Of a DNA stretch of 64,000 nt, positions 1 to 64,000 are shown piece after piece. Positions within the stretch are counted from its first letter, which is position 1. The number at the start of each line of letters is the position of its first letter. Under the pieces are notes generated by a model. It searched no databases. It was not told the DNA's origin and saw only the letters and a program-made list of their open reading frames with translations. Both the position numbers and the translations under genes were made by a program. The stretch is from positions 27,978-91,977 of the forward strand of contig VYCQ01000035.1 of assembly GCA_009843865.1 (NCBI GenBank), written 5' to 3'. The stretch comes from Acidimicrobiia bacterium. GTDB taxonomy: Bacteria; Actinomycetota; Acidimicrobiia; Acidimicrobiales; Bin134.

Positions 1-170
1 TGGGCACAGTAATCATCGTTGGGGGCGATGCCAAAGCGGTGCAGCGCATGGGCTTTCGTCCCGCCTCCACACTGCAAGACGCCCTAGAGATAGCAAGCGA
101 CACCGTGGGCAGCGCCCCCACCATCACCCACATTCACAATCCACCTATCTTGATGGCCGATGTCAACTAA
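1..170 (+). CDS. 3' end of an upstream gene cut by the window edge (product not identified)
   Basis: Frame 3 is open from the window edge and reads GTVIIVGGDAKAVQRMGFRPASTLQDALEIASDTVGSAPTITHIHNPPILMADVN, then TAA at 168-170. It overlaps the next start codon by 11 nt. The fragment is too short to assign a family. Confidence 0.45.
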   Translation, partial: GTVIIVGGDAKAVQRMGFRPASTLQDALEIASDTVGSAPTITHIHNPPILMADVN

Positions 171-1059
171 ACAGCGAATTGGCAGGCTTGAGTTCCCCTA
201 TCGTGCAGGACGTACTCCAGCAGGAGTGGCACCTGCATCCCCAAACGCTCGCTGGGGAGCCAACTACGACACCGCATGGGCTCGCAAACCTGTAGCCCGT
301 ATAACCAGAAGAGCGTTAGCGGAAGCTGTTGTGCTACCGGCTGTCACGGTATTGGCCCGCCCCCGCCAAGTAGGGTTAGACCGTTTAGAACGTCTAGAAG
401 GACCGGTGATCTTTGCTGCCAATCACCATAGTCACATCGACACTCCCTTGTTGTTCTCCTCCATCCCGCCTCGCTGGCGTAGCCGACTGGCAGTGGCCGC
501 GGCATCTGACTATTTCTTTGGAGGAGCAATACGCTCAGCAACCTCGGCATTAGTAATTGGGGCCATCCCAATGGAGCGGGGCAAAGTGGGACGGCGCTCG
601 GCACGCCTAGCTGCATCGCTGATTGAGGACGGCTGGAGTCTTCTGATCTTTCCCGAAGGTGGACGCAGCCCCGACGGATGGGGTCAACCTTTCTTGGGAG
701 GCGCTGGTTACCTAGCAGTGCGCTGCGGCGTACACGTCTTACCGGTACATGTAGAAGGCACCGACCGCATCCTGCCCAAAGGCCACCGCCTTCCAAGGGC
801 ATCTAGCACCACGATCACGTTTGGCGATCCTCTAATCCCCACCGCAGAAGAGAATGCTAGACGGTTTGCGGCCCGCATTGAGGTGGCGGTAGCTAGCCTG
901 GCCGATGAATGCGCTACCAACTGGTACCAAGCCCGTCTACGAAACCACGCAGGTACCACACCCTCACTAACTGGCCCCAACGTGTCGTCTTGGCGCAGGG
1001 CTTGGGCTCTAGGCGACCGCTCTCCCCGCTACCACCAGACAAAACACCCCTGGCCCTAA
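160..1059 (+). CDS. Lysophospholipid / 1-acyl-sn-glycerol-3-phosphate acyltransferase family protein (PlsC-like)
   Basis: 299-aa ORF. It carries acyltransferase motif I 'NHHSHIDTP' (HX4D) and motif III 'FPEGGRS'. Confidence 0.8.
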   Translation: MSTKQRIGRLEFPYRAGRTPAGVAPASPNARWGANYDTAWARKPVARITRRALAEAVVLPAVTVLARPRQVGLDRLERLEGPVIFAANHHSHIDTPLLFSSIPPRWRSRLAVAAASDYFFGGAIRSATSALVIGAIPMERGKVGRRSARLAASLIEDGWSLLIFPEGGRSPDGWGQPFLGGAGYLAVRCGVHVLPVHVEGTDRILPKGHRLPRASSTTITFGDPLIPTAEENARRFAARIEVAVASLADECATNWYQARLRNHAGTTPSLTGPNVSSWRRAWALGDRSPRYHQTKHPWP

Positions 1060-1161
1060 CAACGGGTACACACATGACCAACCACTCAGACCTCAACCTC
1101 GCATTGCGCGACAAGACCCACGACAAGACCATTATGTCGATAAACCCATAGGATCAAAGAC

Positions 1162-3432
1162 ATGTCAGTTGCCGCTTCTACTCCTATAAAACTAATCGAA
1201 AATGTCTATTCAACCCTGAGTAAGCGAGTTGATACCGCTCGCGAGCGCTTTGGGCGAGAACTCACGCTGGCCGAAAAAATCCTGTTCAACCACCTTGATA
1301 ATCCTGCTATCACCCCAGAGCGAGGACACACCTACGTAGATCTGCGGCCCGACCGTGTAGCCATGCAAGATGCCACAGCACAAATGGCGTGGCTTCAGTT
1401 CATAACCGCGGGGCTCGACGAAGTGCAGGTGCCCACCACCACCCACTGCGACCACCTCATCACCGCCGAGGTAGATGCTAACCAAGACCTAGCTGCCGCA
1501 CTCGAAAGCAACAGCGAGGTGTATGAATTTTTAGAGTCTGTTTGTGCCCGCTACGGTGCCGGATTCTGGAAACCAGGATCGGGCATTATCCATCAGGTTG
1601 TGCTTGAGCAATACGCCTTCCCCGGGGGCATGATAATTGGCACCGACAGCCACACCCCCAATGCTGGCGGCCTAGCAATGCTGGCTGTGGGGGTAGGTGG
1701 AGCCGACGCAGTGGACGTGATGACCGGCTTTGGTTGGAACGTGCGCTGGCCACAACTCATTGGCGTACACCTAGACGGCCAACTCAACGATTGGGCTGCA
1801 CCCAAAGACGTGATCTTAAAGGTGGCCGAGATCCTCACTGTAGCTGGCGGCACCGGTGCCATCGTAGAGTACTTCGGACCAGGAGCCCACTCGCTATCGG
1901 CCACCGGCAAAGCCACCATCTGCAACATGGGGGCCGAGATCGGGGCCACCACCTCGTTGTTCGCATATGATGATGCCATCGCCCGCTACCTCAAGGCCAC
2001 CGGCCGCGAAGCCGTGGTCAATGCCACCGACGCTGTGGCACTCAACCTGCAAGCCGACCCCGCAGTACTAGCCGACCCCAGCAAATACTTCAATCGTGTG
2101 GTGGAAATTGACCTGTCCACCCTCAAACCCCTCATCAACGGCCCCCATACACCCGACAGAGCTCGCCCAGTTGCACAATTAAGCGCAGAAGCGCAGCTAA
2201 ACGGCTGGCCACTAGAAATAAGTGCCGCCCTAGTGGGCTCATGCACAAACTCAAGCTATGAAGACATAACCCGCGCTGCCAGCATCGCCCAACACGCCGC
2301 AACCCACGGCCTTACAGCCAAAGTCCCGTTAATGGTCACCCCAGGCTCAGAGCAAGTACGAGCCACGATCCAACGCGACGGCTTGCTAGCCGACCTTGAG
2401 GCTATTGGTGCCACCGTGCTTGCCAATGCCTGCGGACCTTGCATCGGTCAGTGGAACCGCAATGATATGGACGAGGGCACCCCCAACAGCATCGTCACCA
2501 GCTACAACCGAAACTTCCCCAAACGTAACGACGGCTACGCATCTACGAACGCCTTCGTGACCTCTCCAGAAACGGTCGTCGCCCTCGCTTTAGCTGGCAC
2601 CCTAGATTTTGATCCAACTAGCGACACAATCACCGCCCCCGACGGCAATGAAGTTGCGCTAAGGGTTGGACACGGCACCGAACTCCCCGAACATGGCTTT
2701 GATCCAGGCGAAAGCGGCTTCGTGGCACCACCCAAACACGGCAACACTGCACAAGTACGGGTTTCACCTACCTCTAATCGGCTACAGCTACTAGAACCAT
2801 TCCCAGCGTGGGATGGGCAGGACTTCCACAGCCTGCCGGTGCTGCTAAAGGCAAAAGGTAAATGCACCACGGATCATATCTCCATGGCCGGGCCGTGGTT
2901 ACGCTACCGAGGGCACCTAGAGAACATCTCCGGTAATCTCTACCTAGGAGCGGTGAATGCCTTCACCGGCGCAGTCGGCGAAGGCAAGAACCAGCTTGAC
3001 GGCACAACAGGGTCGTTCCCTGACATCGCCGCCACGTACCATGCTGTAAAACAGCACTGGGTGATGATAGGCGACCGTAACCTCGGCGAAGGATCATCTC
3101 GAGAACACGCAGCCATGGAGCCCCGCTTTAGAGGCTGTGCCGCAGTGATCGCCCGATCCTTCGCCCGCATCCACGAAACCAACCTCAAAAAACAGGGCTT
3201 ACTAGCCCTTACCTTCGCCGACCCCAACGATTACGACCACATTGGAGAAGACGACCGCATCTCTATCCTCGGTCTGGCCAACTTAGCCCCCAACACGCCG
3301 GTACAAATACAGATAACCAAGCCCAACGGCACAACCCTAGATATCACTGCCGAGCACTCGTTCTCTAACGATCAGATCAAATGGTTCCAAGCAGGCAGTG
3401 CCCTCAACCTGATACGCCAAAGCACCACATAA
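1162..3432 (+). CDS. acn: Aconitate hydratase (about 750-aa, mitochondrial-type aconitase family)
   Basis: 756-aa ORF with the Fe-S and substrate blocks 'GTDSHTPNAGGLA', 'VGSCTNSSYEDI', 'NACGPCIGQWNR' and 'GSSREHAA'. Confidence 0.92.
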   Translation: MSVAASTPIKLIENVYSTLSKRVDTARERFGRELTLAEKILFNHLDNPAITPERGHTYVDLRPDRVAMQDATAQMAWLQFITAGLDEVQVPTTTHCDHLITAEVDANQDLAAALESNSEVYEFLESVCARYGAGFWKPGSGIIHQVVLEQYAFPGGMIIGTDSHTPNAGGLAMLAVGVGGADAVDVMTGFGWNVRWPQLIGVHLDGQLNDWAAPKDVILKVAEILTVAGGTGAIVEYFGPGAHSLSATGKATICNMGAEIGATTSLFAYDDAIARYLKATGREAVVNATDAVALNLQADPAVLADPSKYFNRVVEIDLSTLKPLINGPHTPDRARPVAQLSAEAQLNGWPLEISAALVGSCTNSSYEDITRAASIAQHAATHGLTAKVPLMVTPGSEQVRATIQRDGLLADLEAIGATVLANACGPCIGQWNRNDMDEGTPNSIVTSYNRNFPKRNDGYASTNAFVTSPETVVALALAGTLDFDPTSDTITAPDGNEVALRVGHGTELPEHGFDPGESGFVAPPKHGNTAQVRVSPTSNRLQLLEPFPAWDGQDFHSLPVLLKAKGKCTTDHISMAGPWLRYRGHLENISGNLYLGAVNAFTGAVGEGKNQLDGTTGSFPDIAATYHAVKQHWVMIGDRNLGEGSSREHAAMEPRFRGCAAVIARSFARIHETNLKKQGLLALTFADPNDYDHIGEDDRISILGLANLAPNTPVQIQITKPNGTTLDITAEHSFSNDQIKWFQAGSALNLIRQSTT

Positions 3433-3523
3433 GCAAGCAACTAACCAAACCACACCATCAACAATGCTGCTGATAACAATACTGCTTGGATGCAGCCCTA
3501 GGTTGCAGGACATCTAACCTCTG

Positions 3524-6046
3524 GTGATAGCTAGCGACACACCAGACCCCTATCGCTTACCTCGAGAGGTGATACCTCAGCAGTACGTGCTGCGGCTAAC
3601 TCCAAACCTTGAGTCATTCACATTCACCGGAGAGGTGAGCGTGGACATCCTCGTAACAGAGCCGGTTAACCGAATTATGTTGAACGCTGCTGAGCTGAAG
3701 ATCACCTCAGCCAAGGTGGGCTCCTCGACCATCAGCGACATCCAATACGACCCTGATCACGAACGCGTCACGCTGGAATTGGCCGACCGTCTAGAACCTT
3801 GCATGTCCCAGCTCAACCTGTGCTTCAGCGGTACCTTGAACGAAAACCTCCACGGCTTCTATCGCTCTGTGTTTACCGATTCTGAAGATAACCAGCGAGT
3901 GATCGCTACCACCCAGTTTGAACCAACCAATGCCAGACGAGCCTTCCCGTGCTGGGATGAACCCGATCTTAAAGCCACCTTTGAGGTGACCCTGACAGTG
4001 CCTGAACACCTAATGGCCATCTCCTCAGGCGCAGAAACCTCTTCTCAACAGCTAGGCAACGGTCTCAAAGAAGTGAGGTTCGCTCCCACCATAAAAATGT
4101 CCACATATCTGCTGGCGTTCGTGATAGGACCATTAGAAACCACCAATCCAACCTGGGTGAACGGCACCCCGGTACGAATCATCCACCCCTTGGGCAAGGG
4201 CCACCTCACCGCATTTGCCTTAGAAGCTGCGGTCTTTTGCCTGAACTTCTTTGAAGACTACTTCGACATCGCCTACCCGGGCGACAAGCTAGACCTAGTA
4301 GCAATACCCGACTTTGCCTTCGGTGCCATGGAAAACATGGGATGCGTCACCTTTCGCGAAGCACTGCTGCTAATAGACCCCGCCACTTCCACTCAGCAAG
4401 AACGCCAATCCGCTGCCGATGTGATCGCCCATGAACTGGCCCACATGTGGTTTGGCAACCTCGTAACCATGCAATGGTGGAATGGGATCTGGCTCAAAGA
4501 AGCCTTAGCCACCTTCTGCGAAATGCTCGCCGTAGATGCTTTTCGCCCCGACTGGCAACGCTGGCTGACCTTTGGGTTATCTCGCACCGCTGCCTTTGAG
4601 GTAGACGCTTTAACCACCACCCGTGCAATCGAGTACCCGGTTATTTCACCACAAGATGCAGAGGGTATGTACGACCTGCTCACCTACCAAAAGGGGGCCG
4701 CGACAATACGCATGCTGGAGCAGTTCTTAGGCGCTGAGAAGTTCCGCAACGCCGTACAGTCTTACCTACGACAGCACTCTTACTCCAACACCGAAACCCA
4801 CCACCTCTGGGATGCCTTAACTGCCGCTACGGGTCAACCAGCACGAAATGTAATGGACTCTTGGATATTTCAGGGCGGCCACCCGCTGATAACTGCAACG
4901 GCTGATGCCGACCACAAGGTCACGCTCAGGCAGCAACGCTTTAGCTACAGCCCTCAGACCGAACAAGCCTCCTGGCAAGTACCAATAATTGTGGCCGCTG
5001 CCGACAACCACATCGAACACCTTGTACTAGGCGAACAAGCCGAGCTAAGGGCAACCGCAGAGAACTGGGTCATGCTGAACCCCAATGCTGATGGCTTCTA
5101 CAGGGTGTCTTACCAAAACAACCTGCTAACACGTCTGCTGCAAGACGGCCCGCAACTCAACCCACTCCAACGCTTTATGCTGTTAGACGACCAATGGGCG
5201 TTAACAGTAGCCAAGCAGCTACCACTAACGGAATACCTTCAATTGGCTGCACACATTGCCATCAGCGAAGACAATTTAGCCGTGTGGCAGCGACTCACAA
5301 ACACTCTGTCCACCCTTGACCACCTCAGCAACAACCAAGGCCGTGAGGCACTTCGCCAACAGACACGCAACATGATCGGCCCTACCTATCGCAGGCTGGG
5401 CTGGGAACAAACACTGCAAGAAGACGAACGTACCAACGAGCTACGAGGCGTGCTGGTGTGTAGCCTGGCAACTACCGGCAACGATCAAAATGTCATTGCA
5501 CGCTGTCGACAACTCTTCAACGCTGACGCAACCAACCCTGCCCTCGATGCCGCAGCCACCACAGTTGTAGCAACCACCGGCAATGCCGCAGACTACGAAA
5601 AAATACACCGCCGCCTAGCCGATGCCCCAACTCCACAACTCCAATTGCGCTATCTCACAGCACTCAGTTTATTTACCCAACCAGAGTTGATGGATCGCAC
5701 CCTTGCTGCCACCTTAGACGGAACAATTCGCAGCCAAGATGCAGGGTTTGTAATCCGCGACTGCCTGCGCAACCGCGAACGAGGGGTTCAAGCTTGGAGA
5801 TTTGTGACACAACGCTGGGATGAAATCAATCAAAAGATTCCATCTCAAATCATCCCACGCATGCTTGAAGGCATCTGCGCACTGTCTACCGCCCAACTAG
5901 CCAGTGAGATAACAGCATTCTTGAAAGCTCACCCTGTGTCGCAAGGCCCGCTAATCGTAGCCCAACACCTTGAGCGCCTCCAAGTGAATGTGCAGTTACG
6001 CCAGCGAGTAGCTCAAACGTTAATTAGTTCCAACCACAGCCCTTAG
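3524..6046 (+). CDS. pepN: Aminopeptidase N (M1 family zinc metallopeptidase)
   Basis: 840-aa ORF with a GTG start. It has the exopeptidase motif 'GAMENMG', the zinc motif 'HELAHMWFGN' and the downstream 'WLKEALA' Glu ligand. Confidence 0.92.
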   Translation: MIASDTPDPYRLPREVIPQQYVLRLTPNLESFTFTGEVSVDILVTEPVNRIMLNAAELKITSAKVGSSTISDIQYDPDHERVTLELADRLEPCMSQLNLCFSGTLNENLHGFYRSVFTDSEDNQRVIATTQFEPTNARRAFPCWDEPDLKATFEVTLTVPEHLMAISSGAETSSQQLGNGLKEVRFAPTIKMSTYLLAFVIGPLETTNPTWVNGTPVRIIHPLGKGHLTAFALEAAVFCLNFFEDYFDIAYPGDKLDLVAIPDFAFGAMENMGCVTFREALLLIDPATSTQQERQSAADVIAHELAHMWFGNLVTMQWWNGIWLKEALATFCEMLAVDAFRPDWQRWLTFGLSRTAAFEVDALTTTRAIEYPVISPQDAEGMYDLLTYQKGAATIRMLEQFLGAEKFRNAVQSYLRQHSYSNTETHHLWDALTAATGQPARNVMDSWIFQGGHPLITATADADHKVTLRQQRFSYSPQTEQASWQVPIIVAAADNHIEHLVLGEQAELRATAENWVMLNPNADGFYRVSYQNNLLTRLLQDGPQLNPLQRFMLLDDQWALTVAKQLPLTEYLQLAAHIAISEDNLAVWQRLTNTLSTLDHLSNNQGREALRQQTRNMIGPTYRRLGWEQTLQEDERTNELRGVLVCSLATTGNDQNVIARCRQLFNADATNPALDAAATTVVATTGNAADYEKIHRRLADAPTPQLQLRYLTALSLFTQPELMDRTLAATLDGTIRSQDAGFVIRDCLRNRERGVQAWRFVTQRWDEINQKIPSQIIPRMLEGICALSTAQLASEITAFLKAHPVSQGPLIVAQHLERLQVNVQLRQRVAQTLISSNHSP

Positions 6047-7027
6047 AGACTCGCGCAACGAACTCATAGTGGCTACCACCGAGGTTGGCTCATACCCACA
6101 GTGGGCCATGCAATTATCACAGCGAGGATCCCTACCTCGCCCATAACTATCCCAATCAGTGGTCTCTATCAACTCTGCGTAAGTTGACGTGTAACCATCC
6201 GCCATCAAATAGCAAGGCCGCTGCCAGCCAAACACCGAGTAACTAGGAACCCCCCAAGCCGTGCATTCATAATCCACCTTGCCCTCTAAGAAGTCCAAAA
6301 ACAAAGGCGTGTGGTTAAACCGCCACTTCTTGCGACGACCATCAGCAAACACCTCCTTAAACAATTTCTTGGTTTGCTCCACAGGCAAGAAGTTCGTCTG
6401 ATCAGATGCGCGTTCATAGGCATAACCAGGCGACACCATCATTGAGTCCACCTCTAGATCATCGTTCAAAAAGTCCAACACACTACGTACATCGTCAGGG
6501 CTATCTGTGTTGAAAAAAGTGCTGTTGGTGTTAACCCGAAAACCCTTCTTTTTGGCTACGGCAATGGCCTCAACCACCTCATCAAACACACCCGGCCGAG
6601 CCACAGCCAGATCATGTCGTTCCCTTAACCCATCCACATGCATCACAAAGGAAAAGTAGGGCGAAGGCTCAAACATATGCATCTTGCGTCGCAGCAGCAC
6701 TGCGTTGGTACACAAGTACACGAAGCATTTGCGCTTTACAAGCTCGGCCACCATCTCACCAATCTGAGGGTGCAACAGCGGTTCGCCCCCTGCTATAGAC
6801 ACCATTGGCGCGCCACACTCCTCCATGGCCGCCACTGCATCGGCCACGCTCACCCGCTGGCGCAACACCTCAGTAGGATATTGGATCTTGCCGCACCCTG
6901 GACACTCCAAATTGCAAGCAAAAAGCGGCTCTAACTCCACGATCAAGGGGTACTTTTTGCGGCCGCGTAATCGATTCTTCAGCACATAGATGCCAACCTT
7001 TACGGCTTGGCGAACCGGAATACCCAT
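6020..7027 (-). CDS. hpnH: Adenosyl-hopene transferase HpnH (radical SAM)
   Basis: 335-aa ORF with the radical-SAM cluster motif 'CNLECPGCGK'. The N-terminus (YPLIVELEPLFACNL...GAPMVSIAGGEPLLHP) is typical of HpnH. It is the last gene of the hopanoid operon, and its 3' end overlaps the convergent pepN by 27 nt. Confidence 0.85.
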   Translation of the reverse strand: MGIPVRQAVKVGIYVLKNRLRGRKKYPLIVELEPLFACNLECPGCGKIQYPTEVLRQRVSVADAVAAMEECGAPMVSIAGGEPLLHPQIGEMVAELVKRKCFVYLCTNAVLLRRKMHMFEPSPYFSFVMHVDGLRERHDLAVARPGVFDEVVEAIAVAKKKGFRVNTNSTFFNTDSPDDVRSVLDFLNDDLEVDSMMVSPGYAYERASDQTNFLPVEQTKKLFKEVFADGRRKKWRFNHTPLFLDFLEGKVDYECTAWGVPSYSVFGWQRPCYLMADGYTSTYAELIETTDWDSYGRGRDPRCDNCMAHCGYEPTSVVATMSSLRESLRAVVGTN

Positions 7028-7028
7028 C

Positions 7029-7598
7029 TCAACAAACTTCCTTAACTAGCACCGTCACTAACGCTGGCATAATACGACGAATGGTACGCAATGCCCGAAA
7101 CACTGCGGCTGGAGCACTCAGCGAACGCAGCTCGTGACTAGGCGTGTCGGTAACCACCCGCACCACCGCCGCAGGTCTGCGCTGGCGTTCCAACAACCAG
7201 GCAGACTCCATATCCACCGCTACCGCTCCCATATCGGCCAACTCCTGACGCCGTGCTCCCACCGCTAACCGAGACACGCAAGCCACCGAACCAGTATGCA
7301 CGGTAAAACCAGCGTTGCGAATGTCTTGAGCCACTTTCACAACCTGCGCCAACCCTATGGGAGCAACATCATGTGCCGACACATCAGTTGCCACCACTAC
7401 CTCGCCAGGCGCTATCTCATCTGTAACCGCGCCCGCTATGCCAACCACAACTACTGGTTTGTCAAACAATCCAACACGACGGCTGCGCTTAGGTCCCATT
7501 CCCGTACACAACACCTGAACAGGATCGCTTAGATACCGCACACCCCGACGAACCGCACGAGCCTCCATGGCCATCGGGCACAGCACTACCAAACTCAC
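7029..7598 (-). CDS. hpnG: Hopanoid-associated phosphorylase HpnG (PNP/UDP phosphorylase family)
   Basis: 189-aa ORF with nucleoside-phosphorylase-like blocks ('CTGMGPKRS', 'VVGIAGAV', 'AVAVDMESAW'). It sits between shc and hpnH, with a 4-nt overlap with shc. Confidence 0.7.
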   Translation of the reverse strand: MSLVVLCPMAMEARAVRRGVRYLSDPVQVLCTGMGPKRSRRVGLFDKPVVVVGIAGAVTDEIAPGEVVVATDVSAHDVAPIGLAQVVKVAQDIRNAGFTVHTGSVACVSRLAVGARRQELADMGAVAVDMESAWLLERQRRPAAVVRVVTDTPSHELRSLSAPAAVFRALRTIRRIMPALVTVLVKEVC

Positions 7599-9517
7599 TT
7601 GTCAACACTCATGGCCCGCACCCAACGCCCTAATGCCATCACCGGAAACACCAGCCGATATAAGTGATAGCGGATATAGAAGTCTCCAGAGAACCCGGTG
7701 CCCGTATGCCAAGGCTCATCCCAGTCGCCATCACTGCGTTGACATTCAATAAGCCAGCCCACGCCTCTGTGGGCAGCTTGCGTGTCTGCACGACCGGCAG
7801 CAATCAAACACAGCAAGGCCCAAGCCGTTTGCGAAGGCGTAGACTCCCCACGACCCCGCCACTGCAAGTCCACATAAGAGCGCATATCCTCGCCCCATCC
7901 CCCATCTGAATTCTGCACCGATTCTAACCAATCACAAGCCCGCACCACTAGCGGATCATCGCTGCTGACCCCTGCGCTGATAAGCGCAGGCACCACCGCA
8001 CCGGTACCATAAATATAGTTTGCCCCCCAACGCCCGTACCACGATCCGTCGGCTTCTTGATTGTCACTTAGCCAACGTACACCACGCTGTATGGCTTCTT
8101 GATCCACGCCATATCCATCAGCATCTTTGCCCAACTCACACAACATCTCCACTATATGAGCAGTAACATCAGCCGACGGCGGGTCAATCACCTCCCCAAA
8201 ATCACAAAACGGCAACTCCGCCACCAATGTCGAGCAATTGTCCGCATCAAAAGCTGCCCAGCCACCGTCGCTGCATTGCATCCCTTGAACCCAGCTCACA
8301 GCCCGCTTCAAAGCCTTTTGGGCTGCATTAGCGTCTTCAAGGTCGATCCGCCGCAGTGCTAAAGCAACCTCAGCGGTGTCATCTAAATCGGGGTAGTAGC
8401 TGTTCTCAAACTCAAATGCCCAACCCCCCGGAGACAGGTGAGGACGCTGTTCAGCCCAATCACCCACCACTTGCACCTCTTGGCTCAACAGCCAACTACC
8501 ACCTTTAACCATCTTGGAATGATCACAAGCAACACCAGCGTCTGCTAATGCCACTAATGACAAGCAAGTATCCCAAACCGGTGACTGACAGCACTCCAAG
8601 CGACGCATATCATTTTCAATAATCGTCCAAGTATCAAACCCGGCCAAGCCCTGCGCCATAATAGGATGCTGCAAAGAATAACCCCGCAAGTACAACGCCA
8701 AGAGCGAATACACCCAAGGAGGTTGAATTCCACCCCAGCAGCCATCGGCTTCTTGGCGGGCGATTATCCATTGCTCAGCACGATTCAGTGCCCAATTGCG
8801 TATCCGCCGATAGGGACGATTCTCATAACGATGCAGCAAACGATCTAACTGCTGAAAACGCCTAGCGGGAGATGCCAAAGGTGCTGGTTCTCGCTCAGCA
8901 GACCTAACGCCAGTGCGGATCTCGTCAATGTTAATACCCATTGAGCGCACCGGACGATGCGCTCCTACAACCGTGAGAGCCACCACTGTTTGACGAGCCC
9001 AACAAGCAAAATCATAAATATTTAAGGGCACTTGCTTAGGCAGCAAGATCACCTCAGGCGGTAAGGCAGGCAGGTCATCCCAACTCCAAAGACCAAACAA
9101 CGCCATCCATATCCGAGTAAATACCCGACTGCGCTCCAAGCCACCCTCACTGCGGATATAGGCAGCAGCTTTGATCATGTGATCTGCATCAGCAGGGTCA
9201 CCTGCATATCGCAAAGCCCAATAAGCCTCCACCGTTACCGATAAATCGGATGGACCCTGATAAAACGTAGGCCAAGTCCCGTCAGCACGCTGGGTATGGC
9301 GAATCCAATTGGCTGTTTGGCGGGTAATCTCAGCATCAGCAATACCTAAAAACTCGCGCAAGAACAGATCCTCAGCTTCAATACACACGTTGGTCTCTAG
9401 TTCGCCCTTCCACCAGCCCTGCGATGCTTGCAGGCTGAGGAGGCGATCTACGGCCTTGGACAAACTCTCTACAGCAGCGTTCAAAAGTCCCTCCCGACGA
9501 TAAACTCTGCCAGACAT
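7595..9517 (-). CDS. shc: Squalene-hopene cyclase
   Basis: 640-aa ORF with the catalytic 'DLDDTAEV' (DxDDTA) motif and multiple QW-type repeats (e.g. 'QNSDGGWGE', 'QEADGSWYGRWG', 'QRADGTWPTF'). The start is ambiguous: ATG at 9517 overlaps the upstream gene by 37 nt. The alternative is TTG at 9484, preceded by GGAGG and forming a TTGA start/stop overlap. Confidence 0.95.
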   Translation of the reverse strand: MSGRVYRREGLLNAAVESLSKAVDRLLSLQASQGWWKGELETNVCIEAEDLFLREFLGIADAEITRQTANWIRHTQRADGTWPTFYQGPSDLSVTVEAYWALRYAGDPADADHMIKAAAYIRSEGGLERSRVFTRIWMALFGLWSWDDLPALPPEVILLPKQVPLNIYDFACWARQTVVALTVVGAHRPVRSMGINIDEIRTGVRSAEREPAPLASPARRFQQLDRLLHRYENRPYRRIRNWALNRAEQWIIARQEADGCWGGIQPPWVYSLLALYLRGYSLQHPIMAQGLAGFDTWTIIENDMRRLECCQSPVWDTCLSLVALADAGVACDHSKMVKGGSWLLSQEVQVVGDWAEQRPHLSPGGWAFEFENSYYPDLDDTAEVALALRRIDLEDANAAQKALKRAVSWVQGMQCSDGGWAAFDADNCSTLVAELPFCDFGEVIDPPSADVTAHIVEMLCELGKDADGYGVDQEAIQRGVRWLSDNQEADGSWYGRWGANYIYGTGAVVPALISAGVSSDDPLVVRACDWLESVQNSDGGWGEDMRSYVDLQWRGRGESTPSQTAWALLCLIAAGRADTQAAHRGVGWLIECQRSDGDWDEPWHTGTGFSGDFYIRYHLYRLVFPVMALGRWVRAMSVDK

Positions 9518-10554
9518 CTCATTTCTTGGATGGCCTGAGCGTTCACCGTATTAGTCTGGGCAATAGAGTCTAAAGCCGTCACCGCCTCTTCGAAATGCTG
9601 ACGGGCCAGGGCTTGAGTTTGTTCACGCCCTCCACCTGCCTCCACAAGAACTTGAGCCTTATTCACTGCCGCGTCATCTAATACTGGCTGAGCAGCGACT
9701 AGATCCATTTGTGCGAGATCGGTTTGCGCAAGACCATCCGATATAAAACGACCTTCATCCTGACAACCATAGATTTTAGCGAGTTCTACAGCGACGGAGC
9801 TGCTGTTATTTAGTGCGATTACCACCGGCATAGATTTTTTACAAACTCGCAAATCAGATCCCGCGGGCTTGCCAGTTCGCGCAGGATCACCCCAAATACC
9901 CAAAAGATCGTCAGTAGCTTGAAATGCAATACCGAGGTGCATTCCGAAGTCAGCCAAAGCGCTAATAAACCCTTCATCGGCATCAGCCAAAATTGCCCCC
10001 ACCGAACACGCAAACGATAGAAGCGCCCCCGTCTTACCTCGCTCCATAGCCAAGCACTGCTCCACTGTGATGGTTGGCAAGTGCTCAAAAGCCATGTCCA
10101 TACTCTGACCGGCAATCATTGCAGACACCGCCCGCGTAAGCTCCCCGGCTGCGCGTACCCTAGCCGGGGTCGGGTCGGATAACAAAGTCTCATAAGCCAA
10201 AGCATGCAAAGCATCGCCGGTTATAACGCCCGTGCCCACTCCAAACTTTGCCCATACGGTAGGACGATGGCGGCGCTCAGTATCAGCATCAATTATGTCA
10301 TCATGGATGAGCGAGAAATCGTGAATGAGCTCGATTGCCACCGCCCCAGGAAGCCCCACATGGCTAGTAGCACCTGCGGCTTCCGCCGATAAGAGGGCCA
10401 ATGCAGGGCGAGCGCCTTTGCCCTTACCTTCACAATGATATATCGCGGACATGCTGAGCTCTGGATTCAGCCGCCGCAGAACCTCAAAGATAGCAGGGCC
10501 CACCAAGGCTTTCGCCCGTTCCAAAATGGCTGTAGCCTCCTCAGCACTGCTCAT
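9481..10554 (-). CDS. Polyprenyl diphosphate synthase (trans-isoprenyl diphosphate synthase family)
   Basis: 357-aa ORF with the first Asp-rich motif 'DDIIDADTERRHRPT' and the second 'ATDDLLGIWGD'. It forms an ATGA overlap with the hpnE stop codon. Confidence 0.9.
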   Translation of the reverse strand: MSSAEEATAILERAKALVGPAIFEVLRRLNPELSMSAIYHCEGKGKGARPALALLSAEAAGATSHVGLPGAVAIELIHDFSLIHDDIIDADTERRHRPTVWAKFGVGTGVITGDALHALAYETLLSDPTPARVRAAGELTRAVSAMIAGQSMDMAFEHLPTITVEQCLAMERGKTGALLSFACSVGAILADADEGFISALADFGMHLGIAFQATDDLLGIWGDPARTGKPAGSDLRVCKKSMPVVIALNNSSSVAVELAKIYGCQDEGRFISDGLAQTDLAQMDLVAAQPVLDDAAVNKAQVLVEAGGGREQTQALARQHFEEAVTALDSIAQTNTVNAQAIQEMRCLAEFIVGRDF

Positions 10555-11984
10555 GCTCTGGCCCTCTCACGTCGCAGGCTCTCAACTTTCGGGCTTTGAT
10601 GCGCCTCACCCCGTCGGCAGTATTGCACCGCGAGCTGTGCTGCGACATTGCCAGAGCGCACTGCGCCTTCCATGGTTGCTGGCCAGCCTGTGGCAGTCCA
10701 TGCGCCCGCCAAAAACAAGCCGTTCATAGCAGTTGCTGACTCCGGCCGGAGCCGCGCTGTATTAGGACGACCGGCAAAGGTAGCCCCGTGTTCGCGAGTA
10801 ACCACTGCATCCAACACCTCGGCTTCAGCCACCTTAGGAAACAAGTCAACCAAACCTAGGTAATAACGCTCGATGAGCTCACTAGGACTATCACCAATTT
10901 CACCAAACGCCGCCGACTGCGACACCGCTACCACTTGCTCACTGTTGTAAGGCCGCTTCCAAGCCGCAGCCTCGCTACGATCAAACACAAATTGCACTGG
11001 GGAGTCCAAAACTGCGGTAAACGGCACATCCATTACTGTACGGTCGAACACAAAATGTACGTTAAAGATGGGTGAGATGCCCAAATTCGTCAACGCTTTT
11101 TGCTGAGGCAAGGTGTTGGAGGGAAGCAACTCATCTACCACCTCATGAGACACCGCCAATATCACCGCATCAACTGCAACCTCCTCGCCCCCAACGGTAA
11201 GGCATGGCCCTTCACCAATCGCTGCTACTTGGGCCGACATCTGAACATTGCCACCACACCCGGTGATATGAGCGGCAGCCGCCTCCCCATGCAGCACAGC
11301 TAGAGGCACCTTAGTCCAACCCAAATCAGCACCATCAGGAGCATCCAACAAACCAGTACGAAACACCTTAGCCGCCAACGCTAAGGATGCCTCGTGAGCA
11401 CGCAGGTTCACGGTAGGCAAGCAGATCAGGTCCCAAAGCCCTGCTATAGCACCCTCTGACTCCCCCCGGGCGCTCAGCCATGACCCAAAGCTTTGCTGAT
11501 CCAAGCTATGATCTTCAAGATTCAAGCGACGCAGAGCCAACGCTGTGCGAATCGCCCTCATACGTTCCCCCACAGACAAAGGGCGGTAGCACAGCAACGA
11601 TCCAGCCATATGCAACGGTGCTGGAGCTGAGATGCGGGCTATGTGTGCGGTCGGCCGACCCGGACGCATCACCGGCACCTTCAAACGAGGCTGTTGAACA
11701 ACCTGATGAGATACCCCCAACCGCTCAAGAAAGGTCTTGTACTCGCTGCAACAACGCATGAACACATGCTGTCCATTATCAAACCAGCGTCCGTTGCGTT
11801 GAAACGACCAGGTCGCGCCACCTAAGCGGGGAGCGCGTTCATAGAGCGTTACCTGCATACCAGCGTCCACCACCGCGATCGCGGCAGCTAACCCAGCCAA
11901 GCCAGCACCCACAACTGCGATGTGAGGAGCCGCCTCAGGTGCAGGTGGTGTTTCTTCTCCTACCGCAACAGAAATCATGACCAC
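10551..11984 (-). CDS. hpnE: Hydroxysqualene dehydroxylase HpnE (FAD-dependent amine-oxidase fold)
   Basis: 477-aa ORF with the N-terminal dinucleotide-binding motif 'VAVVGAGLAGLAAA'. It lies directly after the two squalene/phytoene-synthase paralogues, as in hpnCDE clusters. Confidence 0.8.
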   Translation of the reverse strand: MVMISVAVGEETPPAPEAAPHIAVVGAGLAGLAAAIAVVDAGMQVTLYERAPRLGGATWSFQRNGRWFDNGQHVFMRCCSEYKTFLERLGVSHQVVQQPRLKVPVMRPGRPTAHIARISAPAPLHMAGSLLCYRPLSVGERMRAIRTALALRRLNLEDHSLDQQSFGSWLSARGESEGAIAGLWDLICLPTVNLRAHEASLALAAKVFRTGLLDAPDGADLGWTKVPLAVLHGEAAAAHITGCGGNVQMSAQVAAIGEGPCLTVGGEEVAVDAVILAVSHEVVDELLPSNTLPQQKALTNLGISPIFNVHFVFDRTVMDVPFTAVLDSPVQFVFDRSEAAAWKRPYNSEQVVAVSQSAAFGEIGDSPSELIERYYLGLVDLFPKVAEAEVLDAVVTREHGATFAGRPNTARLRPESATAMNGLFLAGAWTATGWPATMEGAVRSGNVAAQLAVQYCRRGEAHQSPKVESLRRERARA

Positions 11985-11986
11985 GC

Positions 11987-12856
11987 TTATATACGCACTC
12001 CGGATATACGCACTCCGGCCAAACTGCGAACCGCCACCCCCAACTTTTCCTTAGTAGTCAACGACACCCTACCGGCAAACACCTGAGTTGGTGAGGCCGC
12101 TATGCGAACCAGCAAACGACGATATATGCCAGCCATGGCCCCCACACAAGCACGGCTACGGTAATCCAGCATGTCCAGCAACTTAAGTCCTTGCACAAAA
12201 TGGCCTTCCGCTCTTCGGACCTCAAACGCCACCAATCTGCCCAAAGCATCAATCGGGCCAGTGAGATCAGGAGCGCATCTGAACCTTGCAATATCTTCAG
12301 CCGGCAAATACACACGACCCATAGCCCGATCTTCCACAATATCACGCAAGATGTTGGTGAGTTGAAGCGCCACCCCCAGCTCATCAGCTAACTCAGCAGC
12401 TACATCGGGGCGATCCTTTGTGCCAAATATACCTAGCGAAAGACGCCCTACCGAACCCGCCACCAAACGACAGTATCGCTTAGTGTCCTCAATGGTTTGA
12501 TACTCGGTGCCCACCGCATCTTGCTCGCAACCTTGGACGATCTCATTAAGCACCTCTAAGGGGATCGTAAACAACACAGCAGACGCGCTCAGTCCAACCA
12601 ACACCGGGTCTTCCGGGTCGCTGAGCCTCCCAGAGACCAGCTCAGCGATATCGCTGCGCAATTTCTTTAAACGAACTAGCTTCTCTTCACACTGAAACGG
12701 CCCATCACCCACATCGTCAATGCGCCGGGCCATGGCATAAAGGGCCGACATGGCTTGACGCTTAGGTTTAGGCAACAACCTAATGCCATAAGCAAAATTG
12801 CGAGCCTCCTTCCAAGTTATCTCCTCGCAACACCGATAAGCCTCTTGTGCTCTCAT
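11987..12856 (-). CDS. hpnD: Presqualene diphosphate synthase HpnD (squalene/phytoene synthase family)
   Basis: 289-aa ORF with Asp-rich motifs 'ARRIDDVGDG' and 'NILRDIVEDRAMGRVYLP'. It is second in the hpnC-D-E order. Confidence 0.8.
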   Translation of the reverse strand: MRAQEAYRCCEEITWKEARNFAYGIRLLPKPKRQAMSALYAMARRIDDVGDGPFQCEEKLVRLKKLRSDIAELVSGRLSDPEDPVLVGLSASAVLFTIPLEVLNEIVQGCEQDAVGTEYQTIEDTKRYCRLVAGSVGRLSLGIFGTKDRPDVAAELADELGVALQLTNILRDIVEDRAMGRVYLPAEDIARFRCAPDLTGPIDALGRLVAFEVRRAEGHFVQGLKLLDMLDYRSRACVGAMAGIYRRLLVRIAASPTQVFAGRVSLTTKEKLGVAVRSLAGVRISGVRI

Positions 12857-13740
12857 CTACGCACCCAGCGTGACAAGCTAGGCGGCATTAGCAAACCCAC
12901 CATATAAATCACTATTCGGATACGCGCGGGTGACCGTAGCTTGGACAATACATCGTTTTGGCCTACCGAAATTGCGTCTAACGCAGCCAAACCACCCGCT
13001 ACATAACCCGCCACCGCTACCTTAACCCAGCCGTTGAGTGAACCCACCAAAAGCTTGCCTCTGTTGACTAGCCCCCGAGCTGCGCTAACTTGGTGAGCTA
13101 CAAGCTGACATAGCTGAGGTGATGCTCGCTCAGCAGACAGGTCAGCCTCAGCCACTCCAAAACGAACCATCTCGTCGGCTGGCATGTAAATGCGCTGCTT
13201 TTGGGTGTAGTCCTCACCAAGGTCTTGGAGATGTTCAATGATCTGTAAGCCAGTACACACCGCATCGCTCAAAGCGATACGGTCAGGAGTAGCAACCCCA
13301 AATACCGCTAGCACCAACCATCCCACCGGATTGGCTGACAGCATGCAGTACTCAGCTAGCTCTGCTTGACTTTGATAACGATTTTTGCACTGATCACGTC
13401 GATTGGCCTCAATCAAAGCTAAAAAAGGCTCATCGCTGATCTCTAAGTCGTTCAGCAGCCCAGTGAGATTGCGCATGACCGGATGTGTTGCGGTGGCAGA
13501 CCTAGCCCGCCGAAGTTCAGCTTCTAGCCAATCCAACGCCGCTAGCCTGTTGCCAACCAACTCGTCACCAATGTCATCAACTAGGCGAGCAAAACCGTAG
13601 ATGGCTAAAAGATGTGAGCGCTGACGCGCTGGCAAAACTCGCAATGCTACTGAAAAGTTCTCGTTACCCTTTTGGGCCATTATCGATTTCAGGTCAAACT
13701 CAACTCCAACCTTAGAACTAGAGAACTGATCTAGAGACAC
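12853..13740 (-). CDS. hpnC: Hydroxysqualene synthase HpnC (squalene/phytoene synthase family)
   Basis: 295-aa ORF with motifs 'ARLVDDIGDE' and 'IIEHLQDLGEDYTQKQRIYMP'. It overlaps hpnD by 4 nt. Confidence 0.8.
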   Translation of the reverse strand: MSLDQFSSSKVGVEFDLKSIMAQKGNENFSVALRVLPARQRSHLLAIYGFARLVDDIGDELVGNRLAALDWLEAELRRARSATATHPVMRNLTGLLNDLEISDEPFLALIEANRRDQCKNRYQSQAELAEYCMLSANPVGWLVLAVFGVATPDRIALSDAVCTGLQIIEHLQDLGEDYTQKQRIYMPADEMVRFGVAEADLSAERASPQLCQLVAHQVSAARGLVNRGKLLVGSLNGWVKVAVAGYVAGGLAALDAISVGQNDVLSKLRSPARIRIVIYMVGLLMPPSLSRWVRR

Positions 13741-13744
13741 TGGA

Positions 13745-14104
13745 CTAGAAACACCGGTGCTGCGTGTAGGTGAGCATGTCTAGGCGAGCTTGAGCGACAG
13801 CCTGCTCTAGATCAAAGGCTCGCCGAAATAATTCTTGCAGATCATCAATCTCACCCACCTCTCGAGAAGCATTAGCAATAGTAATGGCTGCTGCGCGAAT
13901 GTCGGGTGGGGCACTCGCTTCAAGCGCATCTAGCTGAGCTAAATCTTCAGTGCTCCTAACCAGATGCGTACCAACACCGTCTGTGGCCAACTCGCAAAAC
14001 GCTATGATGTCGCCTTGGTCGTGACTGCCACAGGCAATCGCCCCTGCTAGTAGGAGTCCAAAGCCCAACACCACCAAACAAACTCCTCGCAAAACCGACA
14101 ACAC
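13745..14104 (-). CDS. Putative lipoprotein of unknown function, first ORF of the hopanoid operon
   Basis: 119-aa ORF with a hydrophobic N-terminal signal and a lipobox-like 'LLAGAIAC'. It ends only 4 nt upstream of hpnC. Confidence 0.5.
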   Translation of the reverse strand: MLSVLRGVCLVVLGFGLLLAGAIACGSHDQGDIIAFCELATDGVGTHLVRSTEDLAQLDALEASAPPDIRAAAITIANASREVGEIDDLQELFRRAFDLEQAVAQARLDMLTYTQHRCF

Positions 14105-14225
14105 TGAAGAATAATCACCTACCTCAGATCACGCAGCCCTTCTCGCAAAGGTCCTGCTGAATGGCTAATCCAACAGCCTGTCTAGCTCATAAAGACCTGC
14201 ATGAGATTCGATCATGTGAGTTGAG

Positions 14226-14564
<339 letters not shown>

Positions 14565-14612
14565 TTACCGGATCCTTTCTAGTTACCGCTGAGAGATTAT
14601 CAGGTTCAAGAT

Positions 14613-15266
14613 CTAAAAAAAGCCCCTACCTTGAACAGCAACGTTGGCCAACCAAACCTCTACATCATGTATGGACTGGTTCATAGCCTGGCCAATGAGA
14701 TCTAATTTACGCACCTGTTCAATCCGATCTGTAGCCTGATCCAACTCCCGTTTGGACAGCATCTCTCTGAAAATGCCGCATGAATGAGCCAAACAAATAA
14801 TCACCACATCACGGGGACTGGGAATCTCGTTGCTAAACAACACCCCCATGATCCGCAACTTCACCTCTCGCTCTGACTCGCCATCAATTACCGGGTAGCG
14901 CCGCGAGCGAAACACCCACAAAAAACGGTCGTCCTGGCGTTCCAAAATACCCCTCTCCACCAACCTGTTAAGCGCTTCTTCACGAATATCTGAAGCTTGA
15001 CGAGATATCTCTTCTACCCAATGACGTGCATTTTTATCTTCTGTAGAAACAATCTGAGCAAGGGTAGTGTCTAGCATAGAATCACCCACAGGGGTGCTGT
15101 CCACCACCATCAGCTGCTCAAGATCAGTGTCGATTCGGTTCTCCATAGCCAACTCCATGAGCACCGCACCAGCTACGGCTCTATCGATAGCAGGCTGAGG
15201 GATGTTGTTGAACTTGCCATCATCACGCAACATCAACAACAGAATCTCTTCCACAAACCGCAACAT
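14613..15266 (-). CDS. GPP34/GOLPH3-like family protein
   Basis: The N-terminal pattern 'MLRFVEEILLLMLRDDGKF...AVAGAVLMELAMENRI' is typical of bacterial GPP34 proteins. I chose the start at the ATG preceded by GGAAAGG; the ORF is open up to 15317. Confidence 0.6.
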   Translation of the reverse strand: MLRFVEEILLLMLRDDGKFNNIPQPAIDRAVAGAVLMELAMENRIDTDLEQLMVVDSTPVGDSMLDTTLAQIVSTEDKNARHWVEEISRQASDIREEALNRLVERGILERQDDRFLWVFRSRRYPVIDGESEREVKLRIMGVLFSNEIPSPRDVVIICLAHSCGIFREMLSKRELDQATDRIEQVRKLDLIGQAMNQSIHDVEVWLANVAVQGRGFF

Positions 15267-15381
15267 TGCAAGCACCTTTCCGCTCTGGCCTACCAGCCTC
15301 TGCTGGCTAGCAAACACTTATGAACCCTATCTTAAAGATAGCCCCTCTGAGATAGACCATCAGTGTGATACAGCACCGCCC

Positions 15382-16383
15382 TTAGCTTTCCATAGCAGCA
15401 ATGATTGTTTGACCATAAGCATTGAGGGTCTCAGTTGGCTGATCATGCATAAGGTAAATAGCAAACTGATCCACCCCCAACGACTCCAAATGCCGCAAAC
15501 GCGCAAGATGGGCATTCTCATCACCTAGCAGGCAGAAGCGATCAATTATGTCATCGGGCACAAAGTCGGTATGTGCATGGCCAGCTTTACCGTGACCGCT
15601 GTAGTCGTAACCCTTTCGCCCTGTGATGTAATCGGTAAGAGCTTTGGGCACATCACCACCTTGATTACCATAGCGCTGCACTAGATCAACTACATGATTG
15701 CCCACCATAGCACCAAACCAACGGCACTGCTCACGCTGATGGGCGATGTTAGAACCCACATAAGCTGGTGCCGCCACACAGATATACAAGCTGTCGGGGT
15801 CACGACCCGCTTCTTCAGCAGCACGCCGCACAGCAGCAATAGACCACTCAACAATAGCTGGATCAGCTAACTGAAGGATGAAACCATCGGCTTTCCTACC
15901 ACACAAGCGCAGCGCCTTAGGGCCATAAGCCGCCATCAACATCTTGAGTTCCGACTCTTTGGCCCACCCCAAACTTTGTTGCGAGCCGTTATAAATAACA
16001 TTTCGCCCCTCAGCCAGATTCTTTATCACCCCCATGGCCTCGCTCAAGGTAGCCAAACTACAAGGGGAACGACCGATCACCCGCATAGCCGAATCACCTC
16101 GGCCGATACCACACATGGTTCGGTTGCCAAACATCTCGTTCAAAGTGGCAAACATTGAGGCGGTCACCGTCCAATCGCGCGTAGCCGGATTGGTGACCAT
16201 AGGGCCGACGATCATACGGTCAGTAGCCGACAACATCTGGCTATAGATCACAAAGGGCTCTTGCCACAGCACATGGCTGTCAAAAGTCCAAGCGTAGCCA
16301 AAGCCCAACGACTCGGCCTTCCGCGCGAGATCAACCACGCGCCACGCTGGCGGATCGGTCTGAAAGACAACCCCAAAATCCAC
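15382..16383 (-). CDS. LLM-class (luciferase-like) flavin/F420-dependent oxidoreductase
   Basis: 333-aa ORF with a TIM-barrel luciferase-like pattern ('MDFGVVFQTDPP...LGFGYAWTFDSH', 'GIGRGDSA'). The cofactor cannot be decided from sequence by eye. Confidence 0.7.
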   Translation of the reverse strand: MDFGVVFQTDPPAWRVVDLARKAESLGFGYAWTFDSHVLWQEPFVIYSQMLSATDRMIVGPMVTNPATRDWTVTASMFATLNEMFGNRTMCGIGRGDSAMRVIGRSPCSLATLSEAMGVIKNLAEGRNVIYNGSQQSLGWAKESELKMLMAAYGPKALRLCGRKADGFILQLADPAIVEWSIAAVRRAAEEAGRDPDSLYICVAAPAYVGSNIAHQREQCRWFGAMVGNHVVDLVQRYGNQGGDVPKALTDYITGRKGYDYSGHGKAGHAHTDFVPDDIIDRFCLLGDENAHLARLRHLESLGVDQFAIYLMHDQPTETLNAYGQTIIAAMES

Positions 16384-16427
16384 AGCTACCCAACCAAGGG
16401 GATCTCAACCATTAAATCAAATGCCTG

Positions 16428-17837
16428 CTAAATCAAATAGCTGCTCAGGCCACGCCGCTGATATCGCCCATGACCCCTAACACCCAGATACTGACCGTTA
16501 TCAATAATCACACGACCTCGTGACAAAACAACGTCCACATGACCGCTTACTTGAATACCCTCATAAGCCGAGTGGTCAATGTTCATATGGTGATTATCAA
16601 CGCTGATCGTCCAAGATGCCTGCGGATCATAGATCACCACATCAGCATCTGCACCAGGCTGAATCGTTCCCTTACGAGGGTACAACCCCATCATGCGAGC
16701 TGGGGTTGTAGAGCACAACTCCACCCACCGCGGCAAATTTATCTCACCAGCTACAACCCCTTGAAAAATGAGATCCATACGATGCTCTACCGTGCCTAGG
16801 CCATTCGGAATAGCTCTGAAGTCTCCAACCCCCAACTCCTTTTGCTCTTTCATACAAAATGGACAATGGTCAGTAGACACCACCGCTAAGTCATTAGTTC
16901 GCAACCCTTTCCACAGCTCATCTTGATGATGATCGTGACGAGAGCGAATGGGGGTAGAACATACATAAGCAGCGCCCTCCCAACCCTGATCCAAATGTTC
17001 CTCAAGGCTGAAATACAGATACTGCGGACAGGTCTCAGCAAAAACATTGGCACCGTCGTTACGGGCAATCGCCACCTGCTCTAGGGCTTGCTTAGCCGAC
17101 AAATGCACTATATACAGCGGGGCAGCGCCAACCTTGGCCAACGCAATAGCCCGATGGGTGGCTTCTGATTCAAATTCAGCCCGACGTACATATCCATGAG
17201 TGACAGGATCGGTCTCGCCTCGCTCAAAAGCCTGCTCGGCGAGCACATCAATGGCAATCCCGTTCTCAGCATGCATCATCATCAACCCACCGTTACCAGC
17301 ACACTGTTGCATGGCCCGCAAGATTTGGCCGTCATCACTGTAAAGCACTCCCGGATAAGCCATGAACAGCTTAAAACTGCTGACACCCTCGTTTATGAGC
17401 AGATCCATCTCCTTAAGGGCGGCATTAGTGACATCGCCAATAATCATGTGAAAGCCATAGTCAATAGCGCAACGACCCTCAGCCTGTGCCAAGCGAGCCT
17501 CAAAGCACTCCCGTACATCTAATCCATAACTTTGAGTGGCGAAATCCACAATGGTGGTGGTACCACCCCAAGCAGCGGCCCGCGTACCGGTTTCAAAGTC
17601 ATCAGCGGCCACTGTGCCACCAAAAGGCATCTCCATATGAGTATGAACGTCCACTCCACCGGGCACAACCAGCTTGCCGAGGGCATCAATCACCTGCTCA
17701 GCCCCATTCTCTGCCATCACGGCCACCTCAGAGGCCGGTTGCAGCACAGCAGCGATAGTCTCGCCATCAACCAGAACCTCTGCGAGGTCGGCACCGGTAG
17801 AACTAACTACCGTGCCGTTCTTAATGAGCGTTCTCAT
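16428..17837 (-). CDS. Dihydropyrimidinase / D-hydantoinase
   Basis: 469-aa ORF of the cyclic amidohydrolase family. It has the metal motif 'GGVDVHTHMEMPF', the carbamyl-Lys context 'SSFKLFMAY', 'MMHAENG' and 'STDHCPF'. Confidence 0.9.
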   Translation of the reverse strand: MRTLIKNGTVVSSTGADLAEVLVDGETIAAVLQPASEVAVMAENGAEQVIDALGKLVVPGGVDVHTHMEMPFGGTVAADDFETGTRAAAWGGTTTIVDFATQSYGLDVRECFEARLAQAEGRCAIDYGFHMIIGDVTNAALKEMDLLINEGVSSFKLFMAYPGVLYSDDGQILRAMQQCAGNGGLMMMHAENGIAIDVLAEQAFERGETDPVTHGYVRRAEFESEATHRAIALAKVGAAPLYIVHLSAKQALEQVAIARNDGANVFAETCPQYLYFSLEEHLDQGWEGAAYVCSTPIRSRHDHHQDELWKGLRTNDLAVVSTDHCPFCMKEQKELGVGDFRAIPNGLGTVEHRMDLIFQGVVAGEINLPRWVELCSTTPARMMGLYPRKGTIQPGADADVVIYDPQASWTISVDNHHMNIDHSAYEGIQVSGHVDVVLSRGRVIIDNGQYLGVRGHGRYQRRGLSSYLI

Positions 17838-17843
17838 AACAAC

Positions 17844-18713
17844 CTAAGCATCAACTAACAAGCCGTACATATCTGGACGACGATCCTGATAAAAGGCCCA
17901 TTGAGCTCGGGTCTCTTCAATGAAGGCATAGTCCAAATCCCTAATCAGCAGCTCCTCTTGGGTGTCCGATGCTGGATCCTCAACGAACTCGCCGCGAGGA
18001 TTGGCAAAGTAAGAAGTGCCGTAAAAGTCATTGCCGCCTAGGGCCTCAGCACCCACTCGGTTGATCGCCCCCACGAAATAGACATTGACCGCAGCCGCTG
18101 CCGTCTGCTCTAGCTTCCATAGATACGAAGACAAACCTCGGCTAGTAGCTGAAGGGTTGAACACTAACTGCGCCCCATTTAAACCCAGCGCACGCCACCC
18201 TTCTGGAAAATGGCGGTCGTAGCAAATGTAAACCCCAACCTTGCCTACAGCGGTATTGAACACTGGGAAGCCCAGATTGCCCGGACGAAAGTAAAACTTC
18301 TCCCAAAACCCCTTGAGATGGGGAATATGTACCTTGCGATATTTACCTAAATAAGTGCCATCAGCATCTAGCACAGCAGCAGTGTTATAGAACACCCCAG
18401 GCTGTTCCTGCTCATACATAGGGACTACCAGCACCATATTGTGCCTAGCTGCTACTTCCTGGAACCTCTTGGTAGTGGGTCCATCGGGAATAGCCTCAGC
18501 GTAGCTGCAATAGTCAGACTCTTGCACCTGACAAAAGTAAGGAGCATTAAACAACTCTTGAAAACACATAACTTGGGTTCCAACAGAGGCAGCCTCAGAC
18601 ACATATTGCTCGTGCAGCTCAATCATCGACTCCCGATCACCGGTCCATACAGTCTGTACTACTGCGGCCCTAACAACGTTAGAAATGGGGTGCCTCCGAA
18701 CTTTAAACGACAT
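17844..18713 (-). CDS. Carbon-nitrogen hydrolase family protein, beta-ureidopropionase / N-carbamoyl-amino-acid amidohydrolase-like
   Basis: Nitrilase-superfamily triad context ('FQELF', 'YRKVHIP', 'ICYDRHFPE'). It sits next to the dihydropyrimidinase gene. The start is set at ATG 18713 (MSFKVRR...). The ORF stays open to a TTG at 18800, so the 5' end is uncertain. Confidence 0.8.
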   Translation of the reverse strand: MSFKVRRHPISNVVRAAVVQTVWTGDRESMIELHEQYVSEAASVGTQVMCFQELFNAPYFCQVQESDYCSYAEAIPDGPTTKRFQEVAARHNMVLVVPMYEQEQPGVFYNTAAVLDADGTYLGKYRKVHIPHLKGFWEKFYFRPGNLGFPVFNTAVGKVGVYICYDRHFPEGWRALGLNGAQLVFNPSATSRGLSSYLWKLEQTAAAAVNVYFVGAINRVGAEALGGNDFYGTSYFANPRGEFVEDPASDTQEELLIRDLDYAFIEETRAQWAFYQDRRPDMYGLLVDA

Positions 18714-18823
18714 TGAAAGGAGCAAAACCCCCGATGAACCTGAATTATTGCATAAACAACTAGCTCTTGCAGACCCAAACGTCTGCCAGCAAATCCCCAA
18801 AGTATCGATGGTATCCTTCAGAC

Positions 18824-19180
18824 ATGGCCGAAATAACCATCTACCACAATCCTGGTTGAGGCAGTTCTAAAAGCGCTCTCGAAGTACTTGAGTCGCAGGG
18901 CATCGAGTTCGATGTCGTTCACTACCTCAAAACCCCCTTAAGCCAGCAAGAGCTGGAACGCCTATTGGAGATACTAGACAGCGCGCCTAGCAACTTGGTG
19001 CGCCAAGACAGTTACTTTAAAAGGTTAGATTTGAATATTGAGGATTACCAAAACTCCTCAGAAGTAGTACAACTCTTATTGAAGCATCCTAAATTGATGC
19101 AACGTCCCGTAGCGGTTCGAGGCAACAAAGCAATCATCAGCCGCCCCCCTAAAAAAATAATGGAATTGCTGCAAGTTTGA
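18824..19180 (+). CDS. arsC: Glutaredoxin-type arsenate reductase ArsC family protein with an in-frame TGA at the catalytic Cys position (selenocysteine candidate or nonsense pseudogene)
   Basis: ATG at 18824, then MAEITIYHNPG-[TGA 18857-18859]-GSSKSALEVLESQGIEFDVVHYLKTPLSQQELERLLEILD..., in the same frame as the tracked ORF 18965-19180. It aligns column-for-column with the ArsC N-terminal motif IYHNPxCGxSR. The three ArsC Arg contexts are retained ('LVRQDSY', 'LMQRPVAV', 'IISRPP'). Confidence 0.7.
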
Positions 19181-19207
19181 GGCAAACGAGCTAAATCAGA
19201 GACAAGA

Positions 19208-20278
19208 GTGCAAGCCAAGCAGCCACTACTAAAGGTTGAAGATCTCCGCACATACTTCGGCACGCCCACAGGAATACTCAAAGCAGTAGATGGCGTGAGC
19301 TTCTCTTTAAATAAAGGCGAAACCATTGGCATCGTTGGCGAATCGGGTTCAGGTAAATCCGTACTCGTGCGATCGATCATGAACATCTTAAGCAGCAACG
19401 CCATCATTGCCGAAACATCTAAAGTACATTTCAACGGCAAGGACATCTCACGATTACGCCATTGCGAAGCCAAGCATTTCTGGGGAACGCAAATGGCCAT
19501 GATCTTCCAAGACCCAATGACTTCGCTTAACCCGGTCAAGAAAATCGGTACACAAATCACCGAATCAATTCGCTTTCATCTCAAAGCATCGAAGAAAGAA
19601 GCTATACAAAAAGCTCTTGAACTCATGGGGCAAGTGGGTATTCCCGAACCCCGCAAACGACTCAAGCAATACCCCCATCAGCTTTCAGGCGGGATGCGCC
19701 AAAGGATTACCATCGCCATCGCTTTGGCCTGCAATCCTAAACTGTTGATTGCAGATGAGCCCACCACAGCACTAGATGTCACTGTCCAAAAACAAATCCT
19801 AGATCTACTGGCCTCGCTCCAAGAAAAATTAGAGATGGCAATGATCCTAATCACCCATGATTTAGGTGTGGTTGCGGGGCGGACTCAACGCATTGGAGTT
19901 ATGTACGCAGGCAAAATGCTAGAAACAGCCGACACTAAAACCTTATTTCGCAATATGAACCATCCCTACACCGAGGCACTATTCAAATCGATCCCTCGAA
20001 TAGAAAACCAAGCCCATAGCAGGCTCGAAGCCATCAGCGGGTACCCACCCGATATGACCCGCGCTCTACTAGGATGTCGATTCGCCCCGCGCTGTCGCTA
20101 TGCCCAAGACCAATGCCTGAACGAAGAGCCCAATTTGTTTGAGACAGATCAAGCAGATCACCAGCAAGCATGCTTTTTCCCAGTGGGTTCACCCGAAAAC
20201 AAACAAGCCCATGCTGTCAACCAGAAAACAGGGATAACTGCTGCTGGCCTTGCCCTAACAGCGGCGGTAAGGTCATAG
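19208..20278 (+). CDS. Oligopeptide/dipeptide ABC transporter ATP-binding protein (OppD/DppD-like)
   Basis: 356-aa ORF with Walker A 'GESGSGKS', signature 'LSGGMRQR' and Walker B 'LLIADEPTTALD'. The C-terminal Cys-rich oligopeptide-ATPase extension 'GCRFAPRCRYAQDQC' is present. Confidence 0.9.
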   Translation: MQAKQPLLKVEDLRTYFGTPTGILKAVDGVSFSLNKGETIGIVGESGSGKSVLVRSIMNILSSNAIIAETSKVHFNGKDISRLRHCEAKHFWGTQMAMIFQDPMTSLNPVKKIGTQITESIRFHLKASKKEAIQKALELMGQVGIPEPRKRLKQYPHQLSGGMRQRITIAIALACNPKLLIADEPTTALDVTVQKQILDLLASLQEKLEMAMILITHDLGVVAGRTQRIGVMYAGKMLETADTKTLFRNMNHPYTEALFKSIPRIENQAHSRLEAISGYPPDMTRALLGCRFAPRCRYAQDQCLNEEPNLFETDQADHQQACFFPVGSPENKQAHAVNQKTGITAAGLALTAAVRS

Positions 20279-20311
20279 TCTGGCCGCCTGCAAGCCAAGG
20301 AAGGTCATCTG

Positions 20312-21319
20312 ATGGCTGGTTGCGGTAAAGCTCATCTCAGAGGCAGCACTGCACTCTTGTCAGTAGAAGACCTTGTAGTGGAGTTTCCCGCTGGTCGTCG
20401 CACCACAATACACGCTGTATCAGGCATCAGCTTCGATGTGCTTGAGGGCGAGACTTTAGGGGTGGTGGGCGAATCTGGCTGTGGTAAATCTGCTACAGCC
20501 AGAGCCATCATGCAGCTACCGCCGCCTAATTCGGGGTCGGTTATCTTTGATGGTGAGCAGATGACCCAACTCTCCAAAGAAAACCTACGTCGCAGCCGCA
20601 CCCGCATGCAGATGATCTTTCAAGACCCCATCTCTTCGCTAAACCCCCGCCGCAAGGTGAACGAAATAGTGGCCGAAGGATTATCTATTTGGCACACCGA
20701 TTCCGATGATATTGCAATCCGGAGAGTACACGCAATGCTTGAAGCCGTAGGTCTTGACCCCAAAGCTGTAGAAAATAGGCGACCACATCAATTCTCCAGT
20801 GGGCAATGTCAACGCATATGCATCGCCCGAGCCATGATACTAGACCCCAAGCTAATCATCTGCGACGAACCAGTGTCAGCCCTAGACGTATCGGTGCAAG
20901 CGCAGATCTTGAACCTGCTAACAAACATGAAAAAACGCTACGGGCTCACCTTGGTGTTCATTGCCCACGACCTAGCTGTAGTTAAAAACGTATCCGACAG
21001 GGTAGTGGTGATGTATCTGGGCAAGATATGCGAAGTAGCAGACCCCGACAGGCTCTACACCCATGCGGCGCACCCCTACACCGACATCTTGCTGGCATCG
21101 GTTCCTAAGCCCGACCCGCACATGCCGATACCCAAACTCCAAATCACCGGAGAATTACCATCGCCTATCAACCCACCCTCAGGCTGCCGCTTCCGCACCC
21201 GCTGTACAAAAGCCCAAGATGTTTGCGCAGTCCAAGAACCCTCGCTTCAGAAAATCAGCTCTAACCACTTCGTAGCCTGCCACTTTCCCAACGAGACATC
21301 CACCCACGTAGCAATCTAG
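20312..21319 (+). CDS. Oligopeptide/dipeptide ABC transporter ATP-binding protein (OppF/DppF-like)
   Basis: 335-aa ORF with Walker A 'GESGCGKS', signature 'FSSGQCQR', Walker B 'LIICDEPVSALD' and the C-terminal 'GCRFRTRCTKAQDVC'. Confidence 0.9.
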   Translation: MAGCGKAHLRGSTALLSVEDLVVEFPAGRRTTIHAVSGISFDVLEGETLGVVGESGCGKSATARAIMQLPPPNSGSVIFDGEQMTQLSKENLRRSRTRMQMIFQDPISSLNPRRKVNEIVAEGLSIWHTDSDDIAIRRVHAMLEAVGLDPKAVENRRPHQFSSGQCQRICIARAMILDPKLIICDEPVSALDVSVQAQILNLLTNMKKRYGLTLVFIAHDLAVVKNVSDRVVVMYLGKICEVADPDRLYTHAAHPYTDILLASVPKPDPHMPIPKLQITGELPSPINPPSGCRFRTRCTKAQDVCAVQEPSLQKISSNHFVACHFPNETSTHVAI

Positions 21320-21331
21320 ATTTTAGATTGC

Positions 21332-21763
21332 TCAAAATCGATAACGATAAACGTTGGTATCGCGGATTTTAAAACCCAAACACCGATAAAGACGGTTGGC
21401 CGCCACCCTGCTAGAGCGCGAGGTCAGATCTACTGTTATGGCCCCCGCGGCACGCGCTAGCTCGATTGCGGCCTCACTAAGCGCTTTGCCAACGCCCTGA
21501 CCTCTGATCTCAATATCAACCACCACGTCTTCGATGATGGCACGCACACCAGTAGGGATACGTACCAGCACTAGGGTCAAGCTCCCCACAATCACATCTT
21601 CGCTTCGCGCTAACAGCAAGCGAGTAGATGGCGAGGCCACGATGTCTTGCATCGCCACAGTATCAGGTGGCGAATTGGAGGACGAAAGCTGAGGAATAAG
21701 ACGCTGAAAAGCTTGCAGCAACTCTTCGGTCACCTCGGTGGCCTCGCTGATCGTTAACTGCAT
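21332..21763 (-). CDS. GNAT family N-acetyltransferase
   Basis: 143-aa ORF with acetyl-CoA-binding motif A 'IRGQGVGKAL'. Confidence 0.85.
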   Translation of the reverse strand: MQLTISEATEVTEELLQAFQRLIPQLSSSNSPPDTVAMQDIVASPSTRLLLARSEDVIVGSLTLVLVRIPTGVRAIIEDVVVDIEIRGQGVGKALSEAAIELARAAGAITVDLTSRSSRVAANRLYRCLGFKIRDTNVYRYRF

Positions 21764-21821
21764 AGGCTGAGACTACCGGCGTGACACAAGAAGCGGCCCA
21801 CAATGGCGATAAGTTGAACGA

Positions 21822-22772
21822 GTGGACCACATCACCTGGGTCAACGAACCCGACCAAGATCAGCCGATACTGCTGGTTGCGTTTACCGGATGGAACGACG
21901 CAGGAGATGCTGCATCAGGAGCACTGGCGTGGCTAGCTAAACGCTGTGAGATAACCCCACTAGCCAGCTTGGACCCAGAACCATTTTTCGATTTCAGCGC
22001 AACACGGCCACATATACATCTAGAAAACGACGGGTCGCGATCTTTAAGGTGGCCCAGCAACAACTTGCTTAGCGCAACCTTCCTCAGCGCTCAATCAGTA
22101 GCTAATAAACCTGTCGGGGATGACTCCACCGACACCAACCCTAACGATAGCAATCTCAACAAAATCAACCACCCAAAGTTGGCCCTGCTAATGGGCACCG
22201 AGCCTCAGCTAAAGTGGCGCACTTTCACCCAACAAATTGTGACCATGACACAGCGCCTCCGCAGCCCGCTAGTAGTGACACTCGGTGCATTGCTAGCAGA
22301 TGTCCCCCACACCCGCCCCTCTCCGGTATACGGCAGCAGCCAAGACCCTGAGTTAGCCGCCCAATTAGAACTCTCCACATCTCGCTATGAAGGGCCTACA
22401 GGCATAGTGGGTGTCCTCAACGGTGCTTACGCCGGTCTAGGGCTGCGCACCGCGTCATTGTGGGCTGCGGTGCCTAACTACACCTCGGAGATACCCTCTC
22501 CTAAGGCCTCATTTGCCCTCATTAAAAGGGTATGCAAAATCCTTGACATTACGCCTGACACCTCTGAACTAGAGGAACTAGCAGCAACCTACGAACACCA
22601 TGTGTCAAATTTAGTTATTGAGGCCGACGATGCAGCCAAATACATCACCCAACTAGAACAAGATTACGACAACGTCATCGCACAATCCAACGACATAGAA
22701 ACGATGCGATCTACCGACCCCAGTGAACTTGTCACCCAAATCGAAGAGTACCTCCGCAACCAACCCAGCTAA
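21822..22772 (+). CDS. PAC2 (proteasome assembly chaperone 2-like) family protein
   Basis: 316-aa ORF with a GTG start. The N-terminal 'PILLVAFTGWNDAGDAASGA' and 'YEGPTGIVGVL' are characteristic of actinobacterial PAC2 proteins. Confidence 0.75.
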   Translation: MDHITWVNEPDQDQPILLVAFTGWNDAGDAASGALAWLAKRCEITPLASLDPEPFFDFSATRPHIHLENDGSRSLRWPSNNLLSATFLSAQSVANKPVGDDSTDTNPNDSNLNKINHPKLALLMGTEPQLKWRTFTQQIVTMTQRLRSPLVVTLGALLADVPHTRPSPVYGSSQDPELAAQLELSTSRYEGPTGIVGVLNGAYAGLGLRTASLWAAVPNYTSEIPSPKASFALIKRVCKILDITPDTSELEELAATYEHHVSNLVIEADDAAKYITQLEQDYDNVIAQSNDIETMRSTDPSELVTQIEEYLRNQPS

Positions 22773-22811
22773 CCAAAGACAGCCCGAGAAGTTATAGCCC
22801 CAAAAAAGCCA

Positions 22812-24017
22812 CTAAATGCCCTCGGCTTCTAATTCTTCGCGACTAACCCCCAAAAGAAACAAGATGGCATCTAAGTGAGGCACGTTCACAGAAGTTTCTA
22901 CTGCTTCACGAACCTTGGGCTTGGCATTAAAAGCTATGCCCAAACCTGCAACCGCCAGCATGTCAATATCATTGGCACCATCGCCAACGGCCACCACCTG
23001 TTCAGGTGAAACACCCTCACTAGCTGCAATCTGCTTGAGGAGTTCGGCCTTGCGAGCACGGTCTACTATAGGCCCTTGCAACTTGCCGGTTAGCTTTCCA
23101 TCCACCATCTCCAAAACGTTAGCGTGAGCGTGATCTAGATTGAACTGCTCTTTTAAGCGGTTGCAAAACCTTGTAAAACCACCGCTAACAATGCCGACTA
23201 CAAAACCCAGCCGCTTGAGCGTCGTCAAAAATGTACGGGCTCCAGGGGTAAGGGTCACCTGATCCCAAGCCCGCTCCAGATCAGGCTCCTCTAAACCAGC
23301 TAGCAGCCTCACCCGCTCTACCAATGCTGTTTCAAAGTCAATCTCCCCGCGCACTGCTTGTTCAGTAAGCATCCGACATTTATCTACGCAACCAGCCTCT
23401 GCGGCCAACAAGTCAATGATCTCGTCTTGAATCAGCGTTGAATCTACATCCAACACCGCTACTCGCTTAGCGCGACGTGCCAGACCCTCGCGCTGTATAG
23501 CCACGTCAAAACCTGAATTGGCTCCCGCTACCGCTAACAGATTTTGACGAATAGTGACCTCATCGCCACCCTCCACCAACAACTCATAGCTATAGATGGG
23601 ATACCGCGACAAACGCACAATGCGCCTGATATTGCCCTTCCCATCAGCAATAGCTGTAGCAGTAGCTGCCAGCATTGCAGGACTCAACTCCCGACCTAAT
23701 ATCGTCACTGCGTGGGCTGACGGATGAGTTGTGGGTGTAGGGTCCACCACATCAAAATCCACGGTCACACGCTGCTCCCAACCAAACAACAGCAAATCCT
23801 TAAGAAGGTCTTGTCCGGGAGGAACCTCTAACACCAAACACAGGGTGAGTTGGCGACGAATCACCACCTGCTCCACATCTTGAATGTGGGCATTACACGC
23901 TGTGAGCACCCTCAACAAACCCGCAAACAAACCCGGGCGGTCGGGACCAGACACCCGTAACAGGATCACCTGCGAGTTTGCAGCAGCTACCTCAATTGCA
24001 GGAGGTCTACCAGCCAA
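22812..24017 (-). CDS. serB: Phosphoserine phosphatase SerB with N-terminal ACT-like regulatory domains
   Basis: 401-aa ORF with HAD motif I 'VLDVDSTLIQDE', motif III/IV 'VAVGDGANDIDML', and about 180 aa of N-terminal ACT-like repeats. Confidence 0.9.
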   Translation of the reverse strand: MAGRPPAIEVAAANSQVILLRVSGPDRPGLFAGLLRVLTACNAHIQDVEQVVIRRQLTLCLVLEVPPGQDLLKDLLLFGWEQRVTVDFDVVDPTPTTHPSAHAVTILGRELSPAMLAATATAIADGKGNIRRIVRLSRYPIYSYELLVEGGDEVTIRQNLLAVAGANSGFDVAIQREGLARRAKRVAVLDVDSTLIQDEIIDLLAAEAGCVDKCRMLTEQAVRGEIDFETALVERVRLLAGLEEPDLERAWDQVTLTPGARTFLTTLKRLGFVVGIVSGGFTRFCNRLKEQFNLDHAHANVLEMVDGKLTGKLQGPIVDRARKAELLKQIAASEGVSPEQVVAVGDGANDIDMLAVAGLGIAFNAKPKVREAVETSVNVPHLDAILFLLGVSREELEAEGI

Positions 24018-24029
24018 AAGCCAGCCACC

Positions 24030-24350
24030 TCAGCCGTGTTGAAGCTTGATTTCGATGTCCACCCCTGCTGGCAAATCTAGACGTTGCAACGAGTCCACGG
24101 TTTTGGCACCGGGATTCACAATATCTAATAGCCGCTTGTGAATACGGATCTCAAAGTGCTCGCGGCTGTCTTTATCCTTATGAGGCGAACGGATAACCGT
24201 AAAACGATGCTTTTCTGTTGGCAAAGGGACAGGGCCCCGCAAGTCAGCTTGGGTACGTTTGACCGTCTCCACAATCTTTTTTGTGGACTGATCAATAATT
24301 TCGTGGTCGTAGGCCTTTAGCCGGATACGAATCTTTTGTCCCACAGGCAT
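24030..24350 (-). CDS. rpsJ: 30S ribosomal protein S10
   Basis: 106-aa ORF beginning '[18 protein letters not shown]...', a canonical S10 sequence. Confidence 0.97.
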
Positions 24351-24355
24351 CAGCT

Positions 24356-25546
24356 TTACTTAAGAATCTTGGTAACAGTGCCAGCACCCACGGTACGTCC
24401 ACCCTCACGAATAGCAAAGCGCAAACCCTCATCCATAGCAATTGGAGCAATCAGATCAATGGTCATCTCCGTGTTATCGCCGGGCATGCACATCTCAGTG
24501 CCTTCAGGCAACGCGATAGTGCCGGTGACATCAGTAGTACGGAAATAAAACTGAGGCCGATAATTGCTGAAGAACGGCTTGTGTCGACCACCTTCGTCCT
24601 TTGTAAGTACGTAAACTTGGGCCTCAAAATTGGTGTGAGGAGTGATTGAGCCAGGCTGAGCCAACACCTGCCCCCGCTGTACGTCATCTTTGTCCGTGCC
24701 TCGTAACAGCGCACCGATGTTGTCGCCTGCACGACCCTCGTCTAACAGCTTGCGGAACATCTCTACGCCGGTACACACGGTTTCGGAGGTCTCACGAATC
24801 CCCACGATCTCCACCTTGTCACCGCTGTTGACGATACCCTGCTCAACACGTCCAGTTACCACGGTGCCTCTACCCGTAATGGAAAACACATCTTCAATGG
24901 GCATCAAGAAAGGACGATCCACATCCCGCTCTGGCTCCACAATGTAGGTATCCACCGCTTCCATCAAAGCCTTCACCTGCTCGGCGGCATCAGTATCACC
25001 TTCAAGGGCCTGTAAGGCAGATACTGGGACGACCGGAATGTCATCACCCGGGAAGTCGTACTCATTGAGCAACTCACGCACCTCTAGCTCAACTAGTTCC
25101 AATAACTCCTCGTCATCCACCTGATCCACCTTGTTCAAGGCCACCACAATGGCGGGCACACCCACCTGTCGGGCCAGCAACACATGCTCACGAGTTTGCG
25201 GCATCGGCCCATCAGCAGCAGACACCACTAAGATGGCACCATCTACTTGGGCCGCTCCGGTAATCATGTTTTTGATATAATCAGCGTGACCAGGCATATC
25301 CACATGGGCATAATGGCGGTTAGCGGTCTCATACTCCACATGCGCCACATTGATGGTTATGCCCCGCTCACGCTCCTCGGGGGCCTTGTCAATGTTATCG
25401 AACTCGGTGAACTCTGTACTAGACGGATCAGCTTCCGACAACACCCTAGTGATCGCCGCTGTCAGAGTGGTTTTACCGTGGTCAATATGACCCATCGTGC
25501 CCACATTCAAGTGCGGCTTGGTTCGCTCAAATGTTTCCTTTGCCAT
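24356..25546 (-). CDS. tuf: Elongation factor Tu
   Basis: 396-aa ORF with G1 'GHIDHGKTT', 'DMPGHADY' and 'NKVD' motifs. Confidence 0.98.
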
Positions 25547-25581
25547 GTTTCAGCCTTCCAAAATGAGTTGTATATACCTGA

Positions 25582-27660
25582 TCATTCGCCCCGGATTCGA
25601 GCGACGATTTCTTCTTGCACCTTGGCAGGGGTCTGCCGATAGGTGTCGAACTGCATTGTGTATGTTGCCCGACCCTGAGTACGCGAGCGAAGTTGCGTAG
25701 CGTACCCGAACATTTCCGAAAGTGGCACATGGGCCTTCACAATTTGCTCACGACCACGCTGTTCCATGCTGTCAATCTTGCCACGGCGACTGTTTAGATC
25801 GCCGATAACATCGCCCATGTACTCCTCGGGAGTCACCACATCCACAGCCATAATGGGCTCCAACAATATAGGCTTAGCCCGCCTAGAAGCCTCCCGAAAA
25901 GCAGCTGAGGCAGCCACCCTGAAGGCCATATCAGAAGAATCCACATCATGATGCTTACCATCGGTAAGCGTCACCTTTAGGTCTACTACTGGAAAACCAG
26001 CTAAGGGACCCACCGACATGGCATCTTTCATGCCATTATCCACCGCAGGAATGTATTCCTTAGGTATGCGCCCACCGGTCACCGAAGTGAAGAACTCATA
26101 ACCTTTGCCCGCTTCGTTGGGCTCCAAATCAAAGACGATCTCAGCAAACTGCCCCGCACCGCCAGTCTGCTTCTTATGAGTATACATGTACTTCATAACG
26201 GGCGCTGAGAGGGTTTCACGATAAGCCACCTGCGGCTTACCCACCGAGGCATCCACGTTAAACTCCCGAAGCATTCTGTCCACCAGCACCTCAAGATGCA
26301 ACTCGCCCATACCTGCGATAAGGGTCTGAGCGGTCTCTTCATCGGTGCGCACTTGAAAAGTTGGATCTTCCTCAGCCAAAGCAGCCATAGCCTTGCCCAG
26401 CTTGTCTTGATCGGCTTTGGTGCGCGGCTCCACAGCCACCTGAATCACCGGATCAGGAAAGTCCATCTCTTCCAAAACAATGGGGGTGACCACATCAGCC
26501 AAGGTGTCACCGGTACGCACATCTTTAAAACCAATGCCCGCAACAATGTCCCCTGCGCGCATGATATCTAGATCTTCGCGGTCGTTGGCATGCATCTCTA
26601 AAATGCGCCCAACTCGCTCCTTACGGCCAGTACGAGGATTAAGAACCTGCCCTCCCTTTTCTAACTGCCCACTATAAACCCGCAAATAAGTAAGCTTACC
26701 AACATGAGGATCGCTCATAATCTTGAATGCCAACGCGCTGAAAGGTGCGCCAGCATCAGCGGGCCGGTCACAATCTTCGCCCTTGTAGCTGCCCTTAATG
26801 GTGGGAATATCCATAGGCGATGGCAAATACTCCACCACGGCATCTAGCAGAGGCTGTACTCCTTTGTTCTTAAAGGCCGAGCCACACAACACCGGCACCA
26901 CATCTAACGATAAGGTGCAAGTTCGAATTGATGCCCGCAAATCAGCAGGTGTTATAGCATTCTCGTCTTCGATGTACTTTTCCAAAAGATTTTCATCAAA
27001 CTGAGTGAGCAGGTCGATCAACTCTAAACGAGCTTCTTCAGCACGGTCTTTAAGATCATCAGGTATTTCGGTGACATCCCAAGTTGCTCCCAAATCATCG
27101 CCTCGCCACACCAAACCCTGCATCTCTACTAGGTCAACCACGCCCAAAAGGTCAGCTTCAATACCAATGGGAAGCTGCACCAGTGCAGTGTTAGCGCGCA
27201 ACCGCTCATTAATGGTCAAAACAGCCCGCTCAAAATTGGCACCAGTACGATCCAACTTGTTTATGAAACAGATACGAGGCACTTGGTACTTATTGGCTTG
27301 GCGCCACACCGTTTCCGACTGAGGCTCCACGCCAGCCACACCATCAAACAGAGCTACTGCACCGTCAAGCACCCGCAAAGAGCGCTCAACCTCCATGGTG
27401 AAGTCAACATGGCCAGGAGTATCGATTATGTTAATGCGATGCCCAGACCACTCGGCAGTGGTAGCCGCCGAAGTGATGGTTATACCTCGCTCTTGTTCTT
27501 GAGCCATCCAGTCCATCGTGGCTGCACCGTCGTGAACCTCGCCTAACTTGTAGGCCTTGCCCGTGTAATACAAAATACGTTCGGTACAGGTGGTTTTACC
27601 CGCATCAATATGAGCCATGATCCCAATGTTGCGGGTCTTTTCTAACGGATGGCGAGACAT
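25582..27660 (-). CDS. fusA: Elongation factor G
   Basis: '[14 protein letters not shown]', 'DTPGHVDF' and 'NKLD' motifs are present. The start is set at ATG 27660; an upstream in-frame GTG at 27669 is also possible. Confidence 0.97.
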
Positions 27661-27683
27661 GTAATTCACAGGGATAAAACCAC

Positions 27684-28154
27684 TTACCAGCGGTAGTGGG
27701 CGAAGGCTCGGTTTGACTCAGCCATCTTGTGTAAATCATCACGTCGCTTGATCGACGCACCCAGACCATTAGAAGCATCCAATATCTCACTAGCGAGACG
27801 ATCCATCATGGTACGCTCGCGACGCTCTCTGGCATTATTGACGATCCAGCGTATGGCCAAGGTATTAGCTCGGCGAGGCCGCACATCCACAGGCACCTGA
27901 TAAGTGGCCCCTCCCACCCTGCGGCTACGTACCTCCAATTGAGGTCTCACATTATCTACAGCACGCTTCAAGATGCCCAAGGGTTCAGCGCTGGTTTTTT
28001 GCTCAACAACATCCAATGCTCCGTACACAATCCTCTCAGCAGTAGAGCGCTTGCCTCTCTGAAGGATCTTGTTAACAAACTGAGTGACCAACAAAGAGTT
28101 GTACACCGGATCGTTGGGCAGATTGCGGCGACCTGCGGAACCTTTGCGTGGCAC
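27684..28154 (-). CDS. rpsG: 30S ribosomal protein S7
   Basis: 156-aa ORF with canonical S7 sequence ('[20 protein letters not shown]...'). Confidence 0.97.
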
Positions 28155-28156
28155 GA

Positions 28157-28528
28157 TCAGCCTTCTTTCTTTGCGCCGTAGCGACTACGAGCTTGACGGC
28201 GATCGGACACGCCAGAGGTGTCTAGCGTGCCGCGTACCACCTTGTAACGCACCCCCGGCAAATCTCGTACCCGCCCACCGCGTACTAACACAATGGAGTG
28301 TTCTTGCAAATTGTGTCCTTCACCAGGAATATAGGCAGTAATTTCCATGCCACTTGTAAGGCGCACACGAGCCACGCGGCGCAATGCCGAATTAGGCTTT
28401 TTAGGGGTGGTGGTATACACCCGGGTGCAAACCCCGCGCCGTTGCGGCGCGCCTTTTAAGGCTGGTGTCTTTTCCTTGCGGAATTTAGACTGGCGCCCCT
28501 TGCGCACCAACTGCTGAATCGTGGGCAC
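28157..28528 (-). CDS. rpsL: 30S ribosomal protein S12
   Basis: Canonical '[12 protein letters not shown]...[16 protein letters not shown]'. The start is taken as the GTG at 28528, which gives the usual N-terminus. The tracked ORF extends 5 codons further upstream. Confidence 0.95.
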
Positions 28529-28561
28529 AGCACTCCCTAACAATGATTCAAGTAAGACTGT

Positions 28562-28596
28562 TTAATAAAAATTAGTGTGCGCAAACACGACACACT
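28562..28596 (-). terminator. Candidate intrinsic terminator downstream of rpoC
   Basis: On the minus strand: AGTGTG-(11 nt)-CACACT stem-loop (28574-28596) followed by AATTTTTATT. The stem is short, so this is only a candidate. Confidence 0.45.
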
Positions 28597-28609
28597 CTGT
28601 TAAGTAAGT

Positions 28610-31600
28610 CTATGTGGCTAACGACCCAATCGGCAACACATCAGCACCCTCAGTGCCATCTTTGGGTGACCAATCAGCAAACTGTTGAGCTAGGTCAACA
28701 TCCTCATCACCAGAAGTGTAGAACTCCATTGGGGTGTACTCAGGAGCATGAGTGGCAATGTCGCGGTACATCTCCATACCAGTGCCCGCTGGTATCAGCT
28801 TACCGATAATGATGTTCTCTTTAAGACCAATCAAACCATCTTGACGAGATTCAATAGCAGCCTCAGTTAAAACCCGCGTTGTCTCTTGAAAGGATGCGGC
28901 CGACAACCAAGAATCAGTAGCCAACGAGGCTTTAGTAATGCCCATTAACTCGGGACGTCCCTCCGCAGGTCTCTTACCTTCTTGAGCCAGCGCACGGTTG
29001 ACATTGGTAAAGGTCTGTGAATCAACCCGTTCACCTGGCAAAAAATCAGAATCACCTGGCTCTTGGATGGCCACACGACGAGTCATCTGACGCACGATCA
29101 GCTCAATGTGCTTATCGTGAATGGACACACCTTGGTCGCGATAAACCCGCTGCACCTCATCTACTAAATATTGCTGGGTCTCGCGCACCCCACGAATCTC
29201 CAACAACTCTTTGGGATCAAGAGGGCCATCAGCCTGTGCGACCGGATCACCAGCGGAGATCTCTTGGCCTTCGCTTACCGCCAGCCTCCAGGCTGGATCT
29301 ATCAACACCGACCACTCCGAGTCGTCATCGCCTAACACCAGCAAACGGCTAGCCCTACCGTCTTCTTCTTCAATACGCACGACACCAGAAATAGGGGTTA
29401 GCTCAGCCTTACCCTTGGGAGTGCGAGCTTCAAAAAGCTCCACAACCCGTGGCAAACCACCAGCAATATCTTTGCCAGCCACACCACCGGTATGGAATGT
29501 GCGCATGGTGAGCTGCGTACCGGGTTCACCGATAGATTGAGCAGCAATCACACCTACCGCCTCACCCACTTCAATAGGCTGGCCGGTTGCCAAAGACATG
29601 CCATAAGAGGCCCGACTAATGCCCACTTCAGAATCATCGGTAAGCGGCGACAATACCCGCACGCGATTCACCTGCGGATCGTCGCGCAACAACACCATCT
29701 CTTCATCACCCACCACGCTACCTTTGGCTAAAACCATGCCATCGCTTAGCATTACATCCTCAGCTAAGGTACGGCTGAACAGCCTAGTCTCAAGGTAAGA
29801 ACGCTTCCCTGGCTCATCAGCTATGACATCTTCAATCCAAATGCCTCGCACAGAGCCACCGCTCTCAAAAGGATCCCGATCGTTGATAATCACCTCTTGG
29901 GATACATCCACCAAACGTCGGGTGAGATAGCCGGAGTCGGCTGTGCGCAAAGCTGTGTCCACAAGACCTTTGCGCGCTCCGGGAGTAGCAATGAAGTACT
30001 CCAACATCGCTAAACCCTCACGAAAGTTGCTCTTGATGGGACGAGGAATCATGTCACCACGAGGATTGGCCACCAGCCCACGCATGCCAGCAATCTGACG
30101 CACCTGCATCATGTTGCCCCTCGCGCCAGAACCCACCATCATATCAATAGAGTTAAACTGCTCTGACTTAAGCACCGCTTCCATACGTTGACGCACCATC
30201 TCGGTTGCCTCAGTCCAAATCTCCACTTCCTTTTGGCGACGCTCTCCATCAGTGATAATCCCCCGACGGAACTGGTTCTCTACCTTCTCGGCTTCCTTCT
30301 CATAGCGGTCCAAGATGGCCTGTTTATCGGAGGGCACCTTCACATCATCCACCGACACGGTAAGACCCGAACGGCTGGCAAACGCAAAAGTGAGGTTCTT
30401 GAGCTCATCTAGGCTACGAGCAACAACCTCTTTGCTGTAGTTCTGGGCTAGGCGATCCACGATGGTGGTGATATCCCGCTTAGTTGCCACCCGATTCACA
30501 TAAGGGAAGTCCTCGGGCAGCGTGCTGTTGAACAACACCCTTCCCACCGTTGTTGGGTGGTATACCGCGGCCTCGCCGTTAGCAGGAGCTGCTAGCAGCA
30601 CTGGGGTGCGATATTCAATACGAGCATGTAAATCCACCTCGTTGGCTTCATAAGCTCGTTCGATCTGATGGCGATGCCGGAAGATCCGCCCTTCGCCCTG
30701 AGCACCCTCAATCTCTTCGGTGAGGTAGTAGGCCCCAATAATCATATCTTGACTAGGGGTTACTAAAGGTCGCCCATGCGCAGGGCTCAAGACGTTGTTA
30801 GCCGACAACATAAGCACCCTAGCTTCGGCCTGAGCTTGGGCCGACAAAGGTAGATGTACCGCCATCTGATCACCGTCAAAATCAGCATTAAACGCGGTAC
30901 ACACTAACGGATGAATCTGTATGGCCTTACCTTCCACCAATACCGGTTCGAAAGCCTGAATGCCTAAACGATGCAATGTGGGAGCCCTGTTCAACAACAC
31001 CGGATGCTCTTGAATCACCTCGTCAAGCACATCCCAAACCTGTGGGCGACGACGCTCCACCATGCGCTTAGCTGATTTGATGTTCTGAGCTAGATCCTCT
31101 TGCACCAACTTCTTCATCACAAAGGGCTTAAACAACTCCAGCGCCATCAGTTTGGGCAGCCCGCACTGATGCAGCTTTAAGGTGGGGCCTATCACAATCA
31201 CCGAACGGCCCGAATAATCCACCCGCTTGCCCAGTAGATTCTGACGAAACCGCCCCTGCTTACCCTTCAACATGTCCGACAAAGACTTCAAAGGCCGGTT
31301 ACCGGGCCCCGAAACCGGTCGACCACGCCGACCATTATCAAACAGAGCATCCACCGCCTCTTGCAACATACGCTTTTCGTTGTTGACGATGATCTCAGGA
31401 GCATCTAGATCTAACAGCCGCTTAAGACGATTGTTGCGATTGATGACGCGGCGATATAAATCGTTTAGATCAGAGGTGGCAAATCGCCCACCATCAAGCT
31501 GCACCATCGGCCGCAACTCTGGCGGGATAACGGGAACAGAATCCAAAATCATAGCCCGCGGATCATTCACCCTCCGCCCGTGCTGATCTCTACGATTAAA

Positions 31601-32536
31601 CGCAGAGACGATCTTCAGACGCTTGATAGCTTTTTGCTCGCGTTGTTGCGAAAGCCTCTTTTGCCCTTTGGAGGGGTCGAGCTGCTCACGTAGCTTGCGC
31701 TCTTCTTCGTCTAAGTCCACACTATCAATCAACGCGGCTATAACCGAAGCACCCATACCACCGCTAAACATATGACCGTAGCGATCCTGCATCTCACGCC
31801 ACAGCTCTTCGTCTTCTACGATCATGCGACGATGTAACTTGGAGAACTCCTCAAAGGCGCGCTCTACCATCTCGATCTCTGCTTCAGCCTCCTCTTCAAG
31901 GCTCACTATGTCTTTCTCTGCAGCTTTTTGCCTACGATCTACATCCCTTGAACCGACAGCCTCGGCCTCGGCCAATTCCGTCTCAAGCTCTGCTAAACGT
32001 TCCTGCTTACCCTGCTCTAACTCATCGCGAATGGCTTGCACCTCTTCGTGCATTTCTCGCTCAAGCGCAGGAAGATGCTTGTGACGCTCTTCTTCATCAA
32101 CCTCAGTCACCAGATAAGCAGCAAAGTAGATCACCTTCTCAAGCTGCTTGGCCTTCAGCTCCTCTTTTGGTTCAGTACCCATCAGCAAATAAGCCAGCCA
32201 CGATCTAGTGCCCCGCAGATACCAAATATGTACCGCTGGAGCAGCTAGCTCAATGTGACCCATGCGATCACGGCGTACCGTAGAACGGGTTACCTCCACA
32301 CCACAGCGCTCGCAGATGATGCCCTTGAAACGAATGCGCTTGTACTTACCGCAGTAGCACTCCCAATCTTTAGTGGGGCCAAAGATTTTCTCGCAGAACA
32401 AGCCATCTTTTTCAGGGCGCAGTGTGCGATAGTTAATGGTTTCGGGCTTCTTTACCTCACCGTTAGACCAGGTTCTAATGGCATCAGCAGTTGCTAACCC
32501 GATGGATAGTTGGTCGAAAGCATTTACGTCCAACAT
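28610..32536 (-). CDS. rpoC: DNA-directed RNA polymerase subunit beta'
   Basis: 1308-aa ORF with the catalytic '[12 protein letters not shown]' motif and the N-terminal zinc motif '[20 protein letters not shown]'. Confidence 0.98.
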
Positions 32537-35500
32537 TTAGAAGGTCCTCCCCACCATGCGGCGATCCACATCGTCATTATCAGATCCTCTCTCGGGGCGA
32601 GATATATCAATGCCTAACTCTTCAGAAGTACGAAAAGCATCATCATCTAGCTCGGTGATATTCATCTGTTGGCCAGCCGTATCACACACTTCCACGTTCA
32701 AACACAATGCCTGCATCTCTTTTATAAGCACTTTGAAGCTCTCGGGCATACCCGGTTCAGGGATATTTTCGCCCTTCACGATGGCCTCATATACCCTCAC
32801 GCGACCGACCACATCGTCAGACTTGATCGTAAGAAGCTCTTGGAGACAATAGGCAGCTCCATAAGCTTCTAAAGCCCAAACCTCCATCTCCCCGAAACGC
32901 TGCCCACCAAACTGGGCCTTGCCACCCAAGGGCTGCTGCGTGATCATTGAGTAGGGGCCAGTAGAGCGAGCGTGAATCTTGTCATCCACCAAATGGGCCA
33001 GCTTGAGCATATACATATAGCCAACCATGATGCGGTTGTCGTAGGGCTCTCCTGTGCGTCCATTATATAAAACAGCCTTGCCGTCGGCACCTATAAGACG
33101 CTCACCATCAACACTCTCGGGCTTAATGTGTTCCAACAGTTGCTGGATGGTGGGATGATTACCAGCACGGGCTGTCTCGTCCCAGTTCGCACCATCAAAC
33201 ACAGGTGTGGCCACCAAAGTAGATGGCTGGGTTTTAGGACGGGTCTTACGACCTACGCCGCGATCGGGATCACTCCCTACCGAGCCATTAACCTCCCAAC
33301 CCCAACGAGCGGCATAACCCAAATGAGCTTCTAACACCTGCCCCACGTTCATACGCGACGGCACTCCCAACGGGTTCAAAATAATATCCACGGGCGTACC
33401 ATCAGCCAGATAAGGCATGTCCTCCATCGGCAGAATCTTGGAGATAACCCCCTTATTGCCGTGACGCCCAGCCAGCTTGTCGCCCACAGAAATCTTGCGC
33501 TTTTGAGCAACGTAAACCCGCACTAACTGATTCACGCCCGGCGGCAACTCATCTCCGTAGAAGCGGTTGAACTTCTTGACATCAATAACCTTGCCGGTCT
33601 CACCATGGGGAACCTTGAGGCTGGTATCACGCACCTCACGGGCCTTCTCCCCAAAAATAGCTCGCAGCAAACGCTCTTCAGGGGTCAACTCGGTCTCACC
33701 CTTTGGGGTGACCTTGCCCACCAGAACATCACCGGGGCCTACTTCAGCACCAGGGCGGATAATGCCCTCCTCATCTAGATCGGCCAGAATCTCTTCTGAC
33801 AGATTCGGGATGTCTCTGGTTATCTCTTCGGCACCCAACTTGGTGTCACGAGCATCAACCTCGTGCTCATGAATATGAATAGAGGTAAGCACATCGTCGC
33901 GCACCAACCTATCGCTCAAGATGATGGCGTCTTCAAAGTTGTAGCCCTCCCAAGCCATAAAGGCCACCAGCAAATTCTTGCCTAGGGCCAGTTCGCCGGT
34001 ATCCGTAGAAGGGCCATCCACCAAAATGTCACCCTCACCAAACAAGTCGCCACGTTGCACAAGCGACTTCTGGTTAATGCTGGTGTCTTGATTAGACCTC
34101 TCAAACTTCATCAGCTTGTAGGTGGTCTTACCAGCATCGTTGTAGTCCACCGTAACGGAATCGCCAGCTACATCAATTACGGTACCGCTCTCTTTGGCAA
34201 TGATCACGTCAGCAGCATCACGAGCTGCCTTTGCCTCTATACCGGTTCCTACGTAGGGAGCTTCAGGCCGTACCAAAGGCACCGCCTGACGCTGCATGTT
34301 GGCACCCATCAAAGCACGGTTAGCATCATCGTGTTCCAAGAAGGGAATGAGGGCAGTAGCCACAGAAACAATTTGCTTAGGTGACACATCCATAAGCTGC
34401 ACTTCATCAGGCGGGACAGAGGAGATCTCGGTAGTAGCACCGAAAAACACCTCCTGTTCCAGCTGAGCTTGTAAGCCATGCATAGTGGCTGCCTGAGGTG
34501 AACGACGCACTAGCACACGATCGTTCACAAATCTGTTATCAGCGTCTAGAGGAGCGTTGGCCTGAGCCACCACGTACTCCTCCTCATCATCAGCAGCTAG
34601 CCAAATAATCTGATTTGTGACCTGCCCATCAATCACCTGGCGGTACGGCGACTCAATGAAACCGAACTCGTTGACTCGTCCATAGGAAGCCAACGCTCCA
34701 ATTAGCCCAATGTTGGGGCCTTCGGGGGTTTCAATAGGACACATCCGCCCGTAATGAGAGAAGTGTACGTCTCGTACCTCAAAGCCAGCCCGTTCACGCG
34801 AAAGCCCTCCGGGGCCTAACGCGGACAAACGACGGCGATGGGTCAGACCCGACAAGGGGTTCACCTGGTCCATAAACTGCGAGAGTTGACTGGTGCCAAA
34901 AAACTCCTTAATGGCCGCCGATACCGGACGGCTGTTAATCAGCGATGTCGGAGTAATGGCCTCCACATCTTGAGTGGTCATGCGCTCACGCACCACCCTC
35001 TCCATGCGCGAGAGGCCAACCCGCACCTGATTCTGAATCAGCTCACCCACCGAGCGAATGCGACGATTAGCGAAGTGGTCTTGGTCATCTAAACGGTAGC
35101 CGGGTTCAAACTTCATCAAGTGCAACAAATAGGTGCAAGTAGCTAAAACCTCAGAAGGCGACAGCACTGGCTGATCCGACTCAGGCCGCTCAAGCTCTAA
35201 ACCAAAAAGCTCTTCAACCCGATCCAATTCAGGACCAAGTTTGCGATCTAGCTTGTAACGACCCACCCGTGACAAGTCATAACGTCGGTTATCAAAAAAA
35301 GCATTGGTGAAGTACTTGTCTGCTGCGTCCAAGGTCTGCGGCTCACCCGGACGGGCCCGCTTGTAAATCTCAAGCAACGCTTCTTGACGAGTGACATGCT
35401 GATGTTTGTCGGTTTCCCACTGTTCAGCCAAGAAATCAAAATGCCCAACGAAGCGATCCAAAAACCCTGGAGAACCTTCTTCGTCATAACCCAAAGCCCT

Positions 35501-36157
35501 CAAAAGCGTAAAAAGGCTCATACGACGCTTGCGTGCTACCCGCGCTCCCGCGGTGGGGTTACGTCCAGGCTTATGCTCCACATCAAACTCAATCCACTCA
35601 CCTCGATAAGGATGGATGGTGCCAGTAACTAGCTGGTGCTTGCTTAGATTCCGCAGCCGAAAGCGCTCACCCGGCTGGAATATCACACCCGGCGAACGCA
35701 CCAACTGCGACACCACCACCCGCTCAGTGCCGTTGACGATAAAAGTGCCCTTGTCGGTCATCACCGGAAAATCACCCAGAAAAACAATCTGTTCAATGAT
35801 CTCCCCGGTGGTTCGATTGGAAAAACGCGCCCGCACCAAAATAGGTGCCGAGTACGTCATATCCTTCTCTTTGCACTCCTCTACTGAAGTGCCAAAGCGT
35901 GGGCCAGGGTTTAAATCTTCATCTTCGGGATCAAACTCCAACTCCAGTTGCAAGTTTTCCGAAAAATCCTTGATAGGACTGATATCCCGAAAAATGTCAG
36001 CTAGACCTTGGCGCATGAACCAGTCAAATGAATTCTTTTGCACCGCAAGAAGGTCGGGAAGGGGTAACACCTCCTCCAGATTTCCGAAGGAGTAGCGGTC
36101 GCGGGTCGCCAAGCGGGGGGCCAAGGTGAACTCCTGAGAAGGTATGGTTGTGGACAA
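32537..36157 (-). CDS. rpoB: DNA-directed RNA polymerase subunit beta
   Basis: 1206-aa ORF with conserved beta blocks ('[32 protein letters not shown]', 'GRHGNKGV', '[19 protein letters not shown]'). Its stop codon directly abuts the rpoC ATG. The exact start is uncertain. Confidence 0.97.
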
Positions 36158-36286
36158 GCAACACTGCTAAAATGCCTAAATCACTAAAAGCTAGTGGGAC
36201 AATAAGCCCCGCAAACACGGTCATACCAAACAAAATGGCAAGACCAGAGACACAGGCAAGCGCGTATATATAACATACTACGCGCT

Positions 36287-36308
36287 ACGGCTTGATTTGC
36301 CAAGCCGT
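36287..36308 (-). promoter_or_regulatory. Perfect 8-bp stem-loop in the rplL-rpoB intergenic region (attenuator-like)
   Basis: ACGGCTTG-(6 nt)-CAAGCCGT. The location corresponds to the classic rplL-rpoB attenuator position in other bacteria. No clean U-tract follows on the coding strand. Confidence 0.35.
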
Positions 36309-36360
36309 ACCTAGCAAGATTTTTATAAACTGCTTATTATAGCTGTTTATGTAGGTTTCA

Positions 36361-36756
36361 CTACTTTAGTTCTACCGTACCGCCAGCGGCTTCAATAAGT
36401 TCTTTGGCTTTTTCGGCATCTTCTTTAGAAGCCTTCTCCAGTACTGGCTGAGGAGCGTTGTCCACCAGCTCTTTAGCGTCCTTCAGACCCAAGTTAGTAA
36501 GAGTACGCACCTCTTTAATGACCTGAATCTTCTTGTCACCGGCATCAGCTAGGATCACATCAAACTCAGATTGCTCTTCGCTCGCATCACTGGCCCCACT
36601 TGCATCACCACCAGGAGCTACAGCAACCAGAGGCATAGCTGCTGCCGGGGCTACTGCCTCCACGTTAAAGCGCTCCTTGAAAGCTTCCTTGAGCTCTGAC
36701 AACTCAAGCACGGTCATTGCCCCGATGGAATCGAGTACTTCGTCTACCTTAGACAT
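36361..36756 (-). CDS. rplL: 50S ribosomal protein L7/L12
   Basis: 131-aa ORF with an Ala-rich hinge and the C-terminal domain '[24 protein letters not shown]'. Confidence 0.97.
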
Positions 36757-36786
36757 TTTAGTTCCTTACCTATTTAGGTTGATTGG

Positions 36787-37359
36787 TTATGTTTGTTTTT
36801 CGCTGAGCGATTCAACGAGCCCTGTCAGCTCCACCAACGGTGCTTCTAACAGGCTGGCCAACTCAGAAAGCGGTGCTTCTAACAGGCTGGCCAACTCGGA
36901 AAGCGGAGCCTCTAATAGCCCCACAATCTCCGATAAGATCTCTGTTCTAGTTCCCAACTGAGACAGGGTGACCACATCAGCGCTGCTCAGCACCTGTCCC
37001 TCTAGCACCCCTCCCTTGATAGACAAAAAATCGGAATCCTGAGCGAAATTGCAGAGAGCCTTGGCCAACGACACAGCATCTCCGGGAGTGCCATCGCCAA
37101 AGTCGCCAACAAAAGCCAGCGCGGTGGGGCCAACCAACACCTCATCCAAGTTCAACTGCAACTCGCGGGTTGCAAAACGAATTAGGGTGTTCTTGTAAAC
37201 CTTATAATCACCACCCACCTTGCGTAGCCGTTGACGTAGATCAGCCATCGCTAACACATCTAGACCTCGGTAATCGGTGATTACCACGGCCTCTGACGAG
37301 GAGATGCGCTCGCGCACTTCTTGCACGACGGCTACCTTCTCGCTACGCGGGTTCTTCAT
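36787..37359 (-). CDS. rplJ: 50S ribosomal protein L10
   Basis: The start is taken at 'MKNPRSEKVAVVQEVRERI...'. L10-family N-terminal domain. The C-terminal helix carries three 11-aa repeats, LLEAPLSELAS / LLEAPLSELAS / LLEAPLVELTG. Confidence 0.93.
   Translation of the reverse strand: MKNPRSEKVAVVQEVRERISSSEAVVITDYRGLDVLAMADLRQRLRKVGGDYKVYKNTLIRFATRELQLNLDEVLVGPTALAFVGDFGDGTPGDAVSLAKALCNFAQDSDFLSIKGGVLEGQVLSSADVVTLSQLGTRTEILSEIVGLLEAPLSELASLLEAPLSELASLLEAPLVELTGLVESLSEKQT
36838..36936. repeat. 33-bp in-frame tandem repeat inside the rplJ 3' end (two near-identical units plus one diverged unit)
   Basis: Units 36838-36870 and 36871-36903 differ at a single base (a/g). The third unit, 36904-36936, is clearly related but diverged. 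Confidence 0.9.
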
Positions 37360-37657
37360 GAGCCTTACGAGCCCTCTCTCGTGATCCCCACCTGCGCACA
37401 ACCCCTAAAGGATGCGATCCTAAAGAAGGTAAAAATGCAAACTGAGGTGCCGCCGATAGCAAACACCCCAAAGCTTCTTGGAAAGTTTACCTCGTCAGGC
37501 AGCTAAAGCATCAGTGACCCTATATCTAAATGGCTAGAGACTGAGTTATTAACAATTAAATGATACCAAGTGTTGCTAAACAAGCACTTAGTGCCACGCC
37601 TGAGGTCTGCGGCAATAATTCAATAATTCAATTGTAAGAAGAAATAATTATACCACC

Positions 37658-38359
37658 TCAGCGATTGACACCCAAGTCAGCTAAGTCCAATTTAACGCCA
37701 GGGCCCATCGTTGCAGAGATGGTGAGCTTGCGGAAATAACGGCCCTTCACCGCAGCTGGCCTAACGCGGCTCAGCTCATCTACCACTGCTGTGATATTGG
37801 ACACCAACGCATCGGCCTCAAAGCTAAGCTTGCCCACCGGCACATGCACATTACCCTGCCGGTCGGTGCGATATTCCACCCTGCCGCTTTTGAATTCGCT
37901 AACTGCTTTCGCCACATCGCTGGTTACCGTGCCAGTCTTAGGGTTGGGCATAAGACCACGCGGCCCCAGAACCCTACCCAACTTACCTACCATACCCATC
38001 ATGTCGGGCGTAGCAATGACCACGTCAAAATCCGTATTGCCAGCCTCGATCTGTTGAGCCAGATCATCCGCACCCACAACATCGGCACCTGCTTCACTCG
38101 CCTGCTGGGCTGCTTCCCCCTGAGCGAACACTGCAACACGCACCTCAGTACCAGTACCAGAAGGCAAGCTAACGGTACCCCGCAAAACCTGATCTGACTG
38201 ACGGGGATCCACCCCTAGCCGAGCAGCTAACTCAAGAGTCTCATCGAACTTGGCAGAGGCCAAGCTCTTAATCAACTCCACTCCGTTTTTGGCGGAATGC
38301 TGCTGCTGCTTGTCGTAACGCTGAACAGAATCGCTGTAGCGCTTTCCCTTTTGTGCCAT
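37658..38359 (-). CDS. rplA: 50S ribosomal protein L1
   Basis: 233-aa ORF with canonical L1 sequence ('[16 protein letters not shown]'). Confidence 0.97.
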
Positions 38360-38371
38360 TGCAGACTCCCT

Positions 38372-38800
38372 CTAATCCACTGCAATGCCCATACTGCGGG
38401 CAGTTCCTGCAACCTGCAACTTGGCTTGCTCCAAATCATCGGTGTTCAGATCAGGCAACTTCACCTTAGCAATCTCAGCACATTGCTCTGTAGTGATGGT
38501 ACCCACTCCCTCTCGCCCTGGCTCAGTAGAGCCCTTTTCTAAACCTGCCGCCTCCCGAATCAGAAACGAGGTTGGCGGGGTCTTGGTTAGAAAAGAAAAC
38601 GATCGATCTTCATAGATAGTTACCTCCACAGGGATAACCTGACCGCGCTTATCCTCGGTCTTGGCGTTGTAATCTCGACAAAAATCCATGATGGCCACCC
38701 CATGAGGGCCTAACGCGGTACCTACAGGTGGCGCAGGAGTAGCTTGTCCGGCGGGTATCTGAATCTTGACAACAGCGAGAACGTTTTTGGGTGCCATCAA
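38372..38800 (-). CDS. rplK: 50S ribosomal protein L11
   Basis: 142-aa ORF with canonical L11 sequence ('[25 protein letters not shown]'). Confidence 0.97.
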
Positions 38801-38808
38801 TCTTCTCC

Positions 38809-39588
38809 TTACAATTTCGCTACTTGAGAGAACTCAAGTTCCACCGGAGTTTCCCGACCAAATATGTTAACCAAGACCTTCACCTTAAGTTGGTCCTCGT
38901 TAATCTCAGCCACCTCACCAGAAAAGTCGGCAAACGGGCCTTCTTTAACCCGGATGGTTTCGCCCACCTCGTAAAGCAGACGGGGCTTAGTGCGGCGCAA
39001 GATCTGCTCGCCATCGGATTTAACTTGCAAGAAGTTCTCAACATCCTTGCGCTTAAGAGGAGTTGGCTTTGCGCCTCGGCGACCCTGACCCACAAATCCA
39101 GTCACACCCGGGGTGTTACGAATCACATCCCAAGATGAATCATCCAAATCGGCTCGCACCAAAAGATAGCCGGGAAACATCTTCTTTTTAATAGCAACTT
39201 TCTTGCCACCCTTAAACTCCACAACATCTTCCATAGGAATCACCGTGTCGTGAATGGTGCTCTCTGCACCCATGGTCCGGCGGCGAGCCTCAATGTTTTG
39301 TTGGACCTTATTCTCATAGCCCGATTGGGTATGCACCACATACCACTTGCCGGGCATGTCAAACGGGCTGATAGTTGATTCAGCATCGGGATCTTGAGGC
39401 TTTTCGTAAACCAACTCGTCGGCAGCAATCACCTCAACCGTGTCGCTGCCACTCGGACCAGTAGGTAGCAGTGCAGCAGCAGCGGTAACCGCATCTACCG
39501 GTGCATCTTCGGATCCAACATCATCTGCTAGATCATCCGCTTGCACATTGCTACCATCAGAGTTTTTGGTAAGTAAGAAATCAGTCAT
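38809..39588 (-). CDS. nusG: Transcription termination/antitermination factor NusG
   Basis: 259-aa ORF with an acidic N-terminal extension, then the NGN domain ('[14 protein letters not shown]') and the KOW motif ('[18 protein letters not shown]'). Confidence 0.95.
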
Positions 39589-39647
39589 CTCTGTTTCGCC
39601 TATCCCTGTAATTTTCTAGTCATCAGCACTCATAGTGTGCTCTACGC

Positions 39648-39953
39648 TCATCTATCAAACAACTTCAATATGGCTTCGCTAAAGCCCCAATCCAAGAGCC
39701 CAATAGCGGAGGTGAGCAACACCAAAACCACCAACACCACAATTGAGTAGTTGACCACCTCATCACGCCGTGGCCACGATACCTTGCGTAGCTCGCCTCG
39801 CACCTCACGCAAAAACTGTGTCGGCCCCACACGAGGTTCACCCGGACGAGGCTGCTCGCGGCCTTGACGACGCTCACGAACCGGCTCGCCTTCTTGATCC
39901 ACGAAGCCCTGTCTTTGGGCCATCCGCTTTTGTTGTCTGTTCAGATCGCTCAT
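39648..39953 (-). CDS. secE: Preprotein translocase subunit SecE
   Basis: Basic N-terminus followed by the conserved 'REVRGELRKVSWPRRDEV' and a single C-terminal TM helix. It lies between tRNA-Trp and nusG. The start is set at ATG 39953. Confidence 0.85.
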   Translation of the reverse strand: MSDLNRQQKRMAQRQGFVDQEGEPVRERRQGREQPRPGEPRVGPTQFLREVRGELRKVSWPRRDEVVNYSIVVLVVLVLLTSAIGLLDWGFSEAILKLFDR

Positions 39954-39999
39954 GAGATTGCTCCAACGCAACTTGCGCTTGGAAGGGGAACTGCTTACG

Positions 40000-40072
40000 C
40001 AGGGCAGGAGGGACTCGAACCCCCAACCGCCGGTTTTGGAGACCGGTGCTCTACCAATTGAGCCACTGCCCT
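40000..40072 (-). tRNA. tRNA-Trp (anticodon CCA)
   Basis: The reverse complement AGGGCAG-TG-GCTC-AATTGGTA-GAGC-A-CCGGT-CTCCAAA-ACCGG-CGGTT-GGGGG-TTCGAGT-CCCTC-CTGCCCT-G folds as a 73-nt cloverleaf. No CCA is encoded. Confidence 0.93.
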
Positions 40073-40152
40073 AAGTTAGGGGTTCTTCTAGGCTACAGTG
40101 CTTAGCTCTTCTATCGGCAATACAAAAACCTTTGTCATCCAGAAAACCAATC

Positions 40153-40356
40153 TCAGCTCCGGTTAACTCGTCGACGAGCAATCAGGGTCGCAGCAGCCAG
40201 ACTGGCCCCAGCCAACCACCGTTTCGCTAGACGCTGCCGCCGATCATACTGATCCAAACGACCCATAACCTTCCACACCAAGATGGGGTGTGCCTCCTCT
40301 GGAGAACGCTGAGCCGCGCGGCGGTTAACATCAGTACTAATAGCGCTAGAACTCAC
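40153..40356 (-). CDS. Small protein coupled to the ECF sigma factor (possible anti-sigma factor)
   Basis: 67-aa ORF with a 4-nt overlap with the sigma gene stop. It has one hydrophobic segment, 'WLAGASLAAATLIA'. No recognisable ZAS motif, so the function is inferred from position only. Confidence 0.4.
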   Translation of the reverse strand: MSSSAISTDVNRRAAQRSPEEAHPILVWKVMGRLDQYDRRQRLAKRWLAGASLAAATLIARRRVNRS

Positions 40357-40976
40357 GCAACCTCCTCTTCAGGATGCAGCACATCACGCAGACGCTGACG
40401 GGCACGATGCAGCCGCACCTTGGCTGCGGTAGTGGTGATGCCCAGCTCAGCGGCGATCTCACTATGAGTTAAATCATGCAGCCCTCGCAACACAACAACC
40501 TGACGCAACCGCTCAGGCAAAGCACGGATAGCTCGATCCACATGTTGCCGCAACACAGCAGCTTCAACTCGCAAGCAGGGATCTTGTTCTAGGCGCACAT
40601 CATGAACAGATGTGTCCTCGTGCAGCTCATCGGTGTAATGGCGCGAGCGACGACTCAGATGGGTAGAGGCACAGTTAATGGTGATGCGATACATCCACGT
40701 TGAGAAACTGGAATCCCCCCTAAAACGGCGAATGGCTCGATACGCCCGCACGTAAGCGTCCTGCACCACATCACTAGCATCCTCAGCATTTCGGGTAAGC
40801 CGATAGGCCAACGAATAAATATCGCGATAAGAAGCACGTACCAGATCATTAAACGCATCCCTATCCCCGTGCCTAGCGGCTGTCACCAACTCGACGCTTT
40901 TATCTACCGAATATTGGATGTCTGCCTGACCGTGAACCTGTACCCGATTGTGTCCCTGCGCAGCTTCGATACCCAA
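40353..40976 (-). CDS. ECF-type RNA polymerase sigma-70 family factor
   Basis: Region 2 'YRDIYSLAYRLTRNAEDASDVVQDAYVRAYRAIRRFRGDSSFSTWMYRITINCA' and region 4 HTH 'LTHSEIAAELGITTTAAKVRLHRARQRL'. The exact start is uncertain. Confidence 0.9.
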   Translation of the reverse strand: MGIEAAQGHNRVQVHGQADIQYSVDKSVELVTAARHGDRDAFNDLVRASYRDIYSLAYRLTRNAEDASDVVQDAYVRAYRAIRRFRGDSSFSTWMYRITINCASTHLSRRSRHYTDELHEDTSVHDVRLEQDPCLRVEAAVLRQHVDRAIRALPERLRQVVVLRGLHDLTHSEIAAELGITTTAAKVRLHRARQRLRDVLHPEEEVA

Positions 40977-41051
40977 ACACTACAGTCTGAACAACAAAAG
41001 ATGCCAACAAAATGCTTGCACCTCCCAAGACAAAAATAGATAGATGGACGG

Positions 41052-41125
41052 TAGCGGCGGCCAGACTCGAACTGGCGACCTCTCGATTATGAGTCGAGCG
41101 CTCTTACCGACTGAGCTACGCCGCC
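41052..41125 (-). tRNA. tRNA-Met (anticodon CAT; elongator-type, Ile2/lysidine type not excluded)
   Basis: The reverse complement GGCGGCG-TA-GCTC-AGTCGGTAA-GAGC-G-CTCGA-CTCATAA-TCGAG-AGGTC-GCCAG-TTCGAGT-CTGGC-CGCCGCT-A is 74 nt. It lacks the three G-C pairs of the initiator anticodon stem. Confidence 0.88.
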
Positions 41126-41168
41126 CCAGAATCCATATAGCAGCCTTGAAGCTGCTAGCAGAACCCTG

Positions 41169-41241
41169 AGCCTCCTGAGAGAATCGAACTCTCGACCTTT
41201 TCCTTACCATGGAAACGCTCTGCCGACTGAGCTAAGGAGGC
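41169..41241 (-). tRNA. tRNA-Thr (anticodon GGT)
   Basis: The reverse complement GCCTCCT-TA-GCTC-AGTCGGCA-GAGC-G-TTTCC-ATGGTAA-GGAAA-AGGTC-GAGAG-TTCGATT-CTCTC-AGGAGGC-T is 73 nt. Confidence 0.92.
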
Positions 41242-41312
41242 GAAAAGCAAACTTTACCTTGCAAGGGGGGCAAACCGTGCCACTTGGTATTTATGGGGCT
41301 AACTTGACCTCA

Positions 41313-41840
41313 ATGATGATTCGAGCAGCCCGTCTCGCAGATGTTGCTGGCATCTGCGAGATCATCAACCATGAGATTTTGTATGACACCAACATCTTTG
41401 AGCTAGAACCCCGCACCCTGGCCGCTCAACAAACCTGGTTGCAAGATCGCAAAGGAGTACACGCTGTGTTGGTGGCCTCGGCCTCCGATAACGACAGCCA
41501 AGTTTTAGGCTTTGCATCTTTATCTCCTTTTCGCTCTCGCTGCGCTTATAACAGCACCGTGGAAAACTCGGTGTATGTGCATCAAGACCACAGGGGCCAA
41601 GGAATCGGAAAAGCCTTGCTGACGGAAACGGTTAGCTTGGCCAAAAGCCATGGATTTCACACCGTGATCGCCCGAATTTCAGGTGGCAATGAAGTCTCAG
41701 TTGCAGTACATCGTTTGGTTGGTTTCGAGGTAGTGGGAACCGAGCGTGAAGTGGGTCGCAAGTTTGGCCGCTGGCTAGACGTAATCGTGATGCAGCTAAT
41801 GCTAAACGAGCAAACATCTCAGCAATCATCGCAGTGCTAA
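41313..41840 (+). CDS. GNAT family N-acetyltransferase (phosphinothricin/amino-acid N-acetyltransferase-like)
   Basis: 'MMIRAARLADVAGICEIINHEI' N-terminus and motif A 'HRGQGIGKALL'. The start is set at ATG 41313 inside the tracked ORF. Confidence 0.85.
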   Translation: MMIRAARLADVAGICEIINHEILYDTNIFELEPRTLAAQQTWLQDRKGVHAVLVASASDNDSQVLGFASLSPFRSRCAYNSTVENSVYVHQDHRGQGIGKALLTETVSLAKSHGFHTVIARISGGNEVSVAVHRLVGFEVVGTEREVGRKFGRWLDVIVMQLMLNEQTSQQSSQC

Positions 41841-41897
41841 GCACGGGCTTGAAGACCCGCCATTCAGTCTCAGCAGTGAGACCAACAATGAGGTTTG

Positions 41898-41980
41898 TGG
41901 GCCGGGGAGGATTTGAACCTCCGAAGGCTAATGCCGACGGGTTTACAGCCCGTTCCCTTTGGCCACTCGGGCACCGACCC
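41898..41980 (-). tRNA. tRNA-Tyr (anticodon GTA, long variable arm)
   Basis: The reverse complement is GGGTCGG-TG-CCCGAGTGGCCAAAGGGA-ACGGG-CTGTAAA-CCCGT-CGGCATTAGCCTTCGGA-GGTTCAAATCC-...CCGGCCC-A. It closely parallels the E. coli tRNA-Tyr architecture. Confidence 0.9.
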
Positions 41981-42047
41981 AACCAAGCAACAACCCTACC
42001 TGCCTAATCTGCGCCGAACCCATTCTGTGGCTAAACTTGATGGCCTT

Positions 42048-42122
42048 GCGCTTGTAGCTCAGTTGGAATAGAGCGTCTGACTACGGATCAGAAGGCCGGG
42101 GGTTCGAGTCCCTCCAAGCGCG
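42048..42122 (+). tRNA. tRNA-Arg (anticodon ACG)
   Basis: GCGCTTG-TA-GCTC-AGTTGGAATA-GAGC-G-TCTGA-CTACGGA-TCAGA-AGGCC-GGGGG-TTCGAGT-CCCTC-CAAGCGC-G. Confidence 0.92.
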
Positions 42123-42177
42123 CTTGCTTCTGCAAGCCAACCACGGCCACACCTAGTACTTAAAGGGCAGCAACAAG

Positions 42178-43200
42178 CTAACCGGCGATCGCTTGAGCTA
42201 TAGAAAGGTCTACGCGACGGCGTTTGCGATCTACGGCCAGCACCTTTACCCACACTTCTTCGCCGGGCAACACCACTTCTTCAGGGCGATGCACTCGATA
42301 CTCAGCCATCTCGGTGATGTAAACCAAACCTTCAACGTTGTCGTTCAGCATCACAAAGGCCCCAAAGTCCGCTAAACGGCTGACCCTGCCTAGCATCAGC
42401 CCCCCAACTTCCAAGCTGCTTAGCGGATCGGCATCTAACTTCATGGTGAGGTTAACTCGCCGTTTTGCTGCTTGCACCGACTTCACCCGCACCTTGACCT
42501 CATCGCCTACCGCCACCAACTCGCTGGGGTGCTGCACCCGCTTCCAAGCCAGTTCGTTTCTGTGAACCAACCCTCGCACACCGTTAATATCCACAAACAC
42601 ACCAAAGTCTTGGACATCTACCACCTTACCGATGTGCTCATCTCCCGATGCCATCAACTCCAGCAGCTCTTTGGCAGCCTTACGCTGTATACCGCGCAGA
42701 ACGGCCTTGCGAGAAAGCACCAATCTTCCCGACATCTGATCGGCATCCACCACCTTGCACTGAACCTCGCGCCCCACCAAGGCCGACAAGTTCTCTACCG
42801 GTGCCACATCCACCAGCGACAATGGAATAAAACCTCGCACCCCCACATCACAGCTCAAACCACCTTTCACAACAGCAGTGATGATGCCGGTAACAGGCTC
42901 GCCGTTTTCCGCTGCCCGCGCAATTTTGGCCCAGGCAATCTGTTGTAGCGCCCACAAGCGTGACAACACGATACGTCCCTTATGGTCTTCTCGTACCAGC
43001 ACCGCTGCGTTGATCACCTCACCCAAGACACATTCACGGGTGAGGTCGGCGGCTGCATCGTTGCTCCAGTAGCGCTGACTGATTACCCCGACCCTGCCAC
43101 CTCCCAGATCAAGTTCCACCTCGTGGATGGCCTTGGTCTTAACCGACCCAGCCACGATCGTACCGCTGGCGAGCCCGTCCACCGTCTCAGACTCAGACAT
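42178..43200 (-). CDS. S1 RNA-binding domain protein (four S1/OB repeats)
   Basis: Repeated S1 motifs, e.g. 'GIITAVVKGGLSCDVGVRGFIPLS', 'GKVVDVQDFGVFVDINGVRGLVHRNEL' and 'GRVSRLADFGAFVMLNDNVEGLVYITEM'. The start is set at ATG 43200 so that it does not overlap the divergent pcrA. Confidence 0.8.
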   Translation of the reverse strand: MSESETVDGLASGTIVAGSVKTKAIHEVELDLGGGRVGVISQRYWSNDAAADLTRECVLGEVINAAVLVREDHKGRIVLSRLWALQQIAWAKIARAAENGEPVTGIITAVVKGGLSCDVGVRGFIPLSLVDVAPVENLSALVGREVQCKVVDADQMSGRLVLSRKAVLRGIQRKAAKELLELMASGDEHIGKVVDVQDFGVFVDINGVRGLVHRNELAWKRVQHPSELVAVGDEVKVRVKSVQAAKRRVNLTMKLDADPLSSLEVGGLMLGRVSRLADFGAFVMLNDNVEGLVYITEMAEYRVHRPEEVVLPGEEVWVKVLAVDRKRRRVDLSIAQAIAG

Positions 43201-43255
43201 AGAGGCATTAACCCTAATAGCGTGCAACGTGACACGGACACCGTATTCTAAAACA

Positions 43256-45478
43256 ATGTCTTCGGCAGGGCTCACCACAGGGTTAAACCCCGCCCAAGTA
43301 GAAGCAGTTACTCATCACGGCGGCCCGTTGTTGGTAGTGGCTGGAGCAGGTTCGGGTAAGACGCGCGTGCTGACCCATCGCATCGCCCATCTCATAGATG
43401 AACGGGATGTGTCTCCGTTTGCCATCTTGGCCATCACCTTCACCAACAAGGCTGCTCAAGAGATGAAAAACCGAGTGGGCAGCCTTATTGGGCCAGTAGC
43501 CAACAAAATGTGGGTAAGCACCTTTCACTCCGCCTGCGCCCGCATTTTGCGCTATGAGGCTGAGGCCATTGACTTTCCATCCAGCTTCACCATCTACGAC
43601 CAAGCCGACTCAGTAAGGCTTACCAACACCATCTTGCGCAGCCTCAACTACGACACTAAAAAGATGCCCCCCCGCTCGATACACGCCGCCATCAGCGCAG
43701 CCAAAAACGAGATGTTGAGCGTGTCACAATTCAAAGACAGAGCCAGCAATGTCTTTGAGCGACGTGTAGGCGAAATCTACGAGGAGTATCAGCGACGCTT
43801 ACACCAAGCCGGGGCCATGGATTTTGACGACTTGTTGGGCAACACCGTAGAGCTGTTTCGCCGCGCGCCCGAAGTGCTGACCCATTACCGGCAACGCTTT
43901 CAACATATCTTGGTTGATGAGTTCCAAGATACCAACCAAGTGCAGAACAACCTAGTGATCGCGTTGGGCCAAGATCACCGCAATGTGTTTGCTGTAGGAG
44001 ATGCCGATCAGTCGGTGTACCGGTTTCGCGGAGCAGACGTGCGCAACATTTTAGAGTTTGAGCGGGCTTTTACCGATGCCAAGGTGGTGCTACTAGAGCA
44101 AAACTACCGCTCAACCCAGCGTATTTTAGACACTGCCAACGCGGTTATTGAAAACAACTTGGGCCGCAAACCTAAAAAGCTTTGGACAGACACAGACGGC
44201 GGTGAACCCATCGTCCGCTACTGCGCTACCGACGAGTATGCCGAAGCTCGCTGGGTTGTGCAAGAAGCCTCTCGATTACATGAGGAAGAGCAGGTTCGCT
44301 GGGATGAGATAGCGGTGTTCTACCGCACCAATGCCCAAAGCAGGGCTATAGAAGAGGTGCTCTTAGAGGCAGGGCTGCCCTATCAGCTTATTGGTGGTAC
44401 CCGCTTCTACGACCGCAGGGAGATAAAAGATGCCCTGGCCTATTTACGGGTGGTGGTAAACCCCGCCGATGCGGTCAGCCTGCGCAGGGCAATAGCAGCA
44501 CCCAAACGAGGTGTGGGCGATACCTCTATCGCCAAGCTTCAATCTTGGGCTGATGTCCATGGCTTGAACTTGATGGATGCCTTTGCCAATGCTAGCGACG
44601 CTGGGGTTAAGGGGAAGGCGTTGAGCGGGATTCAAGTCTTCCTCAAAATGATTGAGGATGCCCGTGAACTGCTGAGCGGCGGCCCTGTAATGGTATTAGA
44701 ACACCTATTGGATACCAGCGGCTACCGAGCACAACAAACCGCCGAAGCGCGCTACGAATCAGGCGGGCCAACAGAAATAAGCGTGCAAGCGCAAGGACGG
44801 TTAGAGAACCTTGACGAGTTGGTAAGCGTGGCTTCGGAGTTCGACAACATGGGTGACTTTTTGGAGCAAATCAGCTTAGTGTCTGACACAGACGACATGA
44901 CCGACGACTCTGGCCTGACCTTAATGACCTTGCATTCGGCTAAAGGGTTGGAATACCCGGTGGTGTTCTTAGTAGGCATGGAAGAAAGCGTGTTTCCACA
45001 TGCCCGCTCACTGACCGAGCCCGCAGAGCTGGAAGAAGAACGTCGTTTGGCTTATGTGGGCATAACCAGGGCTCAGCAACGGCTGTATCTAACACATGCC
45101 TGGGCTCGCAACGTTCACGGCACGACCATGTACAACGCAGCTTCTAGATTCTTAGAAGAAATACCCGCAGAGCTAGTGGACAACCGTGGCAGCAGCCGCA
45201 GCCGCTCGTCTGGATTTGGCTATAGGCGCAGTGCAGATAGCCCTGTCAGCCGCAACCATAGCCAGACAACTGCCAACTATGCTGGGATCACCCCCGTGGC
45301 AGCCGACCCCGATCCTGTACATGTTGCCGTGGGCGACGATGTAAACCACGCCAAGTTCGGCCTCGGCGTGGTTACCGACATCAAAAACACAGACAAAGAT
45401 GCTGAAATAACCGTTAACTTCGTCTCTGCTGGCAACAAAGTGCTACTCGCATCCTACGCCCGCCTGGAGAAGGTGTAA
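43256..45478 (+). CDS. pcrA: ATP-dependent DNA helicase PcrA/UvrD (SF1)
   Basis: Motif I 'AGAGSGKTRVLTHR', motif II 'ILVDEFQDTN', 'YRSTQRIL', 'TLHSAKGLEYPVVFL', 'RLAYVGITRA', and a C-terminal Tudor-like 'VNHAKFGLGVVTDI'. The start is set at ATG 43256. Confidence 0.92.
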   Translation: MSSAGLTTGLNPAQVEAVTHHGGPLLVVAGAGSGKTRVLTHRIAHLIDERDVSPFAILAITFTNKAAQEMKNRVGSLIGPVANKMWVSTFHSACARILRYEAEAIDFPSSFTIYDQADSVRLTNTILRSLNYDTKKMPPRSIHAAISAAKNEMLSVSQFKDRASNVFERRVGEIYEEYQRRLHQAGAMDFDDLLGNTVELFRRAPEVLTHYRQRFQHILVDEFQDTNQVQNNLVIALGQDHRNVFAVGDADQSVYRFRGADVRNILEFERAFTDAKVVLLEQNYRSTQRILDTANAVIENNLGRKPKKLWTDTDGGEPIVRYCATDEYAEARWVVQEASRLHEEEQVRWDEIAVFYRTNAQSRAIEEVLLEAGLPYQLIGGTRFYDRREIKDALAYLRVVVNPADAVSLRRAIAAPKRGVGDTSIAKLQSWADVHGLNLMDAFANASDAGVKGKALSGIQVFLKMIEDARELLSGGPVMVLEHLLDTSGYRAQQTAEARYESGGPTEISVQAQGRLENLDELVSVASEFDNMGDFLEQISLVSDTDDMTDDSGLTLMTLHSAKGLEYPVVFLVGMEESVFPHARSLTEPAELEEERRLAYVGITRAQQRLYLTHAWARNVHGTTMYNAASRFLEEIPAELVDNRGSSRSRSSGFGYRRSADSPVSRNHSQTTANYAGITPVAADPDPVHVAVGDDVNHAKFGLGVVTDIKNTDKDAEITVNFVSAGNKVLLASYARLEKV

Positions 45479-45643
45479 CCAACAAGCACATGCCAGCAAC
45501 GACCAACATTCAATTTATGACAACACCCCCGCCAATCAATCTCCGCTGGCACAATCCCGCTAAACAATGATAATGGTAAAGCGGTTCCGCTGCTCAGCCG
45601 CCAGATGGTGAACCGCAGCCCGTTGTGACTACTGTGATCCTAG

Positions 45644-46699
45644 ATGTCCCCCGCTGATCGCGCTTCTGGGAATCATCGTATTCCACTGAAAGAGAACAGG
45701 ATGGTCAAACTCGGCGGGCGGCAGGTGCATGTGACAGAGGTGTTTTGGTCGTATTGGCGGCTAGCAGCTGAGCGACAGGCGATCTTTTTTCGCCGCGTGT
45801 CTGAAGAAGCTGGCCCGTGGACCGACGATCCCATTTTGGGCCGCTACAGGTTTACAAATGCATATCGCGCGTCAGATCGAGTAAGTCAGTACCTGCTCCA
45901 TCATGTGATCTACGACGAGGAGCGAGATGCCCTTGACACAATCCTGCGCGTTCTGCTTTTTAAGATTTTCAACAGGGTGAACACCTGGGAGTACCTGGTT
46001 GATCGCGTAGGACAGCCGACAGCAACTGGCTACAACACCGATGCATACATGAAAGCGTTGGACGAGCTGCTCGAGCAAGGCCGACGCGTGTATTCAGCGG
46101 CCTACATAATGCCGAATCCGCAGCTTGGTGCAAACCGCAAACATCACAATCATCTGTCTCTGGTCGAGATGCTGCTGCGGACGGGTGTAATTGCAGACCT
46201 TGAGAAAGCCAGTTCGCTGAGATCCCTGTATGAACAGCTCTGCGAAGTACCGTCGTTTGGCCCATTCTTGGCATTTCAGTACGCCATCGATCTGAACTAC
46301 TCACCGCACTTCGAATTTGACGAAATGGAGTTCGTTGTGGCGGGCCCAGGTGCTTTGCGGGGTATTGGCAAGTGCTTCGCGGACACCGGCGGCCTCGACG
46401 CGGCCAGTGTGATCGCAGCAATGGCGGATTCGGCGACTGGCTTCTTTGAAACGACTCCGATGCTGACACCGTTTCGGGACTTGTGGGGTCGTTCTCTTCA
46501 ACTCATTGACTGTCAGAACCTATTCTGCGAGGTCGACAAGTATGCCCGAGTCGCTCACCCCCAACACTCGGTGGATGGGCCGAGCCGCATCAAACAGGTG
46601 TACCGGACTGACCACCGACCCTTGACACTGGGCTACCCACCGAAGTGGGGATTACCGCTTTCCGCGCAGACCCCATCCTTCTTCGGCCTAGCTAGCTAG
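45644..46699 (+). CDS. Putative DNA base hypermodification protein (alpha-glutamyl/putrescinyl-thymine pyrophosphorylase, aGPT-Pplase-like)
   Basis: 351-aa ORF. The N-terminal pattern 'WSYWRLAAERQAIFFRR...GPWTDDPILGRYRFTNAYRASDRVSQYL' matches my recollection of the aGPT-Pplase / 'nucleotide kinase domain-containing' family signature. The assignment is motif-based only. An alternative start is ATG 45701. Confidence 0.5.
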   Translation: MSPADRASGNHRIPLKENRMVKLGGRQVHVTEVFWSYWRLAAERQAIFFRRVSEEAGPWTDDPILGRYRFTNAYRASDRVSQYLLHHVIYDEERDALDTILRVLLFKIFNRVNTWEYLVDRVGQPTATGYNTDAYMKALDELLEQGRRVYSAAYIMPNPQLGANRKHHNHLSLVEMLLRTGVIADLEKASSLRSLYEQLCEVPSFGPFLAFQYAIDLNYSPHFEFDEMEFVVAGPGALRGIGKCFADTGGLDAASVIAAMADSATGFFETTPMLTPFRDLWGRSLQLIDCQNLFCEVDKYARVAHPQHSVDGPSRIKQVYRTDHRPLTLGYPPKWGLPLSAQTPSFFGLAS

Positions 46700-46729
46700 A
46701 TCCAAACAGCCACTTCACACGCAAATTGC

Positions 46730-46758
46730 TTGACGCTTGATGTCAGATAATCTAACAT
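46730..46758 (+). promoter_or_regulatory. Candidate sigma-70-type promoter placing the transcription start at or next to the carrier-protein ATG (leaderless mRNA candidate)
   Basis: TTGACG (46730-46735), a 17-nt spacer, then TAACAT (46753-46758). Only 7 nt separate the -10 element from the ATG at 46766, and no Shine-Dalgarno sequence is present. Confidence 0.3.
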
Positions 46759-46765
46759 TCATGTC

Positions 46766-47095
46766 ATGGCGAATGACATTGACACGGGGAGCATCTCCCC
46801 ACCTCAACGTAAACCTGAGAGCACGGTCAATGTCCGCGGACTCAGCGAGAGCGAGCTTGAGATCTATGTAAGCGCTTTGCTCACGAGCATCGGTGAAGCC
46901 CCAAGCGGTTCCAGTGCTGGCGTGGCTAGCCTCGCGGCGGTGTGGGTGATCAGTCAGGTCGAAGAAGCATGCGGAGGTGGACACCTCGTCAATCCCAAGG
47001 ACCTCACCAAAGATGATTTCGCTACTTCAACAGCCCTGAGCCGAATGCTGCATCGGCAGATCCACAAGCAAGATGCACCACTAGTTGAGTTATGA
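46766..47095 (+). CDS. Acyl/peptidyl carrier protein-like ORF
   Basis: 109-aa ORF. 'ELEIYVSALLTSIGEAP...SAGVASLAAVWVISQVEEACGGGHLVNPKDLTKDDFATSTALSRML' fits the four-helix carrier layout, with 'GVASL' in place of the G-x-D-S-L phosphopantetheine-attachment site (Ser retained). Its stop overlaps the next ATG (ATGA), and an AcpS-type PPTase lies two genes downstream. Confidence 0.5.
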   Translation: MANDIDTGSISPPQRKPESTVNVRGLSESELEIYVSALLTSIGEAPSGSSAGVASLAAVWVISQVEEACGGGHLVNPKDLTKDDFATSTALSRMLHRQIHKQDAPLVEL

Positions 47096-47922
47096 GTGAC
47101 CTGCTCGATACAACCAAGACGCTGAGTGAGGCATGGCTCCGGGCACTGGCACATGCGGCCAGTCAGCGGAAAGGCCGCTGCGTTCACCTGGTGATGACAG
47201 TTGAGAGTCCCGGCTTAGAGGACGAGACCATTCGCGACGTGCTCGACCTAACGCTCGATGAGGCGGGAGACCAGAGCGTAGAGACGGTTGCGGGAACAAT
47301 TTTCCCGAACTCGCTCTACCAGAGTCCCGGATTCTCGTGGTCGCCCGACCTCGATGGGCAGTCAGTCAGACAGCTAGATGCTGCTGCAAACAACCTTTAT
47401 GAGCGCTACGTGAGCATGCTGACCGTGTTGCGGAGAGTCCGAAGGAACAACCGAGGAACTTATTTCTCGCGAATGATCACCTGGCCGGGCAAGGATGCCG
47501 ACGGAACGAATCAATTGGACCTGAGGATCTCTCGCATTCGCAGTGAGTTTGCGAGAGGGCATCGAACCAACAACACGCTTGACATTGATGTTGGTGCCGA
47601 TGCCCTCGCTCCAGAATTGCTAACCGGAATACAGGTCTATATGCCGAGCGAGCAACGGACGCGGAGCTTTCCCTGCTTAGTGCATATCGATTTGACCTTG
47701 TTCGAAGGAACGTTGCACTGCACAGCCGTGTACCGCCACCAGTACCTCATCACAAAGGCATACGGGAACTTGGTCGGCCTCAGCCGTCTGATGCACTTCT
47801 TGTGCGAACAGACGGGTACTAAGTGCGGCGAACTGGTAGTCCATGCAACGTTGGCCGACGCGGAACCCGATCACCGACCGAAGCCACTAGCACTCGTGAA
47901 GTCGATGGGAGCGCTGCTGTGA
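47092..47922 (+). CDS. Divergent thymidylate-synthase-fold protein
   Basis: 276-aa ORF. 'SFPCLVHIDLTLFEGTLHCTAVYRHQYLITKAYGNLVGLSRLMHFLCEQTGTKCGELVV' aligns by eye with the TS core '[59 protein letters not shown]'. The P-C nucleophile and the Asn are retained. The D of 'RSxD' and the 'DxHxY' block are not. Confidence 0.5.
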   Translation: MSDLLDTTKTLSEAWLRALAHAASQRKGRCVHLVMTVESPGLEDETIRDVLDLTLDEAGDQSVETVAGTIFPNSLYQSPGFSWSPDLDGQSVRQLDAAANNLYERYVSMLTVLRRVRRNNRGTYFSRMITWPGKDADGTNQLDLRISRIRSEFARGHRTNNTLDIDVGADALAPELLTGIQVYMPSEQRTRSFPCLVHIDLTLFEGTLHCTAVYRHQYLITKAYGNLVGLSRLMHFLCEQTGTKCGELVVHATLADAEPDHRPKPLALVKSMGALL

Positions 47923-48422
47923 AGGGCGACGATGCCCCTGTGGCTTTGCCGTCAACGGCTCTCGCTTCAGCAATGGATGCCGCGACGTTGGCTGAAGATC
48001 GCGACGGGGTCGTAGGTATTGGGATGGACCTCATATCGGTCCCAAGAATGGACCAACTTGTTTCCGAAGGCAGGCCAGCGTTTCTTGACCGTGGCTGGAC
48101 ACCAAGCGAATTAGCCGAAGCCGATGGTGACCCGGAACGGCTCGCCACACGGTGGGCTGCGAAAGAGGCGGCGATGAAGTGCTTAGGACTGGGGATCAGC
48201 GATCTCGACCCGCGAGACATCGAGATCACTACGTCAGAATCGGGGGCTCCGAAGGTCGCGTTACGTGGTCCGGCTGCCGAACGTGCCCAATCGCTTGGTA
48301 TCTCGAAGCTTCATGTCTCTGCCTCACATGAATGTGGCTGGGCTGCGGCAATCGCAGTTGCATCCAAATGGACGGGACAAGAGGATCTGGAAGTGCCACA
48401 TCAACGAAAGGACAAATCATGA
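47919..48422 (+). CDS. 4'-phosphopantetheinyl transferase, AcpS (holo-ACP synthase) type
   Basis: 'VVGIGMDLISVPRM...RWAAKEAAMKCLGLGI...DIEITTSESGAPKVAL...LHVSASHECGWAAAIAVA' matches AcpS blocks (GxDxxxxxR, KEAxxKA, SxSH). The GTG start at 47919 overlaps the upstream TGA (GTGA). An alternative start is ATG 47973. Confidence 0.75.
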   Translation: MKGDDAPVALPSTALASAMDAATLAEDRDGVVGIGMDLISVPRMDQLVSEGRPAFLDRGWTPSELAEADGDPERLATRWAAKEAAMKCLGLGISDLDPRDIEITTSESGAPKVALRGPAAERAQSLGISKLHVSASHECGWAAAIAVASKWTGQEDLEVPHQRKDKS

Positions 48423-48796
48423 GCATGGACGAACCCGAGTCCGACGCTAGCGAGCAGATTGCGTTCGCGCGGCGACTACGGGAAGCACGCGAGTACATTG
48501 GACTCCTCCAAGAGGATGTCGCGACTGCGCTGGACATTCCCAGAGCGAGCGTGTCGGCGATCGAGTCTGGGAAGCGTCGGGTCTCGTCGCTCGAGCTCAG
48601 GCGTCTAGGCCGCCTATACCGCCGACCCGTGTCGTGGCTGCTAGGAGAAAAGAGCACTGAAGCCGACATGAATGCGCCCCTGTATCGGGCGACCGAGGCG
48701 CTGTCGGACCAAGACAAGGAACAGGTCTTGCGTTTCGCAGAGTTTCTCGCCGGGGCGGGTCGACCCGGGGCCACCCGAGCCGAAGAAGCGGAGTAG
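48419..48796 (+). CDS. XRE-family helix-turn-helix transcriptional regulator
   Basis: 'IAFARRLREAREYIGLLQEDVATALDIPRASVSAIESGKRRVSSLELRRLGRLY' is a classic HTH_3/XRE domain. Its ATG overlaps the PPTase stop codon (ATGA). Confidence 0.85.
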   Translation: MSMDEPESDASEQIAFARRLREAREYIGLLQEDVATALDIPRASVSAIESGKRRVSSLELRRLGRLYRRPVSWLLGEKSTEADMNAPLYRATEALSDQDKEQVLRFAEFLAGAGRPGATRAEEAE

Positions 48797-48799
48797 CCC

Positions 48800-50110
48800 G
48801 TGCCTTCCGGATACAAACACCGACTCATGGCTGCAAGCTCCGCGAACCGGCTCTTGACCGAGGCGGGCGTGGACCAGGCGCGCCAGGTGGATGTGTTCGG
48901 CTTGATCGAAAGTCTCGGCTTGTGGCTCGCCTTTTTTCCGCTCGATGGGCTCTTGGGGGCGTACCTGCCAGAAGGGACAGGCGGCATCCTCATCACTACT
49001 GAACGTTCGACGCCAATCCAGCGGTACACCGCGGCGCACGAGCTCGGTCATTGGCGACTCGATGGCGGCCACGATGCTGTACTCGATACGGAGGCAGACG
49101 TGCTGGGACCCACCGACATCGAGCGGGAGACTCTTGCACAGGTTTTCGCTGGGGCGCTGCTGATGCCGCCCCCACTCGTTCACAGCATTCTGTCGCGCCG
49201 CAATGCAACGTCGCTTAGCCCATTAGCCGTCTACACAGTCGCCCGTGAAGCAGGTATCAGCTATGAGGCTGCTGCGAGGCAGCTGTACCATCTCGAACGG
49301 ATCACGCAGCACGAACTGCGAGAGCTGCTCAAGGTGCAGCCGCTAAAGGTCAAACAGGCAATTGGTGCCGGACGCCGACCAGTGGTCGGCATTGCGGACG
49401 TTTGGCCGGTTGACATGGCTTGGCGCGACCAACAACTCGACGTTCGGACAGATGACGAGATCATTATTTCGCTACCCGAAGACCGCAGTACCGGCTACAG
49501 GTGGTCGATCCCAGTCACCGGCCCAAGTCCACGACGCTCCGCATCACAGCCGCCTCCCCCCTTTGCCGAGGGCGAAATCTCGGACCAGGCCGAGCTAGAG
49601 ATGGCTAAACCGAAAGCAGAGCCACGTCGCAAGCCCCCAGGCCAAGCGATTGACCGAGCGCGTCAACCCGCGCCAAAGAAGAAACCGGAGCCACTTTCCA
49701 TTGCCGGTGGTCGGGCAACTGTGGTCGGCGATGTCTACATCGCAGATGGCTCCTCTCAGGCAATAACCGACTCGGCCATCCGGAGCCGTCGGCTCGCGAG
49801 ACTTGGCACCTCCGAAGCACGGGAAACTCTACAGCAGATTCGAAACGAGAAGATCGCCGTGGGCAAAGTAGGCCGCCGAGTCTTCGGCATTCGGCTGGAA
49901 AAACCAGGCAAAACAGAACTCCGGTTAGTGCTCCGCAACGAGTACAGCGATGCCGAACCAGTCGACGAGTACCGAATCACGGCGGCCGTTGAAACACCGA
50001 GAAAAACGTTCACCATCGATCAGATCAGCGATGGCGGCGACGACTGGGTAGAAATAACACGAGAGCGCCAACACTTGACCACCGCAGCATCGATTGATGA
50101 ATCCCTCTAA
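48800..50110 (+). CDS. ImmA/IrrE-family zinc metallopeptidase fused to a chagasin-like (I42) cysteine-peptidase inhibitor domain
   Basis: 436-aa ORF with a GTG start 3 nt after the XRE stop. The N-terminal half has 'AAHELGHWRLD' (HEXXH of the ImmA/IrrE, DUF955/M78 family). The C-terminal half has chagasin-like loops 'LPEDRSTGYRWSI' (compare NPTTGYxW), 'GKVGRRVFGIRL' and 'LRLVLRNEYSDAEPVDEYRITAAV'. These are split by a Pro/Lys/Ala-rich low-complexity insert of about 100 aa. Confidence 0.65.
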   Translation: MPSGYKHRLMAASSANRLLTEAGVDQARQVDVFGLIESLGLWLAFFPLDGLLGAYLPEGTGGILITTERSTPIQRYTAAHELGHWRLDGGHDAVLDTEADVLGPTDIERETLAQVFAGALLMPPPLVHSILSRRNATSLSPLAVYTVAREAGISYEAAARQLYHLERITQHELRELLKVQPLKVKQAIGAGRRPVVGIADVWPVDMAWRDQQLDVRTDDEIIISLPEDRSTGYRWSIPVTGPSPRRSASQPPPPFAEGEISDQAELEMAKPKAEPRRKPPGQAIDRARQPAPKKKPEPLSIAGGRATVVGDVYIADGSSQAITDSAIRSRRLARLGTSEARETLQQIRNEKIAVGKVGRRVFGIRLEKPGKTELRLVLRNEYSDAEPVDEYRITAAVETPRKTFTIDQISDGGDDWVEITRERQHLTTAASIDESL

Positions 50111-50113
50111 ACA

Positions 50114-50854
50114 ATGTCCAGGTATGATGCAAGGCGGCAGCGCAGCTTGGCTCGGCCACCAGTCGATTTAAGACCGACCCTCACGCCCGCAATCGACCAG
50201 GGAATCCGACCACTCTGCATCCCTATAGTCGTGACCGCCGCTCATGAAGCAAGTCGCACACAGCCTCCAGAGTCGCTCGCACCTGATGCCCTGTGGTCAA
50301 GTTGCGTCGCGAACGGCACAGCATCTCGTGAAGGCACAACACTGGAAGCAGTCGCCGATGCCCTCCAAACAGATGGCCAGCCCACTTTGGCAAACTGGCC
50401 ATTCAATACTGCGATCATTCACGAAGCCGATCAGATTCCGTTAACGGCCCAAGCATCCATCTGGCACCAAGCCAATTTGTCCTCCGTGCCGGTTGCCAAT
50501 GACGGCATCGAAGATGGAATCGAAGACCATCTGACGATAGGCCGCGCTGTGGCACTGATAGTTGAAGTCACGACGGAGTTCGAGCAGGCCACGCCCAATG
50601 ACACCATTGAAGTGCCCCCGTTGACTGCGCCGCAGGGCTCCTACCATGCCGTGTTGGTGGTTGGAGCTCGAACGCACGAAGGGGTTCGAGCTCTGCTGAT
50701 ACGAAACAGCTGGGGACCCGGATGGGGAGCAGGCGGCTACGGCTGGCTGCCATTGGACTATCTCATCGCGTTCGGAGCCCGGGCTGGCGCGATTGACCCG
50801 TCGAGCCTCACAAACAGCACACTGCCGAGCAGATGGGGGACCGACTCCTTATGA
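50114..50854 (+). CDS. Papain-like (C1 family) cysteine peptidase, no signal peptide
   Basis: 246-aa ORF. 'DQGIRPLCIP' places Gln and Cys with papain spacing (Q+6=C). 'GSYHAVLVVG' supplies the His and 'IRNSWGPGWGAGGYGWL' supplies Asn-Ser-Trp-Gly. The N-terminus is hydrophilic, which suggests a cytoplasmic protein. Confidence 0.75.
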   Translation: MSRYDARRQRSLARPPVDLRPTLTPAIDQGIRPLCIPIVVTAAHEASRTQPPESLAPDALWSSCVANGTASREGTTLEAVADALQTDGQPTLANWPFNTAIIHEADQIPLTAQASIWHQANLSSVPVANDGIEDGIEDHLTIGRAVALIVEVTTEFEQATPNDTIEVPPLTAPQGSYHAVLVVGARTHEGVRALLIRNSWGPGWGAGGYGWLPLDYLIAFGARAGAIDPSSLTNSTLPSRWGTDSL

Positions 50855-51378
50855 CAAACGAATCACTCACCCTTACCGAATACCAACGCCGATCCCAACG
50901 AACAGATCACTTCCCGCAGCTCAGCGATGACGAAATCGACCCGCTGCTGGGTCCTCTACTCGGACTCGCGGGTGAAATCGGAACGTTGCTCGCTGGCTAC
51001 AAGAAGCGGCTTCGAGATGGGGCCGCTTATGAACTCTTTGAGGACAATGTTGCAGAAGAACTCGGAGACATTCTGTGGTACACGACCAATGTCGCCGAAA
51101 AGGCCGGACTCTCGCTCGACGAGATCGCCCGAGTCAACCTGGCCAAAACCTCCGATCGATGGCCAGCCCGCGGCAGCCAATCGCCGAAATGCCGGAAACC
51201 ATCAGAGCACTTCGATGCCGGACTACCCCGACAGCATCAGCTTCCCCGCACATTCGCCGTGACGATTCGATCAGTCTCCAGCGACGGGCCCGAACCGCTG
51301 ATCGAGGTGATCTGGAATGGAAAACCCGTCGGCGACCCGCTTGGAGACAACACTTACGACGACAGCGGCTACCGTTAA
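50851..51378 (+). CDS. MazG-like nucleoside triphosphate pyrophosphohydrolase (N-terminal part of an apparently frameshifted gene)
   Basis: All-alpha NTP-PPase motifs 'LLGLAGEIGTLL' and 'VAEELGDILWYTTNVAEKAGLSLDEIARVNLAKT'. The ATG at 50851 overlaps the C1 peptidase stop (ATGA); an upstream ATG at 50833 is also possible. The frame ends at TAA 51376-51378, in the middle of a conserved-looking segment. Confidence 0.75.
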   Translation: MTNESLTLTEYQRRSQRTDHFPQLSDDEIDPLLGPLLGLAGEIGTLLAGYKKRLRDGAAYELFEDNVAEELGDILWYTTNVAEKAGLSLDEIARVNLAKTSDRWPARGSQSPKCRKPSEHFDAGLPRQHQLPRTFAVTIRSVSSDGPEPLIEVIWNGKPVGDPLGDNTYDDSGYR

Positions 51379-51775
51379 CCATGATGCGTTTCACCTGGCC
51401 AACGCCGCTGTCCTGGGTTGGTCGCCCGTGGCCCGGGGCAAGATCTTCAAGCGTAAGCGCCCAAAGGGAACAATAGCTACTGCCGTCGAGGACGGTGGTC
51501 GGGCAATCGTGATCGAAGAGGCGATCGCCGCATTCATGTTCAAGTACGCACACCAACACAATTTTCTCGAAGATGTGCGGCACCTCGACTATCACGCCCT
51601 CAAGACGTTTCGAACCTTCACCGCTGGCCTTGAGGTTGAACAGCGCCATCTCTGGGAAGTCGAGCAAGCCGTACTCCAAGGATTCGACGCATGGCAACAA
51701 CTCCGAAACAACAAAGGCGGAGTTCTGCGGGGCAACCTTGCCACCAGAAAGCTCACCTACACGCCGTTGGAATAA
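51374..51775 (+). pseudogene. MazG C-terminal-domain-like ORF in the +1 frame; probable 3' half of the MazG gene (frameshift, sequencing error or recoding)
   Basis: The frame of tracked ORF 51317-51775 reads ...VNHDAFHLANAAVLGWSPVARGKIFKRKRPKG..EDGGRAIVIEEAIAAFMF.... Deleting one A from 'ttaacc' (about 51375) gives the continuous read ...DNTYDDSGYRYHDAFHLANAAVLGW.... The only in-frame starts (ATG 51317, TTG 51341) would translate an out-of-frame copy of the MazG tail. Confidence 0.55.
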
Positions 51776-51913
51776 GAGTGAGTAGGCGGGTTACCATTCG
51801 CGCTCTCATCGGGCAAGACCAATTCTTGCGAGATGACGTGTAGACAAAAGGCCGACATCCACAGGTGAAGCCCATCTTCACCGTTCCGAGTGTCTTTTAC
51901 GGTCGCTGGGTGC

Positions 51914-53242
51914 TCAGTCGTGGAGGTCGTGTTTGAAGTCGTCGAAGAGAGTTGGGCGGACGACAAGCGGGATTTTCTTTACGCCTTCAAATACGCCGTT
52001 GATGTTCGTTGATGTTGCAGACCATCCGATGGCAAGATAACCCGATTCCCCCGGAGCATCCACAAGGATGCATAGTTCGGACGAACCGACGGATTCCGCA
52101 GGTCGCAGGTCGCCCGCATTCCACACGACCTCTACGGCTCTATCGATCTGGATGACGGAGAATTCGGGAGAGTCGAAAGAGGTAGTGAAATTGACTCTCG
52201 GCATCAACATGGCCGAGTCGATGCGTCCGATATCAAACAAACTAGCGCCTTTGCCAAACTGCCTAGGCTTATCTGGCAACCCGACTGCTTCCAACGGAAT
52301 ATCTTCCTTTATCTGGACTCCCTCGATATGTAACCGCACTTCAAGGCTAGCAAAATTTTGATCAGTCAGGTTGCGCAACCGGAGCGAATAAACTCCATAA
52401 CCCGCAAGCATGTAACTCTCTACCCAATGCTGCGGTGCTTTGTGGATCCACTGCGTATGCCATTTATTAACTTCAGACTCATACTTATCAAGCGAGCGCT
52501 GTTCTTTTCCATATACCGTGTCCATTACTGAACTAAAAGACTGTGAAAGAAAGACCTCAGTTTCACCTCCTGTCCCGTAAGCGCGAGCACGTTCAAGTTG
52601 CGAATCTCGTGAAAGATCTGCGATACGTGTAATCTCGGCTTCGACCGCGCTGCGGTTGAACCAACTCATGCGCTCCGCTCCGATGAGCAGCAGGTCGAGA
52701 TCAAGGCGAGCGTGCTTGGCGCGTTGGATGAGGTTCTCAACATCTTGATCATCTGCGCGGCAGGTCTTACCGTTCTTTCTAACGAAGATCGTGCCACGCT
52801 GAAAACCGTCGCACTCCTTGCGGAGAGTGTAGATGGGATCACCGGGCCGAGGTGGGGCGACTTCGATGACAGCGACGGTCTTGTCGTCAACTCTCACAGA
52901 GCGAAGCTGCCAGCTTGGACCCGTTGCTCCAATATAGGGATCAATCCAGTCGTGAAGCTGAGCAGGATCCATGTGGTTCACACCCACGATCGAACCGGGC
53001 TCCGCTCCCACAAGGATGTACCCGTAGCCACCGAGATTGCGAAGTGCGGTTTCAGGCATACGATTCGCCATGCCAAGAACATTCTTAGGCAACGGGAATC
53101 GACCCTCAGTAGATGAGAAATCAAGCGAGCGCTTCCACTCCAACCAATCGGACTCAACAAGGACTACCCCATCTCGAATCTCTTCTACTAGTACCCGAAC
53201 CCGTGCATCACTAAGCGATTCACGTTGCATCAAGATCTCCAT
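51914..53242 (-). CDS. AlbA_2 / Schlafen-like ('divergent AAA') DNA-binding domain protein with an uncharacterised C-terminal domain
   Basis: 442-aa ORF. The N-terminal 180 aa ('ESDWLEWKRSL...KNVLGMANRMP...GGYGYILVGAEPGSIVGV...VAVIEVAPPRPGDPIYTLRKE...GTIFVRKNGKTCRADDQDVENL') follow the AlbA_2 (PF04326-type) pattern. I recognise nothing in the remaining 260 aa. Confidence 0.55.
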   Translation of the reverse strand: MEILMQRESLSDARVRVLVEEIRDGVVLVESDWLEWKRSLDFSSTEGRFPLPKNVLGMANRMPETALRNLGGYGYILVGAEPGSIVGVNHMDPAQLHDWIDPYIGATGPSWQLRSVRVDDKTVAVIEVAPPRPGDPIYTLRKECDGFQRGTIFVRKNGKTCRADDQDVENLIQRAKHARLDLDLLLIGAERMSWFNRSAVEAEITRIADLSRDSQLERARAYGTGGETEVFLSQSFSSVMDTVYGKEQRSLDKYESEVNKWHTQWIHKAPQHWVESYMLAGYGVYSLRLRNLTDQNFASLEVRLHIEGVQIKEDIPLEAVGLPDKPRQFGKGASLFDIGRIDSAMLMPRVNFTTSFDSPEFSVIQIDRAVEVVWNAGDLRPAESVGSSELCILVDAPGESGYLAIGWSATSTNINGVFEGVKKIPLVVRPTLFDDFKHDLHD

Positions 53243-53362
53243 CTAAACACGTTCGTTCCGATCCCATTACACCAAAATGGCTAGTATTGAGCACAACCCA
53301 ACACCTAAGTCCAATGTCTCCACCGCACGGTCTCTATAATGCAACCTTGAGTGCTTATCATC

Positions 53363-53395
53363 GATATTAGTAATATCCTGATAGCATAATATCAA
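53363..53395. promoter_or_regulatory. Candidate operator: perfect 15-bp palindrome plus an adjacent degenerate copy in the AT-rich divergent intergenic region
   Basis: GATATTA-G-TAATATC (53363-53377) is a perfect inverted repeat, and GATAGCATAATATC follows at 53382-53395. It lies between the divergent AlbA_2-like and RHH genes. Confidence 0.4.
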
Positions 53396-53461
53396 GATAA
53401 CTTGCAGTAACACACCAAGGTATCTATGATTGTGGGAACGACCTAGCCCTAAGAATACTCC

Positions 53462-53680
53462 ATGACAGACACACCGAAGGCAATGACATTACGGCTTCCC
53501 GCTGACCAGGCTGATGCCTTGGAGTTGGTTGCTGAAGTCGATGGTGTGAGCGTTTCCGAAGCCATTCGAGATGCCATTGAAAGCCACATCGAGAGCCGCC
53601 GGGCCGACAATGGCTTCCAAGAAAGGCTTGCTGTTTCAATATCGCGCTATCAGCGGATCCTCAAACGCCTAGCTGAATAG
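53462..53680 (+). CDS. Ribbon-helix-helix (CopG/Arc-type) protein, antitoxin-like
   Basis: 72-aa ORF. 'MTLRLPADQADALELVAEVDGVSVSEAIRDAIESHI' has the beta-alpha-alpha RHH pattern. Confidence 0.7.
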   Translation: MTDTPKAMTLRLPADQADALELVAEVDGVSVSEAIRDAIESHIESRRADNGFQERLAVSISRYQRILKRLAE

Positions 53681-53839
53681 TGCGTGACGAACTACCTCGG
53701 GCTTGATGACGTTAAATCCTGGGGCTGCTCGTCCATATCGAATGCAAAGGAAACCTCAATCCCTGATTCCGTCTTTATAGGCCGAATTGGTGTATAGCCT
53801 AACTTTGGATCACCAAACGAGAACTGAGAACAAACCCCG

Positions 53840-54022
53840 CTACTCGTCGTTCGAACCGGAACTCTCTCCCAATGACGGTGTCTGAGAAGGTTCTGGGGGA
53901 GGCTGGAATAACCCGCTAGGCACATTCTCAGTACCAATCTTGGCTTCAGGAGTATAACCAGCGTCGAATCCTCTCTTCTCACTGCCTGCTGGCTTGGAGG
54001 AGGGCTGATCTCTTTTGGTCAT
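53840..54022 (-). CDS. Small ORF B (60 aa), paralogue of small ORF A
   Basis: MTKRDQPSSKPAGSEKRGFDAGYTPEAKIGTENVPSGLFQPPPEPSQTPSLGESSGSNDE. AAAGGA lies 8 nt upstream of the ATG at 54022. It shares the core GY[ST]PxAxxGTExVPxGLFxPP with ORF A. Confidence 0.45.
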   Translation of the reverse strand: MTKRDQPSSKPAGSEKRGFDAGYTPEAKIGTENVPSGLFQPPPEPSQTPSLGESSGSNDE

Positions 54023-54181
54023 TGGATAAATCCTTTGTGAACGATGGCCCACTTATCTCCCACCGTCGGTTCAAGGAGACTGATTATGGACATTGGCCAG
54101 CAGAGCATATAGCCCGAGGAAGCAACTGATGTCGATACCCACAATGGCGAGAAATGCTGGAACAGCGAAATGGGACCGAGA

Positions 54182-54346
54182 CTAATCGTCTGCAGCCGGA
54201 GGGCTTGCGGACGGATCTACTTGCGGTGATTCGAGTGGCGGGAACAGACCCTTAGGCACACCCTCAGTCCCTACCGAAGCGATAGGGGAATATCCGTTCT
54301 TATGTCGGATCTGATCCTCATACCTAGGTCTCCCGTTCTGAGTCAT
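54182..54346 (-). CDS. Small ORF A (54 aa), translationally coupled to the upstream membrane-protein gene; not in the supplied ORF track
   Basis: My own translation of the reverse strand gives MTQNGRPRYEDQIRHKNGYSPIASVGTEGVPKGLFPPLESPQVDPSASPPAADD. Its ATG (54344-54346) overlaps the TGA (54343-54345) of the membrane protein (ATGA). Confidence 0.5.
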   Translation of the reverse strand: MTQNGRPRYEDQIRHKNGYSPIASVGTEGVPKGLFPPLESPQVDPSASPPAADD

Positions 54347-55026
54347 TTTGCACCTTCCTCCTCGGATCCTGCCCCAAAAGGGATTGGAATAAAGTCTAGC
54401 GTCTCAATATCCCGTGACCTCAAATAAAGGCCCCCCTGAGTCCACGCATAGTCAGCGCCACGCGATATTACATCCCCTGTCTCTTGGTCAAATTGCACGG
54501 CGGCAGCAATATAAAGGTCCTGCTCAACCTTGCCATCTGATGCAAACGACGTTATATACCGACCACAATCGTAGAGACCGCCGACCCACCTCCCTGAGCG
54601 CAACCGACATCGAATAAAACCCGCTTCTCTGGAATCGAACAAATGATCCCACGCTGTTGGCGAACTACCTGGCCCCAAAGCCCTTGCCATCCGAGGGTAC
54701 CTTCGTGCATACCCGCGGAGTTTTAATCCAATCTGCCCTGCGCTCCAACCTGAAAAAGCTGGAACAGTGAGATACCCAATCGGGGCGAGATACACGGGCC
54801 AAGGCAACGTCTTGCCATCTACCAAATCACTCCAATAGTTCATATATAGCCAATGAAGTGGCCAAGCACCCACTGCTAGCCAACCCCCCGCCATACTAGC
54901 GTACCGCAAAAACCAGTCCTTAGCCTTCCCACTGTGTAACGGCCTGATCTGTCCATATGCCCACCCAAAAAACAAGCCAGGAAAAAGCGCAACAGTAAAG
55001 ATGAGAGAGGCACTAAAAACTGACAT
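54343..55026 (-). CDS. Membrane protein of unknown function (N-terminal TM helices plus C-terminal soluble domain)
   Basis: 227-aa ORF. It has hydrophobic segments 'VFSASLIFTVALFPGLFFGWAY', 'MAGGWLAVGAWPLHWLYM' and 'VYLAPIGYLTVPAFSGW', then 'PTAWDHLF...GRWVGGLY'. It may correspond to a DUF family, but I cannot name one with confidence. Confidence 0.6.
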   Translation of the reverse strand: MSVFSASLIFTVALFPGLFFGWAYGQIRPLHSGKAKDWFLRYASMAGGWLAVGAWPLHWLYMNYWSDLVDGKTLPWPVYLAPIGYLTVPAFSGWSAGQIGLKLRGYARRYPRMARALGPGSSPTAWDHLFDSREAGFIRCRLRSGRWVGGLYDCGRYITSFASDGKVEQDLYIAAAVQFDQETGDVISRGADYAWTQGGLYLRSRDIETLDFIPIPFGAGSEEEGAK

Positions 55027-55186
55027 CGCTTAACAAACTACCCGGCACCCAACGAATGGCCACTTCAGATCAGTGGAATATACTAGATACACTTAAAATT
55101 TCATAAAAAATATGGAGACTAAAGAACTTTAAGTTGAATCTGGGCCTGAGTCAAAAACTAAAAGACAAACTGTACTGCCATTGAGG

Positions 55187-55302
55187 ATGATGCACGAATG
55201 GGACGTTTCGACTGAAATGGGGGGTGATGATCACAGGCGAGCTGAAGAGCAAGATTAACGCTGTTTAAAATGACTTCTGGTCGGGTGGGGCTCGCACCCG
55301 CT
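55187..55302 (+). pseudogene. Degenerate duplicate of the hsdM upstream region and first ~25 codons (hsdM 5' remnant)
   Basis: 55208-55302 aligns with 56511-56606 at roughly 85% identity by eye, with weaker similarity extending about 20 nt further upstream. It translates as VMITGELKSKINAV*NDFWSGG, versus the intact hsdM MITGELKSKIDAVWNDFWSGG. Confidence 0.8.
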
Positions 55303-55496
55303 AGGAGTAATGAAGCAACTCATATATCTACACTCTGCAATCCTCTGCACAAAGCCAAGCCGCAGCAGCCATCTTTAGGATTTCCTGAAAGCAATCTCAG
55401 TACTGTCGCCATTTTAATATCGTTTTTTCGTATCGCCGCAAAAGACCGATAGAGTGCCGACCGGACAAACCGCACTGCATATGAAGTGAGGTAGCA

Positions 55497-56264
55497 GTGA
55501 CTATCACCGACCCCAAAGCCGCACTTGAGGAAGTTCGCCGATTCATCGATCTCCTAATCAAGGATAAAGAACTCCATCAAGAAAAAAGTGATGGGGACGA
55601 TGAGCGGACACGTATCGAAAGCGAGACACTTCGCTTGCAACCGCTGATCGAGGCTATCGGTCGGGAGATCGACCCCGACGAAGACCCAGGCAGGTTCAAG
55701 TATCACACAATCATGGCTGGCATGTGGGGCTGGGGCACGGCGTTAAACGCAGCAGAGCGACTGATTGGTATTCTAGAGCAGCAAGAAAAACGCGCTGCCA
55801 TATTCGGTCAGCAAGGTCCGGTACTGACCGCAGAAAACTTGCACAGATGGATTTGGCATGCGGCGGTCGACCTTTGGGACAGCGGACATTTCAAAGAAGC
55901 CGTCCGCTCCGCGGCAGCTGCGGTCGAAGAACAAACCAGCCTAAAAATCAACCGGAACGACCTCACAGGCACCTCGATATTCAACGAAGCCTTCAGCCTA
56001 GAACCGCCCGAGTCGGGTAGGCCAAGGCTTCGCTTTGCCCATATCGGGGAGACCGCTGGCAGCGGGAAGAAGTCGCAAGAGTGGAAATCGGCGCACGAGG
56101 GGGCGATGGCCTTCGGCCGAGGGTGCTTCCAAGGAATCCGCAACCTTCAGGCTCACGGAACCCGCGATCTCCCGGAACAACAAGCGCTAGAATACCTCGC
56201 AGCTCTGAGCGTGCTCGCGCGTTGGGTTGACGATGCCCGAATAGAAATGAGCAGCAAAAGCTAA
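55497..56264 (+). CDS. TIGR02391 / Hypoth_Ymh-type protein (family often linked to R-M and abortive-infection loci)
   Basis: 255-aa ORF with a GTG start. The C-terminal 'HEGAMAFGRGCFQGIRNLQAHG' and preceding 'FNEAFS...PRLRF' match my recollection of the conserved TIGR02391 core (G...RNxxAH). Confidence 0.6.
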   Translation: MTITDPKAALEEVRRFIDLLIKDKELHQEKSDGDDERTRIESETLRLQPLIEAIGREIDPDEDPGRFKYHTIMAGMWGWGTALNAAERLIGILEQQEKRAAIFGQQGPVLTAENLHRWIWHAAVDLWDSGHFKEAVRSAAAAVEEQTSLKINRNDLTGTSIFNEAFSLEPPESGRPRLRFAHIGETAGSGKKSQEWKSAHEGAMAFGRGCFQGIRNLQAHGTRDLPEQQALEYLAALSVLARWVDDARIEMSSKS

Positions 56265-56372
56265 ACACAGGAAAACCTCTGTAAAGGCCGATACCTCAGC
56301 CACGAACTTCCCCACCGCTCCGGTATGCTGGTATCAGACCTTGATACGGCACATGTCGGTCACCGTCTACAC

Positions 56373-56411
56373 GGGAGGAGCCGCCCTCGGGCCGCTCCTC
56401 CCCTTATTTTT
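56373..56411 (+). terminator. Rho-independent terminator after the TIGR02391-type gene
   Basis: GGGAGGAGC...GCTCCTCCC, a 9-bp GC-rich stem (56373-56403), is followed by TTATTTTT. Confidence 0.7.
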
Positions 56412-56529
56412 GCCGGAGACACGAATTGTGAACACCTGGAGTTGCAAGTCAGTTTTGTAAGTCGGATCGACTCGTAACAGTTTCTAAAAATGGTGCGCGA
56501 CCCCATTCTGTCGACTGAAATGGGGGGTA

Positions 56530-58080
56530 GTGATTACGGGCGAGCTGAAAAGCAAGATCGATGCTGTTTGGAATGACTTCTGGTCGGGTGGGATCTCGAA
56601 CCCGCTGGAGGTGATGGAGCAGCTCACCTATCTGCTGTTCATCAAGGCTCTGGATGAGCGGCAGACGCTGGCTGAAAACAAGGCAAATCAAACAGGGGAG
56701 CCGATTGACGACGTGATCTTCGCTGAGGGGGAGCTATTCCATCCTGAGGGCCGAGCAAGGGGTCGACCCTATGGAGATCTGCGTTGGTCGAGGTTCAAGA
56801 ACATGGCACCTGCAGAGATGTTCAAAGTGGTGGACGAATACGTCTTTCCATTCCTAGAAGAGCGTGCTGAGGACAGTACGCATGCCAAGCACATGAGCGA
56901 TGCCCGCCTCACGATCCCCACCGCAGCTTTGCTTCAGAAGGCAGTCGACGGTCTCGACGCCATCACGATGGCGGATCGGGACACCAAGGGTGATGTCTAC
57001 GAGTACATGCTCTCCAAGATCGCTACAGCGGGACAGAACGGCCAGTTCCGGACGCCGCGGCACATTATTCGCCTCATGGTTGAGATGGTGGCCCCCCAGC
57101 CAGACGACTTGATCTGCGACCCAGCGAGTGGGACGTGCGGGTTCTTGGTGGCAGCTGGGGACTACATCCGAGACAACCACCCGACTGCATTGACAAATCA
57201 AGCACTGGCAAAGCACTTCCACAGCGGGATGTTTTCCGGGTACGACTTCGACAACACGATGCTCCGCATCGGATCGATGAACATGCAACTCCACGGAGTG
57301 CAGAACCCGGATATCAGCTATCGGGATTCTCTGGCGGAGGACCACGCCCATGATGTCGAGGGTTACAGCCTGATCCTTGCCAATCCACCGTTTGCGGGGT
57401 CGCTCGACTACGAAGGCACTGCGAAAGACCTCTTACAGACGGTCAAGACCAAAAAGACCGAGTTGCTGTTCTTGGCGCTGTTCCTGCGGCTCCTCAGGCC
57501 TGGTGGCCGAGCTGCGGTGATCGTCCCCGATGGAGTGCTGTTCGGCTCGACGAATGCCCACAAAGAGCTCCGCCGAATTTTGGTCGAAGACCAGAAGCTC
57601 GAGGGCATCGTCTCCATGCCAGGCGGAGTCTTTAGGCCGTACTCAGGAGTCTCCACTGCGATCCTGTTGTTCGCCAAAACCAACTCCGGTGGAACCGACC
57701 GGGTGTGGTTCTATGACCTGGAGGCGGATGGCTACAGCCTCGACGACAAGCGCACACCTCTTCTCGATGAGGACAAGGTAAAGAACGTAGTCGAGTGGCT
57801 CGAAGACGATGAGCACACGAAGAACAATCTGCCTGATGCACTCGCTCGTTGGCAGGAGCGTGATGGGTCGGAGCTAGAGCGTCCTCCAACTGCGCAGTCC
57901 TTCTGTGTGGCGAAGGGCGACATCATCGCCAACGACTACGACCTCAGCATCAACCGCTACAAAGAGATCGTCTACGACGAGATCGAATACGCGCCGCCAT
58001 CGGAGATTCTGGATGAACTCGCTGCTCTCGAAGAGGAGATCCAGAAAGGAATCGAAGACCTCAAGGCGATGCTGGGATGA
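56530..58080 (+). CDS. hsdM: Type I restriction-modification system, N6-adenine DNA methyltransferase subunit
   Basis: 516-aa ORF with a GTG start. It has an HsdM N-terminal domain, the AdoMet motif 'DPASGTCGFL' and the catalytic 'NPPFAG'. Confidence 0.93.
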   Translation: MITGELKSKIDAVWNDFWSGGISNPLEVMEQLTYLLFIKALDERQTLAENKANQTGEPIDDVIFAEGELFHPEGRARGRPYGDLRWSRFKNMAPAEMFKVVDEYVFPFLEERAEDSTHAKHMSDARLTIPTAALLQKAVDGLDAITMADRDTKGDVYEYMLSKIATAGQNGQFRTPRHIIRLMVEMVAPQPDDLICDPASGTCGFLVAAGDYIRDNHPTALTNQALAKHFHSGMFSGYDFDNTMLRIGSMNMQLHGVQNPDISYRDSLAEDHAHDVEGYSLILANPPFAGSLDYEGTAKDLLQTVKTKKTELLFLALFLRLLRPGGRAAVIVPDGVLFGSTNAHKELRRILVEDQKLEGIVSMPGGVFRPYSGVSTAILLFAKTNSGGTDRVWFYDLEADGYSLDDKRTPLLDEDKVKNVVEWLEDDEHTKNNLPDALARWQERDGSELERPPTAQSFCVAKGDIIANDYDLSINRYKEIVYDEIEYAPPSEILDELAALEEEIQKGIEDLKAMLG

Positions 58081-59180
58081 CGGTCGAGATTTCTCCCAAT
58101 TGGAGGACTGTCCAATTGCATGAGGTTTGTCAACCAAAACAGTGGCAGACCATCAAGAAATCGGAGATGACAGAGACTGGCTTCCCGGTATATGGGGCAA
58201 ACGGGATAATTGGCCGATACCACTCGTTTAATCACACTAAGGCGACGATCCTCATCGGATGTCGCGGCACCTGTGGTGCCATCAATGTCTGTGAGCCCAA
58301 TTCTTGGGTGACAGGAAACGCAATGGCCCTCGATGACTTGGACACATCGCGTGTTGATTTCAATTTCATGGTCTATGCATTAAAAACTGACGAGCTTCAG
58401 AACGCGATAACCGGCACCTCACAACCTCAAATCACACAAACCAGTCTGAAAAGAATCCATCTACCGCTGCCGCCGATCCAAGAGCAGCGGCGAATTGCGG
58501 CGGTGCTGGACGCGGCCGAGGCGCTCCGAGAAAAGCGCCGCCAAACTCTCGTCAGGCTCAACTCCCTAGTCCAATCCATCTTTATCAACATGTTCGGCGA
58601 TCCAGTACGGAACGAATACGACTGGCCAACAGTCCGGCTGGGTGATGTTGCGATTATCGAGCGCAAAGCTGTGTACCCTGGCGAGGTCAACAACCAAGAA
58701 CAATATGTCGGCTTGGAGAACATCACCAGTAACGGAGCAGTCGAAGGCGTAACTACTGCAGGCAAAGCTGACTTGAAGAGCAGCAAGTTCGCTTTCAATG
58801 ACGACCATCTCCTTTACGGAAAGCTGCGCCCGTACCTTACGAAGATCGCCGCCCCCAAATTTGGGGGTATATGCAGCACAGACATTCTCCCGATCAAACC
58901 AGGTGACAGTCTCTACCGCTACTACTTACTGTATTGCTTGCGGACTCCGGCAATGGTGGCCCAAGCAACAAACAACGCGGTGGGCATCAACCTTCCCCGT
59001 CTGAGTCCGACAGTCCTGGAATCTTTTGAAATTCCACTTCCCCCGATAGAGACACAGCGCTGCTTTGACAGCGTTGTACAAGAGATCCATCAGCAGCACA
59101 AGACGCTGAAGACTCAAGCCCACTTACTCGACACCCTCTTCGATTCCCTCCGGCAGCGGGCCTTCAGGGGAGAGCTGTGA
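58077..59180 (+). CDS. hsdS: Type I restriction-modification system, specificity subunit
   Basis: 367-aa ORF with an ATGA overlap with hsdM. Two target-recognition domains are each followed by the conserved helix 'LPLPPIQEQRRIAAVLD' / 'IPLPPIETQRCFDSVV'. Confidence 0.9.
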   Translation: MTVEISPNWRTVQLHEVCQPKQWQTIKKSEMTETGFPVYGANGIIGRYHSFNHTKATILIGCRGTCGAINVCEPNSWVTGNAMALDDLDTSRVDFNFMVYALKTDELQNAITGTSQPQITQTSLKRIHLPLPPIQEQRRIAAVLDAAEALREKRRQTLVRLNSLVQSIFINMFGDPVRNEYDWPTVRLGDVAIIERKAVYPGEVNNQEQYVGLENITSNGAVEGVTTAGKADLKSSKFAFNDDHLLYGKLRPYLTKIAAPKFGGICSTDILPIKPGDSLYRYYLLYCLRTPAMVAQATNNAVGINLPRLSPTVLESFEIPLPPIETQRCFDSVVQEIHQQHKTLKTQAHLLDTLFDSLRQRAFRGEL

Positions 59181-62100
59181 GCGAGACGCAGTTCTCGTTT
59201 CTTGAGGCGGAGTTCGCCGACGAGTTCGAGGCGGCGGCGTGGGCGGAGGGGCATGCGTTGTCGGACCCTGGGCCAGCGGTGATCTACGCGCGCAAATGCT
59301 TGGAATCAGCTGTCAGATGGGTGTACCGACATGATCGGTCGCTACCGCAGCCCTACGAAGACCAACTCAACGCATATCTGAACGAACCAGCGTTCCAGGC
59401 ACTGTCTGATGGTCGGGTGTTCAATGTGGCAAAGAAGATTCAGCGGGCGGGGAATCGTGCGGTGCATGAATCGAAAGCACCATCAAAGCTAGAAGCGGTA
59501 GAGATCGTCTCGGCGCTGTTCCAATTCTGCTTCTGGTTGGCGTTTACCTATGGGCGCACTCACAAGCCTGATGCATCGCTACGTTTCGATCCACACAAGC
59601 TGGTGGAAGCGGGGCGGGCTGAGAAGACCTCCCTGAAAGAACGCCAAAACCTTGAGAAACGCCTAGAGCAGCGGACCGAGGAAAATGAGCAGGCCCGTCA
59701 GCGGTTAGCCGAAGCCACACGAACTGCTGAAGAGCTTGAGGCCGAGTTAGCTGAGCTGCGGCAACAAGTTGCAGCAGCCAAGCAAGCGTCCGAGTCGGTG
59801 CCGGTTGAGGCCCACGATTGGTCAGAAGCTGACACCCGTCGTTACAAGATCAACGCGCTGTTGGCCGAGGCTGGTTGGACAAACTTGGTTGAAGGCCGTG
59901 ACATCGAATACGAGGTGCATGCGATGCCATCGAGTTCGGGGATCGGCTATGTCGACTACGTGCTCTGGGGTGCCGATGGCCGTCCGCTGGCAGTGGTGGA
60001 AGCTAAAAAGGCTCTGATCGATCCCAGGGCAGGGCAGCAGCAAGCCAAGCTGTATGCCGACTGCCTAGAGACAAAGTTCGGCCAGCGTCCGGTGGTGTTT
60101 TACAGCAACGGCTACGAGCACTGGCTGTGGAACGACACCTGTTATCCGCCTCGACAAGTACAGGGCTTTTACCCCAGCGACGAGCTCACCCTGCTGATTC
60201 AGCGACGAGAGTCGCGCCGGAAGTTGTCATCACTAGACATCAGCAAAAAGATCGTGGATCGCCACTATCAGCAGCGGGCGATCCGAGCAATAGCCGAACA
60301 CTTCGAGGCCGACCAACAGCGCAAGGCACTGTTGGTGATGGCCACCGGTGCGGGTAAAACCCGCACGGTGATCGCCCTGGTTGATCTGTTGATACAAGGC
60401 GGTTGGGTGAAACGGGTGCTGTTCTTAGCTGATCGAACGGCACTAGTACATCAGACGGTAAACGCGTTTAAGGCCCACCTGCCCGATTCGGCTCCGGTGA
60501 ATCTTGTGACCGAGGGCAACGAAGACGGCCGGGTGTACGTGTCGACCTATCAGACGATGGTCAACAAGATCGACGAGTACCGAGCCGATGGCACCCGTCG
60601 GTTCGGTGTGGGTCACTTCGATCTGGTGGTGATCGACGAGGCCCACCGCTCGGTGTATCGCAAATACCGAGGCATATTCAACTACTTCGACTCGTTACTA
60701 GTGGGTTTGACCGCCACTCCGAAAAACGAAGTCGACAAGAACACCTACGACCTGTTCGACTTAGAAACCGGTGTGCCAACCGATGTCTACTCGCTTGACG
60801 ATGCCATCAAAGACGGTTTTCTGGTACCACCCCGGGGCGTGTCAGTGCCATTGAAGTTCGTACGCGAGGGCATCGTCTACGACAAGCTATCTGAACACGA
60901 AAAAGATCACTGGGACGAACTCGACTGGGGCACCGACGATGAAGGCCAGCCGCTCGATCCGCCCAATGAGGTGAATGCCGCCCAGTTAAACAAGTGGCTG
61001 TTCAACACCGACACTGTTGATCGGGTGCTTGAGCACCTCATGATCGAAGGTATCAAGGTGGCTGGGGGCGACCGCTTGGGCAAGACGATCATCTTCGCTA
61101 AGAACCAGCGCCATGCCGATTTCATCAAAAAGCGGTTCGATGCGAACTATCCAAAGCTCGATGCCGGAAACTTCGCCCGGGTGATCACGCATCAGGTGAA
61201 TTACGCCCAGAGCCTGATCGACGACTTTTCCAACCCCAACAAGGCTCCCCACATCGCCATCTCGGTGGACATGCTCGACACCGGCATCGATATACCCGAG
61301 GTGGTCAATTTGATGTACTTCAAGCTGGTCCGCTCAAAAACTAAGTTCTGGCAGATGCTGGGGCGCGGCACCCGACTGTGCGCAAACCTGTTCAGCCCCG
61401 GCAACCATAAAACCCATTTCAAGGTGTTCGACTTCTGCCAGAACCTGGAGTACTTCAGCCATGAGCTTGATGGGGCCGAGCCCTCTGACACGAGGCCGCT
61501 GAGCGAGGTATTGTTTTCCGCCCGTTTGGAGTTGCTCGAAGCCCTTGATGGCATTGCGTCTCTCAGCGACGAGCGGGTTGAAGTGGCCGCTGTGTTGTGC
61601 AAGGCCGTGGCATCGATGAACGAGAACAACTTTTTGGTACGCCCACACTTGGAATTGGTAGAGCGATTTCGAGTTCCACAGGCATGGGGAAAGATCACCC
61701 GCCAAGACCTAGCCACACTCAACGATCGAGTGGCTCAATTGCCCGATCAGCTCGACCCCGAACATGAGGAGGCCAAACGTTTCGATGTGGTGATGCTCAA
61801 CGCCGAGCTAAGCGTGCTTCACGGTGAATCATTCAGGCGGCAACGCAACCGGATCATCAAAATTGCATCCGCTCTGGAAGACCTCGGAACCTCAATTCCA
61901 GTGGTCGCGGCACAACAAGAACTAATAGCAGACATCCAAACCGATGAGTGGTGGGAAGATGTCAGCTACCTCATGCTCGAAGATGCCCGCAAGCGGCTAC
62001 GCAACATCGTGCATCTCATCGAACACACCCGCAAAAACGTTCTGTACTCAGACTTCACCGACGAACTCGGCGAGAGTACCGAGGTGGATCTCCCCGGAAC

Positions 62101-62593
62101 CGGCGGCAGCGTTAGCAGCAACGAGTTCGAGCAGTTCCACAAGAAGGCTCGGCACTTCCTCCATGAACATCTAGCTGATGCCACCGTGGCCAAAGTTCGA
62201 AGCGGCGAGCCGATCACCCCCGCCGACATCAACGAACTTCAGCGAGTGCTCGTTGCTGCTGGCATCGGCGACACCGACACCTTCGCTGAAGCCTCAAAGC
62301 GCGCTGGCAGCTTCGGCCTGTTCATCCGCTCTATCGTCGGCTTAGATCGAGCAGCCGCCAAAGGTGCGTTCGCCAAATTCCTCGACGACAAGCGCTATAC
62401 CCGAAATCAGATCGAATTCATCAACCTCGTCATCGACTACCTCGCCGAATACGGCACCATCGACCCTGGCCGCGTCTACGAATCACCCTTCACCGACATC
62501 GCCCCCAAGGGCCCCAATGCTATCTTTTCCAACCCCGACCTAGACGAGTTCTTCAACATCATCCAACACGTCCACAACACAGCCGCTACGTGA
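59177..62593 (+). CDS. hsdR: Type I restriction enzyme R subunit with N-terminal DUF4145-like domain and coiled coil
   Basis: 1138-aa ORF with a GTGA overlap with hsdS. It has a PD-(D/E)xK nuclease context 'GYVDYVLWGADGRPLAVVEAKK', helicase motif I 'MATGAGKTRT', motif II 'VIDEAHRS', and a C-terminal EcoEI-R-like region. The N-terminal ~100 aa ('ARKCLESAVRWVY...IQRAGNRAVHE') resemble DUF4145. Confidence 0.92.
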   Translation: MSETQFSFLEAEFADEFEAAAWAEGHALSDPGPAVIYARKCLESAVRWVYRHDRSLPQPYEDQLNAYLNEPAFQALSDGRVFNVAKKIQRAGNRAVHESKAPSKLEAVEIVSALFQFCFWLAFTYGRTHKPDASLRFDPHKLVEAGRAEKTSLKERQNLEKRLEQRTEENEQARQRLAEATRTAEELEAELAELRQQVAAAKQASESVPVEAHDWSEADTRRYKINALLAEAGWTNLVEGRDIEYEVHAMPSSSGIGYVDYVLWGADGRPLAVVEAKKALIDPRAGQQQAKLYADCLETKFGQRPVVFYSNGYEHWLWNDTCYPPRQVQGFYPSDELTLLIQRRESRRKLSSLDISKKIVDRHYQQRAIRAIAEHFEADQQRKALLVMATGAGKTRTVIALVDLLIQGGWVKRVLFLADRTALVHQTVNAFKAHLPDSAPVNLVTEGNEDGRVYVSTYQTMVNKIDEYRADGTRRFGVGHFDLVVIDEAHRSVYRKYRGIFNYFDSLLVGLTATPKNEVDKNTYDLFDLETGVPTDVYSLDDAIKDGFLVPPRGVSVPLKFVREGIVYDKLSEHEKDHWDELDWGTDDEGQPLDPPNEVNAAQLNKWLFNTDTVDRVLEHLMIEGIKVAGGDRLGKTIIFAKNQRHADFIKKRFDANYPKLDAGNFARVITHQVNYAQSLIDDFSNPNKAPHIAISVDMLDTGIDIPEVVNLMYFKLVRSKTKFWQMLGRGTRLCANLFSPGNHKTHFKVFDFCQNLEYFSHELDGAEPSDTRPLSEVLFSARLELLEALDGIASLSDERVEVAAVLCKAVASMNENNFLVRPHLELVERFRVPQAWGKITRQDLATLNDRVAQLPDQLDPEHEEAKRFDVVMLNAELSVLHGESFRRQRNRIIKIASALEDLGTSIPVVAAQQELIADIQTDEWWEDVSYLMLEDARKRLRNIVHLIEHTRKNVLYSDFTDELGESTEVDLPGTGGSVSSNEFEQFHKKARHFLHEHLADATVAKVRSGEPITPADINELQRVLVAAGIGDTDTFAEASKRAGSFGLFIRSIVGLDRAAAKGAFAKFLDDKRYTRNQIEFINLVIDYLAEYGTIDPGRVYESPFTDIAPKGPNAIFSNPDLDEFFNIIQHVHNTAAT

Positions 62594-62718
62594 ACAGGCG
62601 GTTTGCCGTTCTCATTCATCGGCTCGATTGGAGAGAGAAACCAGTTGGAACTGCTATTAAATGCCGTTATCGTAATTTCCCCTGTGTAGTCACTCGCCAA
62701 TCAGTACGAGAGACAGGT

Positions 62719-62910
62719 ATGCAATTTGAGATCCGCGATGCCGTCAACGAGCAGTACTACTGGCGAATCGTGGCCAGCAATGGCCAGGTTCTTGCCACAA
62801 GTGAGACGTACGTGGCCAAGCAGAGCGGCCCTTCATGTGAGAAAGGCCGCTTCACAGCTATGAGTGGTTCCACAGGGTTTGGGGAGCAGAGTGACTGCCC
62901 GACCTATTGA
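62719..62910 (+). CDS. YegP/DUF1508-like small protein (single repeat, C-terminus atypical)
   Basis: 'MQFEIRDAVNEQYYWRIVASNGQVLATSETYVAKQS' fits the DUF1508 repeat pattern (F.i....g.y.wrl.a.NG..ia.Se.Y..k). The start is at ATG 62719, inside the tracked ORF 62590-62910. Confidence 0.5.
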   Translation: MQFEIRDAVNEQYYWRIVASNGQVLATSETYVAKQSGPSCEKGRFTAMSGSTGFGEQSDCPTY

Positions 62911-63636
62911 CGGTGCCGAGGGCTACCGGTTCTTCCTTCGGCATGAGGGGCAAATGGAGCTTGAGGAAATCAATCATTACCTGAGGGGAATTGGCCTCAG
63001 GGAGAGCGACCACTGCGACCGTGATCCGCTCCGACTCTGACAGCGGGAGGGCGCACCTCCAGTTCGACGTCTACGGCGGGATAGCGGTCGCCCCCCAAGA
63101 TTCGCCAAATGCAATGCGAATTCAGGTCAAAATCCCCGACGGTGCAGAAACGATGCCAGCGATCAGCGACCTCTTATTTCGCATTGGAAGAACGGTGGGG
63201 AGAGCCCAAGGAATGGTTGGTGAGTTGCCTCGCGTCCAGTCAATCCAGATGGCCAGCCCATTGGAACTCGTCTTGGTGGCCGCCGAACCTCTCAATCTCT
63301 CTCGGCGTGCTCATAGCGACACCCCTGTTGCGGAAGTACTGGTATGAGGGCAGCAAGGCGAAGCTGGAAGCAGAAGGCATCAGACTTGACAACGAAGCCA
63401 AACGAAGGACGTTGCAGTTAGAAGTCGACCAGGACCTCAAGTCACAGCTCGAAAAGGCTGTTGATAGCGAGGACGATGACGACAAGGCCATACAATTCCT
63501 CCGACAAAACGGAGCTGAGGATGCCTTCCAGCGGCTCTCACGACGAGAGTTCCTTGGGGCTATCGTTGCAGCGCTCGCCCTGCCTTTGGGGCTAACAGCT
63601 GAAACGCCTAGCGATGATCAGAATGGTGGCAGGTGA
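62891..63636 (+). pseudogene. Possible frameshifted gene: three abutting ORFs in three frames, product unknown
   Basis: GTG 62891-63040 (VTARPIDGAEGYRFFLRHEGQMELEEINHYLRGIGL...), then 62991-63347, then 63109-63636. The reading sense appears to continue across frames (...SIQMASPLELVLVAAEPLNLS | LGVLIATPLLRKYWYEGSKAKLEAEGIRL...). No family recognised. Confidence 0.3.
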
Positions 63637-63793
63637 CAAAGGCCGCAGAGCATAAACGGGCGGCTTCGGACAAGAGTTAGATCAGTCGAGCATCGGCGCC
63701 TTCCTACCCCGCTTTGGGTAGGAAGACAAGCCCATGCATAGGCGCTCCGTACTACAAGGCAAGCAGAAGAGGAACTGTCACTGCTTGTGGATA

Positions 63794-64000
63794 GTGTGTG
63801 GGCCGATCCGACACGACGGAACCGAGATCTGAGGAGGGTAGGTGGGCGCAATCGAGCACGAAGGACTAGCCAAGCGGGTTGGCGTTCCGGGCAAGGCCAA
63901 CAGCTCGAGGGAGTTGGAAATTGCGGGTAACCCCTTGGGACGCACCTGTCAAGAATCGGGTCCCCGTATGCGAGACAAGCTGATAATCGAACAGTGCGGG
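63794..64000 (+). mobile_element. Possible 5' end (domain I) of a group II intron, truncated by the window edge
   Basis: GTGTG at 63794 fits the GUGYG 5' consensus. The following ~200 nt are non-coding and helix-rich (e.g. GTTGGC-12 nt-GCCAAC). The terminal 'AAGCTGATAATCGAACAGTGCGGG' resembles the Ll.LtrB domain I segment 'AAGCTGATACGGGAACAGAGCACGG' as I remember it. The boundary and identity are uncertain. Confidence 0.3.

Follow-up and report, generated by a model that had tools for sequence, protein, structure and literature searches.

A UGA codon in place of the catalytic cysteine of an ArsC-family gene from Acidimicrobiia: a predicted selenoprotein of the UxxS type

Arsenate reductases with selenocysteine (Sec) in a UxxS motif were described as a new family from the Sargasso Sea, represented by 14 sequences (Zhang, Fomenko & Gladyshev 2005, PMC1088965), and UxxS selenoproteins of the same kind were reported from the GOS (Zhang & Gladyshev 2008, PMC2398784). 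Two reviews, of 2022 and 2026, place the UxxS family under COG1393/TIGR00014 (PMC9312934, PMC13188914). The published consensus for bacterial SECIS (bSECIS) hairpins asks for 3-9 nt in the apical loop, 4 bp or more in the upper stem, a G in the first two loop positions, a distance of 16-37 nt from the UGA to the loop, and a minimum free energy (MFE) of -7.5 kcal/mol or lower (PMC13188914). The original prediction for the locus studied here had pointed to ArsC-like selenoproteins in marine metagenome surveys, and the reports of 2005 and 2008 bear this out.

Here we describe a gene, arsC(Sec), in a 64-kb stretch of DNA (the window) from an Acidimicrobiia metagenome-assembled genome (MAG). Judged by its sequence, the encoded protein fits the UxxS selenoprotein family 'Arsenate reductase (ArsC) 1' on all sequence-level criteria. 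The shared features are homology to PF03960/TIGR00014, a predicted Sec in place of the catalytic Cys, the U-x-x-S motif, a SECIS-type hairpin just past the UGA, and widespread Cys homologues. We find no essential difference from the family, whose reference is MBT3519430.1; the window copy was placed by the family criteria. The gene is a genuine yet ordinary member of a known selenoprotein family. It opens no new biological question: the family was already described in 2005, and the biochemistry of all its members is only predicted. Its main value concerns annotation and method: reading the raw sequence recovers a selenoprotein gene that standard gene callers shorten.

Reading frame and protein family of arsC(Sec)

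The original prediction had the frame open at an ATG, run through MAEITIYHNPG into a TGA, and continue beyond it into an open reading frame (ORF) called mechanically at 18965-19180. Translation agrees with this in full. The ATG (18824-18826) is followed by the eleven-residue N-terminus and by TGA as codon 12, which is the only internal in-frame TGA, and the frame is otherwise open as far as its terminal TGA. The mechanically called ORF is the C-terminal portion of this 118-codon frame (Table 1). The ATG is taken as the start because all homologues start at the same position, M-A/T-E/K-I, and an alternative in-frame TTG upstream (18767) was dismissed on the same ground. Neither a sigma-70-like promoter nor an intrinsic terminator was found around the gene.

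With U scored as C, the translation matches the Pfam ArsC model PF03960 at 44.3 bits (cut-off 24, E 2e-11). Among the NCBIfam models, TIGR00014, arsenate reductase (glutaredoxin), scores highest with 99.5 bits, which narrowly misses the equivalog cut-off of 106.05. TIGR01617 reaches 53 bits where its cut-off is 75, and the Spx-type models score far lower, also below their cut-offs. In view of the near miss with TIGR00014, we file the protein under the ArsC family, with arsenate reductase as its probable function. The redox motif U12-G13-S14-S15 (UGSS) fits UxxS and has no second Cys. The UxxC 'arsenate reductase-like' family (NF041106; 'Arsenate reductase 2', cd03032) and Spx/MgsR share with the window protein the ArsC/Spx thioredoxin-like fold and a Sec or Cys at the N-terminal end of helix 1. 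Identity with either was dismissed, given the UGSS motif without a second Cys and the sub-cut-off scores of the Spx-type models.

HMMER alignment to the solved structures of R773 ArsC (1i9d, 1jzw) pairs residues 1-117 of the window protein with residues 1-117 of the plasmid enzyme. The alignment contains a single offsetting pair of one-residue gaps between Arg60 and Arg94, and the catalytic numbering is unchanged. As had been predicted, the TGA codon falls on the nucleophilic Cys12 of R773 ArsC. The three arginine contexts said to be intact (LVRQ, MQRP and ISRP) correspond to Arg60, Arg94 and Arg107, and the gene carries no other lesion. Position 12, His8, Ser15 and the three arginines are shared with R773 / E. 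coli ArsC and are unchanged in an alignment of nine diverse Sec-type proteins. The two proteins differ at position 12, which is Cys in R773 ArsC and predicted Sec here, and in length, the R773 enzyme having 141 residues and the window protein 118, without the C-terminal tail. The product would therefore be described, if the UGA is decoded as predicted, as a 118-residue reductase of the ArsC family with a thioredoxin fold and Sec12, encoded by UGA, as its active-site nucleophile.

Table 1 Features of the arsC(Sec) locus (positions in the window)
Feature	Position	Strand	Details
arsC(Sec), complete coding sequence	18824..19180	+	118 codons including UGA codon 12; stop 19178-19180
UGA, predicted selenocysteine codon	18857..18859	+	residue 12, UxxS; TGA in 21 orthologous loci and in L039; TGC/TGT in 104 Cys-type homologues
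Candidate bacterial SECIS hairpin	18873..18896	+	folding; bSECIS criteria; hairpin at nearly the same site in 21 orthologues
Second conserved hairpin, GGCAUCG-AGUU-CGAUGUC	18899..18916	+	folding; pairing across 21 Sec-type sequences; synonymous constraint
Arg60 codon (LVRQ)	19001..19003	+	oxyanion-binding Arg of ArsC; aligned to 1i9d Arg60; invariant in 9 Sec-type proteins
Arg94 codon (MQRP)	19103..19105	+	aligned to R773 Arg94; invariant in the Sec-type alignment
Arg107 codon (ISRP)	19142..19144	+	aligned to R773 Arg107; invariant in the Sec-type alignment

Gene neighbourhood and probable substrate

On one side of the gene lies a divergent pyrimidine-degradation cluster, and on the other a pair of OppD/OppF-type ABC ATPase genes. 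The pyrimidine-degradation set (window 15382-18800, minus strand) consists of a luciferase-like oxidoreductase, a dihydropyrimidinase and a CN-hydrolase. The ATPase pair (ABC_tran + oligo_HPY, window 19208-21319) begins 28 nt past the arsC(Sec) stop and has no adjoining permease or binding-protein gene. Relatives of 55-76% identity (L037, L040/L041, L001, L042/L043) have the same order, arsC(U), ATPase, ATPase, in some cases with an RDD-family gene inserted; this order is missing in the 'HUNSS' clade and in Cys-type homologues. No arsR, arsB/ACR3 or arsA was found near arsC(Sec) in the window or in its syntenic relatives, and the gene lies outside any ars operon, unlike the R773 system. We note that an association with arsenic resistance genes is common in the ArsC family and not strictly defining.

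Since the R773 ArsC catalytic constellation is preserved and the top matches, by family as well as by structure, are all glutaredoxin-type arsenate reductases, arsenate reduction by selenolate 12 appears to be the most likely chemistry. By analogy with R773 ArsC, selenolate 12, ringed by Arg60, Arg94 and Arg107, would attack arsenate, giving a covalent As(V) adduct. This adduct would then be resolved, with release of arsenite, by a low-molecular-weight thiol together with a glutaredoxin- or mycoredoxin-type partner. Because the ars operon context is missing, arsenate is only slightly favoured as the predicted substrate.

A different substrate is the alternative that survives best. It bears on the substrate alone and is in keeping with UGA recoding: the gene would encode a genuine selenoprotein, an ArsC-fold selenol oxidoreductase, perhaps tied to the downstream OppD/OppF-type ATPases. 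The missing ars genes and the conserved order of arsC(U) and the two ATPases are consistent with this possibility, although the synteny is limited to one clade and may be mere inherited gene order. Similarly, the TIGR00014 score lies slightly below the equivalog cut-off, and the functions of such predicted selenoproteins are uncharacterised according to the 2026 review (PMC13188914), but Arg60, Arg94, Arg107, His8 and Ser15 are exactly as in R773 ArsC and no family or structure outside the glutaredoxin-type arsenate reductases gives a better match. Taken together, we hold a substrate other than arsenate to be a tentative possibility, and keep arsenate as the preferred assignment.

The TGA codon and the downstream hairpins across homologues

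Orthologues were searched by scanning one genome per species, and 38 homologous loci were returned. The codon aligned with Cys12 is TGA in 18 of the 38 (L001-L005, L007-L014, L016, L017, L019, L037 and L038), and distant homologues from the same scan have TGC or TGT in its place. Further TGA loci (L040-L043) were reached through N-terminally truncated protein-database matches (P0001, P0026, P0032 and others). In each of the contigs behind these truncated proteins, the missing N-terminus is encoded upstream and is broken by the same TGA. Several loci were found by C-terminal peptide patterns or through proteins lacking the N-terminus, and therefore the conservation of the N-terminus and of the TGA is not an artefact of the search. 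The distinct Sec-type sequences number 21 in total; they come from independent assemblies, most of which are MAGs of Acidimicrobiia or Actinomycetes and one a Pseudomonadales MAG, and share about 41-76% protein identity with the window. Another contig (L039, GCA_009835645.1) is near-identical to the window, syntenic, and has the same TGA. The Cys-type homologues, 104 in number, carry TGC or TGT at this codon. Among relatives, TGA is kept down to about 41% identity, with TGC or TGT in the more distant homologues, and this check, named in the original prediction, favours a selenoprotein. These comparisons record the Sec form of ArsC, in a clean Sec/Cys pair, from MAGs of Acidimicrobiia and Actinomycetes; sponge-associated lineages are included, such as Ca. 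Poriferisocius, which is among the closest relatives of the source MAG.

Synonymous differences are found in codons 1-11, upstream of the TGA, in all comparisons. Against the closest orthologue (L037), there are three synonymous and no nonsynonymous differences, and against L001 there are five and two, respectively; for L040, L002 and L042 the nonsynonymous count equals or exceeds the synonymous one. The downstream frame is open and the catalytic arginines are intact in every orthologue. Relaxed constraint, which would have pointed to a decaying gene, was not seen in these comparisons: the catalytic arginines are invariant, and the differences from L037 ahead of the TGA are all synonymous.

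The Pseudomonadales sequence (L002; JAYGFA010000025.1, 5001-5348) is a Sec-type ArsC in a gammaproteobacterial MAG and reads MEKILLYHNPG-U-GKS. By sequence it falls among the Acidimicrobiia 'GUG[SK]S' forms, but its SECIS hairpin has a sequence of its own. Its presence in this MAG could be due to horizontal transfer or to mis-binning.

A stem-loop had been predicted about 14 nt after the TGA, where a bacterial SECIS would be expected. The hairpin exists and begins 13 nt past the UGA, although its own energy is no better than that of shuffled sequences. It has the form GCG..CUCGA-AGUAC-UUGAG.CGC, with a lower stem of 3 bp (GCG/CGC), an upper stem of 5 bp (CUCGA/UUGAG) and a 5-nt AGUAC loop at 18883-18887 that begins 23 nt past the UGA. 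The hairpin satisfies the published bSECIS criteria, with a borderline energy (-7.8 against -7.5 kcal/mol). This energy is at the level of shuffled sequences (z = -0.84; 28 of 200 dinucleotide shuffles are as good), 56 of 500 shuffles equal the hairpin on SECIS-type criteria, and the hairpin is the weakest of the Sec-type set. It resembles the E. coli fdhF-type SECIS and the bSECIS model in lying within the coding sequence right after the UGA, in its 23-nt spacing and in an MFE at or below -7.5 kcal/mol, and differs from the fdhF element in that the two have no sequence similarity.

It is the comparative evidence, not the window sequence alone, that takes this feature beyond chance. We implemented the published bSECIS criteria ourselves and applied them to each sequence separately, with Cys-type genes as controls. 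All 21 Sec-type genes pass, at spacings of 17-29 nt (23-24 nt in 16 of them). The criteria are loose, as 41 of the 104 controls, about 40%, also pass, with scattered spacings; in about 10 of the 104 the passing hairpin has a spacing of 16-24 nt. A metagenome scan was seeded with a peptide pattern that ended in C, substituted for U, and all of the 80 genes it returned are Cys-type; with such a seed the scan yields Cys-type genes only, so it serves as a control set and is silent on the abundance of Sec-type genes. The stem sequences vary by lineage with the pairing kept (CUCGAG/CUCGAG, CUGAAG/CUUCAG, CCGUGGC/GCCACGG, GCGCAAU/AUUGCGC and CAAUGC/GCAUUG), and one such switch alters the amino acids, from LExLE to LKxLQ, while pairing is maintained. 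As the position of the hairpin shifts by 1-6 nt among lineages, fixed-column covariation in two registers gives only a modest signal, and we therefore rely on the per-sequence criteria with Cys-type controls. A search of Rfam returned no RNA family, SECIS or other, for the whole window at gathering thresholds or for 18800-19000 at E <= 10. Rfam contains no general model of bacterial SECIS elements, and this null result therefore carries no information. The expectation of a SECIS-like fold is supported by the bSECIS criteria. The lineage-specific set of hairpins could help to train predictors of bacterial SECIS elements and selenoproteins.

A second hairpin follows directly (Table 1). Its energy is -9.5 kcal/mol (z = -3.49), and its AGUU loop lies 46 nt past the UGA, beyond the 16-37 nt spacing of the bSECIS consensus. 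Over the 21 Sec-type sequences, 83.7% of cells are paired, with some compensatory changes, and near-complete nucleotide identity is found in orthologues of only 60-76% protein identity. Part of this pairing is explained by the conserved peptide I/V-E-F-D-V. Synonymous constraint was measured as the frequency of identical codons at conserved residues, in six Sec-type genes and in the four closest Cys-type genes. In the Sec-type genes, codon identity is 0.66 in codons 13-37 compared with 0.35 in codons 38-116, whereas it is flat in the Cys-type genes (0.57 and 0.55 over the same regions). Synonymous variation is thus suppressed over the 25 codons after the UGA, and only in Sec-type genes. The constraint is strongest in codons 25-37 (0.77 compared with 0.35 downstream), which span the second hairpin. 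The second hairpin may belong to a longer recoding signal. A more elaborate proposal holds that the two hairpins form one recoding element, about 60-75 nt long and dependent on the second hairpin, and, separately, that the protein partners the downstream ATPases rather than detoxifying arsenic; we consider this proposal rather unlikely.

Decoding of the UGA and annotation of the gene

Among the window's 44 ORFs with a length of 180 aa or more, 17 end in TGA; the original prediction had likewise noted TGA stops in other genes there. The genetic code in the window is therefore standard, and a reassignment of TGA is ruled out. ARAGORN found no tRNA-Sec in the 64-kb window or in 18 Sec-type loci. 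SelA, SelB and SelD were absent among window ORFs of at least 180 aa, and the 5-10 kb around the orthologues likewise contained no tRNA-Sec, selA, selB or selD. In the literature, most sponge-symbiont bins have SelA together with SelB (PMC5649159), and Actinomarina, another lineage of the class Acidimicrobiia, has selA, selB, selC and selD (bioRxiv 10.64898/2026.04.03.716425). From this indirect support, at the level of class and habitat, we infer that the Sec machinery is encoded elsewhere in the source genome.

Considering the sequence comparisons together, TGA codon 12 is very probably read as selenocysteine in an ArsC-type reductase, the insertion of Sec itself being deduced from these comparisons. 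The proposal of a Sec-containing ArsC instead of a fresh nonsense mutation is supported by the TGA in 21 loci, by the hairpin in all Sec-type genes and by the intact constraint. In the proposed mechanism, the first in-gene hairpin, with its AGUAC loop, would act as a bacterial SECIS at the UGA, and the adjacent second hairpin would possibly assist recoding. SelB-GTP carrying Sec-tRNA(Sec) would bind the hairpin, deliver Sec and thereby avoid termination; which of the two hairpins binds SelB is presumptive.

The other ways of reading the UGA fare far worse. The UGA might be read through without Sec, by near-cognate or suppressor decoding as Trp or Cys or by insertion of Cys via the Sec machinery, and the product would be a full-length non-selenoprotein. 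The lack of Sec machinery genes in the window and in the orthologue flanks would agree with such read-through, as would the weakness of the window hairpin. However, the aligned residue is always Cys in the homologues, in the typical pattern of a Sec/Cys pair, and TGA is retained over deep divergence even though Cys, as TGC or TGT, is a single base change away. The position-conserved hairpin, the synonymous constraint specific to Sec-type genes and the use of TGA as a normal stop elsewhere in the window also argue against this explanation, which we regard as very unlikely.

It is also conceivable that the UGA is not crossed at all, and that the functional product is the N-terminally truncated protein of public annotation (92 aa or 71 aa). 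Gene callers annotate it in this way in many MAGs (for example, P0001, P0026, P0031-P0044 and P0058), but such a protein would lack the nucleophile, His8, and the first strand and helix of the thioredoxin fold. In addition, the annotated starts vary among orthologues (residues 21, 27, 35 and about 48), and the upstream MxxIxxYHNPx-TGA is conserved, with the synonymous differences described above. We give this explanation hardly any credence. A pseudogene arising from a recent nonsense mutation, or an error of sequencing or assembly, is suggested by the lone in-frame stop when one sequence is viewed by itself, and is effectively refuted by the TGA shared with 21 distinct orthologous loci and an independent near-identical assembly, by the invariant catalytic residues without any further lesion, by the purely synonymous pre-stop differences from the closest orthologue and by the open downstream frame in every orthologue.

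The public record of the window gene is the truncated 92-aa protein only. Gene calls in the clade, including those named above and that of L039 (10001-10279), are 69-96 aa long with varied internal starts and without the active site, and at least 13 of 117 database relatives are N-terminally truncated and lack the active site. Across many MAGs, a selenoprotein is systematically mis-annotated in this way.

A mechanical screen of the window for further ORFs interrupted by TGA yielded about 100 candidates. Twelve of them, which lie in gaps of the gene map or have a long downstream part, were rejected, as they translate to low-complexity, off-frame junk, and no second selenoprotein gene was evident from this screen.

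Several other features of the window were observed. A hopanoid/squalene cluster (6020-13740, minus strand), which adjoins the pyrimidine-degradation set, contains genes for a radical-SAM HpnH-like protein, a nucleosidase-like protein, a squalene-hopene cyclase, a polyprenyl synthase and an amine-oxidase-type desaturase, and two SQS_PSY genes. The ORF in the position of rplJ (ribosomal protein L10; 36787-37401, minus strand) has an unusual C-terminal extension of tandem repeats, with about three copies of LSELASLLEAP. The region 47000-62600 is an apparent accessory/defence island. Within it, several unannotatable ORFs, with long overlapping ORFs on both strands at about 48229-50110, precede a type I restriction-modification system consisting of hsdM-like (56530-58080), hsdS-like (58077-59180) and hsdR-like (59177-62593) genes.

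Follow-up and report, generated by a model that had tools for sequence, protein, structure and literature searches.

An XRE-family repressor, an ImmA/IrrE metallopeptidase fused to a chagasin-type (I42) inhibitor and a papain-like (C1) cysteine peptidase form an adjacent trio that is real and conserved, encoded in a 64,000-nucleotide stretch of DNA from an Acidimicrobiia bacterium (here, the window). We put at about 0.55 the probability that this trio serves as the internal switch of a larger operon, one of eight genes for nucleotide modification that resides in bacterial defence islands, rather than a free-standing toxin-antitoxin system. The switch itself is best read, by analogy, as a CapH/CapP-like repressor/protease pair whose GAF sensor domain has been exchanged for I42. 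Our literature search found no description of an arrangement that joins a repressor, a protease-inhibitor fusion and a cysteine protease, and the eight-gene operon is so far undescribed in the searchable literature. The features of the locus are as follows.

45644..46699, plus strand: HMUDK_hel (5-hmdU-kinase-helical-domain) gene with its own promoter (Pfam PF18723, E 3e-99)
46730..46780, plus strand: operon promoter/operator, with -35 TTGACG at 46730-46735 and -10 TAACAT at 46753-46758
46741-46757, plus strand: 17-bp near-palindrome TGTCAGATAATCTAACA in the spacer and overlapping -10, candidate operator
46761-46780, plus strand: second inverted repeat, ATGTCAT-N6-ATGACAT, spanning the start codon
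46766..47095, plus strand: carrier-protein-like ORF, 109 aa, with an invariant Ser55 ('VASL'), conserved in 30 loci
47092..47922, plus strand: thymidylate-synthase (TS)-like enzyme, 276 aa, with a 'FPCLVH' Cys motif (NCBIfam TIGR03283, E 3.4e-9, residues 188-253)
47919..48422, plus strand: AcpS-type 4'-phosphopantetheinyl transferase, PPTase (Pfam ACPS, E 9e-15; TIGR00556, E 9e-22)
48419..48796, plus strand: XRE-family HTH repressor, 125 aa, CapH/DdrO/ImmR-like (Pfam HTH_31 and HTH_3, ~1e-9)
48800..50110, plus strand: ImmA/IrrE (M78) and chagasin-type I42 fusion, 436 aa (Pfam M78 and I42; Foldseek)
50114..50854, plus strand: C1A papain-fold cysteine peptidase, 246 aa, cytoplasmic, with neither prodomain nor signal peptide (Pfam; AF2/Foldseek; alignment)
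50851..51775, plus strand: MazG NTP pyrophosphohydrolase fused to MazG_C, the last operon gene (Pfam MazG and MazG_C on two fragments)

The genes run in the order carrier, TS-like, PPTase, XRE, ImmA-I42, C1 and MazG-MazG_C, with HMUDK_hel alongside, and all operon genes are connected by ATGA or GTGA overlaps or else by 3-nt gaps, an arrangement of translational coupling. Nearly all related loci have HMUDK_hel too, either ahead of the operon in the same orientation or behind it in the opposite one. The TS-like gene overlaps the carrier gene through ATGA; its product scores just E 0.056 against Pfam Thymidylat_synt, and its orthologue in locus L069 is weakly flagged as the same family. The PPTase likely starts at the GTG at 47919, overlapping the TS-like stop, within a longest ORF that begins at 47823; its orthologues are 166-167 aa. 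For XRE, the start at 48419 is correct, as orthologues are likewise 125 aa and the gene shares an ATGA overlap with the one upstream. The start of MazG overlaps the stop codon of C1 as ATGA. In the window the gene is broken near 51376-51378, where a 1-nt insertion introduces a TAA stop and shifts the frame by +1; orthologues are one ORF of 297-315 aa, and a DNA alignment places an extra A in the window relative to loci L007, L001, L009 and L031.

The serine of the carrier-like ORF is invariant among its homologues and is a putative phosphopantetheine attachment site. When its profile was compared with the PDB, five of the six best matches were carrier proteins with this serine aligned, at E values of merely 0.1-1. 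The ORF has no Pfam match, and hhalign against E. coli AcpP was not significant. A variant lineage encodes a carrier with the canonical DSL/DSK motif, and a variant cassette has an Sfp-type PPTase in place of the AcpS-type enzyme.

XRE most plausibly represses the whole operon from the palindromic operator upstream of the first gene. The promoter/operator stretch is nearly invariant in alignment while the flank upstream of it is variable, and the palindrome occurs as a single copy per locus, in each case immediately ahead of the carrier gene (30 of 37 loci). Across classes the arrangement recurs in Saccharothrix, Marisediminicola, Microbacterium, Streptomyces and marine loci, there with a perfect palindrome, TGTCGGA-N3-TCCGACA. 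The operon mRNA is probably leaderless.

The repressor matches the PADLOC capH profile (E 1.9e-13) over its entire length. Its R90 is invariant and is preceded by Y, F, L or A; since CapH is cut at F82|R83 (bioRxiv 10.1101/2022.04.27.489752), a position that the conserved aromatic-Arg pair matches, Y89|R90 is a putative cleavage site. The fusion gene begins 3 nt after XRE. As the initial annotation had proposed, its product combines an ImmA/IrrE HEXXH domain with an I42 inhibitor, both above their Pfam cut-offs. Peptidase_M78 (PF06114) is found at E 1.1e-11 (45.1 bits, cut-off 22), with the peptidase and a helical linker taking up residues ~12-190 and the motif 'AAHELGHWRLD' at residues 78-88. 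H80, E81 and H84 (nt 49037-49051), together with E110, are invariant among 82 aligned sequences. The best PDB matches to this half are Deinococcus IrrE (8slm, E 6e-10); the AF2 model is poor near the active site, with pLDDT below 50 for residues 40-95.

In the C-terminal half, Inhibitor_I42 (PF09394) is matched at E 1.3e-8 (35.5 bits, cut-off 27.2) in two stretches, that is, as a split domain. All 10 of the 10 best Foldseek matches of the AF2 model to the PDB are chagasin/ICP proteins (chagasin, EhICP2, amoebiasin), with target-normalised TM of 0.75-0.80 and probability 1.0; the I42 strands occupy residues 200-236, 299-315 and 357-398 at pLDDT ~78-93. Two inserts divide the domain. The first, about residues 238-298 (~65 residues), corresponds to the Pro/Lys-rich linker noted earlier, residues 238-305 containing 15 Pro, 7 Arg and 6 Lys among 68. 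The second, about 316-356 (~40 residues), is Arg-rich, partly helical and lies within loop L4.

The three chagasin loop signatures first read from the sequence do lie where they were placed, 'STGYRWSI' at residues 230-237, GKVGRRVFGIRL at 355-366 and RNEYSDAEPVDEYRITAAV at 379-397, but they differ in quality. Compared with the canonical L2 NPTTG(F/Y)xW, L4 GxGG and L6 RPW, the L2 of the window (DRSTGYRW) is good, whereas L4 (GKVGRR) and L6 (RNEY) have both diverged. Across homologues, conservation within the C-terminal half is highest in the inhibitory loops: 11 of 11 positions of L2, 'LPExRSTGYRW', reach 90% conservation or more, and L4 keeps G358-R359-R360. Compact, insert-free fusions (P0250, P0270, L032) carry canonical chagasin motifs, for example NPTTGYRW, VGEGG and RRPF in Microbacterium, and PSTGYRW, IGGALTR and RPFE in Marisediminicola. 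The 40-residue insert and the diverged L4 and L6 could alter inhibitor binding. Pairs of a standalone I42 gene and a prodomain-less C1 gene also occur elsewhere, so the pairing of I42 with C1 is older than the fusion. Because the loops are the best conserved part, compact relatives are canonical and such standalone pairs exist, the C1 peptidase encoded by the next gene is a plausible cognate partner for the I42 domain.

That gene begins 3 nt after the fusion (TAA ACA ATG), in the same frame, and encodes, as first described, a C1 peptidase with an intact Gln/Cys/His/Asn set and no signal peptide. The Peptidase_C1 Pfam match has E 4e-7 (30.8 bits, cut-off 20.7), and the AF2 model (pLDDT 89) aligns to cathepsins K/L, Der p 1 and xylellain with Foldseek TM of 0.7-0.8. 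Among 67 homologues C35 (nt 50216-50218), H178 (nt 50645-50647), N198 (nt 50705-50707) and W200 never vary, and conservation of Q29 is 90% or higher. The N-terminus has no hydrophobic stretch (maximum 15-aa Kyte-Doolittle score 1.3), and the I29 prodomain is absent, since the mature-domain motif 'PPVDLR...DQGxRPLC' starts at residue ~14. Papain-type C1A peptidases are typically made as zymogens with an I29 prodomain and a signal peptide, whereas this enzyme has neither; lacking a prodomain, it would, we propose, be born in a 1:1 complex with the switch protein and inhibited by it.

Linkage between these genes is strict. The fusion recurs in other genomes: it has 349 homologues across Actinomycetota (of the 120 listed, almost every one has both Pfam domains), and the C1 peptidase has 296. 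All intact loci examined place C1 directly after ImmA-I42, the two genes overlapping or lying 3-100 nt apart, over two gene orders and down to ~30% identity. The trio sits inside a cassette of eight parts (carrier, TS-like, PPTase, XRE, ImmA-I42, C1, MazG-MazG_C and HMUDK_hel) in ~60 loci and never alone; a second lineage has the same eight parts in another order, in which XRE, ImmA-I42 and C1 are still contiguous. The proposal of a self-contained toxin-antitoxin-like triad therefore does not hold, and the same confinement to the larger cassette does not fit membership of a type II toxin-antitoxin or RosmerTA-like module of 2-3 genes. RosmerTA (the HTH-M78 antitoxin RmrA with the toxin RmrT) also links HTH and M78 to a downstream effector, but here HTH and M78 are separate proteins, the PADLOC matches to RmrA profiles are weak, below those to capH/capP, and the system is not a two-gene unit.

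It is nevertheless conceivable that the trio acts autonomously in abortive infection, with C1 as a lethal toxin, I42 as its antitoxin and an activated ImmA that destroys or sheds the inhibitor. A cytoplasmic, prodomain-less C1 with intact catalytic residues would suit such a role, HTH and M78 antitoxins are known from RosmerTA, whose RmrA profiles match weakly, and the Pro/Lys-rich inserts could serve as protease-sensitive fuses. We consider this unlikely, given that the trio always resides within the eight-part cassette, that compact fusions dispense with the inserts and that the operator precedes the first operon gene, not the trio. Recurrent disruptions also strike MazG at least as often as the trio, as in the window and in loci L006, L020 and L022.

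The cassette lies in defence or mobile islands, and this context points to a candidate defence role for it. The window also holds a type I R-M system, Hypoth_Ymh, DUF6338 and Schlafen/AlbA_2, and neighbours in relatives include Abi_2, AbiTii, AbiEii, integrase, TniQ and DUF4411/M78. Among the components, PADLOC matched XRE and ImmA only. HMUDK_hel is 28% identical (E 7e-31) to WP_087900470.1, a protein of the validated E. coli defence system DS-4 ('NTTI', DefensePredictor, PMC13092281), which comprises TS, an adenylate-kinase-like kinase, HMUDK_hel, TIR and Nmad2. The two systems resemble each other in HMUDK_hel, a TS-type enzyme, a nucleotide kinase (MazG_C or dTMP kinase here) and a defence context. 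Only HMUDK_hel is clearly shared, however; the TS-like protein has no pairwise similarity to the DS-4 TS, neither TIR nor Nmad2 was found among the ORFs scanned, and DS-4 is without carrier, PPTase, XRE, ImmA-I42 and C1. Membership of DS-4/NTTI is ruled out on these grounds.

[quoted passage not shown] CapH/CapP further shares a palindromic operator in the promoter of the regulated operon and a defence-island setting. CapP and IrrE consist of peptidase, HTH and a C-terminal GAF domain, with an ssDNA groove between peptidase and GAF (bioRxiv 10.1101/2022.04.27.489752 for CapP). In the fusion, by contrast, I42 replaces GAF and this three-domain architecture is absent; the PADLOC capP match (E 4.7e-18) covers just profile positions 6-153 of 242, and the I42 C-terminal half together with this truncated match rules out membership of CapP by architecture. 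About a third of CapP proteins have a cysteine-switch loop, whereas the 436-aa fusion contains no cysteine. In the cases described, a capH/capP pair precedes the operon it regulates and is transcribed divergently from it (bioRxiv 10.1101/2022.04.27.489752); XRE and ImmA here sit in the middle of the operon, in its own orientation and with translational coupling to the genes on either side, which speaks against a CapH/CapP-type reading. Given the replaced GAF, the missing cysteine switch and the mid-operon position, the trigger probably differs from that of CapH/CapP. The inhibitor shares with chagasin/ICP (MEROPS I42) an Ig-like fold, a three-loop signature that is canonical in compact relatives, and genetic pairing with a C1A peptidase. 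Yet it forms part of a regulatory metalloprotease in the cytoplasm instead of being a free inhibitor of host enzymes that is secreted, periplasmic or a lipoprotein, and in this lineage it differs in its two inserts and noncanonical L4 and L6.

In our model, an XRE dimer on the 17-bp palindrome, which overlaps the promoter spacer and the -10 element, would hold the whole operon, its own gene included, at a basal level. Once triggered, the M78 domain may cut XRE at the conserved aromatic-Arg at the start of the C-terminal dimerisation helix, as modelled on CapP/CapH and IrrE/DdrO, and the operon would be derepressed. I42, seated where IrrE and CapP have their signal-sensing GAF, would wedge its three loops into the active-site cleft of C1, which would be made from the next, translationally coupled gene and held inhibited 1:1 by the switch protein. 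Upon the trigger, C1 may be freed as an effector or as a processor of another operon component. Besides the diverged L4 and L6, the L4 insert, the poor model around the M78 active site, the mid-operon placement, the lack of PADLOC matches for the other components and a defence role read from context, a further point counts against this explanation: as inhibitor and protease are stoichiometric products of one transcript, induction alone would not free C1, and no release mechanism is evident.

Alternatively, I42 may be the regulatory input of ImmA in the place of GAF, such that ImmA activity depends on whether I42 is occupied by C1; a phage protein that bound or inhibited C1, or that C1 cleaved, would then be sensed and lead to XRE cleavage, in guard-type logic. 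The position of I42 exactly where IrrE and CapP bear their sensor domain, the lack of a cysteine switch, the conserved catalytic residues of both proteases and the emergence of protease sensors as a theme in defence would all fit. The case is purely architectural, though, as nothing points to allosteric coupling of I42 to M78 or to a phage protein as candidate ligand, and we assign it a low probability.

A role for the C1-fold enzyme within the biosynthetic pathway is similarly doubtful. It could be a processing enzyme or transacylase of a carrier-dependent pathway, for instance one that matures a protein of the operon or works on a thioester bound to the carrier, with I42 timing or limiting its activity. 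In support of this, carrier and PPTase, whether AcpS- or Sfp-type, are kept with C1 in both gene orders, and related phage thymidine-hypermodification pathways are reported to attach amino acids or polyamines (Lee et al. 2018). However, no adenylating or loading enzyme is encoded in the cassette, the C1A family consists of peptidases, and a chagasin wedge implies tight, near-complete inhibition, not tuning. Least probable is an IrrE/DdrO-type stress regulon for DNA damage or nucleotide-pool sanitation rather than defence, for although the M78 half best matches Deinococcus IrrE, MazG enzymes sanitise dNTP pools and the window cassette adjoins pcrA/uvrD, the cassette is patchily distributed, neighbours integrase, TniQ, Abi genes and R-M systems, is repeatedly disrupted by IS or frameshifts, and has a gene set that resembles phage thymidine-hypermodification genes and DS-4.

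Altogether, XRE, ImmA-I42 and C1 are best regarded, at the odds given at the outset, as the control core of the operon at 46766-51775 and the neighbouring HMUDK_hel gene, which would constitute a candidate anti-phage system that modifies thymidine nucleotides or DNA.

In this analysis, we sought to place an unusual protease/inhibitor gene trio of the Acidimicrobiia window in its protein families, its operon and its genomic neighbourhood. The initial annotation had described these genes from the sequence alone, and its account of their domains and catalytic features was confirmed in full:

48419–48796, XRE regulator, co-directional with the other two ORFs; 125 aa (HTH_31 and HTH_3, ~1e-9)
48800–50110, ImmA-I42 fusion; 436 aa (Peptidase_M78, E 1.1e-11; Inhibitor_I42, E 1.3e-8)
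50114–50854, C1 peptidase; 246 aa (Peptidase_C1, E 4e-7)

The four motif strings named for this region were all found at the expected residues. The assignment of the C-terminal half of the fusion to the I42 (chagasin) family is supported by an HMM match above the gathering score (35.5 bits versus 27.2), which falls in two separate stretches, and by structure. In an AF2 model built from 82 homologues, the beta strands at residues 200–236, 299–315 and 357–398 are of high confidence, and the best 10 Foldseek matches in the PDB are exclusively of the chagasin family (target-normalised TM 0.75–0.80), among them EhICP2, amoebiasin and chagasin both by itself and bound to cathepsin L. In the window's lineage, the L2 inhibitory loop 'LPExRSTGYRW' is the best-conserved part of the C-terminal half, at least 90% at every position, and G358-R359-R360 of loop L4 comes second. 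These parts correspond to the portions of chagasin that enter the protease cleft in its structures with cathepsin L and falcipain (2nqd and 2oul). The inhibitor domain is interrupted by two low-complexity inserts:

Residues ~238–298, Pro/Arg/Lys-rich insert in L3
Residues ~316–356, Arg-rich, partly helical insert in L4

Compact fusions of Actinomycetes (298–375 aa) have canonical chagasin loops and neither insert, those of Microbacterium reading 'LPENPTTGYRW', 'VGEGG' and 'RRPF'; the window protein has thus gained its inserts in its own lineage. The fusion contains no cysteine, and therefore no cysteine switch.

The junction between the fusion and C1 genes reads TAA-ACA-ATG, the 3-nt gap first reported. 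The AF2 model of the C1 peptidase (pLDDT 89) resembles cathepsins K and L, Der p 1 and xylellain (TM 0.7–0.8), and the catalytic set described as intact is conserved: the 67 homologues compared show no variation at C35, H178, N198 and W200, and at least 90% conservation of Q29. The motif at the mature end of papain (VDWR...NQGSCGSC) aligns with 'VDLR...DQGIRPLC' from residue ~14 of C1, so that the enzyme has neither a prodomain nor a signal peptide, the latter as had been noted. What looked like a C1 fragment in Streptomyces umbrinus reflects a gene-calling error, as tblastn recovered a full-length gene.

Database searches, which the initial annotation had called for, revealed a family of 349 fusion homologues with conserved neighbours; among the 120 listed, nearly all carry both Pfam domains. 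The C1 peptidase has 296 homologues. In a scan of one genome per species, the fusion is present in ~33 genomes, mostly Acidimicrobiia MAGs, including the sponge-associated Ca. Poriferisodalis and Poriferisocius, and also in Acidiferrimicrobium, Saccharothrix deserti and Marisediminicola; a further search with the Marisediminicola protein as query brought in Microbacterium, Leifsonia, Cellulomonas, Streptomyces umbrinus and Actinacidiphila. Chance adjacency of the three genes is ruled out by this conservation. Four homologues considered as I42-less relatives (P0264, P0273, P0285 and P0296) are frameshifted or truncated copies that retain the L2 motif. A phage origin was likewise rejected, since tblastn of 50,697 phage genome records returned no match to the fusion or the C1 peptidase and IMG/VR yielded generic ImmA N-domains only.

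The trio had been proposed as a self-contained, toxin-antitoxin-like unit. This is not the case: the three genes are never found alone and always lie within a larger cassette, whose near-constant order, from tblastn and ORF tables, is a small ORF, TS-like, PPTase, XRE, ImmA-I42, C1 and MazG-MazG_C, with HMUDK_hel located upstream in the same orientation or downstream in the opposite one. Three distant loci with Pfam-annotated neighbourhoods share the same core, accompanied in Microbacterium by a genuine thymidylate synthase, with MazG missing, in S. umbrinus by a thymidylate kinase, and in a marine metagenome contig by both a thymidylate kinase and TS. All gene junctions of the window operon are ATGA/GTGA overlaps or 3-nt gaps, indicating that 46766–51775 is a single, predicted translationally coupled operon. 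Its first gene is the small ORF:

46766–47095, carrier-like ORF, 109 aa, unannotated, with an invariant Ser

This ORF had no match in Pfam, and its hhalign comparison with E. coli AcpP was not significant. The best matches of its profile in the PDB are carrier proteins, with the Ser on the phosphopantetheine site, at E values of only 0.1–1. From these matches, together with the invariant Ser, a DSL motif in a variant lineage and the conserved PPTase, we infer that the ORF may encode a protein resembling an acyl or aminoacyl carrier protein. It is always accompanied by a phosphopantetheinyl transferase within the cassette; an adenylating enzyme is absent. PADLOC and NCBIfam gave no name to C1, TS-like, HMUDK_hel, MazG or the nearby Schlafen gene.

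Metagenome contigs were scanned with the C1 alignment as query, and the HMM-annotated matches fell into three tiers. Tier 1 contigs carry the same cassette as the loci above. In tier 2, C1 is ~30% identical (one contig has 49% GC) and the order is Sfp-type PPTase, carrier with a canonical DSL/DSK motif, XRE, compact ImmA-I42, C1, TS-like and MazG-MazG_C, with HMUDK_hel on the opposite strand; the same eight parts are therefore known in two arrangements that differ in PPTase type, and XRE, ImmA-I42 and C1 remain contiguous in either. The second-lineage loci are:

L138:2616–8622
L135:3571–10588
also L128, L131 and L152

L135 additionally holds a UDG-family gene, and both L135 and another locus, L032, hold a calcineurin-like phosphoesterase of ~690 aa, the C-terminal half of which has, in L032, a weak thymidylate-synthase-like match (E 0.012). 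Tier 3 contigs encode a prodomain-less C1 and no ImmA, and several have an adjoining standalone I42 gene, one product being cytoplasmic (107 aa) and others of lipoprotein type. The unrelated contigs with C1 (~300 aa) and a standalone I42 are:

L169:2107–3443
L161:375–1928
L165:1999–3570
L143:644–1942
L172:10–1587

These are possible two-gene protease/inhibitor modules, and because C1 here stands beside I42 without ImmA, the pairing is older than its capture by ImmA. On a short contig of an Akkermansiaceae MAG (L034:777–2764), XRE and an ImmA of 284 aa without I42 are followed directly by TS-like, with no C1 gene, which hints that XRE/ImmA control of TS-like cassettes reaches beyond Actinomycetota without the protease/inhibitor pair.

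Alignment of the region upstream of the carrier gene showed hardly any variation between TTGACA and the start codon, whereas the flank is variable. The cross-class consensus, TTGACA-N4-TGTCGGA(A/T)TATCCGACA-...-ATG, holds a perfect 7+3+7 palindrome, TGTCGGAATATCCGACA, between the -35 and a weak -10, seven bases ahead of the ATG. The palindrome of the window's clade reads TGTCAGATAATCTAACA (46741–46757), with a second inverted repeat across the start codon. It occurs as a single copy per locus, always at the operon promoter, in 30 of 37 loci, and promoter and 17-bp palindrome (window 46730–46780) are conserved from Acidimicrobiia to Streptomyces and Microbacterium. We regard the palindrome at 46741–46757 as a putative operator, and the promoter spacing suggests that the transcript may be leaderless. 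The sole DNA-binding protein of the operon is XRE, which matches the PADLOC capH profile end to end (1.9e-13) and carries an invariant Arg, with Y, F, L or A before it, where the C-terminal helix begins; CapH itself is cleaved at F82|R83 (bioRxiv 10.1101/2022.04.27.489752). The likeness of ImmA to capP (4.7e-18) covers the peptidase and linker only, at positions 6–153 of 242. In CapP and IrrE a peptidase is combined with HTH and GAF domains, and ssDNA is bound between peptidase and GAF, whereas the cassette ImmA bears an I42 domain instead of the GAF sensor. The operator, XRE as the only DNA-binder, the capH and capP matches, the conserved Arg and the lack of cysteine lead us to infer that XRE and the fusion would form an autoregulated repressor/protease switch of the CapH/CapP kind, with I42 in place of GAF.

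Given the strict linkage and translational coupling, the conserved loops, a peptidase without another latency device and the independent I42-C1 pairs, the I42 domain very probably binds the neighbouring C1 peptidase. What the complex might do can be read in several ways. Occupancy of I42 by C1 could be the input that controls ImmA, an alternative that agrees with the replacement of the sensor domain. In the simplest model, I42 would hold an effector or processing protease safe until its release when the switch fires; however, a single mRNA gives the two partners in a 1:1 ratio, and there is no visible release step. The role of C1 may also be biosynthetic and tied to the carrier protein.

The window is chromosomal, and downstream of the cassette it contains:

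51914–53242, minus strand, Schlafen/AlbA_2
53462–53680, RHH protein
54343–55026, minus strand, DUF6338
55497–56264, Hypoth_Ymh
56530–62593, complete type I R-M system, HsdM-HsdS-HsdR

Cassette neighbours in other loci include Abi_2, AbiTii, AbiEii, an integrase, TniQ and a DUF4411/M78 pair. Two related loci (L001 and L069) likewise have a Schlafen/AlbA_2 gene beside the cassette. In the window, the island is bordered by S1-domain and pcrA genes, just upstream of which lie five clustered tRNA genes (Trp, Met, Thr, Tyr and Arg; 39999–42123), and large ORFs are found further upstream (28610–36157). In support of a role in defence, HMUDK_hel is homologous to a component of DS-4/NTTI (E 7e-31), and is thus common to the cassette and DS-4, which in E. 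coli comprises TS, kinase, HMUDK_hel, TIR and Nmad2 and was shown by experiment to lower phage plating (PMC13092281). In that study, MazG, MazG-C and related nucleotide-modifying domains appear in a list of defence domains that are predicted but not validated. A defence or conflict role via thymidine-nucleotide or DNA modification would be the most economical reading.

In other genomes the cassette is repeatedly broken. Two DDE-transposase copies lie within ImmA-I42 (L018:2640–6000), MazG is interrupted by a DDE transposase (L006:8200–9870) or by an insertion with a transposase-like HTH ORF (L020:8310–9460), a DDE transposase separates C1 from MazG (L028:7350–10300), and deletions have left truncated cassettes in L025, L027 and L029. 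These IS interruptions and truncations suggest that the cassette is costly to its host. In the window itself, an extra A near 51370–51380 of MazG-MazG_C (50851–51775) creates a TAA stop and a +1 frameshift ('CGTTAAC' versus 'CGGTAC' in L007, L001 and L009). Orthologues are single ORFs of 297–315 aa, and the split reflects either genuine pseudogenisation or a sequencing error in a homopolymer.

We give a probability of about one in five to the reading that the cassette is an inducible defence system in which carrier-dependent hypermodification or depletion of thymidine nucleotides or DNA would be gated by a two-protease relay. The I42-docked papain-like protease would serve as sensor or activator, and inhibitor binding, rather than ssDNA and GAF, would flip XRE. 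As part of this tentative reading, the pathway would be host-encoded and comprise TS-like, PPTase and carrier, MazG-kinase and HMUDK_hel.

The individual parts are known, and their combination would be akin to XRE/ImmA-gated defence operons. The fusion, a dedicated cytoplasmic C1 partner and an eight-gene cassette with carrier and PPTase were not found in the searchable literature, outside which an earlier in-silico description may exist, or in PADLOC v2; RefSeq labels the fusion only as 'ImmA/IrrE family metallo-endopeptidase' or 'protease inhibitor I42 family protein'. Conservation of the cassette spans Actinomycetota and one further lineage at least; it lies in defence islands, and its cultured hosts include Microbacterium, Streptomyces umbrinus, Saccharothrix and Marisediminicola. 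With carrier and PPTase next to TS-like and MazG enzymes, the cassette lends itself to study as a candidate for a new nucleotide-based mechanism against phage. Chagasin-family inhibitors and C1 peptidases have mostly been studied as secreted host-parasite factors, and if our reading is true, they would also have a cytoplasmic bacterial role. It would further reveal a new regulatory logic for the widespread XRE/ImmA switches (CapH/CapP, IrrE/DdrO), in which the sensor is swapped for a protease-inhibitor domain with its own intracellular cysteine protease.
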